Positions 1 to 64,000 of a stretch of 64,000 nucleotides of DNA are shown here, in pieces. Positions within the stretch are counted from its first letter, which is position 1, and each line of letters begins with the position of its first letter. A model generated the notes under the pieces. That model was not told the origin of the DNA. It did no database searches and saw only the letters and a program-made list of their open reading frames with translations. Both the position numbers and the translations under genes were made by a program. Location of the stretch: positions 305,146 through 369,145 of the IMG/VR virus record IMGVR_UViG_3300045971_000577; one strand, given 5' to 3'.

Positions 1-336
1 ACCAACTGTTGAAGTTGTACCATAAATACCGGCATTCACTCCAGTGTCTGATAGAGTGGTCGTTACAGGAGAAATTCCCGATCCAGTAATATCACCGACA
101 AGAGTAATAGGACCGTCTACAGGATCTTGCCAGGTTGTGGTACCAACACCGTCGGTTGTTAGGACTTGTCCTGGATTACCAGCGATTAGTGGATAACTAT
201 TTCCGGTAATTATTACCGGATTGCCGCCGTTAACAATCGGAAAGTTATTTGTTGTAAGTGGACCGCCGAGAGTCGGTGACGTATCAACTACAACATCGGT
301 ATTGGCTTTTAACAGTGTGCTGACTTTGATTACCAT
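1..336 (-). CDS. Tail fibre / virion structural protein, N-terminal part (runs off the left edge)
   Basis: ATG at 336, open to position 1: MVIKVSTLLKANTDVVVDTSPTLGGPL...GNPGQVLTTDGVGTTTWQD. DTSPTLGG and GQVLTTDG motifs are typical of phage fibres. Late box at 365-372. Not in the ORF track. Confidence 0.7.
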   Translation of the reverse strand, partial: MVIKVSTLLKANTDVVVDTSPTLGGPLTTNNFPIVNGGNPVIITGNSYPLIAGNPGQVLTTDGVGTTTWQDPVDGPITLVGDITGSGISPVTTTLSDTGVNAGIYGTTSTVG

Positions 337-364
337 GCGTTCCGATTCCTAATAGGCTTTTTCA

Positions 365-372
365 TATTTATC
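365..372 (-). promoter_or_regulatory. T4-type late promoter variant GATAAATA
   Basis: TATTTATC on +, upstream of a structural gene; the same octamer recurs before other late operons. Confidence 0.6.
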
Positions 373-456
373 ACAAATGTGAAAAATTTACACCCGTTTA
401 TTGTATGTCGGGTGAATCGAGTCGCTATATACCGGCGGGCATACCCTGCCACACTA

Positions 457-1029
457 TTATCCTATAACTATTCTGCCCGACATTTGAACTCCGTTCAATA
501 TGGATCGGCCCGGGGATGAAGATCCGATACCAGAAAATCCGGCAGCACTGTCAACATCGACTTCTACACTAAATGTTCCAGGACCGGAATAAGTATGTGT
601 AGGATTTTGCAAGGTACTTGTGCCTCCGTCGCCAAATCTCCAAGCCCATTGTGTTATGCCACCACCCGAGGGACCGCTGAATGCCCATGTCTGTGTAGTC
701 GATGGAACGTATACAGAAGAGGTTATTGTTGTACTGGCGGTCGGGTCAACTGTAATAGTAAAACTTGATGTTACCGGGGTTATGATATTAACATCAGTGT
801 TATATGTCATCACAGGATAATATATACCAGCTAACGAATATATATGGGCGGTAGTGAACTGTGTTGTACCAATTCCTCCGCTCTGGGTATAATCGGTAGA
901 TCCATCGCCGAAGACAATCCGAATGTTATAGATATAGCTGGCTGCAAAACTAGCCTGGCCATGATATGTTACGTCGAGTGGCACGGCGCCACTCGACGGT
1001 GTTGCTGTATTGAGTATTGCTACTGGCAT
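457..1029 (-). CDS. PKD (Ig-like) domain virion decoration protein
   Basis: Two PKD motifs (FGDGS..; WAWRFGDGGTSTLQNPTHTYSGPGTFSV). Confidence 0.8.
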   Translation of the reverse strand: MPVAILNTATPSSGAVPLDVTYHGQASFAASYIYNIRIVFGDGSTDYTQSGGIGTTQFTTAHIYSLAGIYYPVMTYNTDVNIITPVTSSFTITVDPTASTTITSSVYVPSTTQTWAFSGPSGGGITQWAWRFGDGGTSTLQNPTHTYSGPGTFSVEVDVDSAAGFSGIGSSSPGRSILNGVQMSGRIVIG

Positions 1030-1030
1030 G

Positions 1031-1432
1031 TCAATCCTTTATTATTATGTCATAGCAAATTCTAAAAACTTGTCTATAATCGGCTGTTATTTCTTCATCT
1101 ATATGTATATCTCTAATAGCGATTAATAAATAATCGCCAGTAGCGTAAATATATGCGTTAGCGTCCAATGAATGATTTAGATACCGACCGGCCTGTGTTG
1201 TATAATTATCAATAGTAGCAGATTCTATAATACTACCCATTTCAATAAAGTTCTTTGCAAAAAGTCCTAATCCCTCAATATTACTATTTCTAACTTCGGT
1301 ATTCAATAACCTGCATTCTTTATAAAACGTTGGATTTTTTAGTTTGTCTTCGGCGATGTCCTTAGATAGGCTGAGCGATTCTATTATGCGAATATAGTCT
1401 TGATGATTTACATCAAGCATGTCATGCTGCAT
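1031..1432 (-). CDS. SET-domain protein (putative lysine methyltransferase)
   Basis: SNIEGLGLFAK, GRYLNHS, AIRDIHIDEEITADY = canonical SET motifs. Confidence 0.85.
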   Translation of the reverse strand: MQHDMLDVNHQDYIRIIESLSLSKDIAEDKLKNPTFYKECRLLNTEVRNSNIEGLGLFAKNFIEMGSIIESATIDNYTTQAGRYLNHSLDANAYIYATGDYLLIAIRDIHIDEEITADYRQVFRICYDIIIKD

Positions 1433-2288
1433 TATTAGGAAACGATCTACCAGAACCCCATATTACTCTGACGGCGCCGTGAGCACCGTTGCCGCCAGTA
1501 TATGTAGGTTGTAAACGAGTTCCTCCTGCGCCAACCACAACAGTGTAGTCACTACCGGGTGTTACAGAAATATTATTATACCATCCTAGTCCGCCGCCAC
1601 CACCACCGTAACCGACCGCGAAGCCGCCTGAACCGCCGCCGCCGTAGAGTCCGCCGTCGCCGGTGTGACGACCTGCAGAGTTTCCCGAATCAGCAGCAGA
1701 ACCCGTTGCGCCGGCAGAACCGCCTTCGCCCGGTGAGCCAAAACTGCCGGATCCTGCAGCGCCGCCGGCGCCGTTAGTTCCCTGCCCATACAATCCTACA
1801 CCACCACCACCACCGCCCCATCCGGTGGTGGTGGTGGCTGGACCGCAACCCGCACCACCACCACCACCACCGGATCCTGATTGCCCTGCAGAGTTATATG
1901 TTGTACCATTGCCACCATTGCCGATATATCCGCCGGCACCAGCACCGGTTACAGGACCACCATGGCCCCCATTACCGCCGCCCTGCCCGGTATATGATCC
2001 ACCTGCGCCGCCGCTGGGTGAAACACCTTTAAGGCCGCCGGTGCCGGAAACTATAGCCGAATCCCAAAAATATGATATACTGCCATCACTACCGCCGGTG
2101 GTGCCGGTGGCACCACCTCCCCAGCCGCCGCCACCGATACAGACAGCACATACTGATGTTACCCCCGCTGGTACAGTAAACGTATATGTACCCGGTGTTG
2201 TGAATAATTGTTCAGATGATAGTGGTGCAGATTCTGCTGATAATACAACTCTGCCCGATGTGAAGATGCTATTTAGATTTACCGACAT
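1422..2288 (-). CDS. Glycine-rich virion protein
   Basis: FTTPGTYTFTVPAGVTSVCAVCIGGGG...GAVRVIWG architecture of phage Gly-rich domains. Confidence 0.8.
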   Translation of the reverse strand: MSVNLNSIFTSGRVVLSAESAPLSSEQLFTTPGTYTFTVPAGVTSVCAVCIGGGGWGGGATGTTGGSDGSISYFWDSAIVSGTGGLKGVSPSGGAGGSYTGQGGGNGGHGGPVTGAGAGGYIGNGGNGTTYNSAGQSGSGGGGGGAGCGPATTTTGWGGGGGGVGLYGQGTNGAGGAAGSGSFGSPGEGGSAGATGSAADSGNSAGRHTGDGGLYGGGGSGGFAVGYGGGGGGLGWYNNISVTPGSDYTVVVGAGGTRLQPTYTGGNGAHGAVRVIWGSGRSFPNNAA

Positions 2289-2310
2289 ATATGTCCTTTA
2301 AGAGTCTGTA

Positions 2311-2318
2311 TATTTATC
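2311..2318 (-). promoter_or_regulatory. Late promoter GATAAATA
   Basis: TATTTATC upstream of the AAGGA RBS and the ATG at 2288. Confidence 0.6.
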
Positions 2319-2400
2319 GCGCAAAGGTAAAAAGAAGTACCGTGGACAGAAGAAAGAAAAGCTGCTCGAAGAAAATTACTAGCAGAAAAATTTAGCCAAG

Positions 2401-2430
2401 AAAAAAGCCCCGATTAAGGGGCTTTTTGTT
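2401..2430 (-). terminator. Rho-independent terminator after the major capsid gene
   Basis: AAAAAAGCCCC-GATTAA-GGGGCTTTTT hairpin with flanking A/T tracts. Confidence 0.85.
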
Positions 2431-2466
2431 TCTATTACACTTTCCGTAATATCAATCCAATGCAGA

Positions 2467-3639
2467 TTAATAAAACTTCAATGTCGAGCTGTCAATACCA
2501 ACCTTCGACAAATAGTCAGCTGCGTTACCGAAGCTGTTTGCTGTGTTAGTAAGTTCTAGGTAGCCGTAACGTGTCATGAACGATACAACTGGTTCGAACG
2601 TTTGTGGATCCATAACTGGACCGACGCTCATCAATGGAATGTATGGGCAGTAGTAAGCTGCGGCGTCAGTTTCTGTAGGACCCTTGTAACCCATAAGGAT
2701 TGGGTCGCCATCGCTAGCGTACTGGTTGACATACACGCGCATTGTGCTGTTCAATGTACCAACAAACTTTGTGTTTGTAGGTGCTTCGAATGTACCTTCT
2801 GTGGTACGAGCAAACGACGATGTTGTTGCAGACTGAAGAATTGTCAACGCTGTTGGCGAAACAACTGCCCAGTTAGCAGCACCACGACGTGTGCGTGCAG
2901 CAATCAAGTTGGCCTGCTGGTTGATCATAACTGCTAGCGCAGCCATTTCATCACCAACGTATGTAGCTGTACCAGATACAGCGGCTTGGTTGAATGTTGT
3001 TGGAGCGACAGGAACTAGAGCGCCTAGCTTGTAGAGCATTTCCTGGTCGATTTCAACTGTGATTTCTTGTGCAAGAGCTTGCATGATTTCAGCTTCGATG
3101 TCGATACCGTGAATAGCATTAGCATCTTGAGCGGCTTCGAATGTCCAACGAGCAGATAGTCTGCGTGTCTTAGCTTCGACAGTCTCTTTCAAGATCTGAA
3201 TGCTCATCTTGTTACCTGGTACACCTTCCATACGTGCTGTAGAAGCAGCAGCAGGGTCAGCTTGAACTTCGTTACCCGAATATGCCTTAGCAATTTCGAA
3301 TGGACCAAGAGCTTCTGTACCAGCTGTTACACCAGCGGCTGTGTTTGCATAGCGAACACGAAGAGTGTGGATCTGACCGACGGGGCCTGTCATTGGCTGA
3401 ACGCCCATGATTTCGTTAGCGATAACGGTAGGCATAACACGACGGATTAGGGGTAGCATCACCTTGTTTAGTACAGCGATGTTACCAGCTTGTGTAGCAC
3501 CTGCGGTTGCCGATTCAGCCAAGTAACGACGAGTGTTTTCAAACACGACGTCCATGGACTGTCTACGGGTACCCGAAAGGCCTTCTAGAAGGGCTTCTTT
3601 TGTTGCGCCCCAGTTTGATTCAAATAGCTTTGTTGCCAT
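2467..3639 (-). CDS. gp23: Major capsid protein (T4 gp23 family)
   Basis: LIRRVMPTVIANEIMGVQPMTGPVGQI, VEAKTRRLSARWTFEAAQD, YYCPYIPL, FMTRYG. Confidence 0.97.
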   Translation of the reverse strand: MATKLFESNWGATKEALLEGLSGTRRQSMDVVFENTRRYLAESATAGATQAGNIAVLNKVMLPLIRRVMPTVIANEIMGVQPMTGPVGQIHTLRVRYANTAAGVTAGTEALGPFEIAKAYSGNEVQADPAAASTARMEGVPGNKMSIQILKETVEAKTRRLSARWTFEAAQDANAIHGIDIEAEIMQALAQEITVEIDQEMLYKLGALVPVAPTTFNQAAVSGTATYVGDEMAALAVMINQQANLIAARTRRGAANWAVVSPTALTILQSATTSSFARTTEGTFEAPTNTKFVGTLNSTMRVYVNQYASDGDPILMGYKGPTETDAAAYYCPYIPLMSVGPVMDPQTFEPVVSFMTRYGYLELTNTANSFGNAADYLSKVGIDSSTLKFY

Positions 3640-3655
3640 TGTAAAATTCTCCTAT

Positions 3656-4777
3656 TTACTTTCTGATTCCGGCTAAGGATAAAATCTTCTTTAGATCCGA
3701 AGAGTCCGATTCGGCATCTTCGACTTGAGCGACCTCCGCTCTATTACCTGTCTTTGCAGACAATGTTGCTTCGTTCAACTGTGGCTTTGCAGCTACAGGT
3801 TTACGTTCTACAGCTTCATTTAGAACGCTTGGTAGGTATTTGTTGTACTGACCTTGCAAATTCTTTGTCTGAACTGATTCAAGCAATTCCTTCATTACAG
3901 CCTTCTTGTCTTTCGACAATGGGGCCAGTAACTCGCTCATAACTTTTTGTCTTTCAACTAGGTCCTGAGTTGCCTTCAACTTGGTGTCCATGCCTTCCAT
4001 TACTGTCTTTGTCTTCTTTACCGACTCTTTTAGGGTCGACAATTCAGCAGTCTTGGACTCTAGAACCTTCTGCATCTTGCGTAGTTCAGTGCCTTCGTTT
4101 AGATACGAAGTCATGAATTCAGCTGCGAAGCTTTCAAACATCTTGCGACCGAACTCGTTTTCGCGGGCGACACGAATGTCATCCTTAAATTGACCGATTT
4201 CAGAACGCAGAGTCTTTTCAATGTTAGACTCGACGATTGTTGCTGCACGCTTGATAAACTGTGCCTTTGTTTCTTGTAGCTTCTTGTTACCTTCGGCAAC
4301 CATCTTGACTTTCTGTTCCACTAGGGACTTCTTGTCAGCACGGAACTCGCGAATTTCTTCTGCAAGTTGCTTCAATAGGAAGTTCTCAAGCTTCTTGAAG
4401 TTTTCCTTCATTGCTGACTTCTCAGCGTGAAACTCTTTCATTTCCTTAGCTACGGCTTCTGTAACGAACTTGTTTAGCATTCCTGTGTGTTCGACGAGTT
4501 TGCTCTTGTAAGCAACACGTTCTTCGACAAGTTTTCTCTTGTCACTGGCGAATTCTTCGAGTTCAACGCGGACCTTGTCTGTCAAGAAACGATCCATTGA
4601 CTCAACCAAAACTCCCTTGTCATGTTCAAACTTGCGTGCAAATTCCTCGCGGAGTGTTGCAGCAACTTCTTCACGTGCTTCGGTGATCTTTGATTCCCAC
4701 AATCCAACGATCTGATTGCGGATGTCTTCGGATAGCCCAACGCTTTCGCTCAAGATCTCATCTATTTTTTTTGCCAT
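3656..4777 (-). CDS. gp22: Prohead core scaffolding protein (gp22-like)
   Basis: Long E/K-rich coiled coil, FGRKMFESF motif, position between protease and capsid genes. Confidence 0.85.
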   Translation of the reverse strand: MAKKIDEILSESVGLSEDIRNQIVGLWESKITEAREEVAATLREEFARKFEHDKGVLVESMDRFLTDKVRVELEEFASDKRKLVEERVAYKSKLVEHTGMLNKFVTEAVAKEMKEFHAEKSAMKENFKKLENFLLKQLAEEIREFRADKKSLVEQKVKMVAEGNKKLQETKAQFIKRAATIVESNIEKTLRSEIGQFKDDIRVARENEFGRKMFESFAAEFMTSYLNEGTELRKMQKVLESKTAELSTLKESVKKTKTVMEGMDTKLKATQDLVERQKVMSELLAPLSKDKKAVMKELLESVQTKNLQGQYNKYLPSVLNEAVERKPVAAKPQLNEATLSAKTGNRAEVAQVEDAESDSSDLKKILSLAGIRK

Positions 4778-4788
4778 CTTGAGTTCTC

Positions 4789-5424
4789 CTATTGTATCTT
4801 TAACTCTTGAATAAATCGATGAAGGTCCTTAACAAGCTGTTTTTGTGCGGTGGCTTCTGTAAGTGCTTCCCTTGCGGTTGTCACAATACGCGAACCACCC
4901 TTCATGTTAAAAAGACTTTCGTATATCGTTCTTGGAAATGCATTTGGTGCACTTGGTTGTGCCACGATGTCAACAGTTACAATTTCAAAATCTGAAACTG
5001 CACCATCGTCACCAACATTACCAGAACCACGGGATGAAACCCCCAACTTTGCACCCGAAAGTAACAATGTCTTAACTATGTTACCCATCGGAGTTGGAAC
5101 AATCTTCAACTTACCGTATCCATCAGCACCTTCAATCCACATTTCTGTGATAAGGTGTGCGACGCGGTCAAGGTTAATAGAGAGCTCTTCCGGATGGTCG
5201 AGTTCTCCCATTACTGTATGACCGGTACTTAACTTTTCTGTGATAGAGTTTACAGCGCGGGCAATCTCTCGGGCTGGATAAACACGCTGGTTTTGGTTTC
5301 TTACGTCACCCTGGATAAAGATCCCTTTCATGCAGAGATCCTTACCACCAGCTTTGTTATCTTCTTCAAGAAGTTGAACGTGTGCCTTGTCGAAAGACAG
5401 GAACTCGTACAGTTTATTTGCCAT
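4789..5424 (-). CDS. gp21: Prohead core protease (gp21)
   Basis: GIFIQGDVRNQNQRVYP, GELDHP, GVSSRGSG, DIVAQPSAPNA. Confidence 0.95.
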   Translation of the reverse strand: MANKLYEFLSFDKAHVQLLEEDNKAGGKDLCMKGIFIQGDVRNQNQRVYPAREIARAVNSITEKLSTGHTVMGELDHPEELSINLDRVAHLITEMWIEGADGYGKLKIVPTPMGNIVKTLLLSGAKLGVSSRGSGNVGDDGAVSDFEIVTVDIVAQPSAPNAFPRTIYESLFNMKGGSRIVTTAREALTEATAQKQLVKDLHRFIQELKIQ

Positions 5425-5438
5425 TTCTGTTTTCTACC

Positions 5439-6494
5439 TTACGCTGGCTTCTTCGAAAGAGGAGACTTTGTAAATCCTGGACCTGCAGCCTTACCACCAG
5501 TAAACTTAGCAGTTGTGTCAGCCTTTACGCCATTCTTCTTTGGCTCTAGACCCACGTTGTCAGTGATTGTTTCGTCCTTAGCAGAGTCACCATGGTACTT
5601 GCCGTATTCGCCGCCAGTTCCGCCGTTGCCGCCGATCTTGGTTGGGCTTCCGCCGTAGTCCTTACGAGCAGGAATGCTTGTGTAAGGTGACTTACCTTGT
5701 TCGGCACCAAGAGTCATACCCTTGCCTGTACCTACTAGCTTTGCGGTGCCGCGTTGGCCGGTATCAGCAACCTTGTTCAGGAACTTGGTTTCTTCGTCGA
5801 CCTTCTTTTCGCCCTTCTTCTTTAGCTCGCCCTTCTTTACTTCGGGGGCCTTCTTTAGTTCAGGCTTCTTTTTCTTTTCGAACATTGTGGCAACTACTTC
5901 GCCGACAACTTTTTCTTCGCCGCCCATTCCGCCCATGCCTGGTGCGTCGCCCATTTCGTCCCCGCCGAAATCATCAGCTGGTTCTACTTCGTCTTCTCCG
6001 CCAAACTCGTCATCCATGCCCATATCGGCGTGGTTAGGTTCTTGCATTTCTTCGCCCATTAGTGCGTCGAATTCTGCACGAAGATCAGCAAGTTGAGACT
6101 CTAGGTCTTCAATGCGATCTTCTGTGGAACCTTCGCTTTCCTCGCCGCCGAATGGGTCATCACCCTCGTCATCGCTTTCTTCGTCGCTTTCTTCGTCGTC
6201 GAATTCGCTGTCGTCGCCACCGGCTTCGCCAGCGTTCTGTTCGTCTGCGTCGATTTCTTCTTTGTCTGATCCGATTTCGTCTGTGAAATCTTTATTTGGT
6301 TCGCCACCGACTTCATCTGCTTCATCAAGCTTTTCATCTTCATCTTCGACTTCTTCTTCGTCGACAATGCTTTCATAGATGACACGAGCTTTTTCTACAA
6401 TGATCTGATGGAGAATTTCAGCGGCTTGTTCTGAGTCTTCCGATAGTAGAAGATCCAAAACCTGTTCAAGCTTTTGTTGTTGTGACATGCCCAA
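5439..6494 (-). CDS. Acidic prohead core / internal head protein
   Basis: Very D/E-rich N-half, K/G-rich C-tail, located in the head operon with an AAGGAGAG RBS. Confidence 0.6.
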   Translation of the reverse strand: MGMSQQQKLEQVLDLLLSEDSEQAAEILHQIIVEKARVIYESIVDEEEVEDEDEKLDEADEVGGEPNKDFTDEIGSDKEEIDADEQNAGEAGGDDSEFDDEESDEESDDEGDDPFGGEESEGSTEDRIEDLESQLADLRAEFDALMGEEMQEPNHADMGMDDEFGGEDEVEPADDFGGDEMGDAPGMGGMGGEEKVVGEVVATMFEKKKKPELKKAPEVKKGELKKKGEKKVDEETKFLNKVADTGQRGTAKLVGTGKGMTLGAEQGKSPYTSIPARKDYGGSPTKIGGNGGTGGEYGKYHGDSAKDETITDNVGLEPKKNGVKADTTAKFTGGKAAGPGFTKSPLSKKPA

Positions 6495-6542
6495 TCTCTC
6501 CTTGGTTGTTAGTTCAAAGTACCACTTCTGTGGTATTCTAGG

Positions 6543-6550
6543 TATTTAAC
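6543..6550 (-). promoter_or_regulatory. Late promoter variant GTTAAATA of the head operon
   Basis: TATTTAAC about 50 bp upstream of the 6494 start. Confidence 0.45.
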
Positions 6551-6598
6551 CCGGAGAGAGGGATTGGGTGGTGATATAGCCGAAAAAGAGGCTGAAAT

Positions 6599-7162
6599 TT
6601 AGATATAGAAGAATTTGTCGGGATATTTATTAACCCAACTACTAATTGTCTTAGGACTAATTTTATAAAATTCGGCTGCCGATTTTCTGCTATCAAACTT
6701 TCCAACAGGTGTAGAAATATACTTACTGTTCTTACCTATGGAATTTTTACTCATTAAGTCTCGAGTCATTGCAGATTTAGTCTTACCTAAATCTCTCCCT
6801 TTACTTAATTTACTAAGAAATTGTTTAGTATCATCACTATGTCTGAATGTTTTCATTCTTTCGCGCTGAAGATTACTGAACTTTTTCTTTAACCATCCAT
6901 ATCGTTTATTGCTACTTCTTTGCCCCTGTAAATTTAGGCACATCATATTAGCGGCGTATATTAATTTAGAACAAAATGGATAAATCTTTATCAGTAGAAG
7001 ATGGGCAGTATAATGTTCCTCCGGCGTTAACTCTACTATATTATCTGGTGCATTATTTCCTCCCATACATCTGGGAATAATATGATGTCTTTCGACATAA
7101 CTATCCAAAGTTCTACGTTTGGCTCTGTCTATCAGAGTTGTGTAGTGCATTAAATAATTCAT
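6599..7162 (-). CDS. HNH homing endonuclease (T4 MobE-like, NUMOD/HTH tail)
   Basis: ERHHIIPRCMGGNNAPDNIVELTPEEHYTAHLLL; HSDDTKQ; C-terminal SRKSAAEFYKISPKTI. Confidence 0.9.
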   Translation of the reverse strand: MNYLMHYTTLIDRAKRRTLDSYVERHHIIPRCMGGNNAPDNIVELTPEEHYTAHLLLIKIYPFCSKLIYAANMMCLNLQGQRSSNKRYGWLKKKFSNLQRERMKTFRHSDDTKQFLSKLSKGRDLGKTKSAMTRDLMSKNSIGKNSKYISTPVGKFDSRKSAAEFYKISPKTISSWVNKYPDKFFYI

Positions 7163-7201
7163 AAATATTTAGCTCTGGACAGCGCCAGATAAAAAACTGC
7201 T

Positions 7202-7441
7202 TTATAGGCCAGGGAGGCCGCCGGCGCCACCGCCTGCATCGCCTTCTGCGGATGCGCCGTACATATCGGGCAAGAAGTTGAGGTGCTGAGCTTTTTCATA
7301 TTTCTCAGCATCTCTAGATTTTCTCAACTTCTGAATGTGCATCATTGTTAGACGTGGTCGGCGCGTATCGTCCATATGAGCCTGTCCGAGTTCATCGTCG
7401 GAAGGATCGTAAAATTCTACTAAAAGTTCGGCAGCCCGCAT
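7202..7441 (-). CDS. Small head-module hypothetical protein
   Basis: 79-aa ORF with its own late box (7466-7473), DDTRRPRLT motif, in the portal-head cluster. Confidence 0.7.
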   Translation of the reverse strand: MRAAELLVEFYDPSDDELGQAHMDDTRRPRLTMMHIQKLRKSRDAEKYEKAQHLNFLPDMYGASAEGDAGGGAGGLPGL

Positions 7442-7473
7442 AAATATACCTTATAACATCACAAGTATTTATC
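7439..7473. promoter_or_regulatory. Pair of opposed late boxes
   Basis: CATAAATA (+, 7439-7446) and GATAAATA (-, 7466-7473). Confidence 0.5.
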
Positions 7474-7475
7474 AT

Positions 7476-8117
7476 ATGAACTATCAAAAAATTTACGAAC
7501 AAATAATAATGCGTGCCAAAAGTAGAATTCTTAATGAATATAGCGAAACGCATCATATCACCCCGAAGTGTCTTGGCGGGAATAATGATAAGAGTAATCT
7601 AGTAAATCTTACACCCGAAGAGCATTTTATTGCTCATCAGTTACTTGTAAAAATGTATCCAACACACGAGGGATTATTATTCGCCCTAAGATTTATGGCT
7701 ACAAAAAATGCAAAACATAAAAGAAATAATAAAGAATATGGTTGGATCAAAAGACGAATTTCTGCACTAAGAAAAGATCATACATTATCTGTTGGCGAAA
7801 AGAACGGTATGTTCGGTAAAAAGCATACTCAAGAAACTAAACAAAAGCAATCAGAAAAGGCTAAAGAGAGAGATCCATCGTTCTATGATTTTGCAAGATT
7901 GCCTAAAGCAGATTCACATAAGAAAAGTATGCAGAAATCTAGACAGGTATGTCGATATATTCTTACAGATCCTGCCGGTAAGGAACATATATTTGACAGA
8001 ATAGCAGACGCAAGTAAGTTTTGCGGAATATCTAATTCAGTTTTAGTAAAGCTCGCCGGAAATCGATATATGTTTGATCATTGCAGAAATTGGAAAATTT
8101 CTGCAATGCCTCTATAA
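7476..8117 (+). CDS. HNH homing endonuclease (MobE-like, NUMOD3)
   Basis: MNYQKIY..ETHHITPKCLGGNNDKSNLVNLTPEEHFIAHQLL; GEKNGMFGKKHTQETKQK. Confidence 0.9.
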   Translation: MNYQKIYEQIIMRAKSRILNEYSETHHITPKCLGGNNDKSNLVNLTPEEHFIAHQLLVKMYPTHEGLLFALRFMATKNAKHKRNNKEYGWIKRRISALRKDHTLSVGEKNGMFGKKHTQETKQKQSEKAKERDPSFYDFARLPKADSHKKSMQKSRQVCRYILTDPAGKEHIFDRIADASKFCGISNSVLVKLAGNRYMFDHCRNWKISAMPL

Positions 8118-9830
8118 TCACTGATCTCCGAAACTATCTACTTCAGGTGTCGATACATCCGGTGTAGTCGGATCTTCCATTTCACCATCATCTGGCGTCA
8201 TGTCGTCGATACCGGAGCTTGTAATACCTACATCAGATAGTCCGCCTGCAGCACTTCCACCGCCGCCACCTGCATTTTCATCAGGGAATGTCTTTGTAAG
8301 TCTGCTACGCTCTTCCTTCCACATACGCTCATTCTCGGCAAGTTCGCCTTCTGTCCAACCTAAGTAACGCTTCAAGATGAAACGCTTAGATACAAACGAA
8401 ATATCTGTCAATGCGGTAAACGTGTTGATCTTTGCAGAATCAAGTTCAAGCTGACGATATTCAGAGAACGATTGTGGTGGTGTAAATTCAAGTTCAAACA
8501 AACTGTTGTCAATTGTCACACCACGGTGCTTCAAAAACAACTTGAACTCTTGATCGATAGGTTCAATCACCTGCTGCTGGTAACGAGATACAACCTTAGC
8601 AAATCTAAATTCTTGAATAAATGCTGTACCTACTTTACCATCAGTAATAGCTGCGGTTCCATCCTCCGGACCTGTCGGCAAGTACGAACTAGGAACTCCT
8701 AACGCACGCATCATCTTATTGTTGAAATAACGCAAGTCATCAATGTCGCCTAGGTTTTCGCCACCTGGGAGAACTTCAACCTTAGATCCGCGGCCTTCGC
8801 TAGTTACAGCAAAGAAATAGTCTTCCAAGATAGACATAGGATTATAGGTAGAATCTACTACGTTGGCGCCGCCACCGGTTCTACTTGGAATACGCTTTTG
8901 TTGAACTTCATAACGAATACGTTCTAGGTACTGATTTGCCTTATTAGGTGGCATAGTACCTACGTCAATAAAGAATACACGACGCTCAGGGGCGCGGTGT
9001 ACACGATAGATAAGAATAGCGTCTTCGAGCAGTTCTTTCTGCTTGTAAACCTTGTAAATTTGCTCAAGTATGCTGAGGCCAAAGGGCCATGCAGCATTCA
9101 TACCTTCTGTCAGGGACAGTTGCACAATATGTTCGGCATCTACAGCCACGGCTCCACCGTCTTGATGGTTTGCTGTGCCTGCACCGCCGAAACCGCCGGA
9201 CACATAGTTCATATTACCTGCCATCGGCGGGGAGAAAACAATACTATTGGATCCAAATGCTTCATTTGAGAGCTTGTTAAGTTGATTTGTTGCAACCAGA
9301 CTTTTCATATTTAAGTCAATGTCTTTAACAAAATAACTTTCAATTTTCTTACCGTCAGATTCGTTTACGATTACTTTTTCAACCTTAGCTGGATCAATCC
9401 AGTACAACTTGAAAGATTCTGGATCGCGGATAAAAAATTGGTCGCCATAGACTAGAGTAGATCTGAAAATTCGCCATAGGCGTTTTGTCATCTTGTTCAG
9501 GCGGCACCATTGGCCTAGAGTTTTTTCTAGAATCTGTATTTCTGACGGAGTAGGTTCGTCGTTAAACTTCAACACAAGAGGAAGTTTTGTTACCTCGTCG
9601 CACTCTGTTCCAAAGTCAGCAATGGTATCTAATGCAGCACTAATTTCGTGATCGTAATTCATCTGATCGTAAACAGAATATCTCTGCAAACGATCAGGTG
9701 GGCCCGAATATACTTCCGGAAGCCAATTACTATATTTCGAAATAGATGCATAGGCAGAGGTTGAATCAACCGCTCTCTGTGCAACCGGTAACACCGAGTT
9801 AACGGGCTTGAAAAACTTACGCCAAGTCAT
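8118..9830 (-). CDS. gp20: Portal vertex protein (gp20)
   Basis: LLEDAILIYRVHRAPERRVFFIDVGTMP, SILEDYFF, GRGSKVEVLPGGENLG. Confidence 0.96.
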   Translation of the reverse strand: MTWRKFFKPVNSVLPVAQRAVDSTSAYASISKYSNWLPEVYSGPPDRLQRYSVYDQMNYDHEISAALDTIADFGTECDEVTKLPLVLKFNDEPTPSEIQILEKTLGQWCRLNKMTKRLWRIFRSTLVYGDQFFIRDPESFKLYWIDPAKVEKVIVNESDGKKIESYFVKDIDLNMKSLVATNQLNKLSNEAFGSNSIVFSPPMAGNMNYVSGGFGGAGTANHQDGGAVAVDAEHIVQLSLTEGMNAAWPFGLSILEQIYKVYKQKELLEDAILIYRVHRAPERRVFFIDVGTMPPNKANQYLERIRYEVQQKRIPSRTGGGANVVDSTYNPMSILEDYFFAVTSEGRGSKVEVLPGGENLGDIDDLRYFNNKMMRALGVPSSYLPTGPEDGTAAITDGKVGTAFIQEFRFAKVVSRYQQQVIEPIDQEFKLFLKHRGVTIDNSLFELEFTPPQSFSEYRQLELDSAKINTFTALTDISFVSKRFILKRYLGWTEGELAENERMWKEERSRLTKTFPDENAGGGGGSAAGGLSDVGITSSGIDDMTPDDGEMEDPTTPDVSTPEVDSFGDQ

Positions 9831-9875
9831 GTTTATTCTTCTTCATGGTTTATGCATCATGTCGGGCCTGTGTTA

Positions 9876-11960
9876 TCATGCACGGGCTCTTGTATATTTC
9901 AATATATCTTTATTTACACTGAGCAAGGCATTTGTTGATTCCAATACCTGTGCCATAATCTTAGCCTGATTGCCGAGTAAGCTATTTACCTCGGCATCGG
10001 CACCGGGTCTCTCTATTGCAGGGCTAGTCGCTGCAGATGCGGTCGGGGCGTCGGATCCATCTGTAGAAGATTTAGCGGGTTTGCCTGCCGGTACGGCCGA
10101 CGGGCTATCAATAGTCGTTGCTGCTGGTGATTTCGGAACAGATATTTCAGTAGACTTTTTAGGTGCTACAGCAGTTCCAGGGGATAGGTTCATCTTTTCT
10201 ACTTGTGCATTAACTTTTCGCCGGTGGGCAGCATCTTCACCACCGAAAATATTATCCATTACCCAGTCTGATACACCACCAACCACATCCTGTACATTTT
10301 CCCGGCCTTTATCATTTAATATACTGTTATATAATACTGTACCGGCCTGATATCCAAGATATGCTGCTCCTGCAAGAGCTATTAGCGAGCCACCGGCTGA
10401 TATTAATCGTGAAGTTACGGATGCTGTACTCTTTGCAAAAGCTTCACTACTACCTGTAAGTATCGATATGGTGCTGCTTATCTTAGGACCGATCACTGCC
10501 AAGCCACCTAACACCATTGCAGCAATAGCAAGATTACTGCGAACTTGCGCATCGGTCGATTTTATCCCACCATACACTGCATCATTAAATAGTTTTAGTG
10601 CAGATGTGGCGGCGTTTACCTGTCCAATCATCGGAAAGAATGCCGCCTCTACAATTGCCTTGGTCCGCTCTATCTGCTGATTTAACCCGGCAAGTGATGC
10701 CTGTGTTTTCTGTGCATTATCCATCTGGCCTTCAGTTGCCTGTGATGTTGCTCTACTCTGCTGAATTACTGCATTCACAAGGCCGCCGGCGGCCTTTCCG
10801 CCCTTATCCCATATAGGTGCTAAGCCGGCAATTTTGCCGCCGGCATTATTAAACTGTTTACCTAGAGAATCAAGTCGTGCGGTAAGTTCTTTAGGTGTTA
10901 TATGAAGCATATCGTGCGCTAATCGATTCAACTGCTCAGCTTCGGCGCCGAACCCGGCTGACACCAAGTCCAGATATCCCTTCACTTGTGCCGGGTTCGC
11001 TGCGCCGGCAAGTTCGGTAAACATTTCTCGAAGGCCGGCATCTTTGACTCCAGCCGCGGCCTTTGAAAAGTTGCCGGCGGCGTCTGTACCATATCGAGAT
11101 GCAATAAGCATAGCGTCAGAGGACTTCGCAGTGGCTTTCATATTCTCCTGGACTTGCTGCTCAGACATACCCATAGTTTTTGATAATCTACTTAGTTGTC
11201 CTGCAAGTTTTACCGAGTCTGCAGCAATCGCTTCCGAGCTCTTTCCGCGAATATCCATATATCCCATCTCGGATTCTATAAGAGTTCCGATCATGTCTCC
11301 AGCGGACTCGCCATAATAACCGAGTTGATTAAGTTTAGGTGTGGCAGAGGCCAACGCCTTAGTAAACTTTGTTGCACCGATAGCATTTACGCTAGAAGAA
11401 TATTTTTCCATTATCTTCTGCAGAGTTTCTAGACGTAGGCCGGTTTGTATAACCATCTGATTTAGTGATTCAAACCCATCAGTAGTTGAATTATTACCGT
11501 TCAGTAAGTTTATACCCGATGTGTACAACGAGTCATACACATCGAGATATTTTGTTTCGGCGGCGAATACCTTGCCGCCGACGGCGGCAATCATTCCTAG
11601 TATCTTATTGACTTTTTCGTCTTTGCCGAGTTTATCTTTAGCTAATCCTGCTTCGCGCTTCTTGCGGCGCTTTTCTAGCTCGTCATCAGCATTTCGTGTA
11701 TGTAGATTTCTGGCAAGCTTTTCTAGCTCGTCATTTACTTTCTTTGCGTCGGCGGGCGATAGTCCGCCACCTGCTCCGCCGCCAATCCCTTTCAGCTTAT
11801 TTAGACCTTCAAGGGTCTTCCCTTGAATTCTCATCGACTTTTCTAGAAACTCGGATATATCACTTAGTGTATCTTCAGTAGCCCACGCCGGTAGCTTACG
11901 GATTTCGTTAGCAAGAGTGTCTTCTGCGATGCCTGTAATAAAAACTGAGTTATCAGCCAT
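9876..11960 (-). CDS. Putative tape-measure / baseplate hub-like helical protein
   Basis: 694-aa Ala/Gly-rich helical protein with hydrophobic segments in the C-terminal third, divergent from the gp26-like gene; function inferred from composition and context. Confidence 0.45.
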   Translation of the reverse strand: MADNSVFITGIAEDTLANEIRKLPAWATEDTLSDISEFLEKSMRIQGKTLEGLNKLKGIGGGAGGGLSPADAKKVNDELEKLARNLHTRNADDELEKRRKKREAGLAKDKLGKDEKVNKILGMIAAVGGKVFAAETKYLDVYDSLYTSGINLLNGNNSTTDGFESLNQMVIQTGLRLETLQKIMEKYSSSVNAIGATKFTKALASATPKLNQLGYYGESAGDMIGTLIESEMGYMDIRGKSSEAIAADSVKLAGQLSRLSKTMGMSEQQVQENMKATAKSSDAMLIASRYGTDAAGNFSKAAAGVKDAGLREMFTELAGAANPAQVKGYLDLVSAGFGAEAEQLNRLAHDMLHITPKELTARLDSLGKQFNNAGGKIAGLAPIWDKGGKAAGGLVNAVIQQSRATSQATEGQMDNAQKTQASLAGLNQQIERTKAIVEAAFFPMIGQVNAATSALKLFNDAVYGGIKSTDAQVRSNLAIAAMVLGGLAVIGPKISSTISILTGSSEAFAKSTASVTSRLISAGGSLIALAGAAYLGYQAGTVLYNSILNDKGRENVQDVVGGVSDWVMDNIFGGEDAAHRRKVNAQVEKMNLSPGTAVAPKKSTEISVPKSPAATTIDSPSAVPAGKPAKSSTDGSDAPTASAATSPAIERPGADAEVNSLLGNQAKIMAQVLESTNALLSVNKDILKYTRARA

Positions 11961-11983
11961 AAAAACCTTCGATTATGTCCCGT

Positions 11984-12019
11984 GATAAATAAGTGAAAGA
12001 GTAGTCAAGACTATTTATC
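11984..12019. promoter_or_regulatory. Pair of opposed late boxes GATAAATA
   Basis: + at 11984-11991, - at 12012-12019, between divergent structural genes. Confidence 0.65.
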
Positions 12020-12040
12020 AAATACTTTTCAGAGGCAAAT

Positions 12041-12880
12041 ATGGATCAAAATGTAAATCCGCTAAAACAATATTTCAGAGCAATCAAAATGTATATGCAA
12101 CTTCCTAGTGGAACGAGCTATTACACTCCGGGAATTATCGACTTCACAGATAAGGGCGAAGTTGCAGTTTATCCGATGACCGGAAAAGATGAGATTGCGC
12201 TCAAGAATCCCGACGCATTGCTAAACGGCGAAGCATTGATCGAGGTGCTTATAAGTTGCGTGCCAGCGGTAAAAGACCCACGCAAACTGCTTACAAACGA
12301 CATCGATGCATTGATTACTGCTGTCAGATATGCTACATACAATGATTCCTTAGAAACCACAATACATTGTCCAAAATGCAATCACGAGAATACATATAAG
12401 CTCGATCTGCAATACGCACTCGATAACATGGCATCGCTAGAAACTGAATATGTAGTAAATCTAGATTCCGGTGTATCGGTATTTCTAACACCATACCGAT
12501 TTCCCGAACTACTCAAAAGTCTACATGCTCAGTTTGAGCGAAACAAACTTGCACGGGCCGTAGATAGCGAAACATTATCGGATGAACAGAGATCAGGTAT
12601 TTTCAGAAAAGCATTTAAGGAAATGGCCGTAACAAAGTTTTCTCTTATGTGTGGTGCTGTGGATAAGGTAGTAGACGAGAATAACAATGTAAATGTAACC
12701 GATAAATCGTTTATTCATGAGTTCCTTCAGAATATTGATAAAAAAAGTGCAGACAAGATTAGCGACATGATTGACGAAATCAATGCGGTAGGAATCAAAC
12801 GAACATTTACAGCAACATGCGAAAAGTGTACCCATCAGTGGGATAGCGAGATTGACTTTAATCCTGTAAATTTTTCATAA
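12041..12880 (+). CDS. gp26: Baseplate hub assembly protein (gp26-like)
   Basis: NPLKQYFR..LPS, PMTGKDEIALKNPDALLNG, CPKC and CEKC zinc motifs. Confidence 0.8.
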   Translation: MDQNVNPLKQYFRAIKMYMQLPSGTSYYTPGIIDFTDKGEVAVYPMTGKDEIALKNPDALLNGEALIEVLISCVPAVKDPRKLLTNDIDALITAVRYATYNDSLETTIHCPKCNHENTYKLDLQYALDNMASLETEYVVNLDSGVSVFLTPYRFPELLKSLHAQFERNKLARAVDSETLSDEQRSGIFRKAFKEMAVTKFSLMCGAVDKVVDENNNVNVTDKSFIHEFLQNIDKKSADKISDMIDEINAVGIKRTFTATCEKCTHQWDSEIDFNPVNFS

Positions 12881-12888
12881 GGTCACTA

Positions 12889-13107
12889 ATGACTTACCCG
12901 GCCGAGAAGTTGGGTGACCTTATCGAATCATACATCAAGGACGGGTTACTACTCAAAGAGCAGATAGCTGATATTTGTTATCATATGGAAGGTGGCATTG
13001 AGTGGAATTCTGCGTGGGGTATGAGCTTCGAGGATAGAGAAATTGTTGTCAAAGTTATAAACAGACGTAATAAGGAAAAAAATCCGGGCGGCAAGGATTA
13101 CATATAA
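12889..13107 (+). CDS. gp51: Baseplate hub assembly catalyst (gp51-like)
   Basis: ICYHMEGGIEWNSAWGMSFEDRE resembles the gp51 core; directly follows gp26. Confidence 0.6.
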   Translation: MTYPAEKLGDLIESYIKDGLLLKEQIADICYHMEGGIEWNSAWGMSFEDREIVVKVINRRNKEKNPGGKDYI

Positions 13108-13117
13108 GGATTGTATC

Positions 13118-13690
13118 ATGCAAAAGAAAGATATACACGATGTAGAGTTACCAGGAGATGATATCGATTGCTGGGAGAAGTATCCTAAACATAGGTGGGT
13201 GTACGATCTATCACGCTTACTCGATGCACAACATATTAAGTGGAGTCCGTACAAGACTGATGAAATGACTTCTGAAATTCAGAATATGGAATTTGAAAGT
13301 GCTAAACCGGTGGTTTATGATCCCGCGCAGATATTCATCAAGGAACCTACAGAAATATGTGTGTGGACAGAGGTGTTTATTGTAAAAGGAGAGATCAAAC
13401 TAATGCGCAAAGTCGATATCAACACACGTAAAGAAATCGACGGAATCATCGGCAGTATAGAACTTCGCATAAATGCCTTTGTCACTCTGTACTTCCAGAA
13501 GTTTACCGGTGTAATATCAGTGGGATCGGTAGGCGCAGATATATACTCAATCCGACTACGGCCAGTGTCAGAATTAGCCTTAGAGGCTAATGTAGACGTT
13601 GTGAAGCTCGGTAAGCGGATTTATAAGAGAACTGGCATTACGTTACATGGTCTTACAGACCAAGAACTTCACGAATCACTCGCTTCGTGA
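13118..13690 (+). CDS. Hypothetical protein (possibly a degenerate ATP-grasp-like family)
   Basis: 190-aa ORF with AAGGA RBS; N-terminal DDIDCWEKYPKHRWVYD. Confidence 0.6.
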   Translation: MQKKDIHDVELPGDDIDCWEKYPKHRWVYDLSRLLDAQHIKWSPYKTDEMTSEIQNMEFESAKPVVYDPAQIFIKEPTEICVWTEVFIVKGEIKLMRKVDINTRKEIDGIIGSIELRINAFVTLYFQKFTGVISVGSVGADIYSIRLRPVSELALEANVDVVKLGKRIYKRTGITLHGLTDQELHESLAS

Positions 13691-13755
13691 ACTCAGCTCG
13701 CATTCGTTCGTCCTAGACACTTCGTGAACAATTTTGTAACACAGTGATTGTGTTT

Positions 13756-13790
13756 AGTATGATGACGGAGGAGTATGATGACGGAGGAGT
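13756..13790 (+). repeat. 16-bp tandem duplication AGTATGATGACGGAGG
   Basis: Two exact copies plus AGT. Confidence 0.9.
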
Positions 13791-14315
13791 CAGACCAAGG
13801 GTATCCAAAACCTGGATAAGGAAATACATGACAGTATCACCAGATCTGAACCGAAATATTTTTGTAGTGTTGGATTGATTATGTCAACTACACGCGTCAA
13901 TAGCGTTTCGGAAGGGGCCTTGCGGCTCATTGCATTTGTAATCACTTTCAGATAGCAATTACGCAACCGGCGGGCCATACCCTGTTTTCACATACCCACC
14001 GCAAACTTAAACTCGATTATCTTACTCGCCACAATGGTGACATTCTTATAACCTTGCCCCTGCACACCCAGAGGTCTTGGCTGTTGCTCTCCATTCCGAA
14101 AGACACGCCAGCGAAAAGTTGTCTAGGCTCGCTAACCTAATGTGTTGTAGAAATACTGCTTTTTGGAGTTAAATGAGATTTGGGCTTGTGTGCTTGGTAG
14201 TTTTGATGTGTAAACCTATACGCTTTGATCTTATACGTTCACAGGGCGCGTCAGTCCTGCTATCTAATGATTTTCTAGTTTTGCTTGAACAGTGTTTGCT
14301 GTTAGCAGTAGTTAT

Positions 14316-14341
14316 ATCGCAGCGTCGCGCGACGCTGCGAT
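14316..14341. repeat. Perfect 26-bp palindrome
   Basis: ATCGCAGCGTCGC|GCGACGCTGCGAT, with further AGTAGTT/AACTACT arms outside it. Confidence 0.9.
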
Positions 14342-14354
14342 TCTTGAACTACTA

Positions 14355-15521
14355 TTAAGCTGCGTTAGATGGGAAAGATTTGCCTTCACCCCATATGACT
14401 CTAACTCCGCCATTACCACCGACACCACGAGTCGCGTCGACCCCTAGTCCGCAGCCGCCGCCACCGTATAATCCCCCATAACCGCCGGGCGCGGCCGATG
14501 CGTATGCGTTACCTGCATCGCCACCGGATCCTCCGTCACCGCCTGCACCGCTCGTGCTGCCGCCAGCGCCTGCAGCGCCTACACCAAATAATCCCACTCC
14601 GCCGCCGCCGCCAGCTAAGGAGCCGCCAGCACCACCACCAGCACCGCCACCTGTCCCGCTACCACCGGTAGTCAATGCAGTTCCGGAAAGGCTGGCGCCA
14701 GCACCACCGTTTCCAGAATATCCGCCAGCACCGGCACCGCCCGCAGCACCTGTGCCACTGGCCATACCTCCGTTTCCTCCGTTTCCACCTGTGCCGCCAG
14801 TTCCGCCACCACCTGTCGCAATATATCCGCCGTCGGCCAAACTTCTCTTAGACGCGCCCTGCCCGCCTGCTGCTATTAGTATTGTTGCCCCGCCTATGTC
14901 GTTAACAACTATAGAGTTAGTCCCTGAGAACCCGTTATTATTGGTACTACCTGACCAAGTGGTGTTATTTGCTGCCCGCCCGCCTTGTCCGACAGTAATA
15001 GACAGCGTTTGGCCAGGCGTAACTGATATATTGTTCACATATCTCAATCCACCGCCGGCGCCACCGTTTCCGTAGTTGGCCGGAATATTAGTTCCACGAA
15101 ATGCACAGCCACCGCCGCCACCACCTACTGCGACTATAGAAACAGCCGTAACACCTGCCGGTACAGTAAACGATCCTGTCGAGTTAAATAGTTGGGAACC
15201 TGTAGCAACAGTTACAGTGATATAATCTGTCTTTACTATAATATCCGATCCTGCAGAATTTGTTACTGTTAGCTTCACAGTATATGTTCCACCGACTGTG
15301 TACACATATGTTGGGTTTTGGGAAGTAGATGTTGCTGTGCCGTCATTTTTAAAATCCCACAACCAGGATGTTGGGCTATTTGTTGAGGTATCAGTGAAGT
15401 TTATGGTTAGCGGAGAATTGCCGCTAGCAGTATCAGCTGTGAAATTAGCCACCGGTACAACGGCTATCGATCCCATAATAACGCGACCGTCAATGATAAT
15501 ATTATTTAAACTTGTCGACAT
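14355..15521 (-). CDS. PKD domain plus glycine-rich virion protein
   Basis: PVANFTAD..FTDTSTNSPTSWLWDF..GTYTVKLTVTNSAG, then a Gly-rich domain ending GGVRVIWGEGKSFPSNAA. Confidence 0.85.
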   Translation of the reverse strand: MSTSLNNIIIDGRVIMGSIAVVPVANFTADTASGNSPLTINFTDTSTNSPTSWLWDFKNDGTATSTSQNPTYVYTVGGTYTVKLTVTNSAGSDIIVKTDYITVTVATGSQLFNSTGSFTVPAGVTAVSIVAVGGGGGGCAFRGTNIPANYGNGGAGGGLRYVNNISVTPGQTLSITVGQGGRAANNTTWSGSTNNNGFSGTNSIVVNDIGGATILIAAGGQGASKRSLADGGYIATGGGGTGGTGGNGGNGGMASGTGAAGGAGAGGYSGNGGAGASLSGTALTTGGSGTGGGAGGGAGGSLAGGGGGVGLFGVGAAGAGGSTSGAGGDGGSGGDAGNAYASAAPGGYGGLYGGGGCGLGVDATRGVGGNGGVRVIWGEGKSFPSNAA

Positions 15522-16103
15522 TTAGAAATTTTCCATATTATTAGTTGTGAATACACGCAGTTCACTCGAACGACGTAGCCAACCTGTGAGGAATCTTGAT
15601 TGAGATGGATTGCGTGCAACAATATCGCGATAGAACTTATCTCTGACATCGCACACCTTATTGCATAAATCTATAGGATCAAATCCTGCCAACGCTGTAA
15701 GTGTTTGTTTACCGATAATGCCGTCGGCGTCGACGCCTGCAGCCGTTTGCAAGAACTTCTTAGCGCGGCCGACCCCGTGGTTGACACAGCAGTCAAAATG
15801 TAGAACTGCTACACGTGGGTCAAGTCTATCACACAAACCGGCAATCCAGTATCTATCGTAATAAACCGCCTCTGCGTCTTCCCATGTTAGTGCAGTAATG
15901 TCTAGGTCAGTATTGGCATTCTTTGCGACGCCAAATTTTGTTTCGCCGCCGCGGTCGAGTGGATCATCAACGTAACCCACTGCCTTTCGCTGTGCTGGTG
16001 TATCAATAAGTCCTGCTTCTACGTCTGGTGTTAACTTAAAATTAGATCCCACTTCATACAACATGGCATGTAACACTGCTGATTCAAATGCTGCACTATA
16101 CAT
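15522..16103 (-). CDS. Endolysin, glycoside hydrolase family 108 with peptidoglycan-binding domain
   Basis: GYVDDPLDRGGETKFGVA, FDCCVNHG, ADGIIGKQT, QSRFLTGWLRR. Confidence 0.9.
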   Translation of the reverse strand: MYSAAFESAVLHAMLYEVGSNFKLTPDVEAGLIDTPAQRKAVGYVDDPLDRGGETKFGVAKNANTDLDITALTWEDAEAVYYDRYWIAGLCDRLDPRVAVLHFDCCVNHGVGRAKKFLQTAAGVDADGIIGKQTLTALAGFDPIDLCNKVCDVRDKFYRDIVARNPSQSRFLTGWLRRSSELRVFTTNNMENF

Positions 16104-16755
16104 AATTTTTCTCCTTGTTTTTACAATTATTACCGTGCGATCGAGAAAAATTACCGGGATCTGATACTCCGCGGCAATATATACAAGAAATTTTTGGACG
16201 GTTAAATGCTTTTATAGATTTTCTTTCCTTTGTTTCTGCAGAATCTGCCTTACCGGTGTTAGGCGAAGGTTTTCCGAACATTGGATTATGTTCCCCGGAT
16301 AGTTTTTCTGATATCTTCTTTTTTACAGATAGCGGTGTTTTTCTATGTTGAGAAAGTTTTGTATCTGATATTTTAGATTTTGTCTCAACTGTGTGCGCAA
16401 TATTGCGATTCGGTGCGGGTCGACCATAGTTGTGATGATTAGTTCCTGTCTTAGATTTTAGATTACTTATTAATCTTCGTCTTAACCACCCGTACACTTT
16501 ATTATTTCTTTTATGTTTCTGCGTGCCAGCAGACATCATTATTGCCGCATAAACTAATTTAGGTTCTGTGGGATGTATCTTAATTAATAATTGATGCGCT
16601 ACATAATGTTCTTCGGGTGTAAGAGACACAATGTTATCAGCTATGTCTAGCCCACCTATACACTTCGGTACAATATGATGTCTCTCTGTATATTCGCACA
16701 AGATCCTATTCTTTGCACGATTAATAAGTCGATCATAGTGATTAAGATAGTTCAT
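16096..16755 (-). CDS. HNH homing endonuclease (MobE-like, NUMOD3)
   Basis: Likely start MNYLNHY at 16755, by alignment with the other two copies; ERHHIVPKCIGG..LTPEEHYVAHQLL; GEHNPMFGK. Confidence 0.88.
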   Translation of the reverse strand: MNYLNHYDRLINRAKNRILCEYTERHHIVPKCIGGLDIADNIVSLTPEEHYVAHQLLIKIHPTEPKLVYAAIMMSAGTQKHKRNNKVYGWLRRRLISNLKSKTGTNHHNYGRPAPNRNIAHTVETKSKISDTKLSQHRKTPLSVKKKISEKLSGEHNPMFGKPSPNTGKADSAETKERKSIKAFNRPKISCIYCRGVSDPGNFSRSHGNNCKNKEKNYV

Positions 16756-16759
16756 GATA

Positions 16760-16774
16760 TATTTATGATAAATA
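16760..16774. promoter_or_regulatory. Back-to-back late boxes
   Basis: CATAAATA (-, 16760-16767) and GATAAATA (+, 16767-16774). Confidence 0.55.
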
Positions 16775-16790
16775 ATAAAAAGGGGACATA

Positions 16791-17354
16791 ATGCCATCCA
16801 AATCAAAAGCTAAGGGAAATGCCTGGGAACTCGATGTAGCGAAGTTCTTGACAGAAACCTATAAAGAGTCTTTCATAAGGATTCCATCATCGGGCGCGTT
16901 CGTTGGTGGGAAAAATACATTCCGCAAGTCGCAAATCGACGCAGCCCAACTGCAAGGTAAGAAGGGCGATATTCATCCGCCCGAAGCGTGGAAACATTGG
17001 AATATTGAGTGTAAGTCGTATGCCGACTTTCCTTTTCACCAGCTCTGGTACGCAGACGTGAAAATCCTCGACGCTTGGATTCAACAGCAGAAGGACGTCG
17101 AGGATGAGGGAGACTTGAACCTAATTCTTATAAAGATATCACGGAAAGGCCAGTGGGTTGTGTATCCCCAAAATCTAGGCTTTGTTGCGAATCGCTATCT
17201 TCCGTATAAGGGATGGATGTTTGTTGCATGGGATCATTTTTGGTCAAGCACAATAAACCAGCAGCTAGTAAAACGTCTTTCGGTTGAGTCGACCAATCAA
17301 ACATCTCCATTGACCGCTGCCCATCTTCAGTTCGAAGAAATTCTACAGTCTTAG
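16791..17354 (+). CDS. Holliday junction resolvase-like PD-(D/E)XK nuclease
   Basis: SKSKAKGNAWELDVAK, GDI, NIECKSY. Confidence 0.8.
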   Translation: MPSKSKAKGNAWELDVAKFLTETYKESFIRIPSSGAFVGGKNTFRKSQIDAAQLQGKKGDIHPPEAWKHWNIECKSYADFPFHQLWYADVKILDAWIQQQKDVEDEGDLNLILIKISRKGQWVVYPQNLGFVANRYLPYKGWMFVAWDHFWSSTINQQLVKRLSVESTNQTSPLTAAHLQFEEILQS

Positions 17355-18102
17355 AATTTGATCTATCTATAGCATACTGTGCTTCGCTTCCTTTACTTAA
17401 TATAGCGACGCGCAGTCGTAGAGCTATCTCCCAATTGGCGTAGCCGCTGCCATCAAAATCTACTCTTGTGCTATTGGATTCCATTGTGGCATATTTTATA
17501 CCAATAGATCTTGCAGTAGACGAATCCCACTTCTTGCCCTTGCTTTCTGCAGCTTCTTTTTGATTTTGAATCTTTTCAAGCAGAATATCATACATGTCTT
17601 TTGCTTCAACTCGCCGAGACTCAATTATACTAGGAAAAGACGATCCATGCAGATCTTCCATTAACACAATAATTGTAATCATATTCTTTGTTGCTAAATT
17701 ATCTTCGCTTACTGAATATTTTGCTTCGTGTGATGACTTTAGCGTTGATTTCTTATTTTTCTCGTTCTTTTTCCCGGTGTACAACGTACCGTCTTTGCTC
17801 TGCCAAATAGTATGAAATGACACAAACGATGATTTTAATTCAACAGGTACTAATTTATTATCTTCAACTATATATGCGTCTACCCCGTGTTTTTCTGTTA
17901 GAATAGGTAATGCATTTACTGCTACAGCAGAAATTAAATCTTCCATTTTACCACTAAGAGATGCCCATGATATTTCTTTAGGTGTAGCATCATACCAATA
18001 ATATTCTGTAGGATTAAATTTGTTTTCTGATTTTTGTTTAAGCCAGGTTTTCTTATTTAACGCTATTCTATGTTGTGCTTCTGCAATGCTTTTTATTTTC
18101 AT
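17128..18102 (-). CDS. Hypothetical protein, putative PD-(D/E)XK endonuclease
   Basis: HGVDAY...VPVELKS motif; ATGA-coupled to gp46. Confidence 0.55.
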   Translation of the reverse strand: MKIKSIAEAQHRIALNKKTWLKQKSENKFNPTEYYWYDATPKEISWASLSGKMEDLISAVAVNALPILTEKHGVDAYIVEDNKLVPVELKSSFVSFHTIWQSKDGTLYTGKKNEKNKKSTLKSSHEAKYSVSEDNLATKNMITIIVLMEDLHGSSFPSIIESRRVEAKDMYDILLEKIQNQKEAAESKGKKWDSSTARSIGIKYATMESNSTRVDFDGSGYANWEIALRLRVAILSKGSEAQYAIDRSNSKTVEFLRTEDGQRSMEMFDWSTQPKDVLLAAGLLCLTKNDPMQQTSIPYTEDSDSQQSLDFGDTQPTGLSVISL

Positions 18103-19883
18103 TCTTCTGTATCCGCAGTTTCTAGTGTTGTAAATCCACCTTCCTTTACTACCTTGAGTACGTTTGTTACTCTACCCATTAGTTCGTCTCTGTGCGAGAT
18201 AAGGAAAATATTTCTCTTGTTTTCTCTTCCCATCTTCTTAAGGATTCCGAGTGCTGCTTCCACACCACTTGTATCCAATCCAGAGTCAATCAATTCGTCA
18301 ATAAATAGCAAGTTGATCTTATCATTCATGCTCTCATAGACATCACGGAACGCCCAGCTCAATGATAGGATTAGTCGTGTGCGCTCTCCTCTACTGAGAT
18401 TATCAAAGTCGAACTCTTTACCGTATAGGGCAATTTCGACCTCCAAATCGCTTTTGAACTTCACCGCATGTGGCAGGCCAATATCTGTAAGATAATGTGC
18501 AAGACGGTGATTCAGCAAAGTCAAATTCTGATCGATAATCTTCTTTCTAATGAAACTATCTTTGCTTGTGAGCAATTTCATTAGAAATTCTTGATGGTCG
18601 CGCAGCTTAACAAGTTCGTTGAGCTTTGTAAAGTCGATGTCCTGTAAACCATCACGACGCAGGCTTTCGATCTGGTCGATGAACGGGTTTACACTGTCCA
18701 TTTCTTGTGCAAGGTTGTTACCAAGATTATCGAGTGTAGACTTGTGGTTGTATGCTTCGTCGATGGTTCTGTAGAATGTTTCTGGAACTTTCGGAATAAT
18801 TGATGAGACAGACTCCGCGAGAGTCTTTATTTCATCTCTTTTAGAAGATTTTTCTAAAAGTCTCTTCACTGCATCGTCGTGATCTTCTTTATCTTCGTCA
18901 TGCAGTTTCTTGTGAGTCTCCGCATCCATAGGCTGATTACACTTAGGGCAGATATCGTCTGAATAACTTGTTAAGTTTTTCTCGAGCCTGTTTTTGACCC
19001 GCGTGATCTCCGCAATCTCCTTATCGTACCCGGAGATTTCTTTTGTGAGGGATCTGTATTCTGCGGTAAGGTCTTCAATCTCTTTCTTTGTTTTGTGGAG
19101 CGCGATTTCAGAATCAATTTCGACTGAGAGCATCTCCATAATAGAGCTCTGCAAAACTTCAATCCTAGATACCTTAGCAGTTTCCCATGCTTTGGATTTA
19201 GTTTCAAGACCCTTAATATTCGTTTCGATTCGGCGGTTTGCTTCTGTAGCCGCCGTAATCCTAAACTCTTCTTCTTTGATTTCATCTCTCGTAACCTTTG
19301 CTTCTTCCTTTAGCTTTTCTGCTTTCTCAGAAAGTTTAGTGATACCGAGCAGTTGTTCAATGATGACACGTTGGTCATTGGTGCGCAATGCAAGAAATGG
19401 TTCGACATAAGTGTTTAGCGCAAGGATATGTTTGAACATATCATGCGAAACACCAATTAGACGTTCAATCTCTTCTTGCGTATGGCGATTTTCACCTTGT
19501 GCTTCGTTCGTATCTTTTTCTTCGCCGTCGTCTTTTTCTTCATCACCGTCTTTGATGAATTTGAAAATGCCAGGCTTACGCCCGCGTTCAATCTTATACC
19601 CAATACCGCTGACCTCAAAGGTCAGCGTGACCAACATGTGTTTCATGTTGGTTGCATTTATGAGATTATCCTTACGAATATTAGTAAGTGCCGATCCGTA
19701 TAGTCCGTACGATAATGCATTTACTATTGCTGATTTCCCGACACCGTTGCGATTATCGTTACCACCCAGATCTAGATTCTCCCCTAATACCAGCACAAGA
19801 TCAGCGTTAGTAAATACAAGTGACTGAGTAACATTTCCCACTGAGAGGAAATTTTTCATTGTTAGTGATTTTAGTTGGAACAT
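18099..19883 (-). CDS. gp46: Recombination endonuclease subunit gp46 (Rad50/SbcC ATPase)
   Basis: MKNFLSVGN, NGVGKS Walker A, CPKC hook, LSRGE signature, LLFIDE. Confidence 0.96.
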   Translation of the reverse strand: MFQLKSLTMKNFLSVGNVTQSLVFTNADLVLVLGENLDLGGNDNRNGVGKSAIVNALSYGLYGSALTNIRKDNLINATNMKHMLVTLTFEVSGIGYKIERGRKPGIFKFIKDGDEEKDDGEEKDTNEAQGENRHTQEEIERLIGVSHDMFKHILALNTYVEPFLALRTNDQRVIIEQLLGITKLSEKAEKLKEEAKVTRDEIKEEEFRITAATEANRRIETNIKGLETKSKAWETAKVSRIEVLQSSIMEMLSVEIDSEIALHKTKKEIEDLTAEYRSLTKEISGYDKEIAEITRVKNRLEKNLTSYSDDICPKCNQPMDAETHKKLHDEDKEDHDDAVKRLLEKSSKRDEIKTLAESVSSIIPKVPETFYRTIDEAYNHKSTLDNLGNNLAQEMDSVNPFIDQIESLRRDGLQDIDFTKLNELVKLRDHQEFLMKLLTSKDSFIRKKIIDQNLTLLNHRLAHYLTDIGLPHAVKFKSDLEVEIALYGKEFDFDNLSRGERTRLILSLSWAFRDVYESMNDKINLLFIDELIDSGLDTSGVEAALGILKKMGRENKRNIFLISHRDELMGRVTNVLKVVKEGGFTTLETADTEE

Positions 19884-20902
19884 TATAGCCTATTGTATAT
19901 TTCGATGAGCTTGTTTGGATCAAATGCATCGCTATCGATATTTGTCAACTGCTCGATCACAATCTGATCCACAGTCTTAAATGTAATATCGCCTGCATAA
20001 TCCTTTGCTAGCTCATCTTCCTGATTGCGTACTAACTTGAACTCTCGAACATCGTACGAACCCACAAATGTTTCTCTCAGAAACGTTGCCTCTTCGTAGG
20101 TTATATCTAAGTCTAATGTCACCTGAAGGTATGTTTTAGGCTTTAGATACAGGTCTGGATTAGCTAGTAATGCAGCAAGATTGATTGTGATAAAACGTGG
20201 ACCTTCGGTATAATCAATCAACTCCGGTACGCCGTCCCACTCTAAAAACATTCCGCCACGTTCAAAATCCCACACGTCAGAATAGTTGTGGCCGAACGGG
20301 TTGCCGATGTAGTTGATTTTACCCTTTGTTTGTCTCTTATGGAAGTGCCCAGAAAACACGTACTCTTGATGCGGGAAATGATCAGCATTTAGATTTCCGT
20401 GATCGGGCATTTCGACCATAGCATTCATTTTGAAACCCGGTAGCTCTAAGTGTCCAAAGAGATACTTTGTTTCAATATCAGCAACAGTCTTCCATTCTTC
20501 TTCAACAAGCCAAGGAATCAGTGCAACATCTCCACTGATAAATGGTTGGTCAACGAGTACAATATTAGGAAACTCGCTACCAACAATCATTGAATGAATT
20601 TCACGCTTCTCACGATAAAACAAATCGTGATTACCTACCATAATGTAGACTTTCTTAAAGGCAGCATTTAGCTTCCTAAGAGCCTGCATTGTGTAGTCAA
20701 GCGTAAGGATGTTGATATTAGATCTGTGGTGGTGCCAGTCGCCTAGAAAGAAACACGTTTCCGCACCCCTTTCCTTAGCAACTGAAATGATCCACTCAAC
20801 AAATTCGAGACAGTCTTGGTTATGCTCTCTCGAATTGTGTCTTAGTCCAAAGTGAATATCGGTGAAACAAACAGCTTTTTCGAATAGATTAATCGTGGTC
20901 AT
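19883..20902 (-). CDS. gp47: Recombination endonuclease subunit gp47 (Mre11/SbcD)
   Basis: DIHFG, LGDW, GNHD, GHLE, SGHFH metallophosphoesterase motifs. Confidence 0.96.
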   Translation of the reverse strand: MTTINLFEKAVCFTDIHFGLRHNSREHNQDCLEFVEWIISVAKERGAETCFFLGDWHHHRSNINILTLDYTMQALRKLNAAFKKVYIMVGNHDLFYREKREIHSMIVGSEFPNIVLVDQPFISGDVALIPWLVEEEWKTVADIETKYLFGHLELPGFKMNAMVEMPDHGNLNADHFPHQEYVFSGHFHKRQTKGKINYIGNPFGHNYSDVWDFERGGMFLEWDGVPELIDYTEGPRFITINLAALLANPDLYLKPKTYLQVTLDLDITYEEATFLRETFVGSYDVREFKLVRNQEDELAKDYAGDITFKTVDQIVIEQLTNIDSDAFDPNKLIEIYNRL

Positions 20903-21803
20903 CTTTGATAGATTCCTGTGCGTCTTCTCTCAAGCGACGGATCTCACCTTCGAGGGCAAGTTGTCGCGAAAAACTCGGGCTTGCGCCACTATCGATAAGC
21001 ATGTCATCACGCAAATCTTGGTTCTTCTTTTCTAAGTTGAGCACACGGGTAAAGCTATTCGAGACGCTTGCTGTGTAATACGAGAATGGGTTGTCGGACT
21101 TATATTCGTCGAACTGTAATCCCATTTGTGCAAGTTGAAGCAACGCCTGTCCCTTCATTTCATCAATGTAGGTATAGCCGCGCCAGTTGCCACGCTGGCC
21201 ATACTTATTCACCATAAGAATAAACATCTTTGCTAGCTTGTTTGTAATGGATCCGTGTTCGGAACTGAATTTACCCTTCTTTGAATGCGATCTGCCAACT
21301 TCTTTCGCTTGACCATTTTCAATTACATAATGCTTGAAGGGATAGAAGTTTAGCTTCATATAGCTGTCTGCTGTACTCTTTGGTGTCTTCTTTCTACCCG
21401 GCGCAAGAGGGATATGATCAAATCCCAGTACGCGGAATACAAGATCGTCGACCGGTACAGTGGTAGGGCTAATCTTATACTCAGCCAGACGTGGCTTGTC
21501 AGCCTTTGTCATCACTACTGTATTCGCTACCGCAATCTCGAATGCGGCAACAGCAATCCGTGCTGCGCGAGTTGCTTTACCCTTTTCTTGGATTTCTGGA
21601 AGGAATATGTCTTGCAGATCTTCTACGATTACATCGTAATCGCTGTACTTAGGATCAATATATTCACAAAACGAATTTTTGCTCCGGTGAATCTCCTTCA
21701 ACATATCCTTATTGTTTAGATAGTTAATTTTCTTTACAGGTGCAATTGTCATCATTACTGGTGCTGCTTCTTGTTTGTCATCATCATCGAATTCGTCGAT
21801 CAT
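20889..21803 (-). CDS. gp55: Late transcription sigma factor (gp55)
   Basis: NYLNNKDML, NWRGYTYIDEM, FDEYKSDNPFSYYT; adjacent to gp47. Confidence 0.88.
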   Translation of the reverse strand: MIDEFDDDDKQEAAPVMMTIAPVKKINYLNNKDMLKEIHRSKNSFCEYIDPKYSDYDVIVEDLQDIFLPEIQEKGKATRAARIAVAAFEIAVANTVVMTKADKPRLAEYKISPTTVPVDDLVFRVLGFDHIPLAPGRKKTPKSTADSYMKLNFYPFKHYVIENGQAKEVGRSHSKKGKFSSEHGSITNKLAKMFILMVNKYGQRGNWRGYTYIDEMKGQALLQLAQMGLQFDEYKSDNPFSYYTASVSNSFTRVLNLEKKNQDLRDDMLIDSGASPSFSRQLALEGEIRRLREDAQESIKDDHD

Positions 21804-21829
21804 TGATTGGTCTCCTAAGGGTTTCGTGA

Positions 21830-21858
21830 AGTATAAAGCATTCGCCGTCGAATGTCAA
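21830..21858 (-). promoter_or_regulatory. Sigma70 promoter of the gp55-gp47-gp46 operon
   Basis: TTGACA-17-TATACT followed by an AGGAG RBS. Confidence 0.8.
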
Positions 21859-21892
21859 GAATTTCTGGATAAAAGCATATGTTTATGACTAA

Positions 21893-21900
21893 GATAAATA
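21893..21900 (+). promoter_or_regulatory. Late promoter GATAAATA of the baseplate operon
   Basis: Upstream of AAGGAG and the ATG at 21921. Confidence 0.65.
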
Positions 21901-21920
21901 AGCAAAGCAAGGAGAATAGT

Positions 21921-22592
21921 ATGCCAGCAGTAGATTTTAGAGCAAGGTTACAACCGAAAAGTATAATTAATGCTGTAGATATTCTCGGACCACGAGATAA
22001 CACAAATATTCTTTTTCCTTTATATCGGACTAACGGCGTTCTATTTCCGTATACCCCGACAGTGTCAACCGGAGCAACAGCCGAATATGATCAGATGCCA
22101 TTTGTACACTCTAACTATTCGTATAACTCGTATATAAGATCTTTTCCAAAACCTATCAGTATATCTGCTGAGTTCACTGCACAGTCAAACGATGAAGCAT
22201 TGTATTTATTAGCTGTGATACATTTCTTTCGGTCCGTTACGAAATCTTATTTTGGCATCACCCCCTATAATAAGGCCGGCACCCCACCACCTACACTCTT
22301 ATTCAACTACCTTGGCCAATATCAGTTCAATAATGTACCTGTTATTGTCAAGTCATTTGATTACTCGTACGAAGCAACAGTCGATTATGTACCTGTAAGT
22401 ACCACCACTCCTCAAATTTATAGTGCCGGCCTTGGAGTAAATCTCCCGGGAAGTACCGGGTTTACCTATGTGCCGACACACATAAAGGTGACTGTAGAAC
22501 TAGACACGCAATACATACCTATCAAGATAAGAAATGAATTCAATCTCGATAAGTTTAGACAGGGAAAACTAATGGATAAGGGTTATATCTAA
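21921..22592 (+). CDS. Baseplate tail-tube initiator/cap-like protein
   Basis: Start refined to MPAVD by RBS; GVLFPYTP, GTPPP..F...GQYQFNNVPV tube-like motifs. Confidence 0.65.
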   Translation: MPAVDFRARLQPKSIINAVDILGPRDNTNILFPLYRTNGVLFPYTPTVSTGATAEYDQMPFVHSNYSYNSYIRSFPKPISISAEFTAQSNDEALYLLAVIHFFRSVTKSYFGITPYNKAGTPPPTLLFNYLGQYQFNNVPVIVKSFDYSYEATVDYVPVSTTTPQIYSAGLGVNLPGSTGFTYVPTHIKVTVELDTQYIPIKIRNEFNLDKFRQGKLMDKGYI

Positions 22593-22879
22593 TGGCACAA
22601 AACTTCAAAGATACAAGTCAATATTTTCAGACACCGGTGTCGAACTGGTATCTAGATTTATGGGTGCCGCGTACAGTGCCGGCGAGCGACTTTGATAAGA
22701 TAGTCGCTATTCCACCGGAGTTCGACCAAAGACCAGATTTAATGAGCCAGCAGGAATATGGTACTCCGCGGCTATGGTGGGTATTTTGCGTAAGAAATCC
22801 AAATCTAATGGCAGACCCCATTAACGACTTTATTTCGGGATTAGAAATCTATGTCCCGGCTAACATTCTAAAACAATAA
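22592..22879 (+). CDS. gp53: Baseplate wedge protein gp53-like (LysM-like)
   Basis: RPDLMSQQEYGTPRLWWVF..N..DPI. Confidence 0.8.
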   Translation: MAQNFKDTSQYFQTPVSNWYLDLWVPRTVPASDFDKIVAIPPEFDQRPDLMSQQEYGTPRLWWVFCVRNPNLMADPINDFISGLEIYVPANILKQ

Positions 22880-22880
22880 T

Positions 22881-25517
22881 ATGGCAGCAAGCGGCGCATC
22901 ACAGAGTAGCAAGGGGTTCGGGTCCGGTGGCAAGGTCATCGACAAGTCGGTTGCTGGTGGAATAAGACCACCAGCAACACCGGGTGCGGCGAGACCACCT
23001 GCATCCGCACCCCCGGTAGTACAGGGTAATTCCTTTGCCCATAAACCAGGAAACGTAGTCTCAGATGATAAGTTTCAACTAAATCTTGCATTCCAACCAA
23101 ATATATTAGATAACTTCGATGTGTATACATATCATTGGAAACTATTTATAGTAGATCCAGAAAGTGCTGCCACCGGCAAGATTCTAGAAACAAAGAACCA
23201 AACTATCATTGCGGAATCTGGCGTAACTGATCTTACAATCGATAAGGTCGACATTCGCGGAATAACAACACCCTCTATCGAAACGGGCACTGGTGTAGCA
23301 ACAAACGTAAAGTTTGAAATCACCGAACCATCGGGTGCTGGCCTTATTGATAAGATATTCTATCAAGCAATAGGGCTCGGTATAGGAAACTGGTCGGTTA
23401 TGCCAGTGTATTTGCAGCTTCAGTTTCGTGGTAGAGATCCCACTACATCGGAATCGTTGATCGACGGTGCAGCCGGTAGTATTGCCACACTAAAATGGGT
23501 ATGGCCATTGAAACTAACAACAATTAAGGCCAACGTGACCACGGTAGGCACTAGATATGATTTCGAAGCAATCATATATAACGAACTTGCACAATCCAAT
23601 GCATATTTTACTATGATGAGCAGCGTGGTACTTAGTAATCTAAAAAATGTTACAGATGCGCTAAATGAACTACAAGATAAGCTGAATGCTGATCAAATGC
23701 TAAAACTGATTGACAACTATAGCATACCCGATATATTCAAGATTGTTGTTGATCCTGCCATTGCAGGCGAAGAACTATTTGCATTCAACAGTAACGAAGA
23801 TTCTTCAAGAAGTGGATCAATGACTGCGCTCGATAAAAAGGATGCTACGTTTGGTCCGGGCACCTCTGTAGATAAGATTATCGACACCATTTTGGCCCAT
23901 ACTCCTAAGTTTCAGAAAAGTATGGTGGGATCGGATACACCCGGTGCAGAAGGTAAACCGTCGACATCGGATCCTTCGCAAATGAAAAAGATGTGGAGAA
24001 TCATCACCGAATCTCGTCCATTACAGTTCGATCCACGACGATTAGACGATGCAAGAGAGTTTACGATATTTGTGATAGAATATGATGTTGGAGTCCTTGA
24101 ATCTAACGTATTTCAAGAAGCAAACGGCAAAGACTCAATTGCCGCTGAACGTAAGCGACTTATTTCTTATCTTGATAAGAGTATATTAAAGAAAAAATAT
24201 AATTACATATTCACCGGCCTAAACGATCAGATTATCAATTTTGATCTAACTGTGAATAATGCATTTGCGGTATCGCAATCCAGAATGGGTGGCATATATA
24301 GTAATCTAGCAATGTCGAGTAAAGGTATTATTACACAAGATAATGCAGCAGCCGAAGCAGCCATTACAGAGAGACTGAGCGCGGCAATATCATTCAATAA
24401 TACAGCACAGCCGGGCATTCATAATGTGAAATCTATAAAAGACAGTCAAGCATCCATAACCTCTGCGATAAATGCATCCTCGTTATCGGAAGATACAAAG
24501 AACAGATATATTACTTTATTGGAACAATCAAAACCAGAAAACAGAACAAACTTTCTAAATCAAAGTGCATACGGTGGTATAAATAATGACGGCAAGTTAG
24601 GTGTCGCACGAGCTAAGGCAACAAATCTTGCCAAACCGCAGTCTGAACAAATAACTAATCAACAGTTGAATTTTATATCTGATGTAAATACAAATCTAAA
24701 AGATCCAAAAAACGCCGCCACTGTCGGTGCATATAATGCCTATCTTGAAGGAGTAAAGGGTAAGCTAAGGCCTATCGCCCACATCGAGCAACTGCAAGAT
24801 AAACAAATCGGCCAGAGTATAGAATCGAGCAGTAATTCCGGGATTCAGAAACTATCTAGTATGTTTTCTGTAGCAATGCACAGTAGTCTAGATTCGTCAT
24901 TTCAGTCAATAAAACTTACAATCAAGGGAGATCCATTCTGGCTATTCCCACAACCGTTCTCTGGAGATAATAGGCCGATATATAACACATTGAAAGATCC
25001 AGTTATTGCTATAGATTGGATCAAGAATGCCCATTTTAGGGCAGCAGGCGAGTATGCTAACTATTATGGCACAGATAACTTTTTGATTATACGATTTAGA
25101 ACCCCGCGTATATATACTTCAGAAGAGACATCGGCTGAGACCACTATGTTCAACGAAGTAGCTACATTCAGCGGCGTGTATAAGGTGACCCGAGTTTCCA
25201 GCAGCTTTGCATCAGGTAAATTTACCCAAGAACTAGAATGTATATTAGACCCATTTATCAATATCGTGAACTTCTCAGCTGAGATTGAAGGAAATGCCGA
25301 GAAGAAAGATGTTGCAACATCGGAAGCCGAACCAAGAACTTATTCGGATATTCCGCCCACCGCAGTAAAAACACAGAAGCTTGCTACTCTGCCAACAACT
25401 AACGGTAAGGGTGTAGTAAGCGAAGGTGCGAATGCCAATGATCTAAGTACACGATTGGCAAATGATGCGAAACTTGCTAAGACAGTAACAATGAACGATC
25501 TCCTGGGTAAAAAATGA
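22881..25517 (+). CDS. Baseplate hub protein (gp27-like position)
   Basis: 878 aa between gp53 and gp5; IKGDPFWL and FSGVYKVTRVSSSF..GKFTQ.L hub-like motifs. Confidence 0.6.
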   Translation: MAASGASQSSKGFGSGGKVIDKSVAGGIRPPATPGAARPPASAPPVVQGNSFAHKPGNVVSDDKFQLNLAFQPNILDNFDVYTYHWKLFIVDPESAATGKILETKNQTIIAESGVTDLTIDKVDIRGITTPSIETGTGVATNVKFEITEPSGAGLIDKIFYQAIGLGIGNWSVMPVYLQLQFRGRDPTTSESLIDGAAGSIATLKWVWPLKLTTIKANVTTVGTRYDFEAIIYNELAQSNAYFTMMSSVVLSNLKNVTDALNELQDKLNADQMLKLIDNYSIPDIFKIVVDPAIAGEELFAFNSNEDSSRSGSMTALDKKDATFGPGTSVDKIIDTILAHTPKFQKSMVGSDTPGAEGKPSTSDPSQMKKMWRIITESRPLQFDPRRLDDAREFTIFVIEYDVGVLESNVFQEANGKDSIAAERKRLISYLDKSILKKKYNYIFTGLNDQIINFDLTVNNAFAVSQSRMGGIYSNLAMSSKGIITQDNAAAEAAITERLSAAISFNNTAQPGIHNVKSIKDSQASITSAINASSLSEDTKNRYITLLEQSKPENRTNFLNQSAYGGINNDGKLGVARAKATNLAKPQSEQITNQQLNFISDVNTNLKDPKNAATVGAYNAYLEGVKGKLRPIAHIEQLQDKQIGQSIESSSNSGIQKLSSMFSVAMHSSLDSSFQSIKLTIKGDPFWLFPQPFSGDNRPIYNTLKDPVIAIDWIKNAHFRAAGEYANYYGTDNFLIIRFRTPRIYTSEETSAETTMFNEVATFSGVYKVTRVSSSFASGKFTQELECILDPFINIVNFSAEIEGNAEKKDVATSEAEPRTYSDIPPTAVKTQKLATLPTTNGKGVVSEGANANDLSTRLANDAKLAKTVTMNDLLGKK

Positions 25518-27925
25518 CATATCTAAATACAAATGAACGAACTGTTTCTGCCACTGCTAATGAGCGGTTCCAGGGACTTGGCAGACAACCTGCACTGTTC
25601 GGGCTCTTCATCGGGTTCGTAAAGAACGCCGATGATGTACAAAGAAACGGCCGTCTGCAAGTGTGGATTCCAGATTTTGGATCAGCACCTACTGAACAGC
25701 AAAGCTGGATTACCGTAAATTATTGTTCTCCATTTGCTGGCGCCACAAACGTAGCCACAACAAGTAAGTCCGATATAAAAACATTCGACGGCACACAAAC
25801 CTCCTACGGTATGTGGATGATTCCTCCCGACATAAACAACGAAGTAGCGGTGATGTTCATCGGTGGTGACCCATCAAAAGGTATTTGGATCGGTTGCTTG
25901 TATAATCAGTATATGAATAATATGGTTCCGGGTATGGCAGCCGACACAAAAAGTTGGCAATATCCGGGCAAGCCAGTGCCTGTTGCCGAATATAATAAGA
26001 ATGATAGTAGTATAACTAGGCCAGATGCAGCATATAGTCCCTATCAGAAAACAAAGTTCAAGGGATTAGGTAATCAAGGGCTAATCAGGGATGAGGGCAG
26101 AGGCATTACCACTTCCAGCGCACGTCGTGAATCGCCGAGTAATGTATTTGGTATTATTACTCCGGGCCCGGTGGTCGACATAAATGCTACTCCAGAAAAT
26201 ATCAGACGTAAAGGTGGTTCGTCATTCATAATGGACGATGGCGCCGGTTCTGAATATGTTCAACTAACAACAAAGACTGGAGCACAGATTAGACTAGATG
26301 AAACAAACGGATTTGTGTATCTAATCAACCGTGACGGAACATCGTGGGTGCAAATGGATCAACACGGTAACATCGACATATTCGGTGCCAACAATATCTC
26401 GATGAGATCGCAACGAGATTTCAATATCAGAGCCGATCGAAATATCAACATAGAAGCCGGTCAGAATATATTCATTAAGGCAGCAAAAGACACAATTGAA
26501 GAGACTACATCATTCACCTATGATGTAAATAATGCGCCCGAATCACTGACTATTCCTGTTTACGCATATAAGGGCGAAGGTAAAGGTGCTGGCGGAAATA
26601 TCGTTATGCAGGCGCTAAACAACTGGCATAGCACGACTCAGAGCAATGCATTTCTGACAGTAGTTGACAACAATATGGATATCAAAATCGGTAATGCTCT
26701 TGGGATGACTACCACAAACGGTGGACAAGATTTCAACTCAAAATTGGGTATAAAGATAACCACTGATGCTGCATTTGACTTAGCAGTAACAGGTAACATT
26801 CGTGCAGGATCAAAAGGTTCTGTTTCTATAGTAGGGACAAGCGATGTTATTGTGTGTTCTTCCGCAGGCATTTCTATAAACTCTCAGGGCGATATCAAAG
26901 AAGTTGCTGCCGGAAATCTGCTAATGACATCCGGTAATATTATAACTTCCGCCAGCGCGCTGAGTTTCGGGGGTACAGCAAGTATTGCAGGTATGACTAC
27001 CCTTGCAGGCGGATTAATGGCTGCGGGTCCTGTTTCGTTAGGAGGCGCCGCACCATTTACACCTGCAGGCGATACAAATCCTACAGCGAGTGAGGGCGCA
27101 TTATCAGCATCTACGGCACGTCCTGCTGAAGTAAAACCACTAAACGATAAGATCAATATTCTTGCAACCTGGGAAAACGAAGAAAATAAGTTCAAGAGAA
27201 ATGCACTTTCGGTAAGAACTACAGTCTCGAGATATCCTACATACGAACCGTGTCCCGAACATGAAAAGTTTGTGTTTGGTGATATAGCAGGATTCGCACC
27301 AGAGATAACCGAAAGTGACAAAACATACGAAGGATCAAGTGGAGTAGGAAACTCAGCAACAGTTGCACCTGCAGGCTCCACTACCCCTGGCGCAAATAAC
27401 ACGTCAATCGAGGGTGATCCAGTAACAGATAGCAGTACTGGGAAAGATATAAACATGAATGCACTTCGTAACCAATTGATTATTCACGAAGGAAAGAAGG
27501 ACAAAGTATATCTAGACACCGGCGGATTATTACATAGCGGGATAGGTCATTTATTACGCGCAGGCGAAGCAGCCCAGTTCCCATTAGACTCGCCTATTTC
27601 AGAGACACAAATCGAATCATGGTTTACACAAGATTCGACATCAGCAATAAAGATTTCCCAGGAACTACTCGGGGATACGTGGAGTGAACTGTCCGATATT
27701 AGAAAACGAGCAATGGTTGATCTTTCCTATAATATAGGCAAGGCCAGGCTGTCAAAGTTTACTAAGTTTATTTCAACAATGAAGTCAGCAGATTTTAATG
27801 CTGCGGGCGATGCTCTACGCAGCTCGAAATGGTTTGTACAGGTAGGCCGTCGTGGGCTTAGTGTGGTCTCAATGATTGTCAACAACATCGATCCAACAGG
27901 ATCTGATAAAAAGTTTCCGAGATAA
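25514..27925 (+). CDS. gp5: Baseplate central spike gp5-like with C-terminal T4-type lysozyme
   Basis: OB-fold (GRLQVWIP, GMWMIPPD), beta-helix repeats, HEG...YLDT.G...GIGHLL, SKWFVQVGRR. Confidence 0.88.
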   Translation: MTYLNTNERTVSATANERFQGLGRQPALFGLFIGFVKNADDVQRNGRLQVWIPDFGSAPTEQQSWITVNYCSPFAGATNVATTSKSDIKTFDGTQTSYGMWMIPPDINNEVAVMFIGGDPSKGIWIGCLYNQYMNNMVPGMAADTKSWQYPGKPVPVAEYNKNDSSITRPDAAYSPYQKTKFKGLGNQGLIRDEGRGITTSSARRESPSNVFGIITPGPVVDINATPENIRRKGGSSFIMDDGAGSEYVQLTTKTGAQIRLDETNGFVYLINRDGTSWVQMDQHGNIDIFGANNISMRSQRDFNIRADRNINIEAGQNIFIKAAKDTIEETTSFTYDVNNAPESLTIPVYAYKGEGKGAGGNIVMQALNNWHSTTQSNAFLTVVDNNMDIKIGNALGMTTTNGGQDFNSKLGIKITTDAAFDLAVTGNIRAGSKGSVSIVGTSDVIVCSSAGISINSQGDIKEVAAGNLLMTSGNIITSASALSFGGTASIAGMTTLAGGLMAAGPVSLGGAAPFTPAGDTNPTASEGALSASTARPAEVKPLNDKINILATWENEENKFKRNALSVRTTVSRYPTYEPCPEHEKFVFGDIAGFAPEITESDKTYEGSSGVGNSATVAPAGSTTPGANNTSIEGDPVTDSSTGKDINMNALRNQLIIHEGKKDKVYLDTGGLLHSGIGHLLRAGEAAQFPLDSPISETQIESWFTQDSTSAIKISQELLGDTWSELSDIRKRAMVDLSYNIGKARLSKFTKFISTMKSADFNAAGDALRSSKWFVQVGRRGLSVVSMIVNNIDPTGSDKKFPR

Positions 27926-27928
27926 TAT

Positions 27929-28705
27929 ATGTCATGCGCTCCTCCAACAATCACCGTAGGTGGTGTAACAATATCCACAAGCGATTTTCAGAATGCGAAA
28001 GATCTTATCGATCTTGTCAGTGGTGACGGTGGCGATCCTACTCTTGACGGATATGATGAAAATATTGCTGGCGGAAACAATACATCTGGACGCCGCGGAG
28101 TTCAGCTAGGTAGCATATCTACTCAGACAAGTTTACCATCGAGTATCGCACATTCATCATCTATGACCGATATGACTCCGGCTAAAGGCGGGAATGGTTC
28201 ACCTATCCCCGCCACAATATGGAATCGTAACTATGATTATCTGCTTAGTACCAACTTCACAGTGAAGAGTCTAACCGTAGGCACACTATTTCCAAATCAA
28301 CTATCTAATTATATGTCATACACACAGGATGCAAGATTTTGTAATCTGCAGAATCTATCTGTGAATATTTTAGAACCATTATTGGCAAAGTTTGGAAAGA
28401 TAACAGTTAACTCCGGTATTAGAAATGCAACATCAACCCCATCTGGTGTAAGCCAACATATTACCGGCCAGGCATGTGACATTCAAGTGCAGGGATGGAC
28501 ATATGCAAGATATTGGGATGCAGCAATATGGATAAAGAATAACATTCCGTTTGACCAGTTTATCTTCGAACACAGTGATAAGACCGGACTCGCATGGTTT
28601 CATTTGAGTTATAACAAAGACGGAAACCGACCTGTTTCTGCACCTACAAAAGTAATGACAATGTATAGAAACCAATACGATGCTGGACTAAAACGCTTCG
28701 GATAA
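27929..28705 (+). CDS. Peptidase M15 family zinc peptidoglycan peptidase
   Basis: NSGIR, SQHITGQACDI, WFHLS. Confidence 0.85.
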   Translation: MSCAPPTITVGGVTISTSDFQNAKDLIDLVSGDGGDPTLDGYDENIAGGNNTSGRRGVQLGSISTQTSLPSSIAHSSSMTDMTPAKGGNGSPIPATIWNRNYDYLLSTNFTVKSLTVGTLFPNQLSNYMSYTQDARFCNLQNLSVNILEPLLAKFGKITVNSGIRNATSTPSGVSQHITGQACDIQVQGWTYARYWDAAIWIKNNIPFDQFIFEHSDKTGLAWFHLSYNKDGNRPVSAPTKVMTMYRNQYDAGLKRFG

Positions 28706-28734
28706 CAAACAATAAAGCATCATATAATATCCCT

Positions 28735-28742
28735 GATAAATA
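28735..28742 (+). promoter_or_regulatory. Late promoter GATAAATA
   Basis: Upstream of the GGGAG RBS of gp25. Confidence 0.65.
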
Positions 28743-28758
28743 AAGAAAAGGGAGTATT

Positions 28759-29178
28759 ATGGCATCAAATCAAAAAGGGTTTGTTCAACAACAGCGAATA
28801 ACTAGAAAGCCGTATTTCGTTGGATTCAATACTGTTGGGCAGCCTAATCCCCCATATTCGTTAACAAACCTCGAACTTGTAAAGAGGGACATTCTCAATC
28901 AATTTGCCACCCCGATAGGTTCGCGATTGATGCTTCCGTCGTTTGGCACGCGGATTTATGATCTTCTATTTGACCCGTTTGATGAAATAACAAAAAATGC
29001 CATAGTCGATGATGCTGTGCGAGTAGTCGGTGATGATCCACGAGTTCAACTTGTAAACATTGATGTGTTTCAGGAAGACCAATCACTCAACGTATCAATA
29101 GACCTATTATTTGTACCCGAATCAGTAACAGACAACCTATTTGTGTCTTTCTCGCTGAAAGATAAGGAAACATTCTAA
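28759..29178 (+). CDS. gp25: Baseplate wedge gp25
   Basis: TPIGSRLMLPSFGTRIYDLLFDP, DPRV. Confidence 0.9.
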   Translation: MASNQKGFVQQQRITRKPYFVGFNTVGQPNPPYSLTNLELVKRDILNQFATPIGSRLMLPSFGTRIYDLLFDPFDEITKNAIVDDAVRVVGDDPRVQLVNIDVFQEDQSLNVSIDLLFVPESVTDNLFVSFSLKDKETF

Positions 29179-32100
29179 TGTCAGAAAGTGTAAGACAGTC
29201 CTCGCTCTTTGCAGCAGAGGATTATAAAAAAGTATTTAAAGCATATCAGTTTATTGATTATACCGCCTACGACTTCGACACGTTGAAGCAGGCACTAATG
29301 AATTATATCCAGACATATTATCCCGAAGATTTCAACGACTATATCGAAAGTTCGGAGTTCGTTGCTATTATTGAACTACTTGCGTACTTCGGCACAAGTC
29401 TTGCATTCAGGACTGAATTAAATAGTCGTGAAAACTTTATCGACACTGCAGAACGCAGAGAAAGTATTATCCGCCTTGCTCAGATGGTAAACTATGTTCC
29501 GCGCAGAAATATACCTGCGAGCGGACTATTTAAAATATCATCTGTACAAACCGATCAGCCACTCACCGATGCCAATGGTGTCAATCTAAATGATGTATCT
29601 ATTTTCTGGAATGATCCTAATAATCCAGATTGGTTTGATCAGTTTATTCAAATAGCAAATGCAGCATTCAGTACACTAAATCCATTTGGCCGACCAACAA
29701 AGAGTGGCACAATCGGTAGTATTCCTACTGATCTTTATCAACTGAACAATATTCTTAGACTGACTGTTGCATATCAGTCATCTATAACAATTAACGCTCA
29801 ACAGTTCCCTATCGATATCTGCAATCCAGATTTTGTAACGAACGAAACAATATTCGAAAGAGATCCAGATCCTGCCACACCATTCAATTTCATTTACCGA
29901 AATGATAGTTTAGGTGTAGCATCTGCTAATACAGGATTCTTCTTGTACTTCAAGCAGGGTACATTAATGAACGTCGACACCAATTTTGATTTTCCTGTGC
30001 CTAATAGAGTATTCCCTATAGCCATCAGCAACATCAACCAGGATGATGTATATGCGCAAGAAACAGATCAAAACGGAAATGTAATTTCTAAGTGGAAGAA
30101 AGTTCCCGCACTTGCCGGCGAAAATATCATTTACAACAGCATTCAGTTCTCTGAAAGAAATATCTTTGATGTTATTTCTGGCGCCAGCGACACTGTGTCT
30201 ATTCGATTCGCCGACGGTAATTTCGGCAATGTACCAACTGGATTATTTAGATTCTGGGTACGTACCAGTGCAAACCAAGCTCTTGTAATTCGTCCAGACG
30301 ATGCACAAGGTCTGCAAATTAATATTCCATATATCGGTGCAGATCAACAACAATATACACTTCGTGTGGTATTCAATCTAGAGCAAACAATCGGAAATGC
30401 TGCCGCCACCGAAACTGACGAACAAATTAAACTTCGCGCACCTGAGGTATTCTCAACACAGTCACGTATGGTAAATGGAAGTGACTATAATGTTCTTCCA
30501 TTGATCTACGGAAATCAGATTTCTAAGATTCAGGCAGTAAATAGAACATTTAGCGGACAGAGCAGATATATTGATTTGAATGATCCAACTGGCTTTCATA
30601 AGGATCTGATTATCTTTGGCCAAGACGGCGCATTGTATCGCGAAGACCAAAATCTACTTGCAGAAGTAGTACGTGATGCATCTAACCTCGGAAATATTCA
30701 GACTGTAATTGTAAACACAATTCAGGAAATGCTCAGAAGCGACCGTGTATCAAAATTCTTCTATGACGAATATATTCCACAGTTCGAAGAGAAAGTTAGA
30801 GTAAATCAGACTGCATTTCCGGTCGGCCCAGGTGCTTCACTAGCAGGCAAATCTTTACTTGATCTTTCTAACTCTGCACAGCTACAGCTATATTGGAAGA
30901 CAAGCCCGCAAAAGTTCAAAAACGATACTGGTTATTTTGCTAACGCGCCAGCGTCTACCGCTGCGGTAGCATTAGTGAATACATTCACAGATAACGTGTT
31001 AGTCGGAACAAATCAGGCGTGGGGATTTATTCGCACAGGAGCAACTGTTGAATTTGCTGACCCGACGAATATTGATAAAACTCGAAACACCGCCGGGGTA
31101 TCAAGTGTAATACAAAACGGTCTTCAGCTAGTTGTAAATCCTGCAAATCAATTCTCAGCAATAGGACCAGTCGAATTGAGTATTGAAGAGCAAAACTCGA
31201 CTGCACTTAATCCGTATAGGGCCATAAAGGTATATCCTATATTTAGAAACGAGTTGTCATCCACGGAAGTACAGGAAGTTATCAGTAGAGTTGCTGCAGG
31301 ATCATCTTTCTGGATGTATTACGATCTGCTCGATGATGTGTGGAAAACTACATTAGGAACTATGCCAGCGCCACCGTTTGTATATCCACCAACAACGGGA
31401 ACAGGAATCTATTCCGATTGGGCATTATATCCTGCAAGTGGCCTGGTATATGTAAATATAAATTCTGTAAGTAGCACGGTTACCTATGATGTGACAGTGC
31501 GCGGTAGATCATATGTGTTCGAATCCTACAGAGATGTTAGATTCTATTGGGAACCTAACCAGAGTGTGATTGATAATGCCACAGGCCTGGCGCTACAAGA
31601 TACCATTGAAATCATGCCAGGCATAAACACAAATAAAACTGTTGACAATAACGAACCTATTCCACTATCACTAGTAAACATGCTGCCGAAGCAAGTTAGT
31701 TTCAATATCACAGGTGTGTTCACACAGGACGATGGATATGTGGATAACTCGAAGGTCGAGGTATCGCTAGTTGATTCCAACGACGACGGAGTTACAGATA
31801 GTCCAGAAGGATTTAACGAAATAGTTTCGTCAACCGATAGAGTGGTATTCGAGTATTACGCCAACGAAGTCACTGGTTATCAATCTACACGCCCATGGGT
31901 GTCTAAGTGGAATATCCTACTAGAGAACGATGATCCATTGGTTGTAAATCCGCCCACACTACCGGCAGTAGGGGTTATTAATGGTACAATCAGTGGAACA
32001 TCCGGTGCAGTCGATATGGCTGGTGTAGATCTATTGTTTGTCAAAGATGCAGGAATACTTACATCCATAGCAGCTCAACTAACTGCTGCATTCATAGTCG

Positions 32101-32936
32101 ATGGTAGTGTAGATAAGGTAGAAACATATAATCAATTTTTCCTAAACAAGACTTATGTTGTCAAGAACGAACCCGGTTATGGCGTGTATTACTCCTTATC
32201 ACTTACCTATCCTTTAAGCAATCCATCGGGACTTATATCTGTTGTAGTTGACGCAACTCACTATGATAGAAATGGTAAAGTCTTCACGCAGAACACAACC
32301 TATAATACCGATCAACAGTTACCGCTATATTTCAAGTGGAGTCACTATTCGCCAATTGATCAAAGAGTCGATCCATCGCCGATGAACATCATTGATATGA
32401 TTGTTATTACAGATGGATATTATCGAGATGTGACTATCTGGAAGAACACCAACGGCACTCTTGCAACTTTCCCTGCTGCACCTACAACTGAAGAACTTAG
32501 AATTCAATTCCAAGATCTAAATCAGTATAAGATGCTCAGCGATAGCATGATTTGGAATTCAGGAAAATTCAAATTACTATTCGGATCACAAGCACAACCA
32601 GAGTTGCAGGCTACTTTCAAGGTAGTTAAGGCTCCATCAAACAACATCAGTGATAACGAAGTTAAGACAAAGGTTATTCAAGCAATCGACACATACTTTG
32701 ATATCAGAAACTGGGACTTCGGTGAAAAGTTCTTCTATACTGAACTTGCGGCATTCATCCACCAACAACTATCGAGAGTTATTAGCTCGGTGGTTATTGT
32801 TCCAAATAATGCAAGTTCTGTATTCGGCGACCTATTTGAAATTATTGCATCTACAGATGAAATATTCATGTCAACTGCGACGGTAAGTAATGTACAGATA
32901 GTAAGTAATCTCACAAATCAAAATCTGAGAACATAA
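29178..32936 (+). CDS. gp6: Baseplate wedge gp6
   Basis: DFDTLKQAL, ENFIDTAERRESI..LA..VNYVP, FADGNFGNVP, QSRMVNGSDY. Confidence 0.9.
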   Translation: MSESVRQSSLFAAEDYKKVFKAYQFIDYTAYDFDTLKQALMNYIQTYYPEDFNDYIESSEFVAIIELLAYFGTSLAFRTELNSRENFIDTAERRESIIRLAQMVNYVPRRNIPASGLFKISSVQTDQPLTDANGVNLNDVSIFWNDPNNPDWFDQFIQIANAAFSTLNPFGRPTKSGTIGSIPTDLYQLNNILRLTVAYQSSITINAQQFPIDICNPDFVTNETIFERDPDPATPFNFIYRNDSLGVASANTGFFLYFKQGTLMNVDTNFDFPVPNRVFPIAISNINQDDVYAQETDQNGNVISKWKKVPALAGENIIYNSIQFSERNIFDVISGASDTVSIRFADGNFGNVPTGLFRFWVRTSANQALVIRPDDAQGLQINIPYIGADQQQYTLRVVFNLEQTIGNAAATETDEQIKLRAPEVFSTQSRMVNGSDYNVLPLIYGNQISKIQAVNRTFSGQSRYIDLNDPTGFHKDLIIFGQDGALYREDQNLLAEVVRDASNLGNIQTVIVNTIQEMLRSDRVSKFFYDEYIPQFEEKVRVNQTAFPVGPGASLAGKSLLDLSNSAQLQLYWKTSPQKFKNDTGYFANAPASTAAVALVNTFTDNVLVGTNQAWGFIRTGATVEFADPTNIDKTRNTAGVSSVIQNGLQLVVNPANQFSAIGPVELSIEEQNSTALNPYRAIKVYPIFRNELSSTEVQEVISRVAAGSSFWMYYDLLDDVWKTTLGTMPAPPFVYPPTTGTGIYSDWALYPASGLVYVNINSVSSTVTYDVTVRGRSYVFESYRDVRFYWEPNQSVIDNATGLALQDTIEIMPGINTNKTVDNNEPIPLSLVNMLPKQVSFNITGVFTQDDGYVDNSKVEVSLVDSNDDGVTDSPEGFNEIVSSTDRVVFEYYANEVTGYQSTRPWVSKWNILLENDDPLVVNPPTLPAVGVINGTISGTSGAVDMAGVDLLFVKDAGILTSIAAQLTAAFIVDGSVDKVETYNQFFLNKTYVVKNEPGYGVYYSLSLTYPLSNPSGLISVVVDATHYDRNGKVFTQNTTYNTDQQLPLYFKWSHYSPIDQRVDPSPMNIIDMIVITDGYYRDVTIWKNTNGTLATFPAAPTTEELRIQFQDLNQYKMLSDSMIWNSGKFKLLFGSQAQPELQATFKVVKAPSNNISDNEVKTKVIQAIDTYFDIRNWDFGEKFFYTELAAFIHQQLSRVISSVVIVPNNASSVFGDLFEIIASTDEIFMSTATVSNVQIVSNLTNQNLRT

Positions 32937-32939
32937 TAA

Positions 32940-35900
32940 ATGACTCAATACATAAAGAAACTGCCAGCCGTTTTTCAAACGGTAACAGAAAAGAAATTCT
33001 TCGACGCAACATTTGATCAAGTGTTGTCAAAGAAGGACAGTGATCTATTGAATGGTTATCTAGGACGTCGTAATCCGGGTAACTATAACCCGATTACTGA
33101 CTTCTATCTACCCGAATCTAACAAGAATAGAACCTGGTGGCAGTTGGAAGCAACAGCATTCGCACGTACAGAAGATTCGACTAAATCTAACATTTTCTTC
33201 TACGAAGACCTGTTGAACCGTATTACATCATTAGGTGGTAATACTCTAAACCAGGACAGGCTATTTGAATCAGAATACTACAGCTGGGCCCCTCCTATTG
33301 ATGTTGATATGTTTATGAACTATCAAAATTATTACTGGATTGAACAAGGGCTGCCTGCTATTACGATTACAGGTACAACCTGGGCAGCAATCAAGGCCAA
33401 CGATATGGTTACACCTGTTGGTGCCACACCTGCTGGGGTAACATTGTCATCGGGGATGACTCTAGTTCTTCCAGATGATCCAGCATACCCCGACAGTATG
33501 GTTATTGAAAACTTCGGTGGTTGTCGCGGCTTCGAACTGATTACACAGAATACAGGCACCACTGCGGGAACCATATACGAGTTCTTGCCATGGGACGGTA
33601 TTATCGAGTTGTCTACAGGCAGAGTTATCCAAAACCTAATATGGGACGCAACAACCTGGGATACCCAGCCACAACCAGCAACAGGTGATTATATCACTAT
33701 TCAGCGAGGATCCGCAGATTCCAACAGCTGGTCAACAACAAACAGATGGTTTAATATTCAAACTATTAGTCAGGCAATGGCTATTACCAACACAACCTTC
33801 CCACAGAATGCTACACGTGGCCTAAGACCTATCATTCAATTTATTGCTGATCTCGTATTGTATCCTCTTGGTAATACAAAGGTCTCGGTAAATCAGGCAC
33901 CACTATTTCAATTATACGATCACGAAGGCATTGAACTAGATAATGTAACAACCTATCCTAACAGTACATTCGCTGGCAGCAAGATTTTTTCGTATAAAGA
34001 AAATACAGTTGCTGGCGCGTCAATAGATTCTATTCTAAAATTTCCGCTGACATATGGTGAGTCAGGTCAGACCACTGATATTATATTTCAAAATAATCTT
34101 ATTACTGATAGATATACATACAACGAAATAGATCCAGTCGCTGGATACTATTATTACCGTACAATTTCGACACTTGCCGATCCTCTCCCGTTACTCTTCA
34201 ACAACTGGAATCTTTATAATTTGTGCGATTGCGCAGATATTTCTCCAACACCTCCGGCAAATTGTATCGAAAAAAGTAAGCAAAGAGTTATTGATAAGTT
34301 TGTTGTTGGGTATGGTACACAATATCAGTTTAGGCTTAGTGTCACTCCCTACGGCTACACGGCCGGCGGCGGTACAGTTCAACCGGCGTCGGATATCATT
34401 GTATCAGTAAATGATAAAGAAATCTTTCCATATTCAATAGCCAATACGAACGGATATACCCTAGAAGAAATCAACAACGAGGTGTATGTTGTACTTTCAT
34501 CATATCTAACCAATCTACTTACTATTACACAAAGTCGCGCGCCAGTTGTGGAAGTGCAAACCTATACCCACTCCAATCTAAATCCGGAAGCGTCGGGCTA
34601 CTTTGAAATCCCGCAACAGCTCGAGGCAAATCCTAATCAAGAGGAAGTGGGCGATATAGGTATCGGAAGCCTAATTCAACAATTTTCATCAATCATCTCT
34701 AATCAGATTGGATTTGCTGGAACAGCATTTGGTGGTAATAATAACTACAGCGAACTTAGAAAAAACAGATCAATTGGTTCTTATATTCTGCAGAATACAG
34801 CGCCATTGCTAAAAGCAATGTTGGTGTCCTCTAGCGACGATTTAGATTTCATTATTGCTGAAAGATTTAGCCAGGACGAATACACAAAGTTCAAGAATAA
34901 GTTCTTAAGAGTTGCAAAGCAACTTATTGATCAAGGATTCAATCCTACACAACTCAACAACGGGACTATTCTGACTAGCGAATGGGTTGGCGAAATTATT
35001 CGTATACTCGGTATATCTAAAGAATTCTCAAGTGCGTTTGCGTATTCACACATGATTGCAAACGGTGCCCCTGACACAATTCAGAATGTGTCTGTACCGG
35101 CATTGTTACAAACTACTCTTGCCAATTATGCAGATCTCTTGAATGTGCAAAATGCGTTGTATGTATACAACACAACCGGTACTGAAAAGATTTTGATGAT
35201 TGGTAGGGACTATACCGTAGCTACTACCAGCACCACTATTACTGTAGATTTTATACCTACCGGTGGCAATGTTGCCATAGGCGATTCAGTATATTTCTAC
35301 ATCTATAAGAATCCGCTACCTGCATATATTCCGTCTACTCCGACAAAGCTCGGTATGTATCAGACATACATTCCACGCACAGAACTCGATACTTCATATG
35401 CAATTCCATCAAATGTAATCATTGGCCACGACGGCTCAAAGACTATTGCTTATGGTGACTATCGCGATAACCTATTGCTTGATCTAGAAACAAGAATCTA
35501 CAACCTTTTGAACAGCAAGTTCCACAATCAGTATACTCCGCCAGTTCGCCTGGAATCTGTCAAGCCTGGTTACTTCAGACAGACAAGATATTCTCGCCAA
35601 GAGTTTTTAGATATCACAGAGTCTTATCTCAACAAATGGTCTGCAAAGAACAAGGCAAACTATCGTGCAAATGATTGGGTAAGTGCATCTGCGGTAACTC
35701 CAGTAAATCAGCTATGGAAGTTGTATAACTACAGTGCGGTTGACTTGCCTGGCAACTGGAAGGGCATCTATCAATACTATTACGATACCATCTTCCCTAA
35801 TACACGTCCGTGGGAAATGCTAGGGTTCAGTTCACAACCATCGTGGTGGACCGCAGAGTACGGCACTGACTACACTCCGACAAATGCTCATATGTGGGCA

Positions 35901-38900
35901 GACTTAGAGAACGGTATTATCCGTCAAGGACCCACAGCTATATACAATCCAGTAACTGGACTACCACAAGAACAGCCAATGTGGGCTCGTCCGGGATTGG
36001 CAGCAATCATTCCTGTAGATGCGCTAGGTGATATTGTTCCTGTCCCTGCATTGTTTAGCATTCCTATTGCAAGCGATTATGCACCATTTGATTACTTTGA
36101 TGCAGACTGGAAGTACGGTGACGGATCTCCAGTAGAACAGGCGTGGATGTCAACATCCGGTTATGCATTTACCGTACAAGAATTTTTGTACCTAATGAAG
36201 CCTGCAGAGTTTGGTGAGCTTCTATGGGACACAGTCGGAACAGAACTATCGCCGGGTATGATTTCAGATCCCACTGGACTTCCACCGGGTATAGACTTAC
36301 CTGTAAGATCATCAGTGAACTGGCAATATGTTCAGAATGATCAATACACAAATGATGATCCATTCTTTACATGGATGCGCCCTAAGAACAAAGATCAACT
36401 GGTTCATGCGGAATCAATTGACGGAGTTATTCAGGTTCGTTATGGATATCAGCGTTGGATCAGTGATAGAGTTCTATTTCTTGGTATGGATGTAACATCT
36501 ACATTTGGTCAGAAGATCCGGACATTAGATGTCAACCTAGCTAATAAGTTCGGCGGCTTCACAAATAAGGATACGTCAACAACCTATATTGAGTCAGTAA
36601 CATCAGGAGCAACCAATAGTACATTGCTTGTGCCGAGTAATAACTTCGACGTTATTTTGCATAAAAGTCCACCGGTCGATACCTATGCTTATAGCGGAAT
36701 AGTAGTTCGTAGTCTTGCTGATGGCACTTTTGTGATTTATGGTTACGACTTACAGAACTCTGAATTCATCACACTGGATAGATCGAATGCAAAACTAATA
36801 GATATAACTATTGGCGGAACACCAGACAAATTCTCCCAATTTATTTCGGGAGAAACATATAATAAGGGCGACATTGTAAGATACAACGGGGTATTCTATC
36901 TTGCAGTAATAACTCATGTTGCAACAAAGTTTACAACAACCAACTGGCAAAAGCTTAGGGCACTACCGATAGCCGGCGGTATTTCTGTTACATATAAGCC
37001 CGTGTCGGAATCAACTATTACGAAGTATCCTTATGGATCTATACTAAAGTCGGCACAGGAAGTGTTTGACTTGATGATTGGATGGGGTGCATATCTTGAA
37101 TCACGTGGGTGGGACTTTACAGACGTAAATCAGGACACAAATATTGTTAGCGATTGGTTATATTCAGCGAAACAGTTTTTATTTTGGTTAAATACCGCAT
37201 GGGCACCCGATGCAGCCATTCAGTTGAGTCCACTTGCAAATACCGCAAAGCTGACTGTAAAGACTGGATATCCTAACGATGTAGAAAACATCTATAACGG
37301 TGTATACAGCATACTTGATAAGTTCGGCGTAGCTATTCCTACTGATCAGACAGTTACAGATAGAGACGGACAGACGATCACTGTGTCGCCAGTGGATGTG
37401 TCTGCCGGCGGTATTTTCTTCTTACAAGTATCGACATCCGAGACAGAACATGTTCTTATCTTTGATAACTCGACAAACTTCGGTGATGTTGTTTATTCGC
37501 CACTCCTAAGAACTAGGCAACAAAGATTGCGATTCAATGGATTCAGAAGTAACGGCTGGTATGGTAAGATGGAAGCACCGGGCTACCTTGTAATCGACAA
37601 CCAGCTTGTACCTAACTTCGATACAATCGTCGAAGCTATGAGATATTACTACGATCCTAATATCACAATTGATAACCCAAGTCTCGAAGACCTCGGCCGC
37701 CATTTGATTGGGTACGAAAGCAAGAGCTATCTCGATAACCTTGAACTAGCCAACGACGTTCAATATCTATTCTATCAAGGCGCTATCCGTCAGAAGGGAA
37801 CAAAGCAAGCGTTCGACAAGCTATTCAGATCTACTAAGATTCAGAATGATGATGTTATCGAAGTATATGAAGAATGGGCACTAAAGGTTGGCGATTTCGG
37901 CAACACAGTTGAGCAGGTGTCTACAGAGTTCAAGCTTCAGCCGGAGCAGAATACCGGCGAAGTTATTGTTGCACGCCTAAACTTTGTGGCATCGTCTATC
38001 GGAATGGTAAAACAGATTAACATCCTAAATGCAACACAAATTTACAAGACCGTTCCAATAATTACTATTGCTTCGCCCGACACCTCTATCGTCGGATGGA
38101 GACAAGCAAAAGCATATGCAGTTCTGGATTCAATCGGCCGTATTTCTCGGGTTGATATTTCAGACTCTGGTTACGGCTATCTATCAGCCCCATCTGTTAT
38201 TGTATCAACTCCTATTTCTACAGACGAACTGTATGCTGTATGGCAGGGAGAGATTATCAAGGATACATCTGTCGATAACATTATTAACATTGATATTGAC
38301 CAAACTGATGTGTGGACTGTTCGTCCCACTGATCCCGAATATGCGCTAGAGTTTCCGGTCACACCACAGCTAGATTATCCTGTACCAAACGCAGGTTATG
38401 TAAACTTCGACGATGTTGACTTGTATTCGTTTGATGCTGCATCAATGAAGGCTGCGTGGGGTTCACGTGCGTTTAATCCTGTAGAGGACAACACACTTTG
38501 GATTGCAAATACCTTTACACAAGACTGGGGTGTTTACAACCTCGTCAAGTATGCAAATGATTTTGCAGTAGTGGATGCCGGCGGCGGCAACCTACAACTT
38601 CTAACAAAGAAAACAGATCCACTAATCACACCGCAATTCTCTACCACAGGCGAAACAACTGATTTTGGTAACATGTTGGTAATGCAAGTTATTGAAGCTA
38701 CAGCTACAGCAGTTATTGATTCTCCAGGTAGTCAAGCTGCGGGAACAGTAGATATCATCGGCCCTACTCTTGCTGAACTATCGGCAAACGTAGCCGGCGG
38801 CGGAGTAATATCACTCACTATTGTCGAGCCTGGTTCCGGATATCTATCGTTGCCTGCTATCACTACTATCACTATTGATCCTCCTGTAAAGGAAGATGCA

Positions 38901-41900
38901 TCAATGTCCTGCGTGGTTGTGAATGGTGTTGTTACAACCGTGAATATCGATAACGGCGGCATGGGTTATGATCAAACTGGAACAACAGTTGTTGTAACTC
39001 CGCCAGTTCTCACAAACGCATTCGCAACAGCGACGGTTATTGGTAACGAAGTTACCGAGCTAACACTAACCAATCCAGGAAGTGGATATGCTGTTGCACC
39101 AACTGTTGTAATCGATTCTCCACGCAGACAAGCGGTAGCGAGTGCTGAGATTTCCGGCGGATTAGTTACGGGAGTATCAGTTATAAATAACGGCTCCGGA
39201 TACCTTGCGAGTGTAACTACTAGCATATCAATCGATCCCCCGATACCTAACACGGCCACGGCAACCGTGATAATCGGCGGTGTTAGCGGGACAGGTATTG
39301 AATCAATAACTATGACAAATCAGGGCGCCGGATATATATCGACGCCAGGATTTACTATTATATCTGCCGGCGGCCCCGGAGTTGCTGCCAATATATCCCC
39401 GATAATAGCATCCGGTAAGGTTACCGGATTCTCAGTAACTAGTCAAGGATCGGGATATATTTTACCGGTAACTATTATAATTGATGCACCCCCAGCGGGA
39501 GTTACCGCGACAGGTACCGCCACTATTATCGAAGGTAAGGTATCGGAAATTATTATTACAAACCCTGGTACATCATATATTTCGGAACCACAGATAACTA
39601 TTGACCCACCAACCGGGATTACCCCAATTGCAACCGCAACAATAGCAAATGGGACGGTGGCAACAGTGTCATACGCCTCGGCTGGATTATCCGGATATGC
39701 ATTTATTCCTACAGTAACTATTGACCAACCTACTGGTGTAGTTGCTACTTTTGTGCCTACGGTAGTCGATGGTATCATTACTGGCCACGGAGCAATATCT
39801 GGCGGAACAGGATACACATCTATCCCCGCTATAACAGTAAGTAAACCAAATGGAGTTCAGGCACAGGGTGTCGCAACGATAGTGAGCGAATCTATCTTTT
39901 CTGTATCAACTGTTGGCACAGAAGGATCGGGGTATGTTAGTGCGCCAAACGTAACTGTTTCCAGCCCGACAGGTGCAGGTAGACTAACCAACCCTGTTGT
40001 TACAGACGGCGGATTTGGATATAGTATTCCACCGATTATTGCAATCAGTGGAGATGGCGCCGGCGCCACTGCTCACACAGTTCTTACAGGCGATAAGGTA
40101 ACAAGTATTGTTATTGACACGGTCGGTCTCGGCTATACCAGTGCTACCCTTGTTATAGCTCCGCCCGATGGAATTATCGGAGACATTATTCTCGACAAGG
40201 TAGGTTCGAACTATACTGTTGTTCCAGAGGTTGAAATTATTGCAGATCTGCTCGATTTCACCGGCGCAGGCGCCGAAGCCATTGCTACGATAGCAGGCGG
40301 AGTTGTCACAGGTATTACGATCACAAATCGTGGAAGTGGATATACTTTTACTCCTACCGTAAAAATTAAACCTCCTACAACAATTGGCGGTAGTACAAAC
40401 TTTGCGCTTGGATTCTCATACAACAGTGCAGATTCCGACAGCGATCTAACATACTACCACTACGATTTGTTGAATATCGACGATACGAATATTACCTCAG
40501 ACGAAATAGCCGATTATGTAAACTTCACTAATCTTATGTTATTCAAGACAATGCGCTTTGCTGAAATATCCGATGCCAATCTAATCGGTACATATGTTTC
40601 TCTAGATGATAAGGTGTGGATTGACGGTATCGCCGCACAACAATGGTCAGTCAAGAAATATGTTTCGCCAGGTGTGTGGACAGATTATAGAGTCCAGGAA
40701 GATCTAATCAATAGTTCTCTATTCCAGAGTGCATCTGTATTCTCGACAAATACACAGAACGAACTTGTTCGCTTGCCTGTTTACGATCCATTCAAGAATA
40801 TCCTTCCGGGTATGGCAAGACAAAACATTTCGTACATGTCGCTTCAGGATCCAGCAAGATACAATATCACAAGTAATGATAGACTGCGTGCTGATACAAT
40901 CACTTTCGGACCTGCACAAGTAGGTAAGTTGTGGTGGGATCTATCTCAAACCAAGTACGTGTATTACGAGCAACCTATAGCACTCGATGCAAGACCTCTT
41001 GCAGAAAGAGAGATTGAAAACCTAGTTTACAGACGCGACCAATGGGGACAAATTTTCCCAGGAAGCACCGTTGCCATTTACGAATGGGTGCAGAGTGATG
41101 TAGTTCCTACGGAGTACACCGGTACAGGTACACCACGTGATGTTACAAGCTATGTTCAGTTAGTGACATCTAACAGATTTACAGATATTGTCGAAACTAA
41201 GTATTACTTCTGGGTACTCAATACTACTGATAAACCTAACACAGAAAACAGAACTCTTGCTGCACTCGAAACATCGAGACTGCTACAAAGCCCTAAGAGT
41301 CAGGGTTATGCATTCTTTGCACCTATCCAGCAGACTGCTACAAACAATTCTTACATGTTCTTTAACGTGCAGGAAATTTTGGCATATCAAGGAAACAACA
41401 TTCAGATTCAGTATAGAGTTACTGAGAGAAATGATCAACAGCATACCCAGTGGGCATTCTTCAGAGAAGGTGATACCTCGTCGTTCGTTACTGATCAGTT
41501 CTGGAACAAAATGGTTGATAGCTTGTGTGCATACACAAGACCACTTCCTTTGTCAGACGAATATAGCAACAGTATTGATATGGGTGACGGTACAGAAATC
41601 CTACCAGTTCCAGATCCAACACTAAGCTCTGGCGAGAAGTACGGAGTTCAATATCGTCCACGCCAGAGTATGTTTACCAACTTGGCCAATGCAAGAAAAA
41701 TATTCACGCAATCAGCAAACTCTCTGTTGCAATATATTCCTATTAGGGATACCGATCCATCGTGGAATGCTGATATTGCAACCAGCATCTACTGGATATA
41801 TACAAACTGGGTGGAAGTCGGGTACGAGACCACTACACCCGATTATGCATATCAGACATTAGCAGAAGCCAGTGCTGCTATAACAAATATCGCAGTTGGA

Positions 41901-42515
41901 AAAATTGTTAAGGTATTACAAGGAACTGCGGACGGCAGGTACGTTTACTATGTTGTAGAACAATTAAATCCAAATGTTGCTGTAAAGAGTTATAAGGCAG
42001 TTACTATAGAAAACAGTGCAATCAAACTCCTTGACACTATCTACAGTGTTCAGAATGTATATGGGTTATCTACCGAACTAAGGGCATTGCTAAACGCATT
42101 CAGATCTCAAGTAATGATTGACAGTTATATTGTTGATCAGAATGAATTGTTCTTTTCTATGCTGAATTATGTTGTAAGCGAACAAAGAAATCCAGACTGG
42201 GTGTTCAAGTCATCATATATCTTTGTTAAGGAAAATAACAAACCATTATCGCAGAGTAAGATTACGGTGCCGAGCCAAATCAGTAACGTCATTGCGTATA
42301 TTACTGACTCGAAGCCATATCACACTCAAGTTAGAGATTATACCAGCACATATAACACGGCTGATACCGCAACTGGTACTGTTACAGAAGGAATAGTCAT
42401 AGAATCGATAGATTACGAGCCATGGGATGAAAATCTAACATTAGCGTGGGAATCCACTGCATGGGATAATACTACTGCACCGGTAGTATTATTAAATCTA
42501 CCGCTACCCACTTAG
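32940..42515 (+). CDS. Giant baseplate wedge / structural protein (gp7-like position)
   Basis: 3191 aa after gp6; FYQGAIRQKGT, KPYHT motifs; internal GSGY repeats. Confidence 0.75.
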   Translation: MTQYIKKLPAVFQTVTEKKFFDATFDQVLSKKDSDLLNGYLGRRNPGNYNPITDFYLPESNKNRTWWQLEATAFARTEDSTKSNIFFYEDLLNRITSLGGNTLNQDRLFESEYYSWAPPIDVDMFMNYQNYYWIEQGLPAITITGTTWAAIKANDMVTPVGATPAGVTLSSGMTLVLPDDPAYPDSMVIENFGGCRGFELITQNTGTTAGTIYEFLPWDGIIELSTGRVIQNLIWDATTWDTQPQPATGDYITIQRGSADSNSWSTTNRWFNIQTISQAMAITNTTFPQNATRGLRPIIQFIADLVLYPLGNTKVSVNQAPLFQLYDHEGIELDNVTTYPNSTFAGSKIFSYKENTVAGASIDSILKFPLTYGESGQTTDIIFQNNLITDRYTYNEIDPVAGYYYYRTISTLADPLPLLFNNWNLYNLCDCADISPTPPANCIEKSKQRVIDKFVVGYGTQYQFRLSVTPYGYTAGGGTVQPASDIIVSVNDKEIFPYSIANTNGYTLEEINNEVYVVLSSYLTNLLTITQSRAPVVEVQTYTHSNLNPEASGYFEIPQQLEANPNQEEVGDIGIGSLIQQFSSIISNQIGFAGTAFGGNNNYSELRKNRSIGSYILQNTAPLLKAMLVSSSDDLDFIIAERFSQDEYTKFKNKFLRVAKQLIDQGFNPTQLNNGTILTSEWVGEIIRILGISKEFSSAFAYSHMIANGAPDTIQNVSVPALLQTTLANYADLLNVQNALYVYNTTGTEKILMIGRDYTVATTSTTITVDFIPTGGNVAIGDSVYFYIYKNPLPAYIPSTPTKLGMYQTYIPRTELDTSYAIPSNVIIGHDGSKTIAYGDYRDNLLLDLETRIYNLLNSKFHNQYTPPVRLESVKPGYFRQTRYSRQEFLDITESYLNKWSAKNKANYRANDWVSASAVTPVNQLWKLYNYSAVDLPGNWKGIYQYYYDTIFPNTRPWEMLGFSSQPSWWTAEYGTDYTPTNAHMWADLENGIIRQGPTAIYNPVTGLPQEQPMWARPGLAAIIPVDALGDIVPVPALFSIPIASDYAPFDYFDADWKYGDGSPVEQAWMSTSGYAFTVQEFLYLMKPAEFGELLWDTVGTELSPGMISDPTGLPPGIDLPVRSSVNWQYVQNDQYTNDDPFFTWMRPKNKDQLVHAESIDGVIQVRYGYQRWISDRVLFLGMDVTSTFGQKIRTLDVNLANKFGGFTNKDTSTTYIESVTSGATNSTLLVPSNNFDVILHKSPPVDTYAYSGIVVRSLADGTFVIYGYDLQNSEFITLDRSNAKLIDITIGGTPDKFSQFISGETYNKGDIVRYNGVFYLAVITHVATKFTTTNWQKLRALPIAGGISVTYKPVSESTITKYPYGSILKSAQEVFDLMIGWGAYLESRGWDFTDVNQDTNIVSDWLYSAKQFLFWLNTAWAPDAAIQLSPLANTAKLTVKTGYPNDVENIYNGVYSILDKFGVAIPTDQTVTDRDGQTITVSPVDVSAGGIFFLQVSTSETEHVLIFDNSTNFGDVVYSPLLRTRQQRLRFNGFRSNGWYGKMEAPGYLVIDNQLVPNFDTIVEAMRYYYDPNITIDNPSLEDLGRHLIGYESKSYLDNLELANDVQYLFYQGAIRQKGTKQAFDKLFRSTKIQNDDVIEVYEEWALKVGDFGNTVEQVSTEFKLQPEQNTGEVIVARLNFVASSIGMVKQINILNATQIYKTVPIITIASPDTSIVGWRQAKAYAVLDSIGRISRVDISDSGYGYLSAPSVIVSTPISTDELYAVWQGEIIKDTSVDNIINIDIDQTDVWTVRPTDPEYALEFPVTPQLDYPVPNAGYVNFDDVDLYSFDAASMKAAWGSRAFNPVEDNTLWIANTFTQDWGVYNLVKYANDFAVVDAGGGNLQLLTKKTDPLITPQFSTTGETTDFGNMLVMQVIEATATAVIDSPGSQAAGTVDIIGPTLAELSANVAGGGVISLTIVEPGSGYLSLPAITTITIDPPVKEDASMSCVVVNGVVTTVNIDNGGMGYDQTGTTVVVTPPVLTNAFATATVIGNEVTELTLTNPGSGYAVAPTVVIDSPRRQAVASAEISGGLVTGVSVINNGSGYLASVTTSISIDPPIPNTATATVIIGGVSGTGIESITMTNQGAGYISTPGFTIISAGGPGVAANISPIIASGKVTGFSVTSQGSGYILPVTIIIDAPPAGVTATGTATIIEGKVSEIIITNPGTSYISEPQITIDPPTGITPIATATIANGTVATVSYASAGLSGYAFIPTVTIDQPTGVVATFVPTVVDGIITGHGAISGGTGYTSIPAITVSKPNGVQAQGVATIVSESIFSVSTVGTEGSGYVSAPNVTVSSPTGAGRLTNPVVTDGGFGYSIPPIIAISGDGAGATAHTVLTGDKVTSIVIDTVGLGYTSATLVIAPPDGIIGDIILDKVGSNYTVVPEVEIIADLLDFTGAGAEAIATIAGGVVTGITITNRGSGYTFTPTVKIKPPTTIGGSTNFALGFSYNSADSDSDLTYYHYDLLNIDDTNITSDEIADYVNFTNLMLFKTMRFAEISDANLIGTYVSLDDKVWIDGIAAQQWSVKKYVSPGVWTDYRVQEDLINSSLFQSASVFSTNTQNELVRLPVYDPFKNILPGMARQNISYMSLQDPARYNITSNDRLRADTITFGPAQVGKLWWDLSQTKYVYYEQPIALDARPLAEREIENLVYRRDQWGQIFPGSTVAIYEWVQSDVVPTEYTGTGTPRDVTSYVQLVTSNRFTDIVETKYYFWVLNTTDKPNTENRTLAALETSRLLQSPKSQGYAFFAPIQQTATNNSYMFFNVQEILAYQGNNIQIQYRVTERNDQQHTQWAFFREGDTSSFVTDQFWNKMVDSLCAYTRPLPLSDEYSNSIDMGDGTEILPVPDPTLSSGEKYGVQYRPRQSMFTNLANARKIFTQSANSLLQYIPIRDTDPSWNADIATSIYWIYTNWVEVGYETTTPDYAYQTLAEASAAITNIAVGKIVKVLQGTADGRYVYYVVEQLNPNVAVKSYKAVTIENSAIKLLDTIYSVQNVYGLSTELRALLNAFRSQVMIDSYIVDQNELFFSMLNYVVSEQRNPDWVFKSSYIFVKENNKPLSQSKITVPSQISNVIAYITDSKPYHTQVRDYTSTYNTADTATGTVTEGIVIESIDYEPWDENLTLAWESTAWDNTTAPVVLLNLPLPT
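38690..40380 (+). repeat. About 14 copies of a ~40-aa beta-rich repeat in the giant protein
   Basis: ATATxxxGxVTxITITNxGSGYxxxPTVTIxPP-like units. Confidence 0.8.
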
Positions 42516-42538
42516 TAAAGTATGTATATATTTTCAGT

Positions 42539-42546
42539 GATAAATA
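42539..42546 (+). promoter_or_regulatory. Late promoter GATAAATA
   Basis: Upstream of 42569. Confidence 0.65.
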
Positions 42547-42568
42547 AGCAAATACAATAAGGTAAGAT

Positions 42569-43255
42569 ATGCTCTTAGACGTAGTAAAAATGTCAATTCA
42601 GGGTTTTGTAAAGATTGTCGACAAGGACACAGGCGAAGTTCTTGTCGATACTCATAACGACGTACTTTATGGAAACATGTCGGTGGCCCTAGCGCATGCG
42701 CTCGTCGGTAATCCGGACAGCTTTCTGTATTATATGGCATTTGGTGATGGTGGTGCGTACGATACGCTAGGCGTAAATTATAGGCAGACAATGGGCGAAT
42801 TATCAGGCTCAGCAAAAAATCCTGTAGCTAATCTATATAACACACTATACGTCAAAAAAATATCTAACGATGCTACTTCCTCCGGCAGCTATAATCAACT
42901 ATCACGAGCTTATATTCCTATCGAAAACTTCTCAACTGATTACGAAGATATCACCATCGATGTTATCATAAGTGCCAGTGAACCCCCTACCGGAGTAATA
43001 CAGGATGCTGCAACAAATACTATAAAATTTAACGAGATTGGATTATTTGCGGGATCTGATAATTTGTTTGCCGGCGCATTTACCCAAACGCTCGGCGATG
43101 TAACAAATTTTCAAAATCAGACACCTAACTTTTCAAATGCCTCTGGCACAAAATCAAAATTGATGCTAACTCATGTTATCTTCAATCCTATCATCAAAGT
43201 AGCGATTCAGTCGCTCGAAATCATTTACACTTTACGCATCCAAATGGGTGCATAA
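42569..43255 (+). CDS. Baseplate / tail-fibre attachment structural protein
   Basis: MAFGDGG, FNEIGLF, MLTHVIFNPIIK..IYTLRI; between the wedge and fibre genes. Confidence 0.6.
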   Translation: MLLDVVKMSIQGFVKIVDKDTGEVLVDTHNDVLYGNMSVALAHALVGNPDSFLYYMAFGDGGAYDTLGVNYRQTMGELSGSAKNPVANLYNTLYVKKISNDATSSGSYNQLSRAYIPIENFSTDYEDITIDVIISASEPPTGVIQDAATNTIKFNEIGLFAGSDNLFAGAFTQTLGDVTNFQNQTPNFSNASGTKSKLMLTHVIFNPIIKVAIQSLEIIYTLRIQMGA

Positions 43256-43271
43256 ACCAAGGACTTATAAC

Positions 43272-44570
43272 ATGCCCTACACAATATATCATGCAGACGG
43301 ATTACAAGTAACTGTTCCAGACAATGCAATTTCCGCAAGTTTCTATAGCGGAATAATGCCGTCGTCGGGCGGCGCCGGAGTGGGTATCGGTTTAGTCGGA
43401 CAGAATGCGGTAAGCTATGGTGCCATTACAGCACAGAACTTCTTACAGATAACTGAAAACTTCGCCAACACAACTGCACCAACCAATGCTATTACTGGGC
43501 AGACCTGGTTCAATACAACAACCGGGTTACTTGAAGTGTACAACGGCTCGTGGGATCATGTTGGAGGAGTAAGGCGATTCAACACCAGAACCGGTGATAT
43601 TACTCTGCTCGATACTGATGTAATATCCGCGTTAGGATATACACCGGGTTCTGGTGGTGGAACAGTGTCGTCTGTTGACGCGTCGGGCGGCACAACTGGA
43701 TTATCATTTACTGGTGGCCCAATTACAACATCGGGAACATTGACACTCGGTGGTGTGCTCGGTGTGTCAAATGGCGGAACTGGGCAGACAACGCAAGGCG
43801 GCGCAGCCAATGCAGTTCTTCCATCGCAATCAAGCCACAGTGGGCAGTTTCTAACAACAGATGGAACAAATGCATCCTGGGCTGCCGTTAGCGGCGGTGG
43901 CGGCGGAGTGGTAACCGCTATAAGCGCGCTCGGCACACAGGGTGTGACAGCTTCGGTAACCGGCACCGCAGCAATTCCAGTTATCAATATCGGACTCGGA
44001 TCTATTACCCCTATCTCTGTGACTACCTCGGGCGACGTTGTATCGGGAGAACTAGGCGTCGCTGGCAGCGCCCAGTTACACCCGGGTGGATCACTCAATT
44101 CGGGAGAAATAGCATTTTATAGTCCTGCCGGAGTACGCCAAGGCCGCATTGGCTTGGCATCGATAGCTGCCGGGGTTGACTTAGGAACCATTCCGTATGT
44201 GGCTGGAACTCATCAATTTGTCGGTGACATCACTGCAACTGGCAACATTACTGCATCCGCTTCTGATCGTCGCTTGAAGACAAATCTCACAAGAATCGGC
44301 GAAGCAGTAGCCAAAGTCCAGCAGCTCACGGGCTACACGTATAACTGGGATCAACAAGTATGTAAAGAGGCAGGTTTCATATATAGTACAGAACGACAAG
44401 TCGGTGTTGTTGCACAGGACGTGCAATCTGTACTTCCCGAGGCAGTTGCTCCTGCACCGGCAAATCACGATTACCTAACTGTTAGATATGAAAAGCTTGT
44501 TGCACTGCTTATCGAAGCAGTTAAAGAACAGGCAGAAGAAATAGCAGCAATCAAAGAACTACTGAAGTAA
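43272..44570 (+). CDS. Tail fibre with C-terminal intramolecular chaperone (peptidase S74)
   Basis: Start MPYTI after AAGGA; AQNFLQITENFA..P..GQTWFN; SDRRLKTN..GVVAQDV..VRYEKLVALLIEAVKE. Confidence 0.88.
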   Translation: MPYTIYHADGLQVTVPDNAISASFYSGIMPSSGGAGVGIGLVGQNAVSYGAITAQNFLQITENFANTTAPTNAITGQTWFNTTTGLLEVYNGSWDHVGGVRRFNTRTGDITLLDTDVISALGYTPGSGGGTVSSVDASGGTTGLSFTGGPITTSGTLTLGGVLGVSNGGTGQTTQGGAANAVLPSQSSHSGQFLTTDGTNASWAAVSGGGGGVVTAISALGTQGVTASVTGTAAIPVINIGLGSITPISVTTSGDVVSGELGVAGSAQLHPGGSLNSGEIAFYSPAGVRQGRIGLASIAAGVDLGTIPYVAGTHQFVGDITATGNITASASDRRLKTNLTRIGEAVAKVQQLTGYTYNWDQQVCKEAGFIYSTERQVGVVAQDVQSVLPEAVAPAPANHDYLTVRYEKLVALLIEAVKEQAEEIAAIKELLK

Positions 44571-44571
44571 T

Positions 44572-46074
44572 ATGACATTACCAATTTATCCAAATTCAAT
44601 CTCCCTAAGTCAGATTCGTGACGAGTTTGGCCAAACCGGCGTCGCATCCTTGATGAGTTATTATGCAGGTGGTGGTATAGTACCACTTGGCACAATAGGC
44701 TATCCCGACGGTGTTACACCCACACCGGTCCCCACTAGTGGTGCAATTTCGTTTAGAAGTTTCTATGGAACCTCCTTAATTACTATATTCATTTATTATT
44801 CTAGTGGTACTTTTTCTGTTCCCAGCACTGTCACCAATATGCAGATTCTAACTGTTGGTGGTGGTGGTGGCGGTGGTGGCGCACCACCATTCTCGGGAGA
44901 TGGCGCAGGTGGTGGCGGCGCCGGAGGCGCAAACTACTTTAGAAATTTTTCAGTAACACCTAGTTCTACTCTTAACATTACTATAGGTGGCGGCGGCCCA
45001 GGCGCCTTCACCGGTGGCGGCACATCGGGTACCGGCACAATTATACTCGGCACCGGCGTTGATGTCAGCGCATTGGGCGGCGGTGGTGGCGGCGGTGGCA
45101 ATACTGGCGAGAGACAAGGTCTAAATGGTGGCAGTGGTGGTGGTGGCTGCGGATATGCAGGTGGCCCGTCATTCAGCGGCGGCAAACCGGTAACCCCACT
45201 CAATTATGCCGGGCCGCAACTAGCAAGTTTCGGCTGCGCTGGTGCATATGCTAGTATTAATGCACCAGGTGGTGGTGGCGGTGGTGCGTTTTCCGAAGGT
45301 ATACCGTCGAATTCTAACACCGACGGTCCTAACACCGACGGTGGCGGTGGCATGGCTATAACTATCGCCAGTCAAACATTTAGTGTCGCCGGTGGCGGTG
45401 GTGGAGGCGCAAACGGCAACCTGCTAGGCAATGGCACCGGAACCTACGGTGGAGGTAACGGAGGAGACGGATTTACTGCACCCGGTGCCGGCGGTGTCGG
45501 CACCGGTGGCGGTGGCGGCGGTGGTGTAGCATCCACCGGTGGTTCCACCGGTGGAAATGGCGGCAGTGGACTTGTTGTATTAGCATTTACTGAAACATTC
45601 CCGTCGAGCACAGTGTATCCAGTAATCAACACTGGTGTCAACTGCGTATCGGCTCTGCCCGGATTTAATAATGTAACAGCTACCGCATCAGTCAATAACG
45701 ACGGCTCAATCACGACGACAACAGCCGGCTCCGGAACTATAGTATCGAATACAGTTGGTGATCTAAACTGGTACTCCTCCCCGGGAGTTGGCGTTGGAAA
45801 TGCATACTGGATTAGATTTGCAGTCACTGATGTCGGTGACAGTCCTGTTACGCATAGCACTACACCTAATGTATGGTATCCATTAACCACAGGCTACACT
45901 TTTACAGCCAATGTGGTAGTTACTACTGGCGGTGTGATCACATCAGCTGCTACTATTCTCTATGCGATATCGACTACAAATGATGAGTCGGGTAGGGTAA
46001 GTACCGGAAATATCGGAATGCATGTCGAAGCAGAAGGCGGTGGCGGTGGCGGTGGCGGTGGCCCCGAGCCATAA
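44572..46074 (+). CDS. Glycine-rich tail fibre tip / virion protein
   Basis: N-terminal ISLSQIRDEFG..SYY..SGAISF..FYG, typical of the gene after an S74 fibre; Gly-rich domain. Confidence 0.75.
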   Translation: MTLPIYPNSISLSQIRDEFGQTGVASLMSYYAGGGIVPLGTIGYPDGVTPTPVPTSGAISFRSFYGTSLITIFIYYSSGTFSVPSTVTNMQILTVGGGGGGGGAPPFSGDGAGGGGAGGANYFRNFSVTPSSTLNITIGGGGPGAFTGGGTSGTGTIILGTGVDVSALGGGGGGGGNTGERQGLNGGSGGGGCGYAGGPSFSGGKPVTPLNYAGPQLASFGCAGAYASINAPGGGGGGAFSEGIPSNSNTDGPNTDGGGGMAITIASQTFSVAGGGGGGANGNLLGNGTGTYGGGNGGDGFTAPGAGGVGTGGGGGGGVASTGGSTGGNGGSGLVVLAFTETFPSSTVYPVINTGVNCVSALPGFNNVTATASVNNDGSITTTTAGSGTIVSNTVGDLNWYSSPGVGVGNAYWIRFAVTDVGDSPVTHSTTPNVWYPLTTGYTFTANVVVTTGGVITSAATILYAISTTNDESGRVSTGNIGMHVEAEGGGGGGGGGPEP

Positions 46075-46132
46075 CAGCTACGCAAATAAATAGTAGTTAA
46101 TAAAACAGTCACTAAGCCGTAACGGGAGTATA

Positions 46133-46705
46133 ATGTCGCATTTTGCTAAAATAGAAAATAATTCAGTAACACAAGTAATAGTCGCAGAGCAGTCTTTTAT
46201 CGACACTATGTCTGGTACATGGATTCAAACATCATATAATACTCGTGGTGGAATACACTACGGATCTGATAATCAACCCGACGGTGGTATAGCACTACGG
46301 GGAAACTACGCAGGTATCGGGTATGTTTACGATAGCATACTAGATGTCTTTTATCCGCCCAAGCCCAACAATTTATATCAGTTAAACGAGACTGTCTTCT
46401 TATGGGAACTAAAACCGGAGTATAGTCCGTTAGTTACTGCCGTAACACAGTCGCCGTTACCTACACTACCTACCGGTGTAATCGATAATACTATTGTTGT
46501 GAACGGAGTAACTATTAAAGATGGTCAGTATGTGTTATTCCCGGATCTTACAGTCGAATCTGGTGTATACAAATATACAACCGCAACCGGGATATTTACT
46601 CGAGTACCGTATAACGATTTTTCAGTGGTGGTAGTCGGCGAAGATTATTCAATTGTGTACAAATATGTAAATATAGATTGGGTAGGTACTGCGGTACAGC
46701 CATAA
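46133..46705 (+). CDS. Phage protein associated with Gly-rich fibres
   Basis: MSHFAKI..VTQVIVA..WIQTSYN..LRGNYAGIGYVYD..F..PKP. Confidence 0.7.
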   Translation: MSHFAKIENNSVTQVIVAEQSFIDTMSGTWIQTSYNTRGGIHYGSDNQPDGGIALRGNYAGIGYVYDSILDVFYPPKPNNLYQLNETVFLWELKPEYSPLVTAVTQSPLPTLPTGVIDNTIVVNGVTIKDGQYVLFPDLTVESGVYKYTTATGIFTRVPYNDFSVVVVGEDYSIVYKYVNIDWVGTAVQP

Positions 46706-46730
46706 TAAAAGGAGCCTAGGCTCCTTTTAT
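46705..46730. terminator. Bidirectional terminator
   Basis: Perfect palindrome ATAAAAGGAGCCTAGGCTCCTTTTAT between convergent genes. Confidence 0.85.
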
Positions 46731-47224
46731 CTTCTCATCTTTGCCGCATCCTCTGCGGCTTCCTTGCTAAACACCGGCTGCAAACAACTCTTGTGCATCA
46801 CCGTGATACCTATAATTTCCGACCCTGTATAAGTTGGCGACGGTTTAGACGAACACGGTCCGGTGATCCAAACATTGCGAGCCCCCACTTTACCGACACG
46901 TTGCGTGCTGGTGCCGCTATTGTCTGCCGAACTATTGCCAGTGATGGGAATCGCAACCGCGAGTGTAGTTTCGCAGCCCTGACGTGGTTTGGCATAGGCC
47001 GTCTTAGCTTCTTGAGTGACAGTCGCTTTTTCTTTCGTCTTTTTGCCGCGCCCATATATCCATTCTAGAAACTGTTCAAATGTTTCTTTAGGTAGTCCTA
47101 TTTCCCTGAGACGTTGATTTCTAGCACGCCAATCTCTTTCAAGTTCGGCTTGCTTAGCCTTTGTTATCTTTTCTTTACGCTTCTTATACGAAGTGGTAGT
47201 CAATGCCGGACTTGCTAGACTCAT
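46727..47224 (-). CDS. Hypothetical protein with a T4 61.1-like C-terminal motif
   Basis: YTGSEIIGITVMHKSCLQPVF; family assignment from memory. Confidence 0.55.
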   Translation of the reverse strand: MSLASPALTTTSYKKRKEKITKAKQAELERDWRARNQRLREIGLPKETFEQFLEWIYGRGKKTKEKATVTQEAKTAYAKPRQGCETTLAVAIPITGNSSADNSGTSTQRVGKVGARNVWITGPCSSKPSPTYTGSEIIGITVMHKSCLQPVFSKEAAEDAAKMRR

Positions 47225-47457
47225 TTCTTGATTGAAAATCTCTTTAGATATTCTTGTGCATCGGGTATCAGATTATCGAGATTTACTTCCTCGACCGCAT
47301 AAAATCTCTGCTTCATTGCTAATTCTGTTGAATACTGTGCCATTAGTTCAGATGCGTATTTGTGATCATCTTCACTAACATTATTATACCAATCCAGCAG
47401 TGTCTCTGGATCACAGCCGAGTAAGAAGTTTAGATTTCCCCTATCGTACTCATTCAT
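47221..47457 (-). CDS. Hypothetical protein
   Basis: Likely start MNEYDRGNLNFLL; overlaps neighbours in the operon. Confidence 0.65.
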   Translation of the reverse strand: MNEYDRGNLNFLLGCDPETLLDWYNNVSEDDHKYASELMAQYSTELAMKQRFYAVEEVNLDNLIPDAQEYLKRFSIKK

Positions 47458-47632
47458 CTTTGACACCAATAGTTTTAGCATATACACGAATAGCGTGTGC
47501 TGCCCTATAACAACCTGCCCCTTCGTTATGTTCGCCGGAATATACTCTTGCTTGCTCTTCTGCTATCTCAGCACATCTTTCGGCAACAAGTTTAGCGAGT
47601 ACTATCCATTCAGGATGAGATGTTTTATCCAT
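47450..47632 (-). CDS. Hypothetical protein
   Basis: Overlapping operon ORF. Confidence 0.6.
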   Translation of the reverse strand: MDKTSHPEWIVLAKLVAERCAEIAEEQARVYSGEHNEGAGCYRAAHAIRVYAKTIGVKDE

Positions 47633-47852
47633 GAGTTAGTATCCAATCATCGTCATCTGTTATATCTTCGTAGTCAATATTTTCGGGAGTAAAATCATCC
47701 TGATATCCATTCCTGAACATAGTTACCGCTTCAATTAAATCCAAGGCTTCTCGCTTTGTAAGATACAGCCGTGCATTATTTCGTTCAATCTCAATAATAA
47801 CCGTATTGCCACTGGCCCATTTGATTGTTGTAAGTTTTGACGGGGTTAGCAT
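47625..47852 (-). CDS. Hypothetical protein
   Basis: TAATG-coupled to the exonuclease gene. Confidence 0.6.
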   Translation of the reverse strand: MLTPSKLTTIKWASGNTVIIEIERNNARLYLTKREALDLIEAVTMFRNGYQDDFTPENIDYEDITDDDDWILTHG

Positions 47853-48370
47853 TACTTACCTTGTTTCGTTCTTGCCAACATCTTCAGCAATGCTTCGGCA
47901 TTACCCTTTGCATCATCCACAGGATTGTGCGTGTGCTTTGTTTCACGAAGATGTTTGAATGTGGCGTATAGATCTCGTTCCATGCCCTTGTAGAAAGAAC
48001 CCATATTAGCAGATGACCAACCAAACGGATTACGTCCAAGTTGATGCCAGAAGTAATAATTCATGAAAGCATAATCGAACCCGTTATTATCTGCCCAGAA
48101 AATTGGGCGCTTGCCAGGAATTTCTTTTTGCAACCATGCTTCGAAGTTCTGCATCGCATCCCGCGGGTCAGGAAACTTCATGGTTTGTTCTCGAGAGAAG
48201 CCACTAATTGCGAGAGCTTCAGGAATGTAGATCTCGGAGATAGGCTTCAGTTCAGCGTAAAAGGTTCGCTGAAATCCTGCTTCGACAATGACTGCACCAA
48301 AACAAATCATTGAGTGCATACCAGGACACGGACCGTCGGATTCGATATCTACCATTACATTTTGTGACAT
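47852..48370 (-). CDS. DEDDh 3'-5' exonuclease
   Basis: MVDIESDG, NGFDYAF, HNPVDDAKG. Confidence 0.88.
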   Translation of the reverse strand: MSQNVMVDIESDGPCPGMHSMICFGAVIVEAGFQRTFYAELKPISEIYIPEALAISGFSREQTMKFPDPRDAMQNFEAWLQKEIPGKRPIFWADNNGFDYAFMNYYFWHQLGRNPFGWSSANMGSFYKGMERDLYATFKHLRETKHTHNPVDDAKGNAEALLKMLARTKQGK

Positions 48371-48397
48371 AGTCTACTTTCTATTAGTTACTGTACA

Positions 48398-48426
48398 ATT
48401 ATACAGCAAATACAAAGAGATGTCAA
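48398..48426 (-). promoter_or_regulatory. Consensus sigma70 promoter
   Basis: TTGACA-17-TATAAT. Confidence 0.85.
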
Positions 48427-48788
48427 TACGGAATAATGGTTCCGTTTAGTTTCGAAGCTAGTGTAATGTTTGGAAGAATCAGGAACTGTAGATCAATCTG
48501 ACTACGTGGGAAAGGCTCAAATAGAATTTGATAGATAGATGTTGCTGCACCATACCGTACCATATAGCTTGCTAGGCCAAGTGTCGTAGTCTTATCAAAT
48601 ACTGTGTAGATGATATTGCCTAATCCATTGTTCATTGTGGAGAAATAGTAAACACTAGACCCACCATAATCACCGTAAGGTATAACGGAGTTTGTTTTGA
48701 TTGCATTGATTACCTGAGCCACGTTAGCCGAAATAGCAACTGTATTGTCGGTGGTGCTTACGCCGGTAGATGGATATGGATATTGCAT
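48423..48788 (-). CDS. Hypothetical protein, probably late
   Basis: GATAAATA at 48793-48800, 4 nt before the ATG. Confidence 0.65.
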   Translation of the reverse strand: MQYPYPSTGVSTTDNTVAISANVAQVINAIKTNSVIPYGDYGGSSVYYFSTMNNGLGNIIYTVFDKTTTLGLASYMVRYGAATSIYQILFEPFPRSQIDLQFLILPNITLASKLNGTIIPY

Positions 48789-48791
48789 CTA

Positions 48792-49061
48792 TTATTTATC
48801 AGGATCGAGCTTCAGTATACGCTCTTCGATCACCAGTTTTGTTTTGTCCGCACCGACCGCAAGATGTCCAAGCACGTACACCAATCCACCGCATGCAACA
48901 TATGTAAATAAATTACCCACAATCAGTGCGACCAGAATTAACAAGATTCCGAATGCAGAAATAAACCGTCCAGTAGTTGTGGCGGTAGTATGAATTACCC
49001 ACAGCTCGCCAAGATTCATCTTGTTGATCTTTTCAATCAAATCATTCTTTGCATCACTCAC
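48792..49061 (-). CDS. Two-TM membrane protein
   Basis: Two hydrophobic segments. Confidence 0.65.
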   Translation of the reverse strand: MSDAKNDLIEKINKMNLGELWVIHTTATTTGRFISAFGILLILVALIVGNLFTYVACGGLVYVLGHLAVGADKTKLVIEERILKLDPDK

Positions 49062-49749
49062 AGATTTCGCCCTTCAGTTTATAGAAATCTAACATCTCAA
49101 AAAATACACCAGGACAGTGTAAAAAATGACATCCTATCTGTTCCTCTAATATATCACGCGGAATACTAGGTACCAGCGATGTATCTTTTACTGCTTGTAC
49201 ATAATACGAAAATAAATCAGATAATGCGACCGGATCCATCCTTACGTTTCTAAAAGTATCAAATCTATATCTATGATTACGCACAATAGAATGTTGTCTG
49301 TATAACACGTGATTAGTAATGAACTCGACTACAGCAGCCTGAAAATCTATTAGTTCATTATTAAATAATATCAAATTATAAACAGATAGATCTTCATACG
49401 CTGCTCGCTCAAATGCATCAAATGGTAAAAATCCTATCCAATCACATCTATTGTCAGAACACATATTGCCTGATAATTTGTTGAACTTTGGGATGACCTT
49501 AGTAACACATTCTGCCATTACCTGCTCAAACATGGAGTTACATTCGAAGCTCCATCCGAAACTAACACGTAGAGATGCATTCTGTTCGATTATTTTCTTT
49601 ATACTCCGATCATCACCGGATTCAGAAGATCTAGGATATAGCCTACGACGATTTAATTGAGATAGTATCGGCCTATGGAGATCAACTATAATGTGATCAT
49701 GAAACCCAACCGGGCATGAAGTTGCTCTTGAAAGAATGAATCGATCCAT
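49054..49749 (-). CDS. Hypothetical protein, probably late
   Basis: 231 aa; GATAAATA at 49754-49761, 4 nt before the ATG. Confidence 0.65.
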   Translation of the reverse strand: MDRFILSRATSCPVGFHDHIIVDLHRPILSQLNRRRLYPRSSESGDDRSIKKIIEQNASLRVSFGWSFECNSMFEQVMAECVTKVIPKFNKLSGNMCSDNRCDWIGFLPFDAFERAAYEDLSVYNLILFNNELIDFQAAVVEFITNHVLYRQHSIVRNHRYRFDTFRNVRMDPVALSDLFSYYVQAVKDTSLVPSIPRDILEEQIGCHFLHCPGVFFEMLDFYKLKGEICE

Positions 49750-49782
49750 CAGATATTTATCTGATAGATGATTAGTTAGGTG

Positions 49783-49965
49783 TTAGTCAGCTTTACTCAT
49801 CAGACTCCATACCAATAGTGGTATCCACCCAATTATAGTCCACCCGACTAGTAAGTTTACCCATATACACACGGTCTTGTGTTTATGATTTCGTGACCGT
49901 GCAATAAAGGTTGGCAGAAACATTACCAACAACAGTAAAATCAGAACAATGACTTCCCCGAACAT
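49783..49965 (-). CDS. imm: Superinfection immunity protein (T4 Imm family)
   Basis: FLPTFIARSRNH...VNLLVGWTIIGWIPLLVWS. Confidence 0.85.
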   Translation of the reverse strand: MFGEVIVLILLLLVMFLPTFIARSRNHKHKTVCIWVNLLVGWTIIGWIPLLVWSLMSKAD

Positions 49966-49967
49966 GA

Positions 49968-50147
49968 TTAGCCCTCGTATTCGTCACGCTGAACAATATC
50001 GAAGTAGTCGTAGCATAACACACGATGTCCGTACTTCACTTCAATCTTGCGTGAGTTTGGATCCGTAAAACCGCCGGCAGTTATCTCCACAGTTATCTTA
50101 CACAACTCAACCTCAATGATGCGTTCTATATCTGCTCTTGTCAACAT
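49968..50147 (-). CDS. Hypothetical protein (59 aa, not in the ORF track)
   Basis: MLTRADIERIIEVELCK...QRDEYEG fills the operon gap. Confidence 0.6.
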   Translation of the reverse strand: MLTRADIERIIEVELCKITVEITAGGFTDPNSRKIEVKYGHRVLCYDYFDIVQRDEYEG

Positions 50148-50180
50148 TTTGTTCTTTCTTGGCTGTTAGTTTGGTCGGTA

Positions 50181-50205
50181 TAATCGTCAGAAATTCTGAC
50201 GATTA
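50181..50205. repeat. 12-bp perfect inverted repeat
   Basis: TAATCGTCAGAA-A-TTCTGACGATTA. Confidence 0.85.
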
Positions 50206-50247
50206 AATAGATCTCTATTTATATTGTAGCGGCCAGCATGTACATAG

Positions 50248-50541
50248 TCAACCGCCAGGCACCAATCCGTTTGCAAGTCTGAATGCCAGCAGGTCCTCTT
50301 CGTATCGGAATCTAAACTCTAGTGGTGTCTTCTTATGGATACCAAAATAACACCATCTGTCATCTTTTGTACCTAACGTGTGCTTACACCAACTATAGCA
50401 TTCCCTTGCTTTCTTTATTTCAGCCTCTGTTGCCCTACCGTAACCGGTTGCTTCAGTAAATACCGGAGTATTCCACCATGTCCATGTTGAGGTAGTCGGG
50501 GCAAGTGGTGTGACAGGAAGAATATACCTATACGGCATCAT
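50248..50541 (-). CDS. FxLxF-motif array paralogue 16
   Basis: SWC...FRYEEDLLAFRLANG. Confidence 0.8.
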   Translation of the reverse strand: MMPYRYILPVTPLAPTTSTWTWWNTPVFTEATGYGRATEAEIKKARECYSWCKHTLGTKDDRWCYFGIHKKTPLEFRFRYEEDLLAFRLANGLVPGG

Positions 50542-50753
50542 ACGCCGTTAGCCAACCTAAATATAGTTGCATCCTGTGCGGTAGCAAATAGGAATATCCA
50601 GTTCGATGTGTCGTCATGCTTCCACAGATGTCCGTATGAACTTAGATTACATTCACACCAAGAACGAAGTTGACGTAACAATTCGTTCTGTTGTTTATAT
50701 TGTCGATCGGTAAGATTCGTGTTGATATGAACTATATGCCAGGGCGAAATCAT
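50538..50753 (-). CDS. Array paralogue 15
   Basis: SWC...FATAQDATIFRLANGV. Confidence 0.8.
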   Translation of the reverse strand: MISPWHIVHINTNLTDRQYKQQNELLRQLRSWCECNLSSYGHLWKHDDTSNWIFLFATAQDATIFRLANGV

Positions 50754-50971
50754 ACGTTATAAGTTAGTTTGAAGGCCAATGCAGATTCCTGTTCTGAAAT
50801 GATTAGAGCTGTCGGGTAATAGTGGCCTATATCGTCCCATGTGAACCTATGGTCTACTTCATTCATAAACAGCCATGCTCTCATTGCTGCATATCGTTCA
50901 TAGATGGCACGGTTAGTGGTGTTACCCGTGAGTTCAAATACTTTGTGTAATGAAATACATTCTTCGTTCAT
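50750..50971 (-). CDS. Array paralogue 14
   Basis: AWL...EQESALAFKLTYNV. Confidence 0.8.
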   Translation of the reverse strand: MNEECISLHKVFELTGNTTNRAIYERYAAMRAWLFMNEVDHRFTWDDIGHYYPTALIISEQESALAFKLTYNV

Positions 50972-51183
50972 AATCCAAATCTCAATTTAAACATTAGTGC
51001 ATCTTCATTTCGCATATTTATTCCAGTTGCCCATGGAGCCCATTGCGGATACTTCACAAACGAATATTTAATATTTTGTTCTTTCAGCCAAGCTTCATAC
51101 ACCTTCAGCTCTGCTATGTGCGCCTTTACACGCAACATAATAGGATATGGAAATTGGATAGTAATATTATCGGGCCTAATCAT
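50968..51183 (-). CDS. Array paralogue 13
   Basis: Likely start MIRPD; AWL...NEDALMFKLRFGL. Confidence 0.75.
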   Translation of the reverse strand: MIRPDNITIQFPYPIMLRVKAHIAELKVYEAWLKEQNIKYSFVKYPQWAPWATGINMRNEDALMFKLRFGL

Positions 51184-51406
51184 ACTGATATCCTTGTTGG
51201 CATATATCGCCAAAGGCAAGTCTGAACGCAAGTAGGTCTTCTTCGCTATATATTTTCACCAATGCAAGATATGTTTCGCCGTTGATCCATGATACTCCGC
51301 CCTGCGGATCGAGCCAGGCCCTGCCATTGGTTCTAATCCATTCTATCATTTGCTGATATAGCTTAGGATGATTCCAACAACCTACTAGACGTTGATTTAT
51401 TATCAT
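51176..51406 (-). CDS. Array paralogue 12
   Basis: EWI...SEEDLLAFRLAFG. Confidence 0.8.
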   Translation of the reverse strand: MIINQRLVGCWNHPKLYQQMIEWIRTNGRAWLDPQGGVSWINGETYLALVKIYSEEDLLAFRLAFGDICQQGYQYD

Positions 51407-51639
51407 ATGTTGAACTTTAGTTTGAATGCAATAGCATCCTGATCTTCAAGGAATACACCGACCCGCCTTCCGTCACGTATACCCCATTCTATGTCTGTGC
51501 CAACCGTAGAAAATAGCCATTCCTGTACCTCATACGGAATACCCGAATATGATTGTATGTCCGGGAATGCTACATATATCTTCTGCGGGTTAATTTCAAA
51601 GATATTAAACATCCCTAATCTTGTATCTCTGTATATCAT
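51403..51639 (-). CDS. Array paralogue 11
   Basis: EWL...EDQDAIAFKLKFNI. Confidence 0.8.
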   Translation of the reverse strand: MIYRDTRLGMFNIFEINPQKIYVAFPDIQSYSGIPYEVQEWLFSTVGTDIEWGIRDGRRVGVFLEDQDAIAFKLKFNI

Positions 51640-51863
51640 ACACCGGCCTTTATCCTAAATACAACAATAGATTCCGGATCCGGAAAGATAACCGTTCCAA
51701 TAATGCTGTATATCTCGCCGCCCAACTCCTTTATTATACACCGTTGGGCCGCAGACATTCTTAAATGAATCCATATACTATCGGACAGTGGATAATTAAC
51801 TGTGGCAGGGTTACCGACACAAAGCCTCCACATCTCATTTACTTCAACAAAGTCTGAACTCAT
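51636..51863 (-). CDS. Array paralogue 10 (divergent)
   Basis: FPDPESIVVFRIKAGV. Confidence 0.7.
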   Translation of the reverse strand: MSSDFVEVNEMWRLCVGNPATVNYPLSDSIWIHLRMSAAQRCIIKELGGEIYSIIGTVIFPDPESIVVFRIKAGV

Positions 51864-52063
51864 AAATCAAACGTCAATCTAAAAGCAAGTGCATCAGTGT
51901 CGTGGAAGAAAATAATAGCGACCGGAACTTCATCTTCGTATATCCAACGCCAAGGTGACTTACTTTCTTTTGAATATACATTTTCAATCAGCCACGGCGA
52001 ATACATGTAGTATGCATTATTATATTTTTCATCGAAGAGGATATTTAATTTTACTCGTACCAT
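51860..52063 (-). CDS. Array paralogue 9
   Basis: PWL...FFHDTDALAFRLTFDL. Confidence 0.8.
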   Translation of the reverse strand: MVRVKLNILFDEKYNNAYYMYSPWLIENVYSKESKSPWRWIYEDEVPVAIIFFHDTDALAFRLTFDL

Positions 52064-52107
52064 TAGCGTTGCATTATAGTCTTACAAATTATATACTGAA
52101 CGTTAGC

Positions 52108-52341
52108 TTAAAAGCTAACAATTTCAAATACCGGTTGATAGTACGGTCCGAGATATTTTCCACCAAACTTCAATATGAACGCCGCAGCATCGGGTTCATC
52201 ACGGAATGCATACACCAACATATTATTTAATGCATTTAATGGAACTGCTTGATAATAGGCACGAAAGCAGTTGTCCGTCATCCACCTAGCATGGCTACCA
52301 GAAAATTCAACCTTAACATGATGTTCGAATAGTCTTGTCAT
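52108..52341 (-). CDS. Array paralogue 8
   Basis: RWM...FRDEPDAAAFILKFGG. Confidence 0.8.
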   Translation of the reverse strand: MTRLFEHHVKVEFSGSHARWMTDNCFRAYYQAVPLNALNNMLVYAFRDEPDAAAFILKFGGKYLGPYYQPVFEIVSF

Positions 52342-52517
52342 CCAAACCTTAACTTATATAGTACGCAATGTTCTTCTTCCATAAACCAAACTAAGCCAAA
52401 GGAGAACTCAATAGGAATGTTGTTGTCCATTGCCCATTCTAGAATTTCGACGCTGGTCAGGTTCGTTATCGCCCCGAGGGGCGCCGAAGCCACAAATTTT
52501 GACAGATCCTGTATCAC
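52338..52517 (-). CDS. Array paralogue 7 (59 aa, GTG start, not in the ORF track)
   Basis: MIQDLSKF...EWAMDNNI...FMEEEHCVLYKLRFG; 4-bp overlaps at both ends. Confidence 0.75.
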   Translation of the reverse strand: MIQDLSKFVASAPLGAITNLTSVEILEWAMDNNIPIEFSFGLVWFMEEEHCVLYKLRFG

Positions 52518-52774
52518 ACATTAAACCTTAACTTAAAGGCTAAGGCATCCTCAGAGAATCGAAACATATACACAACCATATTCTTATCTGGGAAGTTATT
52601 TACTATGTACCAATTATACTTGCAATGTTCGTTCAGCCATTCGTGGAGCTCGTCTCTGGTGCTTGCGACTAGGTAACGCTTCGTAGTAACCATATAGTTA
52701 AACGTTTCGAGTAAATGTATCGATTCGCTTACAGAATGTACTTCTACCTTGTCATAAGGTTTTGGATTACTCAT
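52514..52774 (-). CDS. Array paralogue 6
   Basis: EWL...FRFSEDALAFKLRFNV. Confidence 0.8.
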   Translation of the reverse strand: MSNPKPYDKVEVHSVSESIHLLETFNYMVTTKRYLVASTRDELHEWLNEHCKYNWYIVNNFPDKNMVVYMFRFSEDALAFKLRFNV

Positions 52775-52974
52775 AATCCAAACCTAAGCTTTATCATAGT
52801 AGCATATTCGGGATTGGTAAAGACGTAGCTTCCACCATGTTGGTCCCATCCGTTCGCCAATGCCGGCGCGCCGAAAGTTCTCCAACAGTAGATATAGAAC
52901 TCCATTTCTACATCCTGCGGAGACACATAGATCTCCCACCGCTTCCTATCTTCCCTATAAGTCAAAGGTCTCAT
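52771..52974 (-). CDS. Array paralogue 5
   Basis: FTNPEYATMIKLRFGL. Confidence 0.8.
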   Translation of the reverse strand: MRPLTYREDRKRWEIYVSPQDVEMEFYIYCWRTFGAPALANGWDQHGGSYVFTNPEYATMIKLRFGL

Positions 52975-53162
52975 ACACCAAACTTCAACTTAAAGGCAGT
53001 AATGTTTTCTGGGTTGTTATAGAAGAATAGTTCCCACACCCCAGTCCTCGGGCCACTCAGTTCCCAGTTATAATCTATGCCCTGTGTTAGATTTTCATCC
53101 AGCCATCTCAACATAGCATTAGGCGCATAGCCTACAGCAGAATATATAGGACCGTATATCAT
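52971..53162 (-). CDS. Array paralogue 4
   Basis: RWL...NPENITAFKLKFGV. Confidence 0.8.
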   Translation of the reverse strand: MIYGPIYSAVGYAPNAMLRWLDENLTQGIDYNWELSGPRTGVWELFFYNNPENITAFKLKFGV

Positions 53163-53377
53163 ACACCAAACTTCAGCTTAAAGGCAACCAAATCTTCCTT
53201 GCTATGCAAGTATACGTTTAGAATTTCGACATGCATCTCTACCTGCCACTCCATACTAACAGAAGTAGAAGATTCTTCAATCCACCTTCTAATGCCATTG
53301 TGTAGTTGCCAAAGGTCACGCTTAATCACGCCACCGACGTATTCCCTATCAGCCACAGGATAACGATACATTGTCAT
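53159..53377 (-). CDS. Array paralogue 3
   Basis: RWI...SKEDLVAFKLKFGV. Confidence 0.8.
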   Translation of the reverse strand: MTMYRYPVADREYVGGVIKRDLWQLHNGIRRWIEESSTSVSMEWQVEMHVEILNVYLHSKEDLVAFKLKFGV

Positions 53378-53392
53378 ATGAGTTCTTTCATA

Positions 53393-53662
53393 CTAGACAT
53401 TAAAAGTCAACTTGAATGCAACAAGGTCTTGATCGTCTTCAAAGTATACAGTCATACCTTCAAATGAGTATCTATCATTTAGTGGATCACTTATGCGTAA
53501 CTTCATTCTAATCTTGTTCTTGAGTGCCCATGCTTCTACTTCATACTTGAAAATCCTTACGCTGATATCTTTACTGTTAGATATAGTATAGGTATGATTG
53601 GGCTTGAACCCGTTATTGAATAGTGCCATTGTAGGCTTTGAACGTGTAGCTGAGTTATTCAT
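53393..53662 (-). CDS. Array paralogue 2
   Basis: TAATG-coupled start; AWA...FEDDQDLVAFKLTFNV. Confidence 0.75.
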   Translation of the reverse strand: MNNSATRSKPTMALFNNGFKPNHTYTISNSKDISVRIFKYEVEAWALKNKIRMKLRISDPLNDRYSFEGMTVYFEDDQDLVAFKLTFNV

Positions 53663-53931
53663 TATGTGTGTATTCCCCAAATCAGCCGGAACATTAGCAT
53701 ATCCTCTTCAGTAGCAAAGTATATACGCATAGAATAATATATATTAAACTTTCCGATCAGTATAGGAAATACTTCTGGTGCTGTAGACCAATAATGTTTA
53801 GATTTGGTTTCGCAAAGCCGTTGCATCATTTTCAATACCAGATCTCGAATATCAGATCCGGAAAGTTTTTTCACAATGATGAGATTGTGCAGATAATCAA
53901 CCTGATGTAGATAGGTGGTCTGGTCGTGCAT
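53662..53931 (-). CDS. Array paralogue 1
   Basis: Likely start MHDQT; FATEEDMLMFRLIWG. Confidence 0.75.
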   Translation of the reverse strand: MHDQTTYLHQVDYLHNLIIVKKLSGSDIRDLVLKMMQRLCETKSKHYWSTAPEVFPILIGKFNIYYSMRIYFATEEDMLMFRLIWGIHT

Positions 53932-54103
53932 TATGCGACTATAATACAAGATCAACTTGGTCAGATCAAGAGGGACCTATACAGTTTTGGTAAAAAATGG
54001 TTGCGCGGCTTGCCACCCTCGTCAAAATGTTACATCTCTTACAAATCTGTGTGCTGACTGGGATTTTTACGAACTGTTACAACTGTTGCATTTGTTACGT
54101 TTC

Positions 54104-54331
54104 TTACACCTTTACTGGTGCCTCGCCGTTGACTATCCATTGATCAACTGACGCCACGAGGCTAAGCGTTCGCCCACTGTCCCACTGCACAGCCACGTGC
54201 CACTGTCCCAGCACATGCCGTACGTCCAGCACCGTACCCGTTGACCATGGTGGTACGGGGTGGGGGTCGGGACCCATGCCAAGCAGGGTAATGCGTTGAC
54301 CTACGCGGGCGGGTGGAGTAAGCTGCATCAT
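54104..54331 (-). CDS. DUF4314-like protein
   Basis: GQRITLLGMGPDPHPVPPWSTGTV..V.WDSGRTLSL...D; ATG 6 nt after the -10 element. Confidence 0.7.
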   Translation of the reverse strand: MMQLTPPARVGQRITLLGMGPDPHPVPPWSTGTVLDVRHVLGQWHVAVQWDSGRTLSLVASVDQWIVNGEAPVKV

Positions 54332-54337
54332 GTGTAT

Positions 54338-54380
54338 ACTATAGCGCACACCACCCTACACGTCAATCACTGTTACATAT
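54338..54380 (-). promoter_or_regulatory. Early cassette promoter with upstream box
   Basis: ATATGTAACA-4-TTGACG-17-TATAGT. Confidence 0.75.
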
Positions 54381-54390
54381 GCTTACACCT

Positions 54391-54426
54391 GTAAGCACCT
54401 GTAAGCAAACGTAAGCAGATGTAACA
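54391..54426 (+). repeat. Four 10-bp-phased GTAA(G/C) repeats
   Basis: GTAAG at 54391, 54401, 54411; GTAAC at 54421. Confidence 0.8.
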
Positions 54427-54493
54427 ACGGTAAAGGTCTCGCACTGTGCCCGTCATACCTTGGTGACGCTATGAGGCAACGGTGAGCAAACGA

Positions 54494-54514
54494 AAGGGGC
54501 GTTCGCCGCCCCTT
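54494..54514 (-). terminator. Terminator hairpin
   Basis: AAGGGGCG-TTCGC-CGCCCCTT downstream of 54534. Confidence 0.7.
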
Positions 54515-54533
54515 GTCTGTACCCGCGCTGGTC

Positions 54534-54737
54534 TTACTTGATGCTGACGAGGACACCGTCCTTCAGCGTGCCCGTGGCGTACCACTTATGGGGTTGCGGG
54601 TAGTGCGGGCCTTCCAGGGACACCTCGCCGTCTTTGGGGCAGGGGAACGGTCCCGGGCTGTGGCAACGGACTTGCTTGCCATCAGCAATGGCACGCTTCA
54701 CTTCGGCCTTGCTCTTGAAGTTGGTATCGGTGTACAT
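54534..54737 (-). CDS. Small hypothetical protein
   Basis: Own promoter and AAGGA RBS. Confidence 0.75.
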   Translation of the reverse strand: MYTDTNFKSKAEVKRAIADGKQVRCHSPGPFPCPKDGEVSLEGPHYPQPHKWYATGTLKDGVLVSIK

Positions 54738-54744
54738 GGTGCAT

Positions 54745-54806
54745 TCCTTGTTGCGATGTATGTATTATGCAGCGTGGTGCGCTTGCTGTCAACCACTGTT
54801 ACATCT
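54745..54806 (-). promoter_or_regulatory. Early cassette promoter with box and leader
   Basis: AGATGTAACA-4-TTGACA-17-CATAAT-ACATACATCGCAACAAGGA. Confidence 0.85.
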
Positions 54807-54808
54807 TA

Positions 54809-54928
54809 TTACAGCTCGTGCCCGCCACACCAGACCAACCACCAAGTGCGGAAGTCCTCACACCCTGTCAGCGCTCCCTCCCGCATGTACGAGGCGTAGA
54901 AAGCTGGGCTTGCTTGGTGGATACTCAC
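54809..54928 (-). CDS. Small hypothetical protein (39 aa, GTG start)
   Basis: GTGA-coupled to the upstream gene; ends right at the next box. Confidence 0.5.
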   Translation of the reverse strand: MSIHQASPAFYASYMREGALTGCEDFRTWWLVWCGGHEL

Positions 54929-55140
54929 ATATCCCCGGGCAGGTAGTTGCAGCGGTTGCGGTAGCACTTGCCGTCCCACTCCGCCACGCTGATCGTATAG
55001 CCGATGCTGAGGAAGAACATCGCTTCGCCCATTGCCGCTGCTTGCCCAATCTCCATGCTGCGGTCTGGGTAGGCTGCGTCGTAGCTGACCGGGTCCCGGA
55101 TGCTGATGCGGGGCTGGGTCACATCGTATGTGGTGCGCAT
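54925..55140 (-). CDS. Small hypothetical protein
   Basis: Start MRTTYDV after AAGGAG. Confidence 0.7.
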   Translation of the reverse strand: MRTTYDVTQPRISIRDPVSYDAAYPDRSMEIGQAAAMGEAMFFLSIGYTISVAEWDGKCYRNRCNYLPGDM

Positions 55141-55147
55141 GATTGCT

Positions 55148-55211
55148 GCTCCTTGTTGCGATGTTGTTACTATAATGCAACGAACAGGGGTTGTCAACCC
55201 CTGTTACATCT
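55148..55211 (-). promoter_or_regulatory. Early cassette promoter with box and leader
   Basis: AGATGTAACA-4-TTGACA-17-TATAGT-AACAACATCGCAACAAGGAG. Confidence 0.85.
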
Positions 55212-55225
55212 GTCTCGCGTGCTGC

Positions 55226-55513
55226 TCAGCAGACCTTGGCGAAGTAATGCACGACCACAGTGTGCATCGTCTGGGTCTGCCCGTCGGCGTACACGGTGCC
55301 GGGTTGCACTTCACATTCCGCGTCGGGTGAGGCGCACAAATTACGTTCCAGCCGTTGCTTGATTCCCACGGCGCGGTAGGCGTTGTGCTGCTGCGGTGAC
55401 ATGCAACGGAACACAGTCGCGCCGCTTTCCTTCGTGACCAGCACGGCCACATCCGAGGCCTTGATTCCTTCCATCTTGTACGCGAGCAGGATGATTTGGA
55501 TGACGACTTGCAT
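55226..55513 (-). CDS. Small hypothetical protein
   Basis: AAAGGA RBS, own promoter. Confidence 0.7.
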   Translation of the reverse strand: MQVVIQIILLAYKMEGIKASDVAVLVTKESGATVFRCMSPQQHNAYRAVGIKQRLERNLCASPDAECEVQPGTVYADGQTQTMHTVVVHYFAKVC

Positions 55514-55552
55514 GTTGTTTCCTTTGTGTTGCTGCGTTGTTGCAGTGTTTAA

Positions 55553-55595
55553 ACTATAACGCAGGTTGAATGCTTATGCAAGCACTGTTACATTT
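55553..55595 (-). promoter_or_regulatory. Early cassette promoter with box
   Basis: AAATGTAACA-4-TTGCAT-17-TATAGT. Confidence 0.75.
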
Positions 55596-55619
55596 ACTTA
55601 CAAGCTGCCGGCCGGCATA

Positions 55620-56126
55620 AGCCTCGAGGTTAAGGTTAAAGACCTTAGCCCAGTGTCTAGCCCTAGTAGAGGCTTTTGCAACTTAGACTAATTTTTAGAT
55701 CGCAGCTTTAAGTCTGCTGCCGGCGAGCCTCGTGTATGCTCAAGGTCAACCGCGGTTACGTTATGAGGCTTATCGCAATAAGTCTTAGATTCTTGTTGAC
55801 CTGCCCGGACTTTTGCGATAAAATGACATTTATTGCTTGCGCAGAATGACCTACGGCTCTACACGAAAAATAGCCTCACAATGCAAAAGGCAACTACAAG
55901 TGGTCTATAGATCAACGTGTGAGGCTTTGCTGCAAAGCCCTAGATTCTTAGATCAGTTGTCTGTAAGCCTCACAGACGCGTTTTAAGATCACAAGCGGTC
56001 GCTTGCTCAGCTCTTGAGGCTTTGCGGGCAGAGCTCTGTCTGTGTGGTCAAGTGCGAGCAAACCCCTGTAAGCCTCACTTGTGGCCCAGTTACTGGGCAA
56101 AGACCTAATCTTTAGTTAGCGAGGCA
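55620..56126. repeat. Array of five AGCCTC...GAGGC(T/A) inverted pairs
   Basis: AGCCTC at 55620, 55726, 55872, 55966, 56071; GAGGC at 55669, 55765, 55921, 56016, 56121. Confidence 0.8.
55796..55824 (+). promoter_or_regulatory. Sigma70 promoter facing non-coding DNA
   Basis: TTGACC-17-TAAAAT. Confidence 0.55.
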
Positions 56127-56164
56127 GCGGTGGTCAAACGACTGGGCACCCGTAAGTGCCCAGT
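55831..56164 (+). ncRNA. Candidate ~330-nt structured ncRNA
   Basis: Promoter at 55796, no ORF of 60 aa or more, three repeated stems, closing hairpin ACTGGGCAC-6-GTGCCCAGT (56141-56164). Confidence 0.35.
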
Positions 56165-56205
56165 GCTCAAAAGAACCGCTTGTAGGGGCGTTTAGCCCCC
56201 TTGCC

Positions 56206-56433
56206 CTACCAGGGCTCGCACATATTGGGAAACGTGTTCGTCTCCTCCAGCACCGTCAACGCCCGCGCCGCTGCTGCGTAGGCCTCGTCTTCCGTGTCCC
56301 AGATCGGCGCGCTGGCGCAGTTGTTGGCGAGGTATTCCTGGCCCGGGTCGCCAGCAAATGTGGAGAAGCACGAACGCCACTTGCCGTTGGCTGCCTGTTC
56401 GGGCGCGCTGACTTCGGTGCGGATCTTGATCAT
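56206..56433 (-). CDS. Small hypothetical protein
   Basis: AAGGAG RBS, own promoter. Confidence 0.75.
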   Translation of the reverse strand: MIKIRTEVSAPEQAANGKWRSCFSTFAGDPGQEYLANNCASAPIWDTEDEAYAAAARALTVLEETNTFPNMCEPW

Positions 56434-56438
56434 GCTGT

Positions 56439-56502
56439 GCTCCTTGTTGCGATGTTGTTACTATAACGGAGTTGGGAGGCTCCGTCAAGCACTGTTACAT
56501 CT
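56439..56502 (-). promoter_or_regulatory. Early cassette promoter with box and leader
   Basis: AGATGTAACA-4-TTGACG-17-TATAGT-AACAACATCGCAACAAGGAG. Confidence 0.85.
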
Positions 56503-56701
56503 ATTTCTTCACAGCGTCAGCAACGGCTTCGTAGGAGTCAGTCGCCACCTCGATGGTCTTGTCCGTCGCCACCGAGATCGCCTTCGAGGCTTTCTTCACC
56601 TCGGACTGGTTGTCCTTGTAGAGGATGATGCCTTGGCCCGCCAGCAGCAGGGCAACGATGCTGGCGATGGCGCCCACAAACACATTCTTGAACGTCTTCA
56701 T
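56501..56701 (-). CDS. Small single-TM protein
   Basis: N-terminal hydrophobic helix; its stop overlaps the next box. Confidence 0.75.
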   Translation of the reverse strand: MKTFKNVFVGAIASIVALLLAGQGIILYKDNQSEVKKASKAISVATDKTIEVATDSYEAVADAVKK

Positions 56702-56728
56702 CTGTATTCCTTAAGTTGCAATGTCACA

Positions 56729-56771
56729 ATAATAGCTGCATACGGGCCGTCTGTCAACCCTTATTACATCT
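56729..56771 (-). promoter_or_regulatory. Early cassette promoter with box
   Basis: AGATGTAATA-4-TTGACA-17-TATTAT. Confidence 0.8.
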
Positions 56772-56943
56772 GCTTACACCACTTCTCTTCCTCGCACAAC
56801 AGCTCGTCGTCAGTGGCGTCGTCATTGAGGTAACGCTCACCGTCTTCAAAATCGCCTTCCTCACCGTCAGCTTCGTACTGTTCACGCATTGCGTGGATGA
56901 TGCGCTCGGCCTTCAAGGCGCGCTCTTGCCTGGTGAGTGCCAT
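56764..56943 (-). CDS. Small acidic hypothetical protein
   Basis: Start MALTRQE after AAGGAG. Confidence 0.75.
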   Translation of the reverse strand: MALTRQERALKAERIIHAMREQYEADGEEGDFEDGERYLNDDATDDELLCEEEKWCKQM

Positions 56944-56949
56944 TGTTGG

Positions 56950-57013
56950 CTCCTTGCTGTTGATGTATGTATTATGCAGGCTGGAACAGGGGCTGTCAAC
57001 CCCTGTTACATCT
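56950..57013 (-). promoter_or_regulatory. Early cassette promoter with box and leader
   Basis: AGATGTAACA-4-TTGACA-17-CATAAT-ACATACATCAACAGCAAGGAG. Confidence 0.85.
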
Positions 57014-57116
57014 TTCCAGTGACACGCTTCCACAGCTGGTGGAAGAAGCGCCTCACGCGGTTCTGCATCAGCTCGGCTGCGATTTCGAGGCGAAACTTCA
57101 TGTAGTCAGTGTTCAT
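57006..57116 (-). CDS. Small hypothetical protein (36 aa)
   Basis: MNTDYMKF starts 1 nt after the upstream stop; its own stop lies inside the box. Confidence 0.5.
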   Translation of the reverse strand: MNTDYMKFRLEIAAELMQNRVRRFFHQLWKRVTGKM

Positions 57117-57117
57117 G

Positions 57118-57315
57118 TTAGGCCTGCTGGATGTGTTGCGCGACGATGCGGGCGGCGCAGTCCTCGCCCTGGGCCATGTCGATCGCGCCCTGCTCCACGA
57201 GGTTGTAGCACAAGTCGCCGCCGTCGTAGAAGCCGTACTGCTCCTCCACAATCTTGTCGACCTTCTCCGAGAAGTCGTGCATGACTGCGTGCTGTGCCAT
57301 TGTGGTGCGGGGCAT
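57118..57315 (-). CDS. Small hypothetical protein
   Basis: AAGGAG RBS, own promoter. Confidence 0.75.
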   Translation of the reverse strand: MPRTTMAQHAVMHDFSEKVDKIVEEQYGFYDGGDLCYNLVEQGAIDMAQGEDCAARIVAQHIQQA

Positions 57316-57321
57316 GCTGTG

Positions 57322-57370
57322 CTCCTTGTTGCGATGTATGTATTATGCGCGTAGAAGCAGCAGTTGTCAA
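57322..57370 (-). promoter_or_regulatory. Early cassette promoter with leader (no box)
   Basis: TTGACA-17-CATAAT-ACATACATCGCAACAAGGAG. Confidence 0.85.
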
Positions 57371-57612
57371 CCGTAAATCTTCAAGGCCTCATCCATGACG
57401 ATCGTCTCCACACCGCCATCCAGAGGCATCAGGTGGTGCTGCTGGAACAGGACTTCCACGCCGGCGGCCAGCAGCACAGCGGGCATGAGCTTGTACAGAG
57501 GCTGCTGGCCGTTATCCATTTCGCACATCAGGATGTGAGCAACGGTGCGGCACGACCCCACTGGGCAACGGGCGTCACCCAGAATCATTACACGTTGTCC
57601 TATTGCGAGCAT
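57367..57612 (-). CDS. Small hypothetical protein
   Basis: Start MLAIGQR after AAGGAG. Confidence 0.7.
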   Translation of the reverse strand: MLAIGQRVMILGDARCPVGSCRTVAHILMCEMDNGQQPLYKLMPAVLLAAGVEVLFQQHHLMPLDGGVETIVMDEALKIYG

Positions 57613-57617
57613 GTTTG

Positions 57618-57680
57618 CTCCTTGCTGCGATGTGTGTACTTTATTATATAGTGGCTCCAGTGTCAAGCACTGTTACATCT
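57618..57680 (-). promoter_or_regulatory. Early cassette promoter with box and leader
   Basis: AGATGTAACA-4-TTGACA-17-TAAAGT-ACACACATCGCAGCAAGGAG. Confidence 0.8.
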
Positions 57681-57693
57681 GCTTACGCCTGCA

Positions 57694-57779
57694 CTGCCTC
57701 ATTCATCGGTCCAAGACCATTGAGCCACTACATGCGAGGCTGCTGCTGCCTCATTCATCGGTCCAAGACCATTGAGCCA
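57694..57779 (+). repeat. 34-bp direct repeat, two copies, 18-bp spacer
   Basis: CTGCCTCATTCATCGGTCCAAGACCATTGAGCCA at 57694 and 57746. Confidence 0.9.
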
Positions 57780-57807
57780 ACGCGGTGAGACCGCGTGACG
57801 ATCCGCC

Positions 57808-57949
57808 AGATGTAACAAGGTGTAACAACGGTTGCATTGATGCGCAGTGGTGTTATAGTTATGACATGGAGACAGCAGTGCAACAGCAAGCAAACAAGCA
57901 AAACTGTTACACTTTAGTTGTTGTCCAAAGCGCCCCAAAGAGTTATAGT
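57808..57949 (+). promoter_or_regulatory. Two tandem rightward promoters, the first with a double box
   Basis: AGATGTAACA-AGGTGTAACA-4-TTGCAT-16-TATAGT; TTGTCC-17-TATAGT. Confidence 0.7.
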
Positions 57950-57994
57950 TTAGTCACTGCAACACACGCTGCAAAGCAGCAAGAAAGGTAGACC

Positions 57995-58534
57995 ATGGAC
58001 AAGGGAATCCGCCCGTACGTGAACGCCAAGTTCATCGAGCTCAACGCCCAGCGCAAGGCGGGCACGCTGACCAACACGCAGTTCCGCAAGAACGTGATGT
58101 GCGACGCGATGGAAGCGTTTGGCATCACCCTGGCGAGCGCCGCGACGCACTACAACCATGCGTTCCAGGCGGTGAAGGCGGCGACACCGACGGAAGTGGA
58201 AGGCCTGGGCCGCCCCGACGACAAGAAGGGCGGGCGCAAGCGCAAGGAAGTCGCAGCCCCGACGGTGGCCAGCGTCATCCCCGTGGACCCGGCCGCGCTG
58301 CTGCAAGGGCTGCTGAATGCCCCGGCTGCGGTGCAGGTGGAGACGGCGCAAGCCGTGGAAACGCCCGCAGCCGACCCCAACGACGCCGGCGAGACGGGCG
58401 AAGTGCAGACGGTGTTCAACGTGTGCAAGAAGTCCGACGGCAGCGTGGTGGCAGAAGGCGTGAGCCTGGAAGAAGCCAAGGCGCTGGTGGAAGCGGCGGC
58501 CAAGGCCAAGAAGGCCAAGCTGTACTGGGTCTAA
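57995..58534 (+). CDS. Hypothetical protein, MDKGIR paralogue A (possible HTH-like DNA binder)
   Basis: FRKNVM...FGITLASAATHYN..GLGRP; paralogue at 61642-62070. Confidence 0.8.
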   Translation: MDKGIRPYVNAKFIELNAQRKAGTLTNTQFRKNVMCDAMEAFGITLASAATHYNHAFQAVKAATPTEVEGLGRPDDKKGGRKRKEVAAPTVASVIPVDPAALLQGLLNAPAAVQVETAQAVETPAADPNDAGETGEVQTVFNVCKKSDGSVVAEGVSLEEAKALVEAAAKAKKAKLYWV

Positions 58535-58550
58535 GCACCCAAGGTGGGAA

Positions 58551-58570
58551 GGGGGCGCAAGCCCCCTATT
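58551..58570 (+). terminator. Terminator hairpin
   Basis: GGGGGC-GCAA-GCCCCC-TATT. Confidence 0.65.
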
Positions 58571-58613
58571 CGCGCGACCAAACCCAGGTCAGAATGCAAG
58601 AGAGGAATCCAAA

Positions 58614-58808
58614 ATGATCAGTGTGATTCTGGTTGATGGAACTACCCGCATGCACATGCCGAGCAGCCGGTGGTCATTGGACGTGCAGGCCTCGTTGGCT
58701 CAGAAGGGCCACCAGCTGCAAGACCTCGGACCTGCTCCGGAGAACGACCCGCGCGATGAGGCCGAGAAGGCACGCGTCATGGAGCTTCTCGACTCCACAG
58801 GGCTGTAG
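58614..58808 (+). CDS. Small hypothetical protein
   Basis: GAGGA RBS. Confidence 0.6.
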   Translation: MISVILVDGTTRMHMPSSRWSLDVQASLAQKGHQLQDLGPAPENDPRDEAEKARVMELLDSTGL

Positions 58809-58815
58809 CAAGATC

Positions 58816-58920
58816 AGCCTCGGAACACGTCGTGAGATCGCTGATCCGACCTTCCGAGGCTACCCTGCGACATGCCTCGGGCGCGCTGTCGAGGCCCGTT
58901 GATCCTACCGCCCGAGGCAT
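58816..58920. repeat. Two GCCTC...GAGGC stem elements
   Basis: AGCCTCGGAA/TTCCGAGGCT (10 bp) and ATGCCTCGGGCG/CGCCCGAGGCAT (12 bp). Confidence 0.85.
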
Positions 58921-58961
58921 GTAACAAGATGTAACGGGGCAAGATGTAACTGGATGTAACA
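58920..58961 (+). repeat. Four TGTAAC boxes with no promoter
   Basis: TGTAAC at 58920, 58930, 58945, 58955. Confidence 0.85.
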
Positions 58962-59133
58962 ATCCAGTTCCGAGATTGAAACCCGTGCAGGCTTTCTACA
59001 CAGGAAACCTATTCAAGAGAAAAGGCCTATTAGGCCTAATCTCGTTTCCGAATCACACTACCCGGGATGCTTGCAGCTAGCGTTTAGCTATGCATTAGCC
59101 ATTTTCTGGCTAATACATTCGGCTACTTCGTGC

Positions 59134-59382
59134 TTACAGCACAAAGCCGTTGACGCACGGGGACGGGGCAAGCTCGGGGTCGCTAAACATGTCCGCCAGC
59201 ACCATGTCCATCTGGCAGTCATCCGTCTCGGGATCGTCAGCTGCCAGAACAGCATCGCCAAGGGCAGCGGCAACGCGCTTGCGTTGCCGCTCGTTGATCA
59301 CGATCGTGTACGTCCCGGGGTCGGGCATGCTGTGCTCGATGGGCATCTCGTAGGGCTTGAGCGTTGCGGGCGTGATGGGCAT
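59134..59382 (-). CDS. Small hypothetical protein
   Basis: AGGA RBS; promoter TTGCAT-17-TATACT at 59408-59436. Confidence 0.7.
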   Translation of the reverse strand: MPITPATLKPYEMPIEHSMPDPGTYTIVINERQRKRVAAALGDAVLAADDPETDDCQMDMVLADMFSDPELAPSPCVNGFVL

Positions 59383-59566
59383 GCTGTGTCCTAGTTGCTA
59401 TGCTTACAGTATAATGCAGAGCAGGAAGCAATGCAACCTGCTGTTTGATCTCAAGCTGCAAAGGCCTCTAGGCGTTTAGGCTCATAGGCCAAGATCCTGT
59501 GCGAGAACTTGTCGTAGGATTTGGACCTGTATTTCCAAATCTGGTCACGAATTTTAAATCGGAAAG

Positions 59567-59812
59567 TTAGGCAGTGTCTTTTGACCGCATGCACTCGCAC
59601 TCGTGTTGCTCAAGCTGAGTAAGCGTATCCGGCTTTGCTTCGCGTGCATTCGCTGGGTCGTTAGCCCACTTGCGGTCTTGCTCTACAAAATGCTTCTCGC
59701 CGTACACACAAAGCCCGACCGCCAGCAGGGCGAGGAGTGCCCCGCCCATGTGTGCAGTTGTTAGACCGTACAGGGCAATGAAGCCAAACAGGAGTGCCAA
59801 GCTGCGCATCAT
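59567..59812 (-). CDS. Small membrane protein
   Basis: Start MMRSLALL, ATGA-coupled; hydrophobic hairpin. Confidence 0.65.
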   Translation of the reverse strand: MMRSLALLFGFIALYGLTTAHMGGALLALLAVGLCVYGEKHFVEQDRKWANDPANAREAKPDTLTQLEQHECECMRSKDTA

Positions 59813-60051
59813 GACTTCCTGAACACCACGATGTTGGGCGCGACCTGCTCGATGAAGTACCAGGCGCCAAACAAGAACGCCAGGATGTTGATCACAGGGC
59901 AGAGAGTTACTGTGAGTCCAATGAGCAGGTTTGACAGCGTCAAGGTCTTCTCGCTCTCCAGCGTGGCATGCTTCATCTCGTAATAGGTGCAGAAGCCGAG
60001 CATGCCACCAGTCAGCAGCACGCACGCCAGGTAGAGCAAAAAGAAGCTCAT
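59809..60051 (-). CDS. Two-TM membrane protein
   Basis: Start MSFFLLY, ATGA-coupled. Confidence 0.7.
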   Translation of the reverse strand: MSFFLLYLACVLLTGGMLGFCTYYEMKHATLESEKTLTLSNLLIGLTVTLCPVINILAFLFGAWYFIEQVAPNIVVFRKS

Positions 60052-60326
60052 GCCATCAGCCCCTCGTAGATGTGCTTGTTGTTGTTGATCAGCGCCAGCA
60101 TCTCGCAAATTTGCTTGAACACACGCACGGCCTCCTCGTCGAACTCCTTGTACAAGAAGTCAACGTCGGTGATCTGCGCCCAAGGTACGTCGACATCGTA
60201 CCGGTTCCAATTGGGCCTGTGCAAGTCGTCAAGCATCACATTCACCCCGCGATGGTGGATGTCCATGACGATTACGCGAGTGTCGTCACTCAGCGTCACG
60301 TTCTCAGTGCGGGTGATTGTGTTCAT
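60048..60326 (-). CDS. Hypothetical protein (probably leaderless)
   Basis: TTGACA-17-TACAAT (60333-60361), then 6 nt and ATG. Confidence 0.75.
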   Translation of the reverse strand: MNTITRTENVTLSDDTRVIVMDIHHRGVNVMLDDLHRPNWNRYDVDVPWAQITDVDFLYKEFDEEAVRVFKQICEMLALINNNKHIYEGLMA

Positions 60327-60338
60327 GTTTGTATTGTA

Positions 60339-60464
60339 TTAGTCCTGCTGCGGTTTGTCAACAGGCACTTCGGTTTGTTTGGGCTGTTCCTGACCTTCCA
60401 TTTGTTCCAGGAAGTCGTCAAGGTCATTGTCGGGAATGCTGCCGTGTTCTTGTTGTTTGGTCAT
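60339..60464 (-). CDS. 41-aa acidic peptide (not in the ORF track)
   Basis: MTKQQEHGSIPDNDLDDFLEQME..; AGGAG RBS; promoter TTGACT-17-TATAAT at 60485-60513. Confidence 0.6.
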   Translation of the reverse strand: MTKQQEHGSIPDNDLDDFLEQMEGQEQPKQTEVPVDKPQQD

Positions 60465-60509
60465 TTCCTTCTCCTGCTGTTAGTATTATACTTAGCAGAA
60501 TGGAAATAG

Positions 60510-60908
60510 TCAACGGCGGGCTATCTGATCCTGCGGCCACTTCGCCCTTACCTGGTAGCGGCGTAGCTCTGCAGGAGTGCTGAACTGTTGGTGTGCATTG
60601 TAGAACCAATACTGCTGAGCTTCACGCTCGTGCAGGATCACAATCGGCTCATACCGGAACTCGGGGAACTGGGTTGCCGTAACATCGACTACATGATCAG
60701 CAGTGATTACGAACACATGGGCGCCCACATCGTCTTCGGACATGTGCATCTCTGCCTCGATCCCTGCTACCTTGAGTCGCTTGTGCAACTCCGAGGAAGC
60801 GATTGCACAGAACCCGCAGAGCGTGTGCTTCGAGTACAGCGGGTCCTGCGCTTCGGCCCACTCACGCACCTCTTGCGCGATGTTGCGAATGCGTTGCAGC
60901 GTGCTCAT
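60510..60908 (-). CDS. Putative papain/transglutaminase-like Cys-His-Asp enzyme
   Basis: Start MSTLQR (ATGA-coupled); GFCAIAS, AHVFV, VVDVTATQF. Confidence 0.6.
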   Translation of the reverse strand: MSTLQRIRNIAQEVREWAEAQDPLYSKHTLCGFCAIASSELHKRLKVAGIEAEMHMSEDDVGAHVFVITADHVVDVTATQFPEFRYEPIVILHEREAQQYWFYNAHQQFSTPAELRRYQVRAKWPQDQIARR

Positions 60909-61132
60909 CCGAAGCAGATGCCCTTCTTGACCATCGTGTCCGGCGACAGCGCGGAGCACACGATCTTGTGCTGGGTGGTATTGTAGAGCAGGTAGTCCTT
61001 CATGCAACCTGCAGCACGGTACAGCAGCACCATGCGCGATTCAGCGATGTCGACGCTCTCACCGCGGTGGATGAGTTTGTCCTTCTCCATGCTGTCGTCT
61101 GCATCGGTTTCGTAGACTTCGTACATAGCCAA
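60905..61132 (-). CDS. Small hypothetical protein
   Basis: AAGGAG leader; likely start at the second Met. Confidence 0.7.
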   Translation of the reverse strand: MAMYEVYETDADDSMEKDKLIHRGESVDIAESRMVLLYRAAGCMKDYLLYNTTQHKIVCSALSPDTMVKKGICFG

Positions 61133-61181
61133 CTCCTTGCTGCGATGTATGTATTATGCAGGGACTAGCCCTGCATGTCTA
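61133..61181 (-). promoter_or_regulatory. Early cassette promoter with leader
   Basis: TAGACA-17-CATAAT-ACATACATCGCAGCAAGGAG. Confidence 0.8.
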
Positions 61182-61187
61182 CCACTT

Positions 61188-61469
61188 TTAGGCGGCCGGC
61201 CCCACGCCGCGGATGTAGTAGCTCAAGTACGTGGCCCGCGTGCTGAAGCCCTTTGCGGTCAGTTCCTTGTTGATTTCTTCCACCACAGGGCGGATGTGCT
61301 GGGCGCTGCCGACATCGAACGCCACGTAGCGGACGTTGCAACCGCGGCGCTCACGCGGGGCCAGGCCCACCGGCAAGTCGGTGTAGCTCTTCATGTACTT
61401 GATACGTGCGTTGTCCAACGCCTTGCGCACCACTGCGCGGAACTCCAGGGTAGTTGCAGGATAGGGCAT
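61188..61469 (-). CDS. Small basic hypothetical protein
   Basis: Start MPYPATT after AGGA. Confidence 0.7.
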   Translation of the reverse strand: MPYPATTLEFRAVVRKALDNARIKYMKSYTDLPVGLAPRERRGCNVRYVAFDVGSAQHIRPVVEEINKELTAKGFSTRATYLSYYIRGVGPAA

Positions 61470-61475
61470 TGTGTG

Positions 61476-61540
61476 TCCTGTATGTTGCGATGTATGTATT
61501 ATGCGCTGATAGGACACACAGGTCAACCTCTGTTACATCT
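61476..61540 (-). promoter_or_regulatory. Early cassette promoter with box and leader
   Basis: AGATGTAACA-4-TTGACC-17-CATAAT-ACATACATCGCAAC. Confidence 0.85.
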
Positions 61541-61602
61541 CTGGCCTCACAGCATGTTTTGCGATCGATCAAGATGCATTGCGAGGCATCTTAGGCCAAA
61601 CG

Positions 61603-61623
61603 AAAAGGGGCCGTAGCCCCTTT
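61603..61623 (-). terminator. Terminator
   Basis: AAAAGGGGC-CGTA-GCCCCTTT. Confidence 0.75.
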
Positions 61624-61641
61624 GTGCCCTTGCTTGTTGCG

Positions 61642-62070
61642 TTAGGCTGCCGTGCCTTCCAGCACCACGGGCGTCACCGCCAGTTGCAGCAGCTCGCAAT
61701 CCGTCACATCGGACATCGTGGCTGGCGTGCCTTCCAGCAGCAGGGCAGCCGTTTCAGCCGGGTCCAGCGCGACGATCGGGATGCCAGCAGCGGTCTCGGT
61801 CTTCTTCTTGCGCCCGCCGTTGTTCTTGCCTTCCGGGCGGCCCAGGCCGCTGACCAGTTCCGGCGTCGCGGCCTTCACCAGTTGGAGCGCGTCGTTGTAG
61901 TGCGTCGCCGCGGATGCCAGCGTGCAGCCGAACTGTTCCATCAGCGTCGCCATGACGTGCTTGCGGAACGTGGTGTTGCCCTTGTCGCCAGTGAACGCCT
62001 GGCCCTTGCGGCGCAGTTCGTTTTGCTCGACGAACAGGTTGCGAGCGAAGCTGCGAATTCCCTTATCCAT
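61642..62070 (-). CDS. Hypothetical protein, MDKGIR paralogue B
   Basis: FRKHVM...FGCTLASAATHYN..GLGRP. Confidence 0.8.
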   Translation of the reverse strand: MDKGIRSFARNLFVEQNELRRKGQAFTGDKGNTTFRKHVMATLMEQFGCTLASAATHYNDALQLVKAATPELVSGLGRPEGKNNGGRKKKTETAAGIPIVALDPAETAALLLEGTPATMSDVTDCELLQLAVTPVVLEGTAA

Positions 62071-62114
62071 TTGTGACTCCTTCTTGCTACTGTGTAGCGT
62101 GTTGCGATGTAGTT

Positions 62115-62157
62115 ACTATAGCAGCGGTGGGCCTAGTGGTCTACCACTGTTACATCT
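62115..62157 (-). promoter_or_regulatory. Early cassette promoter with box
   Basis: AGATGTAACA-4-TAGACC-17-TATAGT. Confidence 0.8.
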
Positions 62158-62158
62158 T

Positions 62159-62437
62159 TTAGGCCAGCAGCACCACCGTGAGTTGCACGCGGAACGTGAT
62201 GCCCAGGTGGTTGAACAACTCCTCGAGGATGAAATCTGCAAGGTCGACGTCACAACGCATGAGGCTGTCGACGTACTGATCGAAACCCGGGATGTCGTCC
62301 TTCATCAGCGGGTCCCGCATGCAGTCGAGGCTGATGAGCACCTTCTGCTTGCCTTCCGGGCTGAAGCTGTTGCTGTCGTCCTGTTCGAAACGGCGACGCA
62401 GGTTGCTGATGCTGTGAATGACAGTGTCGACTGACAT
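62159..62437 (-). CDS. Small hypothetical protein
   Basis: Own promoter TAGACA-17-CATAAT at 62466-62494. Confidence 0.7.
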   Translation of the reverse strand: MSVDTVIHSISNLRRRFEQDDSNSFSPEGKQKVLISLDCMRDPLMKDDIPGFDQYVDSLMRCDVDLADFILEELFNHLGITFRVQLTVVLLA

Positions 62438-62504
62438 GGCGTTGCTTTGTTGCTGCGATGTATATATTATGCAGGGCTGGTCCCTGCATGTCTACCACTT
62501 TATG

Positions 62505-63368
62505 TCAGCCCATGAAGCTCAACGGAATGCCAACCTTGGCGCAGTTTGCCTTGAAGGTCCCACGTGCCAGCTGGCGATCGTAGCCGTTGGCGGCAATCAT
62601 GGCAGCGATGATCGTTTCGTAACCGTGGCCAGCGCGGTAACCCTGCAGCATGATGCGACGGCTGATGCTCGCCTTGCTTTCACCTGCAGCGGGCAGCACG
62701 TTGGGCGCAGGCAGGATGCAGCGCGGAGCAGGGGGCAGCAAGCGCGGAGCAACAGCGGGCACATACACACGGGCTTGCACAGGCAGCGCAGGGGCCACGG
62801 TCATCGTGGGCTGCTTCACGATGGGTGCCGCAAGCGTCTGCCCACGCGCACCAACGATGCTGTACGCACAGGCTGCGTGGATGCTGCCCTTGTTGTGGCG
62901 CAGGCGGATGGTAGTGCCCAGCTGGATCTTGCGGTGGTGACGGTCACCAACGCGCACCGTGTGCCCCTTGTCGCTGGTGTATTCGTACGTGATGCCCTTG
63001 CCGTACACCACTTCCTCTTGGTGACGCGTGCGACCGCTGCCGCCCAGGGCGAGGCAGATGCGCTCCCAGCCCGCGTCGTGGTTCTTGCCCAAGTCCGGCT
63101 GGATGAAGCACAGGATGTGCGCGTATTCGTGCGGCACAGTGCTGTTGAGCACGTGATCGAAAGCTTCACGCGACAGCATGTCGGTGTTGAACTTCACGAT
63201 GTAGTTGGACATCACCGGGTCGCGGTACTTCAGCCCGTGTGCCTTGCCAGCCGCCTTGCCCTTCAGGTCGAAGCTGACGCGCACGCGGGACATGTCCACG
63301 TTGTAGAGCTGATACGCACGGGCAACGACTTCCTTGCACTTGGCAAGGATTTGTTCACGGGGCGTCAT
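62505..63368 (-). CDS. SprT-like zinc metalloprotease with C-terminal extension
   Basis: KAAGKA, TVPHEYAHIL, HDAGW. Confidence 0.85.
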   Translation of the reverse strand: MTPREQILAKCKEVVARAYQLYNVDMSRVRVSFDLKGKAAGKAHGLKYRDPVMSNYIVKFNTDMLSREAFDHVLNSTVPHEYAHILCFIQPDLGKNHDAGWERICLALGGSGRTRHQEEVVYGKGITYEYTSDKGHTVRVGDRHHRKIQLGTTIRLRHNKGSIHAACAYSIVGARGQTLAAPIVKQPTMTVAPALPVQARVYVPAVAPRLLPPAPRCILPAPNVLPAAGESKASISRRIMLQGYRAGHGYETIIAAMIAANGYDRQLARGTFKANCAKVGIPLSFMG

Positions 63369-63377
63369 TTTTGCTTG

Positions 63378-63443
63378 CTCCTGTTTGCTGCGATATATGT
63401 ATTATGCAGTCAGGAACCGGTCTGGTCGACCACTGTTACATCT
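63378..63443 (-). promoter_or_regulatory. Early cassette promoter with box and leader
   Basis: AGATGTAACA-4-TCGACC-17-CATAAT-ACATATATCGCAGCAAACAGGAG. Confidence 0.8.
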
Positions 63444-63446
63444 GCC

Positions 63447-63554
63447 TCACACTGTGTCGTCAATGCTCGTGAGCAGGAACAAGAGGCCAAAGACCCAGTG
63501 CCCTGTGTAGAAACAGAACACCGCCATCAGCAGAGGAGTGGTTTGAAACTTCAC
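63447..63554 (-). CDS. 35-aa membrane micro-protein (GTG start)
   Basis: MKFQTTPLLMAVFCFYTGHWVFGLLFLLTSIDDTV. Confidence 0.55.
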   Translation of the reverse strand: MKFQTTPLLMAVFCFYTGHWVFGLLFLLTSIDDTV

Positions 63555-63564
63555 GTGCCTTGCC

Positions 63565-63666
63565 TTAGATGCTTGCGGCAATGACAAAGCACACGAGGGC
63601 GATCACCCAGTGTCCAGTGACAAGGGCGATGACGCCAGCGAAAACCAATGCTACGGATGTGCTCAT
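63565..63666 (-). CDS. 33-aa membrane micro-protein
   Basis: MSTSVALVFAGVIALVTGHWVIALVCFVIAASI; GAGG RBS. Confidence 0.6.
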   Translation of the reverse strand: MSTSVALVFAGVIALVTGHWVIALVCFVIAASI

Positions 63667-63668
63667 GC

Positions 63669-63923
63669 TTACCTCGGGCTGCTAACACGGAAGTGGAAAT
63701 CACGCGGGGCACGACCTTCGAGACGTGCCAGCTGACGTTCGATGGCCTGAACATCAGCGATCTGCGATTGGATGCGGACCATGGCGCCGGGCCACGAATC
63801 ACCGAAGCGGGCCACCTCGCCGTTGTGCTCCGAGATGACTTCGTAGAGACCCTCCAGGGCTTCCCAGTCAGTCGCTTCGTTGGCGTAACGGATGAACTCG
63901 TCACGCGTCATCGGCTTCGACAT
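63669..63923 (-). CDS. Small hypothetical protein
   Basis: Start MSKPMTR after AAGGAG. Confidence 0.75.
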   Translation of the reverse strand: MSKPMTRDEFIRYANEATDWEALEGLYEVISEHNGEVARFGDSWPGAMVRIQSQIADVQAIERQLARLEGRAPRDFHFRVSSPR

Positions 63924-63930
63924 GTTGTTG

Positions 63931-63980
63931 GCTCCTTGCTGCGATGTCTGTATTATGCACGCAAGGAGCCACCCTGTCAA
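63931..63980 (-). promoter_or_regulatory. Early cassette promoter with leader
   Basis: TTGACA-17-CATAAT-ACAGACATCGCAGCAAGGAG. Confidence 0.85.
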
Positions 63981-64000
63981 CCGCTAGTTGAACGCCTGCC

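Follow-up and report, generated by a model that had tools for sequence, protein, structure and literature searches.

The spike gene and its neighbors

The window, that is, the whole 64,000-nucleotide stretch analyzed here, is the final 64 kb of a complete virus record of 369,145 bp with direct terminal repeats. The gene under study belongs to a jumbo myophage, uncultured and with a complete genome, that was sampled in a pond metagenome. The gene (25514..27925, + strand) encodes a protein of 803 aa, P0001, which is a central spike of the gp5/VgrG type, as indicated by its open reading frame, by the Pfam families Phage_base_V and Phage_lysozyme, and by PHROGs: it is composed of an N-terminal OB fold, a probable β-helix region, and a C-terminal GH24 lysozyme. 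Its best PHROGs match is phrog_13211, “baseplate hub subunit and tail lysozyme” (3.3e-63). An identical gene is present in two pond-metagenome runs, which are possibly this DNA’s own source and provide no independent support.

The OB-fold domain covers residues ~31 to 130 (25604..25903, + strand), with a PF04717 match at residues 96 to 130 (40.7 bits versus a cutoff of 23.8) and β strands from residue 31 to residue 128 in the full-length model. The probable β-helix, or needle, region follows at residues ~211 to 520 (26144..27073, + strand). Its limits are approximate, being drawn from model strands and a weak DUF2345 match over residues 283 to 344, which scores 22.8 bits, below the cutoff of 30.7; in the monomer model, repeated short strands occupy residues 211 to 352 and are followed by an extended chain. 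A linker rich in Ala, Gly, Ser, Thr, and Pro (residues ~521 to 645; 27074..27448, + strand) contains a small β element, modeled as strands at residues 544 to 569 with low to medium pLDDT, and a block at residues ~538 to 583 that is conserved throughout the spike family. The lysozyme domain itself (residues 646 to 803; 27449..27922, + strand) was delimited with PF00959, the alignment to T4 lysozyme (T4L), AlphaFold2, and Foldseek. Taken as a whole, the monomer model of P0001 (pLDDT 77) shows the OB fold, strands and extended chain, the β element, the linker, and the lysozyme at residues 648 to 800, in that order.

The start of the spike gene overlaps the stop of an upstream open reading frame for an 878-aa virion protein (ATGA), and 4 nt past the spike stop codon begins an open reading frame of 258 aa (27929..28705, + strand). 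The latter matches phrog_894, “endolysin” (1.2e-19), and scores 21.1 bits with Peptidase_M15_3, for which the cutoff is 23.2; a search against PDB sequences gave no match. This M15-like peptidase candidate probably represents a second cell wall enzyme, and the same gene lies 3′ of the spike gene in three related loci (L001 to L003). Farther downstream, Pfam and PHROGs identify a gp25-like wedge protein and a gp6-like wedge protein of 1252 aa. Judged by these assignments, the spike gene sits within a baseplate gene module, with the gp25-like and gp6-like genes downstream and the virion protein gene upstream. In a profile search of the complete phage genome, the spike carried the only PF00959 domain (37 bits).

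Fold and active site of the lysozyme domain

Both its sequence and its two-lobed T4 lysozyme fold make the domain a member of GH24. PF00959 matches residues 658 to 778 with 33.1 bits (cutoff, 22.3), and the AlphaFold2 model of the domain reaches a pLDDT of 96.7. The best Foldseek matches of this model in the PDB are T4 lysozymes (TM score, 0.78); indeed, T4 lysozymes and T4L fusions account for every one of the top 50 PDB matches, most with TM scores of 0.76 to 0.79. The domain is ~23% identical to T4L in the Foldseek comparison and ~23 to 34% identical to T4L and other characterized GH24 enzymes. With identities in this range, the effect of a His at position 26 (T4L numbering) could depend on its context.

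Domain searches were performed with the last 163 residues of the spike (P0002). In a phmmer search of 177,635 distinct PDB sequences, P0002 aligned to T4L residues 6 to 151, across the whole domain, and the top match was 1QT8, the engineered T26H mutant (E value, 1.8e-10), its first rank being due to an additional match at the His that no other sequence offers. This alignment gives the equivalences of Glu659 (GAA, 27488..27490, + strand) to Glu11, the catalytic general acid or acid/base at the end of the first helix; of Tyr666 to Tyr18; of Asp668 (GAC, 27515..27517, + strand) to Asp20; of His674 (CAT, 27533..27535, + strand) to Thr26; of His679 to His31; and of Arg780 (27851..27853, + strand) to Arg145, the partner of Glu11. 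The first-pass annotation had aligned T4L residues 7 to 33 to the translation of 27476 to 27556 without gaps, with Glu11 and Asp20 kept and Thr26 replaced by His, and had described the lysozyme as C-terminal and not central as in T4 gp5. These observations hold: the + strand translation is as quoted, residues 655 to 681 align gap free with 15 of 27 identities counted by eye, the two acidic residues and the His are those listed above, and Pfam and the full-length model agree in placing the domain after the probable helix region.

The equivalence of His674 and Thr26 is based on alignment and secondary structure. Family-invariant residues flank the stretch around His674 on both sides, and there are no gaps in it. 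In the AlphaFold2 model, the hairpin is predicted to have strands at P0002 residues 22 to 27 and 33 to 36, which correspond to T4L residues 14 to 19 and 25 to 28, and His674 is thereby placed in the predicted strand that carries Thr26. As for the pattern described for “true muramidases” of GH24 (Glu-8aa-Asp/Cys-5aa-Thr), the domain has the Glu and the Asp (D668), with His674 where the pattern has Thr. It thus displays the T26H-type pattern, with His at position 26 and Glu11 retained.

The T26H substitution is a textbook example of mechanism re-engineering, in which replacing one residue makes a retaining transglycosidase out of an inverting lysozyme. This biochemistry, invoked by the first-pass annotation for the spike domain, is correctly described with respect to the literature (PMC5606550). 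In wild-type T4L, Thr26 helps to place the water for its attack from the α face; in T26H, the product changes from the α to the β anomer, so that a single substitution is enough to turn an inverting enzyme into a retaining one (PMC5606550). The mutant works by double displacement, with the His nucleophile 2.7 Å from C1 in a superposition, with Glu11 as the acid/base, with Arg145 tuning the pKa of Glu11, and with a less important role for Asp20 (PMC5606550). According to the same source, transglycosylation by T26H is more effective than hydrolysis, sugar acceptors being preferred over water (PMC5606550).

In the alignment, all elements of the T26H framework are present in the spike domain, namely, the equivalents of Glu11, Asp20, and Arg145 together with the His. 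By analogy with the mutant, the likeliest mechanism would run as follows. During infection, the GH24 muramidase domain of the spike would make a local cut in the host peptidoglycan. The neutral imidazole of His674 would attack C1 of MurNAc from the α face, with Glu659 acting first as the acid and then as the base. The resulting glycosyl-enzyme could be resolved by water, with net retention of configuration, or by a sugar hydroxyl, leading to transglycosylation. We infer from the T26H precedent that the domain would be active, that His would serve as its nucleophile, and that configuration would be retained; retention and transglycosylation by the His forms are a reasonable inference from what is known of the mutant. 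The reading we favor, which we regard as close to an even prospect, is that the His forms of the spike are active as muramidases and that His674 plays the part of the His of T26H.

Distribution, constraint, and history of His at position 26

The His is not confined to the gene studied here. A homologue search limited to spike-length proteins yielded a spike family of 70 members including the query, from contigs of up to 369 kb, in which position 26 is Thr in 51 proteins, His in 14 (query included), Ser in 3, Tyr in 1, and Leu in 1. An independent scan of IMG/VR returned 231 relatives; among those retrieved, 73 loci contain the lysozyme domain and have Thr in 64 cases, His in 7 (5 CAT and 2 CAC codons), Ser in 1, and Cys in 1; counted as distinct motif strings, these loci comprise 46 Thr, 5 His, 1 Ser, and 1 Cys. 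These samples suggest that about 75 to 90% of spike family members carry Thr and about 10 to 20% carry His. A sequencing error as the source of the His is ruled out by its occurrence in many diverged homologues and by the use of both codons. A domain-only search for stand-alone relatives of the lysozyme returned only 6 proteins.

Outside the spike family, His is much rarer. We sampled GH24 at large through the best 150 of 4,622 matches among representatives clustered at 50% identity; in this sample, the Thr26 column contains 145 residues, of which 134 are Thr, 5 His, 2 Ala, 2 Ser, 1 Cys, and 1 Lys. Two of the five His sequences are fragments of the same spike family, and the remainder come from two other lineages, one of which is a marine family with His in 3 and Thr in 48 of 51 members. 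The His frequency, for which the first-pass annotation had proposed an alignment of GH24 homologues, is thus ~2 to 3% of the lineages sampled near the query, with an enrichment to ~10 to 20% in the spike family. The 190 GH24v motif sequences aligned in Fig. S5 of PMC2976769 have no His in the corresponding column, which consists of Thr with some Val and a few Ser. A full-text literature search found T26H only as an engineered mutant and no natural retaining GH24 enzyme. As far as the literature searched shows, a natural His at the Thr26 site of GH24 has not been remarked on before.

The residues around this site are strongly conserved. Glu11 is invariant in all 70 family members, Arg145 is likewise invariant in the family, and position 20 is Asp in 68 of the 70 proteins, including every one of the 14 His forms. 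The latter also keep Glu11, Gly12, Tyr18, Gly28, Gly30, His31, and Arg145 without exception, and Glu11, Tyr18, Asp20, and Arg145 are present in all 7 His loci from IMG/VR. Of the residues other than Thr at position 26, His is much the most frequent, though reaching it from Thr takes two base changes. Among the residues one step away from Thr, we found none of Ala, Pro, Ile, Asn, Lys, and Arg in the 70 proteins or in the 73 loci, the only one present being Ser, which keeps the hydroxyl. Such a spectrum is unlike the one that relaxed constraint predicts. Moreover, five genes compared gave dN/dS ratios of ~0.05 to 0.2 for the lysozyme domain, and since dS is saturated, these ratios are overestimates if anything; they point to purifying selection on the domain.

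Phylogenetic trees bear on how often the residue has changed. In the full-length protein tree, the His state requires 7 changes, of which at least 4 are forced by supported branches; for instance, P0022, with Thr, and P0025, with His, are well-supported sisters. In the tree of the domain only, calculated with column 26 removed, all His forms fall into one weakly supported group of 23 members (14 His, 7 Thr, 1 Tyr, and 1 Ser), which may reflect one origin of His and ~4 later reversions, or else domain exchange. Since the domain-only tree allows a single origin, recurrence is less certain than the full-length tree suggests. The mismatch between the two trees could come from exchange of domains between phages or from poor resolution with 160 columns. 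On either account, related spikes have switched between Thr and His several times; the direction may have been either one, and we do not claim multiple gains. The His is inherited and recurrent, and the rest of the site is kept in every His form, which argues for an active enzyme with the His in its catalytic cleft.

Two further patterns were considered. Residue frequencies at hairpin positions 21, 22, and 25 are strongly different between the His and Thr forms, and we do not claim co-variation of position 26 with these or other positions, given that the 4 independent Thr/His pairs on supported branches put significance out of reach. Within the query’s own four-member clade, position 26 is His in the query, Tyr in P0004, Thr in P0003, and Ser in P0012. 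The codons ACT, TCT, TAC, and CAT of four close relatives would fit a path from Thr through Ser and Tyr to His, but dS is saturated in every pair, so that they do not constitute evidence for this path.

One alternative is a tolerated replacement, in which the enzyme would remain inverting and His674, together with Asp668, would hold or activate the attacking water in place of Thr26. The exchange between relatives as close as the sisters P0022 and P0025 would then look like that of near-equivalent residues. The complete conservation of Asp20 among the His proteins would fit a water-activating machinery still in use, although T26H has less need of this residue (PMC5606550). However, T26H alone suffices to switch the product anomer in T4L (PMC5606550), and if position 26 merely had to hold a water molecule, one-step changes such as Asn would be predicted, whereas Ser is the only such change in the family. 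We consider a tolerated replacement rather unlikely, albeit the best placed of the alternatives.

It is also conceivable that the lysozyme is attenuated or inactive in the His forms, as well as in those with Tyr, Leu, or Cys, so that it would mainly bind peptidoglycan, or cut it weakly, while the adjoining M15-like peptidase opened the wall. The consistent position of the peptidase candidate gene 3′ of the spike gene, in the query and in L001 to L003, is in keeping with this scenario. So is P0004, the query’s nearest relative, which combines Tyr at position 26 with Y18L, D20N, and T21A; between the query and P0004, dN is ~3 times higher in the lysozyme domain than in the N-terminal part (0.212 versus 0.065). 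These losses suggest relaxed constraint nearby, and decay of the active site appears to be tolerated in at least one close relative of the query. A co-opted GH24 domain with a free Thr26 position is also known, for example, in SpmX (bioRxiv 10.1101/418723). Nevertheless, in the domain tree, it is P0004 that has a long branch (0.28), the terminal branch of the query being short (0.079). Furthermore, His forms are no less similar to one another (mean pairwise identity, 0.67) than Thr forms are (0.60), the eight conserved residues listed above are kept in all 14 His proteins, and the engineered T26H is an active enzyme (PMC5606550). We regard an attenuated or inactive lysozyme in the His forms as improbable.

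A last variant of the chemistry would start, as in the favored reading, from a glycosyl-His intermediate. Many virion-associated wall enzymes produce 1,6-anhydroMurNAc ends, and such ends would also arise if the glycosyl-His were attacked by the C6 hydroxyl of its own MurNAc, T26H preferring sugar acceptors over water (PMC5606550) and an intramolecular acceptor being the nearest one; to our knowledge, however, the known lytic transglycosylases, including lambda lysozyme within GH24, work without an enzyme nucleophile, and we regard this outcome as very doubtful.

Implications and comparison with known systems

What is new here is a putative natural counterpart of the engineered T26H that recurs within a family, the variant His being, from the sequences compared, not unique to the query gene. 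We know of no glycoside hydrolase in nature for which a His nucleophile has been established. Going beyond the activity of the His forms, we tentatively propose that they are natural His-nucleophile glycosidases, retaining and capable of transglycosylation, in a family that is otherwise classed as inverting, and that the switching between Thr and His would amount to switching of mechanism on one scaffold, possibly driven by differences between host cell walls. We see this broader proposal as falling somewhat short of an even chance.

If evolution has made the T26H change, repeatedly or stably, in a virion enzyme, the spike family would offer a natural test of the His-nucleophile route outside T4L, with P0022/P0025 and query/P0003 as natural Thr/His pairs for comparison. 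Should the His prove to be the nucleophile, the domain would be a natural histidine-nucleophile glycosidase. It would then also be a possible peptidoglycan transglycosidase source for preparing defined muropeptides, and it would advise caution in annotating GH24 proteins as inverting muramidases by family membership alone.

The closest point of reference is the engineered mutant itself (PDB IDs 1QT8 and 5XPE/5XPF), described by Kuroki, Weaver, and Matthews in 1995 and 1999 and by Hiromoto et al. in 2017 (PMC5606550). The spike domain shares with it the fold, the Glu11/Asp20/Arg145 set, the β-hairpin with its G-x-G-H motif, and the His at the Thr26 position. T26H is, however, a laboratory point mutant of an endolysin, referred to as an “artificial retaining enzyme” (PMC5606550), whereas the His of the spike is natural, inherited within a clade, and carried on a virion spike. 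The muramidase domain of SpmX from Caulobacterales is likewise a GH24 domain in which position 26 is no longer Thr (bioRxiv 10.1101/418723). In SpmX, Asp20 and Tyr18 are lost and position 26 is scattered among Val, Ile, and Met, relaxed after co-option, whereas the His spikes keep Asp20 and Tyr18 and have specifically His.

For the N-terminal 55% of the spike, the nearest cultured relatives are PA5oct (gp350) and related Rak2-like jumbo phages, with 44% identity to PA5oct over residues 4 to 446. This Pseudomonas phage shares the gene order of virion protein, spike, gp25-like protein, and gp6-like protein, and its spike is a virion protein by mass spectrometry according to the annotation of its record. 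However, the PA5oct spike has only 477 aa and, contrary to what its product name implies, no C-terminal lysozyme, and no M15-like gene follows it. Among the cultured phages in the collection, there was no close relative of the lysozyme domain, the best match having 34% identity.

In its overall layout, the spike appears to resemble the “evolved” VgrG proteins of type VI secretion systems, such as VgrG-3 of Vibrio cholerae, which combine an OB fold and β-helix spike with a C-terminal enzyme. These VgrG spikes carry C-terminal wall-degrading domains and are effectors of a secretion system, not phage proteins. Among phage proteins, P0001 resembles T4 gp5, likewise a central spike that joins an N-terminal OB fold to a β-helix, probable in P0001, and a GH24 domain and is encoded in a baseplate module near gp25-like and gp6-like genes. 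In T4 gp5, the lysozyme, with its Glu/Asp/Thr set, separates the OB fold from the β-helix, whereas that of P0001, with His, comes after the probable helix and a linker of ~125 residues. Motifs of the gp5 type with Thr are shown in Fig. S5 of PMC2976769. A C-terminal enzyme on the spike would thus be a second layout for the tail lysozymes of jumbo phages.

The histidine at the Thr26 site among GH24 lysozymes

The spike (803 residues; window 25514-27925, plus strand) carries His674 in its C-terminal GH24 lysozyme, at the site of Thr26 of T4 lysozyme, whose numbering is used below for active-site positions. An identical protein, matching at 100% over all 803 residues, is encoded on a separate IMG/VR contig of 10.7 kb (IMGVR_UViG_3300045747_000242, locus L007); a second assembly thus also records the His allele, although the two may derive from one sample or from related ones. 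Two more GH24 lineages, with no relationship to the spike family, likewise have His at this position, the carriers being P0124, P0145 and P0248, from marine metagenomes, and P0192. Within the marine GH24 family, 3 of the 51 members have His at the T26 position, and the remainder have Thr.

The nearest relative of the spike, P0004 (84% identity overall; positions 2006-4417 of locus L001), carries Tyr (TAC) at position 26 and has further losses, with Tyr18 replaced by Leu, Asp20 by Asn and Thr21 by Ala. In the tree a long branch leads to its lysozyme domain, and the active site looks to be decaying or repurposed. In some members of the spike family, the homologues P0029 (1060 residues) and P0067 (1000 residues), precomputed Pfam matches place an extra carbohydrate-binding domain (PF02839, CBM_5_12) between spike and lysozyme.

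Gene arrangement around the spike

The spike ATG overlaps the TGA stop codon of an upstream ORF for an 878-residue virion protein (ATGA, window 25514-25517). Because this overlap recurs at the spike start in the related loci L001-L003, it suggests that the two genes are translationally coupled. Farther along, directly 3' of the gp6-like baseplate gene, a single plus-strand ORF of 3191 residues (32940-42515) presumably encodes a giant baseplate or fibre protein. Over window 1-64000, the 64-kb terminal part of the jumbo-phage genome, the search turned up neither tRNA nor tmRNA genes.

A putative second wall enzyme

Four nucleotides past the spike stop codon begins a 258-residue ORF (27929-28705, plus strand), which matches phrog_894, annotated "endolysin" (1.2e-19), and gives a weak match to Peptidase_M15_3 (21.1 bits, below the cut-off). 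Inspection by eye revealed an H-x6-D motif and a His further on. In L001-L003 this gene (258-263 residues) likewise comes after the spike, but the Pseudomonas jumbo phage PA5oct lacks it there. The ORF possibly encodes another wall enzyme of the baseplate, one of peptidase type.

What the first reader, a model, noticed from the sequence alone, without database searches (positions are those of the whole stretch)
54371..58961. The box is one unit of a 10-bp helically phased repeat that includes the -35 element
Seen: GTAAG/GTAAC at 54391, 54401, 54411, 54421; TGTAAC at 57811/57821, 58920/58930 and 58945/58955. In promoters GTAACA starts 10 bp before TTGACA, and GTAAGC lies a further 10 bp upstream at ~56771 and ~57681. 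54371-54426 also forms a 16-bp inverted repeat with one mismatch. Known: winged-helix OmpR/PhoB-type regulators bind direct repeats one turn apart. Inference: a protein polymerises on one DNA face up to the -35, acting as activator or shut-off repressor, and promoter-less clusters act as nucleation or decoy sites.
Basis: partly seen in the sequence, partly recalled or inferred. Interest (0 to 1): 0.7.

Follow-up and report, generated by a model that had tools for sequence, protein, structure and literature searches.

The report
Phased regulator boxes on phage early promoters
A giant pond phage carries a short DNA box repeated every 10 bases, always on the same helix face just upstream of the -35 element of about half its early promoters; it looks like a docking site for an OmpR-type regulator, probably the host's, and unrelated phages share the layout.

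Summary
The window is the last 64 kb of a 369-kb T4-like jumbo phage from a pond metagenome. Its final 10 kb, plus the first 3.3 kb of the circular assembly, form a GC-rich island of small genes, each with its own near-consensus sigma-70 promoter. Fifteen of about 26 island promoters carry AGATGTAACAG with GTAACA starting exactly 10 bp before the -35. Six have a second box 10 bp further upstream. Same-strand GTAA[CG] pairs 10 bp apart: 10 observed, 0.03 expected. Pooled over the phage's relatives (119 kb), forward boxes lie 10 (44), 19-20 (28) or 29-30 bp (6) from the -35 and almost nowhere else. Reverse-oriented boxes show no preferred distance. The same box-plus-(-35) composite occurs in an unrelated T5-like phage and in low-GC phage contigs. 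It is absent from cultured relatives (PA5oct, T5, Vibrio 234P1). None of the phages encodes an OmpR-type DNA-binding or receiver domain. The box matches published OmpR, CpxR, RpaB and WalR half-sites in sequence and spacing. Best reading: head-to-tail sites for a winged-helix response regulator, probably the host's, in activating position. The binder and the host are unidentified. The 57811/57821 cluster is a promoter, not promoter-less.

The parts
54338..54387 (-). Boxed promoter with two boxes: distal GTAAGC (54386-54381), proximal GTAACA (54376-54371), -35 TTGACG (54366-54361), 17-nt spacer, -10 TATAGT (54343-54338).
54390..54436 (+). Promoter-less array of 4-5 head-to-tail boxes at exact 10-bp steps (54391, 54401, 54411, 54421, weak 54431). 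It is inverted relative to the neighbouring promoter. With 54371-54386 it forms the 16-bp inverted repeat with one mismatch.
   Evidence: no -35/-10 pair follows it
54764..54813 (-). Boxed promoter: distal GTAATA, proximal GTAACA (54802), -35 TTGACA 54792, -10 CATAAT ending at 54764.
55169..55211 (-). Boxed promoter with one box (GTAACA at 55207), -35 TTGACA 55197, -10 TATAGT.
55553..55602 (-). Boxed promoter: distal GTAAGT (55601), proximal GTAACA (55591), -35 TTGCAT, -10 TATAGT.
56460..56502 (-). Boxed promoter with one box (56498), -35 TTGACG 56488, -10 TATAGT. The stop codon of the upstream gene abuts the box.
56729..56778 (-). Boxed promoter: distal GTAAGC (56777), proximal GTAATA (56767), -35 TTGACA 56757, -10 TATTAT.
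56971..57013 (-). Boxed promoter with one box (57009), -35 TTGACA 56999, -10 CATAAT.
57342..57370 (-). Unboxed island promoter, given for contrast: TTGACA, 17-nt spacer, CATAAT. It has the same core quality and the same transcribed leader but no box.
57638..57687 (-). Boxed promoter with two boxes: GTAAGC (57686), GTAACA (57676), -35 TTGACA 57666.
57810..57859 (+). Boxed promoter on the + strand: boxes at 57812 and 57822, -35 TTGCAT 57832-57837, 16-nt spacer, -10 TATAGT 57854-57859.
   Evidence: the same two-box promoter stands before the orthologous gene in relatives
57995..58534 (+). The one of the island's two + strand genes (the other is 58614-58808) that has its own boxed promoter (179 aa). 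It belongs to a large unannotated phage family. The model shows an N-terminal three-helix domain, a basic GRP/GGRKPK segment and a small C-terminal alpha/beta domain. It is a candidate phage-encoded binder, without support so far.
58919..58961 (+). Promoter-less array of four boxes (58921, 58931, 58946, 58956; steps of 10, 15 and 10) in the convergent gap, about 60 bp before a two-way terminator-like hairpin (59023-59037).
   Evidence: a box cluster at the equivalent place in G002 (L162 4083-4127)
61498..61540 (-). Boxed promoter with one box (61536), -35 TTGACC, -10 CATAAT.
62115..62157 (-). Boxed promoter with one box (62153), -35 TAGACC, -10 TATAGT.
63401..63443 (-). Boxed promoter with one box (63439), -35 TCGACC, -10 CATAAT.
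54028..54108 (-). Looser box cluster (GTAAGA/GTAACA at 54107, 54098, 54080, 54042, 54033; steps of 9 and 18) at the left edge of the GC-rich island. A partner cluster in opposite orientation lies at the right edge (genome 3234-3253).

Best explanation
The box (consensus AGATGTAACAG, variants GTAAG and GTAAA) is the half-site of a sequence-specific DNA-binding protein. The protein binds head-to-tail, one unit per helical turn, on the DNA face that carries the -35 hexamer. It marks a sub-class, about half, of the sigma-70-type early promoters of this jumbo phage. The most likely binder is a winged-helix response regulator of the OmpR/PhoB family supplied by the host. From about -45/-55, or one turn further at -55/-65 with an A-tract in between, it would contact RNA polymerase (sigma region 4 or the alpha C-terminal domain). 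It would then boost or gate early transcription according to the host's signalling state. The promoter-less arrays would be extra high-affinity sites, acting as reservoir, sponge or roadblock. Shown: the motif, its phasing, its fixed orientation, its conservation in relatives, its occurrence in unrelated phages, and the absence of an OmpR-type protein from the phages. Inferred: that a protein binds, that it is the host's, and that the effect is activation.
For: (1) The box is about as conserved as the -35 and -10, at about 2 bits per position, while the promoter spacers differ completely. This points to selection, not recent copying. (2) Phasing is rigid. In 119 kb pooled from the clade, forward boxes lie 10 (44 cases), 19-20 (28) or 29-30 bp (6) before the -35, and only 6 lie at any other distance up to 70 bp. 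Adjacent boxes are 10 bp apart in 39 of 52 cases. (3) Orientation is fixed, since reverse-oriented boxes show no preferred distance. This is as expected for asymmetric monomers bound in tandem. (4) There is a natural full-turn experiment. The orthologous promoter of the 179-aa gene has its boxes at +10/+11 in four phages and at +19/+20 in six, never at a half turn. In the +19/+20 class an A-tract fills the gap. (5) Published half-sites match in sequence and period: OmpR TGT(A/T)ACA(A/T), CpxR GTAAA-N4-8-GTAAA, RpaB HLR1 with a 10-bp period and YycF sites such as TGTAACATTAATGTAAT. (6) Assuming the -35 hexamer spans -35 to -30, the two-box unit is centred near -48.5 or -58.5. Both fall inside the -66 to -45 window in which RpaB activates. 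(7) The distribution follows something other than phage lineage. The composite is present in the jumbo clade (G000, G001, G002, L159-L172) and in a T5-like phage (G003). It is absent from PA5oct, T5 and Vibrio phage 234P1. G003 shares no recognisable regulator with G000. (8) No Trans_reg_C or Response_reg domain is found in G000-G004, nor Trans_reg_C in G005. (9) The same box-box-TTGAC composite exists in bacterial chromosomes of several phyla. Examples lie upstream of an NlpC/P60 hydrolase, lpxC and a UDP-glucose dehydrogenase.
Against: No binder was identified and the host is unknown. The core promoters are already near consensus (TTGACA, 17 nt, CATAAT or TATAGT), so an activator is not obviously needed. 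Boxed and unboxed promoters do not differ in core quality. In the T5-like phage some boxes lie downstream of promoters, which looks operator-like. The low-GC contigs with the box probably have hosts from other phyla, so 'one host factor' must mean a family of similar regulators. The bacterial scan gave 32 hits, fewer than my rough chance estimate of about 70, with no taxon clearly enriched. It therefore does not point to a host. Matches to published consensus sequences are short and shared by several regulators.
Confidence: 0.45

Rival explanations
1. A phage-encoded protein binds the boxes and either activates the boxed early sub-class or shuts it off later. It could be an early gene product or a protein delivered with the virion. 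The 179-aa protein (57995-58534) is the contextual candidate and would then regulate its own promoter.
For: That gene is transcribed against the island's prevailing direction, and only one small gene (58614-58808) follows it on the same strand. In nearly every relative it keeps a two- or three-box promoter. Its family is large, conserved and unannotated, with an invariant basic GLGR..K.GGRK segment. The N-terminal three-helix domain gives weak winged-helix-type structural matches, Z 5-7.5, including a SARP DNA-binding domain. Boxes downstream of promoters in the T5-like phage would suit a repressor.
Against: The family is absent from the 98%-complete T5-like phage G003, which uses the same boxes. 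Blastp found no other regulator shared by G000 and G003. The structural matches do not rise above the tool's stated background. Pfam and PHROGs found no DNA-binding family in about 28 island proteins. Immediate-early promoters cannot depend on a protein that has not yet been made. A position upstream of the core promoter at integral turns is atypical for steric repression.
Confidence: 0.3
2. The boxes are read directly by RNA polymerase. They would be a host-specific (or phage-modified) equivalent of the two UP-element subsites for the alpha C-terminal domains, centred near -42 and -52, with no separate regulator.
For: One or two boxes occupy about -45 to -40 and -55 to -50. From general knowledge of E. 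coli UP elements, that is where the proximal and distal alpha subsites lie. The phage relies on host polymerase as far as can be judged: its nearest cultured relative PA5oct does. Sharing between unrelated phages of one habitat would fit a host-polymerase feature.
Against: The box is a specific mixed sequence, not an A/T tract. Arrays of 4-5 boxes (54391-54431) and of 12 or more (L077), and boxes one or two turns further out or downstream of promoters, exceed what two alpha domains can use. In the +19/+20 class a true A-tract occupies the proximal subsite while the boxes sit further upstream. That layout is typical of an activator plus alpha.
Confidence: 0.1
3. The repeats serve a process other than transcription: replication iterons, packaging or partition sites, or recombination hot spots that shuffle promoter-gene cassettes.
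For: There are promoter-less arrays at island edges and at a convergent junction. In small low-GC contigs the arrays lie in a repeat-rich gap next to a terminase-small-subunit-like gene. One contig ends in 12 or more tandem boxes.
Against: Most boxes, 78 of 84 forward boxes within 70 bp upstream of a promoter-like site, are locked at 10, 19-20 or 29-30 bp to a -35 hexamer in a fixed orientation. No non-transcriptional role explains that. The units are 10 bp, shorter than typical iterons, and no initiator or partition gene was found in the island.
Confidence: 0.07
4. The periodicity is a by-product of copying one promoter cassette many times and has no function of its own.
For: The promoters share a long conserved leader (ACATACATCGCAACAAGGAG). 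Assembly graphs break at these repeats.
Against: Spacers and flanks are unrelated between copies while the box stays invariant. The box persists in relatives whose proteins are only 40-60% identical, moves by whole turns, and occurs in unrelated phages.
Confidence: 0.03

Closest known systems
OmpR/PhoB-family response-regulator sites (OmpR boxes, CpxR box, RpaB HLR1, WalR/YycF box, pho box)
   Same: They are head-to-tail direct repeats of a 6-8 bp half-site with a GTAAC/GTTAC-type core. The period is 10-11 bp. They lie just upstream of or abutting the -35 on one helix face, sometimes in arrays of more than two units. Sites centred near -50 activate.
   Different: No regulator has been tied to these boxes. 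The promoters already have consensus -35 and -10 elements, whereas regulator-dependent promoters usually lack a good -35. The sites form a regulon of a lytic jumbo phage and recur in unrelated phages. There are extra promoter-less arrays.
Host response-regulator sites in cyanophage genomes (HLR1 motifs reported in cyanophages, per PMC6525291; pho boxes used by cyanophages, from memory: Zeng and Chisholm 2012)
   Same: A phage promoter is wired to a host OmpR/PhoB-family regulator through direct-repeat boxes.
   Different: As I recall, those cases concern a few auxiliary metabolic genes, not a whole class of early promoters. The host here is probably not a cyanobacterium: there is no psbA, Shine-Dalgarno sites are strong, and the nearest cultured relatives infect Proteobacteria.
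UP elements and the A-rich upstream regions of T4 early promoters (from memory)
   Same: Conserved upstream promoter sequence at about -42 and -52, one turn apart, in early promoters of a T4-type phage.
   Different: Those are A/T tracts read by the alpha subunit. Here the element is a specific GTAAC word, it can shift by whole turns, and it forms long arrays.
Lambda CII sites (TTGC-N6-TTGC) and SARP heptamer repeats (from memory)
   Same: Direct repeats one turn apart, in register with the -35, bound by an activator.
   Different: CII repeats flank the -35 of weak promoters. SARP repeats have an 11-bp period and replace the -35. The sequences differ.
Mycobacteriophage stoperators and plasmid parC iterons (from memory)
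   Same: Many copies of a short asymmetric site with a fixed orientation relative to transcription. Iterons with a 10-11 bp period flank a promoter and are coated by one protein.
   Different: Stoperators lie inside transcription units and belong to temperate phages with a known repressor. parC needs ParR and ParM. Neither context is seen here.

Membership tests
OmpR/PhoB-type response-regulator operator | Direct (head-to-tail) repeats of a short half-site with a centre-to-centre distance of about one helical turn | tested here: met
   Adjacent same-strand boxes are 10 bp apart in 39 of 52 cases and 9 bp in 3. In the island the d=10 count is 10 against 0.03 expected.
OmpR/PhoB-type response-regulator operator | Half-site sequence matches a published consensus of a family member | tested here: met
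   TGTAACA(A/G) against OmpR TGT(A/T)ACA(A/T). The GTAAA-N5-GTAAA variants in L165 and L171 match the CpxR consensus. The reverse complement GTTACATC matches 7 of 8 positions of the HLR1 unit, with the same 10-bp period. Such short matches cannot tell which regulator is involved.
OmpR/PhoB-type response-regulator operator | Fixed orientation and helical register relative to the -35 and the start site | tested here: met
   Forward boxes lie at 10, 19-20 or 29-30 bp from the -35. Reverse boxes are scattered.
OmpR/PhoB-type response-regulator operator | Bound by a protein with a winged-helix Trans_reg_C domain, usually with a receiver domain | not testable with these tools
   No PF00486 match in G000-G005 and no PF00072 match in G000-G004. 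Such a protein would have to be the host's, and the host is unknown.
UP element (alpha C-terminal domain site) | A/T-rich tracts at about -38 to -59 | tested here: not met
   The position fits, but the box is a mixed, specific sequence (consensus AGATGTAACAG). True A-tracts appear separately in the +19/+20 class.
T4 MotA-dependent middle promoter | A MotA box centred at about -30 that replaces the -35 | tested here: not met
   All boxed promoters keep a TTGACA-type -35, and the box lies upstream of it. The presence of MotA or AsiA genes was not tested.
Replication iterons or plasmid-type centromere | Clustered repeats next to an initiator or partition gene, independent of promoter register | tested here: not met
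   Most boxes are locked to -35 hexamers. No initiator or partition family was found among the island proteins.
RpaB HLR1 (cyanobacterial host) | The host is a cyanobacterium | tested here: inconclusive
   No psbA in G000-G004. The nearest cultured relatives infect Pseudomonas, Sinorhizobium and Erwinia. Island genes have strong AAGGAG ribosome-binding sites. None of these excludes a freshwater cyanobacterial host.

The most novel reading that the evidence does not exclude
Unrelated lytic phages of one habitat, a T4-like jumbo clade and a T5-like phage, have converged on the same upstream enhancer for their early promoters. The enhancer is a phased array of sites for a host OmpR-family stress or redox response regulator. 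The first minutes of infection would then be gated by host signalling. The promoter-less arrays, multiplied by genome replication, would soak up the regulator and blunt the host's own response.
Probability: 0.25. Interest if true: 0.75.

Novelty: new variant of a known kind. Interest (0 to 1): 0.58.

Why it matters
How jumbo phages without their own RNA polymerase order their early genes is poorly known, and this whole clade is uncultivated. A sharply defined, testable cis-element divides the early promoters into two classes, moves only by whole helical turns and recurs in unrelated phages. It gives a handle on that control. It also offers a possible marker of the host, whose regulator must read the box. 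If the binder is a host response regulator, this would be a regulon-scale example of a phage wiring its immediate-early programme to host two-component signalling. The compact module of box plus consensus promoter is also a ready-made part for regulated expression.

Tried and rejected
(1) Rfam and tRNA scans of the island found nothing.
(2) Megablast of the region against cultured phages found no match. tblastn of the 179-aa protein found none either.
(3) I looked for a phage-encoded OmpR-type regulator. Trans_reg_C and Response_reg are absent.
(4) Pfam and PHROGs on about 28 island proteins gave only SprT-like (62505-63368) and DUF4314 (54104-54337).
(5) The AlphaFold model of the 179-aa protein is good for both domains (pLDDT 82). 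Foldseek against the PDB and AlphaFold DB gave nothing significant. VIA-align gave a best Z of 7.5, within the tool's stated background.
(6) A protein-DNA complex prediction of that protein on the two-box DNA was not folded by the tool. It is no evidence either way.
(7) A protein-atlas lead to phage T5 protein A2 was rejected by profile comparison, probability 0.3%.
(8) Host identification failed. The 179-aa family is not in 185,579 species genomes. Cluster look-ups gave no names. psbA is absent. The bacterial DNA scan gave scattered taxa.
(9) No RNA run was listed for this phage, so start sites and timing could not be read.
(10) A chimeric-assembly explanation for the GC-rich island is rejected. 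Contigs of two pond runs cross the boundary at about 54000 without differences, and relatives have the same island.
(11) Readings as MotA box, NtcA site (GTA-N8-TAC), LexA box, CRP-like dyad (TGT-N11-ACA) and IHF site were considered by eye. All were dropped for wrong spacing or position.

Full report
What the window is. The window is bases 305146-369145 of a 369,145-bp IMG/VR virus record. Its ends overlap by 127 identical bases, so the assembly is circular. The portal, major head, baseplate and tail-fibre genes in the window are of the T4 type. The major head protein is 77.7% identical to that of Pseudomonas jumbo phage PA5oct. PA5oct is reported to depend on the host RNA polymerase and to use TTGAC/TATAATA promoters (PMC7318152). 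The DNA comes from pond metagenomes.

The GC-rich island. The bulk of the genome is about 42% G+C. Window 54000-64000 together with genome 1-3300 is 54-61% G+C. This 13.4-kb island holds about 30 small genes. All but two lie on the - strand, nearly all have no known family, and most have their own promoter. A consensus scan finds 22 sigma-70-like sites in 53900-64000, against 4.5 +/- 2.1 in shuffles. Nearly all have 17-nt spacers. The island is not an assembly artefact. Contigs from two runs cross its left edge without a single difference, and relatives carry the same island in the same gene order.

The observation. Fifteen island promoters share the layout AGATGTAACAG-(T/G)G(G/C)-TTGAC, then 17 nt, then CATAAT or TATAGT, then the leader ACATACATCGCAACAAGGAG. 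The box is as well conserved as the -35 and -10, while the spacers are unrelated. GTAACA always starts 10 bp before the -35. Six of the fifteen have a second box (GTAAGC, GTAAGT, GTAATA, GTAACA or GTAACT) exactly 10 bp further up.

Statistics. Same-strand GTAA[CG] pairs 10 bp apart number 10, against 0.03 expected (maximum 1 in 300 shuffles). With the preceding T the count is 7 against 0.00. An unbiased 7-mer count puts the box words among the most enriched in the island. About eleven further island promoters have equally good core elements and the same leader but no box. The box therefore defines a sub-class and is not part of the basic promoter. Outside the island the genome has no such tandem boxes.

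The pair at 57811/57821 is the upstream part of a + strand promoter: TTGCAT at 57832, a 16-nt spacer, TATAGT at 57854. It drives 57995-58534, the first of only two + strand genes in the island. Only 54391-54431 (four to five units at exact 10-bp steps) and 58920-58961 (four units; steps of 10, 15 and 10) lack a usable -35/-10 pair.

Relatives. A pattern scan of viral contigs, followed by searches of the records it hit, found the same promoter class in two related jumbo phages. These are G001 (385 kb, complete) and G002 (a 152-kb fragment). Their island proteins are 40-65% identical to those of the window. The 179-aa + strand gene belongs to a family of more than 750 unannotated metagenomic proteins. 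Loci around fourteen of its homologues were fetched.

Pooled phasing. Over 119 kb of these islands there are 176 promoter-like sites. Forward boxes (TGTAA followed by A, C or G) start 10 bp (44 cases), 19-20 bp (28) or 29-30 bp (6) before the -35. Only six lie at any other distance up to 70 bp. Reverse-oriented boxes are scattered with no preferred distance. Adjacent boxes are 10 bp apart in 39 of 52 cases.

A natural full-turn experiment. Its two (or three) boxes sit at +10/+11 in four phages and at +19/+20 in six, and never at a half turn. In the +19/+20 class the gap is filled by a run of four to six A.

Beyond the clade. A scan for two tandem boxes found the motif in other viral contigs.
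- G003 is a 104-kb, 98%-complete phage. Its terminase is closest (47%) to T5-like Vibrio phages. It has a 5-kb region (59.5-64.6 kb) of strong promoters of the form GTAACAGATGTAACAGCGC-TTGACA, then 18 nt, then TATAAT. Further boxes lie downstream of some promoters.
- Two low-GC contigs (30-33% G+C) carry four tandem boxes followed by TTGAC at +10, in a repeat-rich gap.
- A fragment related to G003 ends in at least twelve tandem boxes.
- G003 lacks the 179-aa family and shares no recognisable regulator with the window's phage.
- PA5oct, T5 and Vibrio phage 234P1, which are the cultured relatives of these lineages, have no tandem TGTAAC at all.
So the motif does not follow phage ancestry. That pattern is expected if the reader of the motif belongs to the host.

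What it resembles. Four published binding sites of OmpR/PhoB-family response regulators share the core and the period.
- OmpR: TGT(A/T)ACA(A/T) (PMC9827838).
- CpxR: GTAAA-N4-8-GTAAA (PMC5063474). Some relatives use exactly GTAAA-N5-GTAAA.
- RpaB HLR1: two 8-mers (G/T)TTACA(T/A)(T/A) separated by 2 nt, which gives a 10-bp period. Sites centred at -66 to -45 activate and sites near the start repress (PMC6525291).
- YycF/WalR: sites such as TGTAACATTAATGTAAT (PMC5405149).
Placing the -35 hexamer at -35 to -30 is an inference from the 17-nt spacer. On that basis the two-box unit here is centred near -48.5, or near -58.5 in the +19/+20 class. Both fall in the activating window described for RpaB.

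Bacterial genomes. The phages encode neither a Trans_reg_C nor a receiver domain. A scan of 185,579 bacterial and archaeal genomes for GTAAC-N4-TGTAACA-N4-TTGAC gave 32 sites in several phyla. Some are conserved within a lineage. Some lie upstream of envelope genes: an NlpC/P60 hydrolase in Lachnospiraceae, lpxC, and a UDP-glucose dehydrogenase. This shows that the composite is a natural cellular promoter layout. It does not identify the host, because the number of hits is below my rough chance estimate.

Mechanism. I think the boxes are head-to-tail sites for a winged-helix response regulator, most likely the host's. It would bind on the face of the -35 and help RNA polymerase at a sub-class of early promoters. 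In the +10 class it would touch sigma region 4. In the +19/+20 class the alpha C-terminal domain would sit on the A-tract in between. These contacts are inferred from how the family works elsewhere; none is shown here. The promoters are near consensus, so the gain may be competitive strength or conditional gating rather than on/off control. The promoter-less arrays may hold, titrate or block; this is untested.

Main rival. The main rival is a phage-encoded binder, with the 179-aa protein as the contextual candidate. Its promoter keeps the boxes in nearly every relative. It has a confident three-helix N-terminal domain and an invariant basic segment. However, structural searches stay within background, the T5 A2 lead failed, and G003 lacks the family. 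Direct reading by the alpha subunit, a non-transcriptional role and a mere copying artefact each fit less of the evidence (see Rival explanations).

Verdict. The element is a new variant of a known kind. The open points are the identity of the binder, the identity of the host, and the sign of the effect.

Noticed in passing
window 54000-64000 and genome 1-3300: A 13.4-kb island of 54-61% G+C sits in a 42% G+C jumbo phage. It is packed with about 30 small genes of no known family, nearly all on one strand. Each has a near-consensus sigma-70 promoter and the same leader, ACATACATCGCAACAAGGAG. The island and its gene order are conserved in relatives.
   Followed up: partly
window 55600-56190: A 600-bp stretch has no plausible gene. 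It has a strong + strand promoter (TTGACC 55796, 17 nt, TAAAAT 55824), and a G+C-rich inverted repeat (about 56183-56205, seen by eye; the terminator scan did not list it) lies at its end. GTGAGGC/GCCTCAC words are repeated inside it. It may encode a non-coding RNA of about 370 nt. There is no Rfam match.
   Followed up: partly
window 57694-57727 and 57749-57782: A perfect 34-bp direct repeat lies in the divergent control region between the promoters at 57676 (-) and 57812 (+). Assembly graphs of the pond runs break here.
   Followed up: no
island-wide, e.g. window 58810-58920, 61550, 63450, 57700: A second over-represented word, (C/T)GAGGC or GTGAGGC, is about 5 times over expectation for the 7-mer. 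It often lies a short, variable distance upstream of the boxes, and related words (GCGAGGC) recur in relatives. It may be a second binding site.
   Followed up: partly
window 57006-57008, 57367-57369, 56501-56503: Stop codons of upstream open reading frames lie inside or against the next promoter. A TAA lies inside the GTAACA box, where an 81-aa reading frame of doubtful reality (57006-57251) ends. The TGA that ends gene 57367-57612 lies inside the TTGACA -35. A TAG abuts a box. The packing is extremely tight.
   Followed up: no
window 58943-58968: An 8-bp stem (AACTGGAT/ATCCAGTT) has a box (GTAACA) as its loop, inside the promoter-less array. In G002 the equivalent cluster is a perfect 18-bp palindrome of two boxes on each arm (L162 4083-4127).
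   Followed up: no
window 57995-58534; genome 22683-23306; G001 (six matches): The 179-aa family has several paralogues per jumbo genome. Shorter paralogues keep only the N-terminal domain (L166, L169, L170).
   Followed up: partly
genome 55113-55170 (outside the window): An unrelated tandem repeat with a 28-bp period also contains GTAAC words.
   Followed up: no
L077 4899-5117; L068 5518-6000; L075 448-960: Other viral contigs carry long arrays of the same box. One has at least 12 units at steps of 9-10 bp at a contig end. Two low-GC contigs have 3-4 units beside other repeat families (AACGTGCAAAACGTGCA; CCGACTGAGTAGTCGG five times).
   Followed up: partly
window 32940-42515: An open reading frame of 3191 aa lies in the tail and baseplate region.
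   Followed up: no

What the first reader, a model, noticed from the sequence alone, without database searches (positions are those of the whole stretch)
54338..63980. Early region built from ~20 self-contained promoter-gene cassettes with a conserved box and leader
Seen: about 21 sigma70 promoters in 10 kb, all but one with a 17-bp spacer. Twelve carry AGATGTAACA (or one mismatch) exactly 4 bp upstream of -35: 54371, 54797, 55202, 55586, 56493, 56762, 57004, 57671, 57818, 61531, 62148, 63434. Most share the leader ACATCGCA(A/G)CAAGGAG. Spacers and downstream genes are unrelated. The box often abuts or supplies the upstream stop codon (56501, 56764, 57006, 62159). Known: repeated early-promoter cassettes mediate gene shuffling in T4-type phages (PeSL elements), and SPO1 has a multi-promoter host-takeover module. 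Inference: a gene-capture and shuffling array under one regulator, with the shared leader possibly allowing coordinated translational control.
Basis: partly seen in the sequence, partly recalled or inferred. Interest (0 to 1): 0.85.

Follow-up and report, generated by a model that had tools for sequence, protein, structure and literature searches.

The report
Jumbo-phage early-gene promoter cassette array
The region is the last quarter of a roughly 40-kb block of small early genes in an uncultured jumbo phage, each gene driven by a near-perfect host-type promoter with a standard leader; relatives swap these genes cassette by cassette, and the block uses a completely different, GC-rich codon dialect from the rest of the genome.

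Summary
Window 54,3–64,0 kb holds 18 minus-strand and 3 plus-strand sigma70-type promoters. All but one have a 17-bp spacer. Eleven minus-strand promoters and one plus-strand promoter carry AGATGTAACA exactly 4 bp upstream of -35, and 11 share the leader core AYATCGCARCA.

The window is the end of a circularly assembled 369-kb IMG/VR contig whose capsid protein is 78% identical to Pseudomonas jumbo phage PA5oct. The array runs across the contig junction for about 40 kb and has at least 43 promoters.

The promoter and start-site unit (GG-TTGACA-N17-TATAAT-ACAnACAT) recurs on dozens of uncultured phage contigs. No sequenced cultured phage has it.

Close relatives keep the shared genes in the same order but replace, gain, lose or move single cassettes. 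Homology breaks cluster at the promoter-leader modules. This supports PeSL-like modular exchange, although the defining PeSL stem-loop is absent.

The box marks a sub-class confined to the last ~12 kb. Its 10-bp-phased copies also bracket a conserved, divergently transcribed gene (p1), which is a candidate regulator by context only.

The cassette genes have GC3 of 0.79 against 0.38 in the structural genes.

Verdict: a new variant of a known kind, of moderately high interest.

The parts
54000..64000 (-). Distal ~10 kb of the early-gene cassette array. It continues beyond 64000 across the contig junction for about 30 kb more. GC is about 0.56 against about 0.40 to the left of 54000.
63924..63980 (-). 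Promoter module P1 (TTGACA-17-CATAAT, leader ACATCGCAGCAAGGAG), no box; drives g1-g3
63369..63443 (-). Promoter module P2 with box 63434-63443; drives g4 (SprT-like)
62438..62494 (-). Promoter module P3 (TAGACA, hairpin spacer TGCAGGG-N5-CCCTGCA), no box; drives g5
62071..62157 (-). Promoter module P4 with box 62148-62157; drives g6 (p1 paralog)
61470..61540 (-). Promoter module P5 with box 61531-61540; drives g7
61127..61181 (-). Promoter module P6 (near-duplicate of P3), no box. It is 95.5% identical to L144 8612-8678, where it drives an unrelated gene.
60465..60513 (-). Promoter module P7 (TTGACT-17-TATAAT); drives g10
60327..60361 (-). Promoter module P8 (TTGACA-17-TACAAT). The ATG lies 6 nt after -10, so the mRNA is probably leaderless; drives g11-g13.
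59383..59436 (-). Promoter module P9 (TTGCAT-17-TATACT); drives g14
57613..57686 (-). Promoter module P10 with extended box GTAAGC-AGAT-GTAACA (57671-57686); drives g15
57316..57370 (-). Promoter module P11, no box; drives g16-g17
56944..57013 (-). Promoter module P12 with box 57004-57013; drives g18. The 170-bp unit of g17 plus this module is absent from L144.
56702..56771 (-). Promoter module P13 with box variant AGATGTAATA, which supplies the stop codon of g18; drives g19
56434..56502 (-). Promoter module P14 with box 56493-56502, which overlaps the stop codon of g19; drives g20
55514..55595 (-). Promoter module P15 (TTGCAT-17-TATAGT) with box variant AAATGTAACA; drives g21
55141..55211 (-). 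Promoter module P16 with box 55202-55211; drives g22-g23
54738..54806 (-). Promoter module P17 with box 54797-54806; drives g24
54332..54380 (-). Promoter module P18 with box variant ATATGTAACA. The ATG lies 6 nt after -10; drives g25.
57808..57949 (+). p1 regulatory region: tandem box 57808-57827 in 10-bp phase, distal promoter TTGCAT-16-TATAGT (57832-57859), inverted TGTTACA 57905-57911, and proximal promoter 57921-57949. This layout is conserved in seven genomes.
57995..58534 (+). p1, 179 aa, transcribed divergently from the cassettes. It has a three-helix N-terminal domain, an invariant GLGRP..KKGGRK linker and a small C-terminal domain. More than 750 metagenomic homologs exist, none named. 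It is the candidate box-binding regulator (inference).
58614..58808 (+). p2, 64 aa, co-oriented with p1; conserved in L144, L146, c153 and c385
58921..58961 (+). Array of four GATGTAAC copies with no promoter, downstream of p2 (spacings 6, 15 and 10 bp)
54381..54430 (-). 10-bp-phased array GTTACA / GCTTAC x3 / GTAAGC, ending in the box of P18
54028..54100 (-). Cluster of GTAACA-type repeats at the GC-rich/AT-rich boundary, which is the downstream end of the array
62505..63368 (-). g4, SprT-like zinc metalloprotease domain protein (287 aa). It is the only cassette product with a family match and is conserved in the arrays of L144, L146, c153, c210 and c101.
61642..62070 (-). g6, 142-aa paralog of p1 (56% identity over 112 aa)
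59567..60326 (-). g11-g12-g13, three overlapping small genes. Together with g14, p2 and p1 they form the block that stays collinear even in the distant relative c153.
61600..61622 (-). Intrinsic terminator after g6
59023..59037 (.). Bidirectional hairpin terminator between g14 and p2
56135..56200 (-). Two consecutive terminator hairpins after g20
54487..54513 (-). Intrinsic terminator after g24

Best explanation
This is the downstream quarter of the early (host-takeover-type) gene region of a PA5oct-related jumbo myovirus.

How it works (inferred unless marked as shown). Host sigma70 RNA polymerase reads at least 43 near-consensus promoters, about one per 0.5-1 kb, all on one strand. It needs no phage factor. 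Each promoter is a standard module: GG-TTGACA, exactly 17 bp, (C/T)ATAAT, ACAnAC, a start at the A of CAT, a short A/C-rich leader and AAGGAG. Each module feeds one to three small ORFan genes. Few terminators are present, so transcripts are nested.

The roughly 70-bp modules are the only sequence shared between neighbouring cassettes. They therefore act as portable homology, and recombination between them replaces, deletes, inserts or moves cassettes. The pattern in relatives is shown; the recombination mechanism is inferred.

A subset of modules, in the last ~12 kb of the array, has a 10-bp-phased GTAA(G/C)(C/A) repeat that runs into the -35 hexamer. The same repeat brackets the conserved divergent p1-p2 unit. 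The most likely reading is that a phage-encoded DNA-binding protein controls its own gene and this promoter sub-class. p1 is the best candidate, and the sign of the control is unknown (inference).

The array genes are kept in a GC3-rich codon regime (shown). The likely reason is that they are translated with the host's tRNA pool before the phage's own translation aids appear (inference).
For: Identity of the phage: the capsid protein is 77.7% identical to PA5oct, and portal, baseplate and giant structural protein genes are present. PA5oct has no phage RNA polymerase, expresses gp34-gp105 in its 39-kb terminal repeat early from one strand, and has TTGAC/TATAATA promoters (PMC7318152).

Promoter array.

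Extent of the array: the window is contig 305146-369145, the first 127 bases of the contig repeat the window's end, and the array continues to about contig position 30,700.

Family-wide consensus: derived from 602 promoters that do not contain the searched string. Leader copies occur on dozens of contigs and on no sequenced phage record.

Cassette turnover and breakpoints at the modules. The P6 module is 95.5% identical in L144 yet drives an unrelated gene there.

Box: its position and enrichment, its 10-bp phasing, and the conserved box layout upstream of p1 in seven genomes, including genomes whose cassette promoters lack the box.

Codon regimes: GC1/2/3 is 0.62/0.41/0.79 in cassette genes against 0.51/0.43/0.38 in large genes. 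Orthologs track the composition of their own array. The codons that late genes prefer and early genes avoid (AGA, TTA, ACA, CCA, GGA, TCA) are the ones read by the tRNAs PA5oct carries.

Not a chimera: the AT-rich/GC-rich junction recurs in independent assemblies.
Against: There are no expression data for this phage, so 'early' rests on promoter type and on analogy with PA5oct.

No array protein matches anything in PA5oct positions 1-45,000.

Breakpoints at modules are partly expected under any replacement mechanism, because conserved modules extend the alignments up to the replaced gene (caveat).

p1 has no detectable DNA-binding fold: best Foldseek E-value 1.9, nothing in Pfam, PHROGs, NCBIfam or PDB sequences.

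An apparently unrelated phage contig (L009) has the same box at the same distance from -35 and shares no protein with the source in the stretch held. This fits a host factor as well as it fits p1.

The rest of the source contig could not be read, so whether it has tRNA genes or an RNA polymerase is unknown.
Confidence: 0.7

Rival explanations
1. The box is not the operator of a phage regulator. It is read by a host protein: a transcription factor of the OmpR/PhoB or CII type that binds 10-bp-phased direct repeats overlapping -35, the alpha C-terminal domain of RNA polymerase, or a protein injected with the DNA that steers host polymerase to phage promoters.
For: The box occupies about -49 to -40, where the proximal UP subsite and class I/II activators bind (established knowledge). 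GTAACA-N4-TTGACA keeps a 10-bp register. L009, a 104-kb contig sharing no detected protein with the source, has AGATGTAACAG 4 bp upstream of TTGACA-N18-TATAAT and many TGTAACA copies. p1 shows no recognisable DNA-binding fold.
Against: The box is not A/T-tract-like. A scan of 185,579 bacterial and archaeal genomes found 59 stretches with a single hit, about the number expected by chance from my own estimate, and one stretch with three hits that is a coding repeat (L188). No host regulon appeared. The box layout upstream of p1 is conserved in all seven genomes examined, as expected for an autoregulated phage gene. Promoter-free box arrays flank the p1-p2 unit.
Confidence: 0.3
2. The similarity of the modules is only convergent selection for maximal promoter and ribosome-binding strength. 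Cassette turnover comes from ordinary illegitimate recombination, homing endonucleases or deletion, and the modules play no part in recombination.
For: The positions conserved across the whole family are the functional ones: -35, -10, the CAT start site and the Shine-Dalgarno sequence. A NUMOD3 homing-endonuclease-like gene is inserted between p1 and p2 in L144. Some breakpoints lie at plain gene boundaries without a promoter: 57114, 60907 and 63553.
Against: Non-functional parts of the modules are shared as well. P3 and P6 have the same spacer hairpin, and four consecutive c210 promoters share the spacer gggaggaaactccctgc. This indicates that modules are copied and do not merely converge. The P6 module is 95.5% identical to L144 against a 72-80% background and drives different genes in the two phages. 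Breakpoints are enriched 3- to 4-fold at the modules.
Confidence: 0.2
3. The GC-rich block is foreign DNA, either an assembly chimera or a recently acquired island from a GC-rich phage or host, and not an integral, maintained part of the genome.
For: There is a sharp GC step of 0.38 to 0.52 within 250 bp at 54,000. No array protein matches the PA5oct terminal repeat.
Against: The same AT-rich/GC-rich junction occurs in independent assemblies from other samples (L146, L023, L022). Arrays with the same promoter module exist on many jumbo-size contigs. Orthologs (p1, SprT) have GC3 that tracks their own array: 0.84-0.91 and 0.75-0.79 in the source-like genomes, against 0.56-0.61 and 0.45-0.53 in c210, c82 and c101. 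The PA5oct terminal repeat also has GC3-rich early genes.
Confidence: 0.03

Closest known systems
PeSL (promoter-early stem-loop) elements of T4-type phages (Arbiol et al. 2010, PMC2839356; Comeau et al. 2014, PMC4122927)
   Same: Both are repeated near-consensus TTGACA-N17-TATAAT early promoters in the intergenic spaces of ORFan-rich hyperplastic regions. In both, insertions, deletions and replacements between related phages are bounded by the repeated motif.
   Different: There is no stem-loop or terminator fused to the promoter. The repeated unit here extends downstream (start-site context, leader, Shine-Dalgarno) and, in one sub-class, upstream (the box). The array is one continuous block of about 40 kb with its own codon regime. 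The phage belongs to the PA5oct lineage and is not a T4-like phage.
Early region in the 39-kb long terminal repeat of Pseudomonas phage PA5oct (Lood et al. 2020, PMC7318152)
   Same: PA5oct is the closest cultured relative (capsid 77.7% identical). It has a block of about 40 kb of small genes on one strand, host-polymerase promoters TTGAC/TATAATA, early expression, non-coding RNAs inside the block, and GC3-rich genes in an AT-rich genome.
   Different: PA5oct has 32 promoters in the whole genome, and its repeat shows only scattered GC-rich islands, with no uniform module, box or leader. No proteins are shared. Whether the array here is a terminal repeat is unknown.
Host-takeover module in the terminal redundancy of Bacillus phage SPO1
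   Same: Both are dense clusters of small early genes, each with a strong host-sigma promoter and a strong ribosome-binding site.
   Different: The SPO1 module is about 13 kb with about 12 promoters. No cassette exchange, shared leader, upstream box or separate codon regime has been described for it.
Extended early-promoter consensus of T4 and T5
   Same: Phage early promoters in these systems are conserved beyond the two hexamers, including the upstream region and the initially transcribed sequence.
   Different: In T4 the upstream element is A/T-rich (UP-like). Here it is a specific GTAA(G/C)(C/A) repeat that also occurs away from promoters.
Activators that bind 10-bp-phased direct repeats overlapping -35 (lambda CII at TTGC-N6-TTGC; PhoB and OmpR boxes; from my own knowledge)
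   Same: The geometry is the same: GTAAGC-N4-GTAACA-N4-TTGACA.
   Different: Those promoters have poor -35 elements and depend on the activator. Here the -35 and -10 elements are near consensus, so repression or fine-tuning is at least as likely. No homologous protein was found.

Membership tests
PeSL elements | Repeated near-consensus sigma70 early promoter in intergenic spaces | tested here: met
   18 minus-strand promoters with 17-bp spacers in 10 kb; 40 sites found against 12.9 expected
PeSL elements | Stem-loop (terminator-like) fused immediately upstream of the promoter | tested here: not met
   Terminator-like sites: 9 found against 12.3 in shuffles. Mean folding energy of the 55 nt upstream of 17 promoters is -13.2, against -13.6 for random windows, p = 0.67. 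Only four terminators lie in the 10 kb.
PeSL elements | Located in a hyperplastic region of small genes of unknown function | tested here: met
   20 of the 27 curated products were scanned, and 19 of those have no Pfam or PHROGs family
PeSL elements | Insertions, deletions and replacements between close relatives bounded by the motif | tested here: met
   Cassette map against L144 and L146. 12 of 24 and 12 of 20 breakpoints lie within 12 bp of a module, against 4.0 and 3.3 expected. Caveat: conserved modules extend alignments.
PeSL elements | Excision of the DNA between two tandem elements as a mini-circle | not testable with these tools
   Needs PCR on infected cells or long reads
PeSL elements | Host genome is a T4-like phage | tested here: not met
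   The closest cultured relative is PA5oct (Arenbergviridae), at 77.7% capsid identity. All capsid matches outside the top 89 records, the T4-like phages among them, are below 60%.
Terminal-repeat early or host-takeover region (PA5oct, SPO1 type) | Cluster of small genes on one strand with host-sigma promoters and strong ribosome-binding sites | tested here: met
Terminal-repeat early or host-takeover region (PA5oct, SPO1 type) | Lies within the direct terminal repeat of the packaged genome | not testable with these tools
   Needs read coverage or end mapping. The contig closes on itself by 127 bases, which is compatible with a collapsed repeat but does not show one.
Terminal-repeat early or host-takeover region (PA5oct, SPO1 type) | Expressed first after infection | not testable with these tools
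   No transcriptome exists for this uncultured phage; shown only for PA5oct
Terminal-repeat early or host-takeover region (PA5oct, SPO1 type) | Gene content homologous to the PA5oct repeat | tested here: not met
   tblastn of all array ORFs against PA5oct 1-45,000 gave no hit at E of 1e-3 or better
T4 MotA-type middle promoters | Activator box centred near -30 that replaces the -35 element | tested here: not met
   The box lies at about -49 to -40 and the -35 hexamer is retained
UP element | A/T-rich tract between about -59 and -38 | tested here: inconclusive
   The position fits the proximal subsite, but the sequence AGATGTAACAGNGG is not an A-tract, and the motif also occurs in promoter-free arrays

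The most novel reading that the evidence does not exclude
A widespread lineage of uncultured AT-rich jumbo phages keeps its whole early programme of about 40 kb in a separate, host-like codon regime (GC3 0.79 against 0.38). It expresses that programme from more than 40 interchangeable promoter-leader modules. Early genes would then be translated with host tRNAs, and late genes would depend on phage-supplied tRNAs, which would make codon choice a timing device. Part of the array would be wired into the regulon of a new, unnamed family of phage DNA-binding proteins (p1) through a 10-bp-phased GTAA(G/C)(C/A) operator that has spread together with the promoter modules.
Probability: 0.3. Interest if true: 0.8.

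Novelty: new variant of a known kind. Interest (0 to 1): 0.6.

Why it matters
Early genes are where phages keep their host-takeover and anti-defence functions, and they are the least understood part of jumbo-phage genomes.

This array gives a sequence signature (GG-TTGACA-N17-TATAAT-ACAnACAT, with or without the box) that picks out the early gene set of a large, uncultured jumbo-phage group directly from metagenomes.

It extends promoter-mediated modular exchange, so far described for T4-like phages, to another lineage and to a form without the stem-loop.

The two codon regimes in one genome offer a direct test of whether codon usage and phage tRNAs set the timing of expression.

The promoter modules are also ready-made strong expression parts for GC-rich Gram-negative hosts.

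Tried and rejected
N4-like phage. I considered this because of the 3,191-aa ORF. I rejected it: the ORF is a virion structural protein (phrog_10938), and the genome has T4-type baseplate, portal and capsid genes.

Nucleotide matches in sequenced phages. Megablast of 54-64 kb found nothing. A 35-nt query of -10 plus leader gave only chance-level single hits.

p1 against sequenced phages. tblastn found no match.

Function of p1. Pfam, PHROGs, NCBIfam, a PDB sequence profile, Foldseek against the PDB and the ESM Atlas gave nothing significant. A faint Atlas lead to the phage T5 A2 family (score 0.59) is at chance level.

Host regulon for the box. The genome-contig scan gave single, chance-level hits. 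The one multi-hit locus (L188) is a tandem protein-coding repeat of a Bacteroidota surface protein.

Rfam. No match in 53.5-64 kb.

Burkholderia phage Matilda preprint (10.64898/2026.10.21.760668). It is not relevant: inverted repeats, 55% GC, and no promoters described.

GC excess of arrays over flanks in 28 other loci. The mean difference is only +3 points, and 23 of 28 are positive. This is weak, because most fetched 'flanks' probably still lie inside arrays. A clear contrast is seen only where a true boundary was captured (source, L023, L022, L146).

Contig positions 2,889-9,917 and everything outside the fetched loci could not be read. The total promoter count is therefore a lower bound, and the presence of tRNA or RNA polymerase genes in this phage is unknown.

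Full report
**1. Observation**

The motif AGATGTAACA, allowing one mismatch, occurs 26 times in the window against 5.2 +/- 2.0 in shuffles. Nineteen copies lie at or beyond 54,028. The promoter scan of 50-64 kb found 40 sites against 12.9 +/- 3.1 expected, and the best-scoring sites are minus-strand sites with 17-bp spacers.

I read the minus strand and ran my own scan. These give 18 minus-strand promoters between 63,980 and 54,338, all with 17-bp spacers. There are also three plus-strand promoters (57832, 57921, 55796), one of which has a 16-bp spacer.

In the array, 14 of the 15 sites with at most two mismatches are on one strand, and all 15 have 17-bp spacers. The other 54 kb has 24 such sites. 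These are spread over both strands and all spacer lengths, and none has the leader, box or start-site context.

Eleven minus-strand boxes sit exactly 4 bp upstream of a -35 hexamer. The leader core A(C/T)ATCGCA(A/G)CA occurs 11 times, only on the minus strand of the array. The full 16-mer occurs six times. An independent repeat finder recovers the modules as 63- to 77-nt families.

**2. What genome this is**

GC steps from about 0.40 to about 0.56 at 54,000, within 250 bp.

The large ORFs encode a T4-type major head protein, a portal, baseplate wedge and hub proteins, tail fibres and a 3,191-aa virion protein. The head protein is 77.7% identical to that of Pseudomonas jumbo phage PA5oct and 66-71% identical to those of other phages of 350-470 kb.

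A scan of IMG/VR for the box plus -35 pattern identified the source as IMGVR_UViG_3300045971_000577, 369,145 bp. The coordinates show that the window is contig 305,146-369,145. The first 127 bases of the contig repeat the window's end, so the assembly closes on itself.

**3. True extent of the array**

The same promoter modules continue on the same strand at contig 128-2,888. They continue again through contig 9,918 to about 30,700. Positions 2,889-9,917 could not be fetched.

The array is therefore about 40 kb long with at least 43 promoters.

The box class is confined to the last ~12 kb: 11 copies in the window plus two at contig 673 and 1,407. The upstream promoters have other upstream sequences, often TTCA(A/T)(A/T)TAG.

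**4. Family-wide distribution**

Many of these contigs are 100-385 kb long and carry two to six copies per fetched piece.

I took 709 distinct strong promoters from those loci. The 602 that do not contain the searched string give the consensus GG-TTGACA-N17-TATAAT-ACAnACAT, followed by an A-rich leader. The CAT matches the classical preferred start-site context (established knowledge). The part under the widest constraint is therefore the promoter plus start site. The CGCAACAAGGAG part is conserved within sub-clades.

No record in the 50,697-genome phage collection carries the array or the module.

PA5oct has a 39-kb terminal repeat whose genes gp34-gp105 are expressed early from one strand. 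It lacks a phage RNA polymerase and has 32 TTGAC/TATAATA promoters (PMC7318152). My scan of PA5oct positions 1-45,000 found only a few similar promoters (CATAAT-AATTACAACGCAAC...GGAGG) and no uniform array. No protein is shared with the array.

**5. Gene content**

Twenty of the 27 curated products were scanned against Pfam and PHROGs. Nineteen have no family in either library. The exception is a SprT-like metalloprotease-domain protein. This is typical of phage early regions.

**6. Test of shuffling**

Two contigs carrying p1 orthologs of 76% and 72% identity were fetched: L144 (ENA) and L146 (Logan). They match the window at 70-85% nucleotide identity in blocks.

At the protein level, these genes are shared with both relatives and collinear: g1, g4-g7, g9-g13, p2, p1, g20, g21 and g25. 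The differences are:

- g8, g15, g17, g19 and g22 have no counterpart in either relative, and unrelated small genes mostly occupy their positions.
- g14 is replaced.
- g16 and g18 are present only in L144.
- g23 and g24 are present only in L146, where g23 lies next to the p1-proximal cassette instead of after g22.
- The 170-bp unit made of g17 plus promoter P12 is absent from L144.
- L144 has a NUMOD3 homing-endonuclease-like gene between p1 and p2.

In the more distant contig c153 (about 50-65% amino-acid identity), one block (g11-g14, p2, p1) stays collinear. The other cassettes are permuted or missing.

Of the ends of collinear homology blocks, 12 of 24 (L144) and 12 of 20 (L146) lie within 12 bp of a promoter module. 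The expected numbers are 4.0 and 3.3 (P of about 2e-4 or below by simulation). Several fall in the leader a few bases before the ATG. The P6 module is 95.5% identical in L144, against a background of 72-80%, yet precedes an unrelated gene there.

One caveat applies. Because the modules are conserved, alignments of a retained neighbour will run up to the replaced gene whatever the mechanism. The test therefore supports module-bounded cassettes more firmly than it supports module-mediated recombination. The copying of whole modules, including functionally neutral spacers (P3 and P6; four consecutive c210 promoters), shows that modules do spread.

**7. Comparison with PeSLs**

PeSLs are composites of a stem-loop and an early sigma70 promoter. 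They are linked to insertions, deletions and swaps in the hyperplastic regions of T4-like phages (PMC4122927; PMC2839356).

Three of their features are met here: the repeated promoter, the ORFan-rich plastic region, and motif-bounded variation. The stem-loop is not met. Terminator-like sites are not enriched, and the 55 nt upstream of the promoters fold no better than random windows (p = 0.67). The phage is also not T4-like. The array works like a PeSL region but is not a member of that family.

**8. The box**

TGTAACA is the most enriched 7-mer in the array's non-coding DNA, with 17 copies against none in coding DNA.

The repeat families show that the box often extends to GTAAGC-AGAT-GTAACA-NNNN-TTGACA. 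That is three units in 10-bp register, the last being the -35 hexamer itself.

Promoter-free arrays of the same units lie at 58,921-58,961, at 54,381-54,430 and at the array's end, 54,028-54,100.

The p1-p2 unit is the only part of the region transcribed from the other strand, and these arrays flank it. Upstream of p1 orthologs in seven genomes the same layout recurs. A tandem box sits 4 bp upstream of a distal promoter, and an inverted TGTTACA sits 9 bp upstream of the proximal -35. This holds even in c210, c82 and c101, whose cassette promoters lack the box.

The simplest reading has two steps. An ancestral, probably autoregulatory, operator of p1 existed first. In the source sub-clade (source, L144, L146, c153, c385) it was then carried onto cassette promoters. 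This is inference.

p1 has more than 750 unnamed metagenomic homologs. Its predicted structure has a confident three-helix N-terminal domain, an invariant basic GLGRP..KKGGRK linker and a small C-terminal domain. No significant structural or sequence relative was found.

A host factor remains possible. L009, an apparently unrelated 104-kb phage contig, uses the same box at the same distance from -35. However, no bacterial genome shows a matching regulon.

**9. Two codon regimes**

Cassette genes have GC1/2/3 of 0.62/0.41/0.79, and the large structural genes 0.51/0.43/0.38. GC2 is nearly equal in the two sets, while GC3 differs by 0.41 and GC1 by 0.11, so the split lies mainly at third codon positions.

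Early genes almost never use AGA, TTA, CTA, ATA or AAA. Late genes use them freely.

The junction between the regimes recurs in independent assemblies, so it is not a chimera.

Orthologs track their own array. p1 has GC3 of 0.84-0.91 in source-like genomes and 0.56-0.61 in c210, c82 and c101. SprT has 0.75-0.79 against 0.45-0.53. The regime is therefore maintained within each lineage and was not imported from one donor.

The PA5oct repeat also contains GC3-rich genes (0.60-0.77) among AT-rich ones. [quoted passage not shown]

Differences in codon bias between early and late phage genes are known in general (title and abstract of PMC5683454). The size of the contrast here is unusual.

Selection for translation on host tRNAs is my preferred explanation. 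GC-biased gene conversion in a recombination-rich, possibly terminally repeated, region is an alternative that I could not test.

**10. Verdict**

The feature is real, much larger than reported, and common to a large group of uncultured jumbo phages. Its general nature is known: a host-polymerase early-gene array that evolves by cassette exchange. Four things are new:

- the standardised module without a stem-loop;
- the scale of the array;
- the box sub-class tied to a conserved unnamed protein;
- the sharply separate codon regime.

Noticed in passing
window 55620-56076 (core 55765-55844): A 450-bp gene-free stretch lies after two terminators. In it, GAGGCT and AGCCTC alternate about every 50 bp, as if closing four successive hairpins. 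An 80-bp core is 88.8% identical to L144, more conserved than the flanking genes. The consensus fold has 4 compensatory pairs (from only 3 sequences), and the whole stretch folds with z = -2.2. A conserved antisense promoter (TTGACC-17-TAAAAT, 55796-55824, plus strand) lies inside it. It may be a non-coding RNA like those in the PA5oct repeat, or a protein-binding array.
   Followed up: partly
window 57694-57779: A perfect 34-bp direct repeat (52-bp period) lies between the box of promoter P10 and the tandem box of p1. L144 and L024 have a duplicated segment of different sequence at the same place.
   Followed up: partly
L144 4875-5453 and 14451-14859: ORFs with weak and faint NUMOD3 matches, a domain typical of homing endonucleases. 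One is inserted exactly between p1 and p2, where the window has only 80 bp.
   Followed up: no
L009 (IMGVR_UViG_3300048672_000524, 53777-68386), about 5700-10900: A 104-kb contig (GC 0.43) shares no detected protein with the source. It has seven perfect or near-perfect TTGACA-N18-TATAAT promoters, each followed by TTTGGCGCA, and several run straight into a terminator hairpin. They are surrounded by TGTAACA repeats, and two have AGATGTAACAG 4 bp upstream of -35.
   Followed up: partly
window 60327-60361 and 54332-54366: In two cassettes the ATG lies only 6 nt after the -10 hexamer (TACAAT-ACAAAC-ATG and TATAGT-ATACAC-ATG). These genes would be translated from leaderless mRNAs.
   Followed up: no
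window 14355-15521 and 44572-46074: Two GC-rich islands (0.50-0.51) lie in the AT-rich structural region. Both genes match phrog_2295 and lie near tail-fibre genes, so they may be host-range proteins with their own composition.
   Followed up: no
L026 (PA5oct MK797984.1) 9167-9871, 15728-18107, 27937-29138, 33964-34425, 36838-37572: Genes in the PA5oct terminal repeat with GC3 of 0.53-0.77 (all but one at 0.60 or above), in a genome of about 33% GC. I found no mention of this in the passages of the PA5oct paper that I searched.
   Followed up: partly
window 62438-62494 and 61127-61181; L023 16627-17441: Promoter modules that share their whole spacer, including a hairpin (TGCAGGG-N5-CCCTGCA in the window; gggaggaaactccctgc four times in a row in L023), yet drive unrelated genes. 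The module itself is copied.
   Followed up: partly
window 57860-57994 and orthologous positions in L144, L146, c153, L023, L022: The transcript from the distal p1 promoter starts with a conserved ACATGGA(C/G)AGCAAACAAGCAAAC, a CAA-rich stretch. The short ORF it opens differs in length and frame between genomes, so the conservation is probably at the RNA or DNA level.
   Followed up: no
window 32940-42515: A 3,191-aa virion structural protein (phrog_10938) contains repeated domains shared with baseplate and fibre proteins.
   Followed up: no
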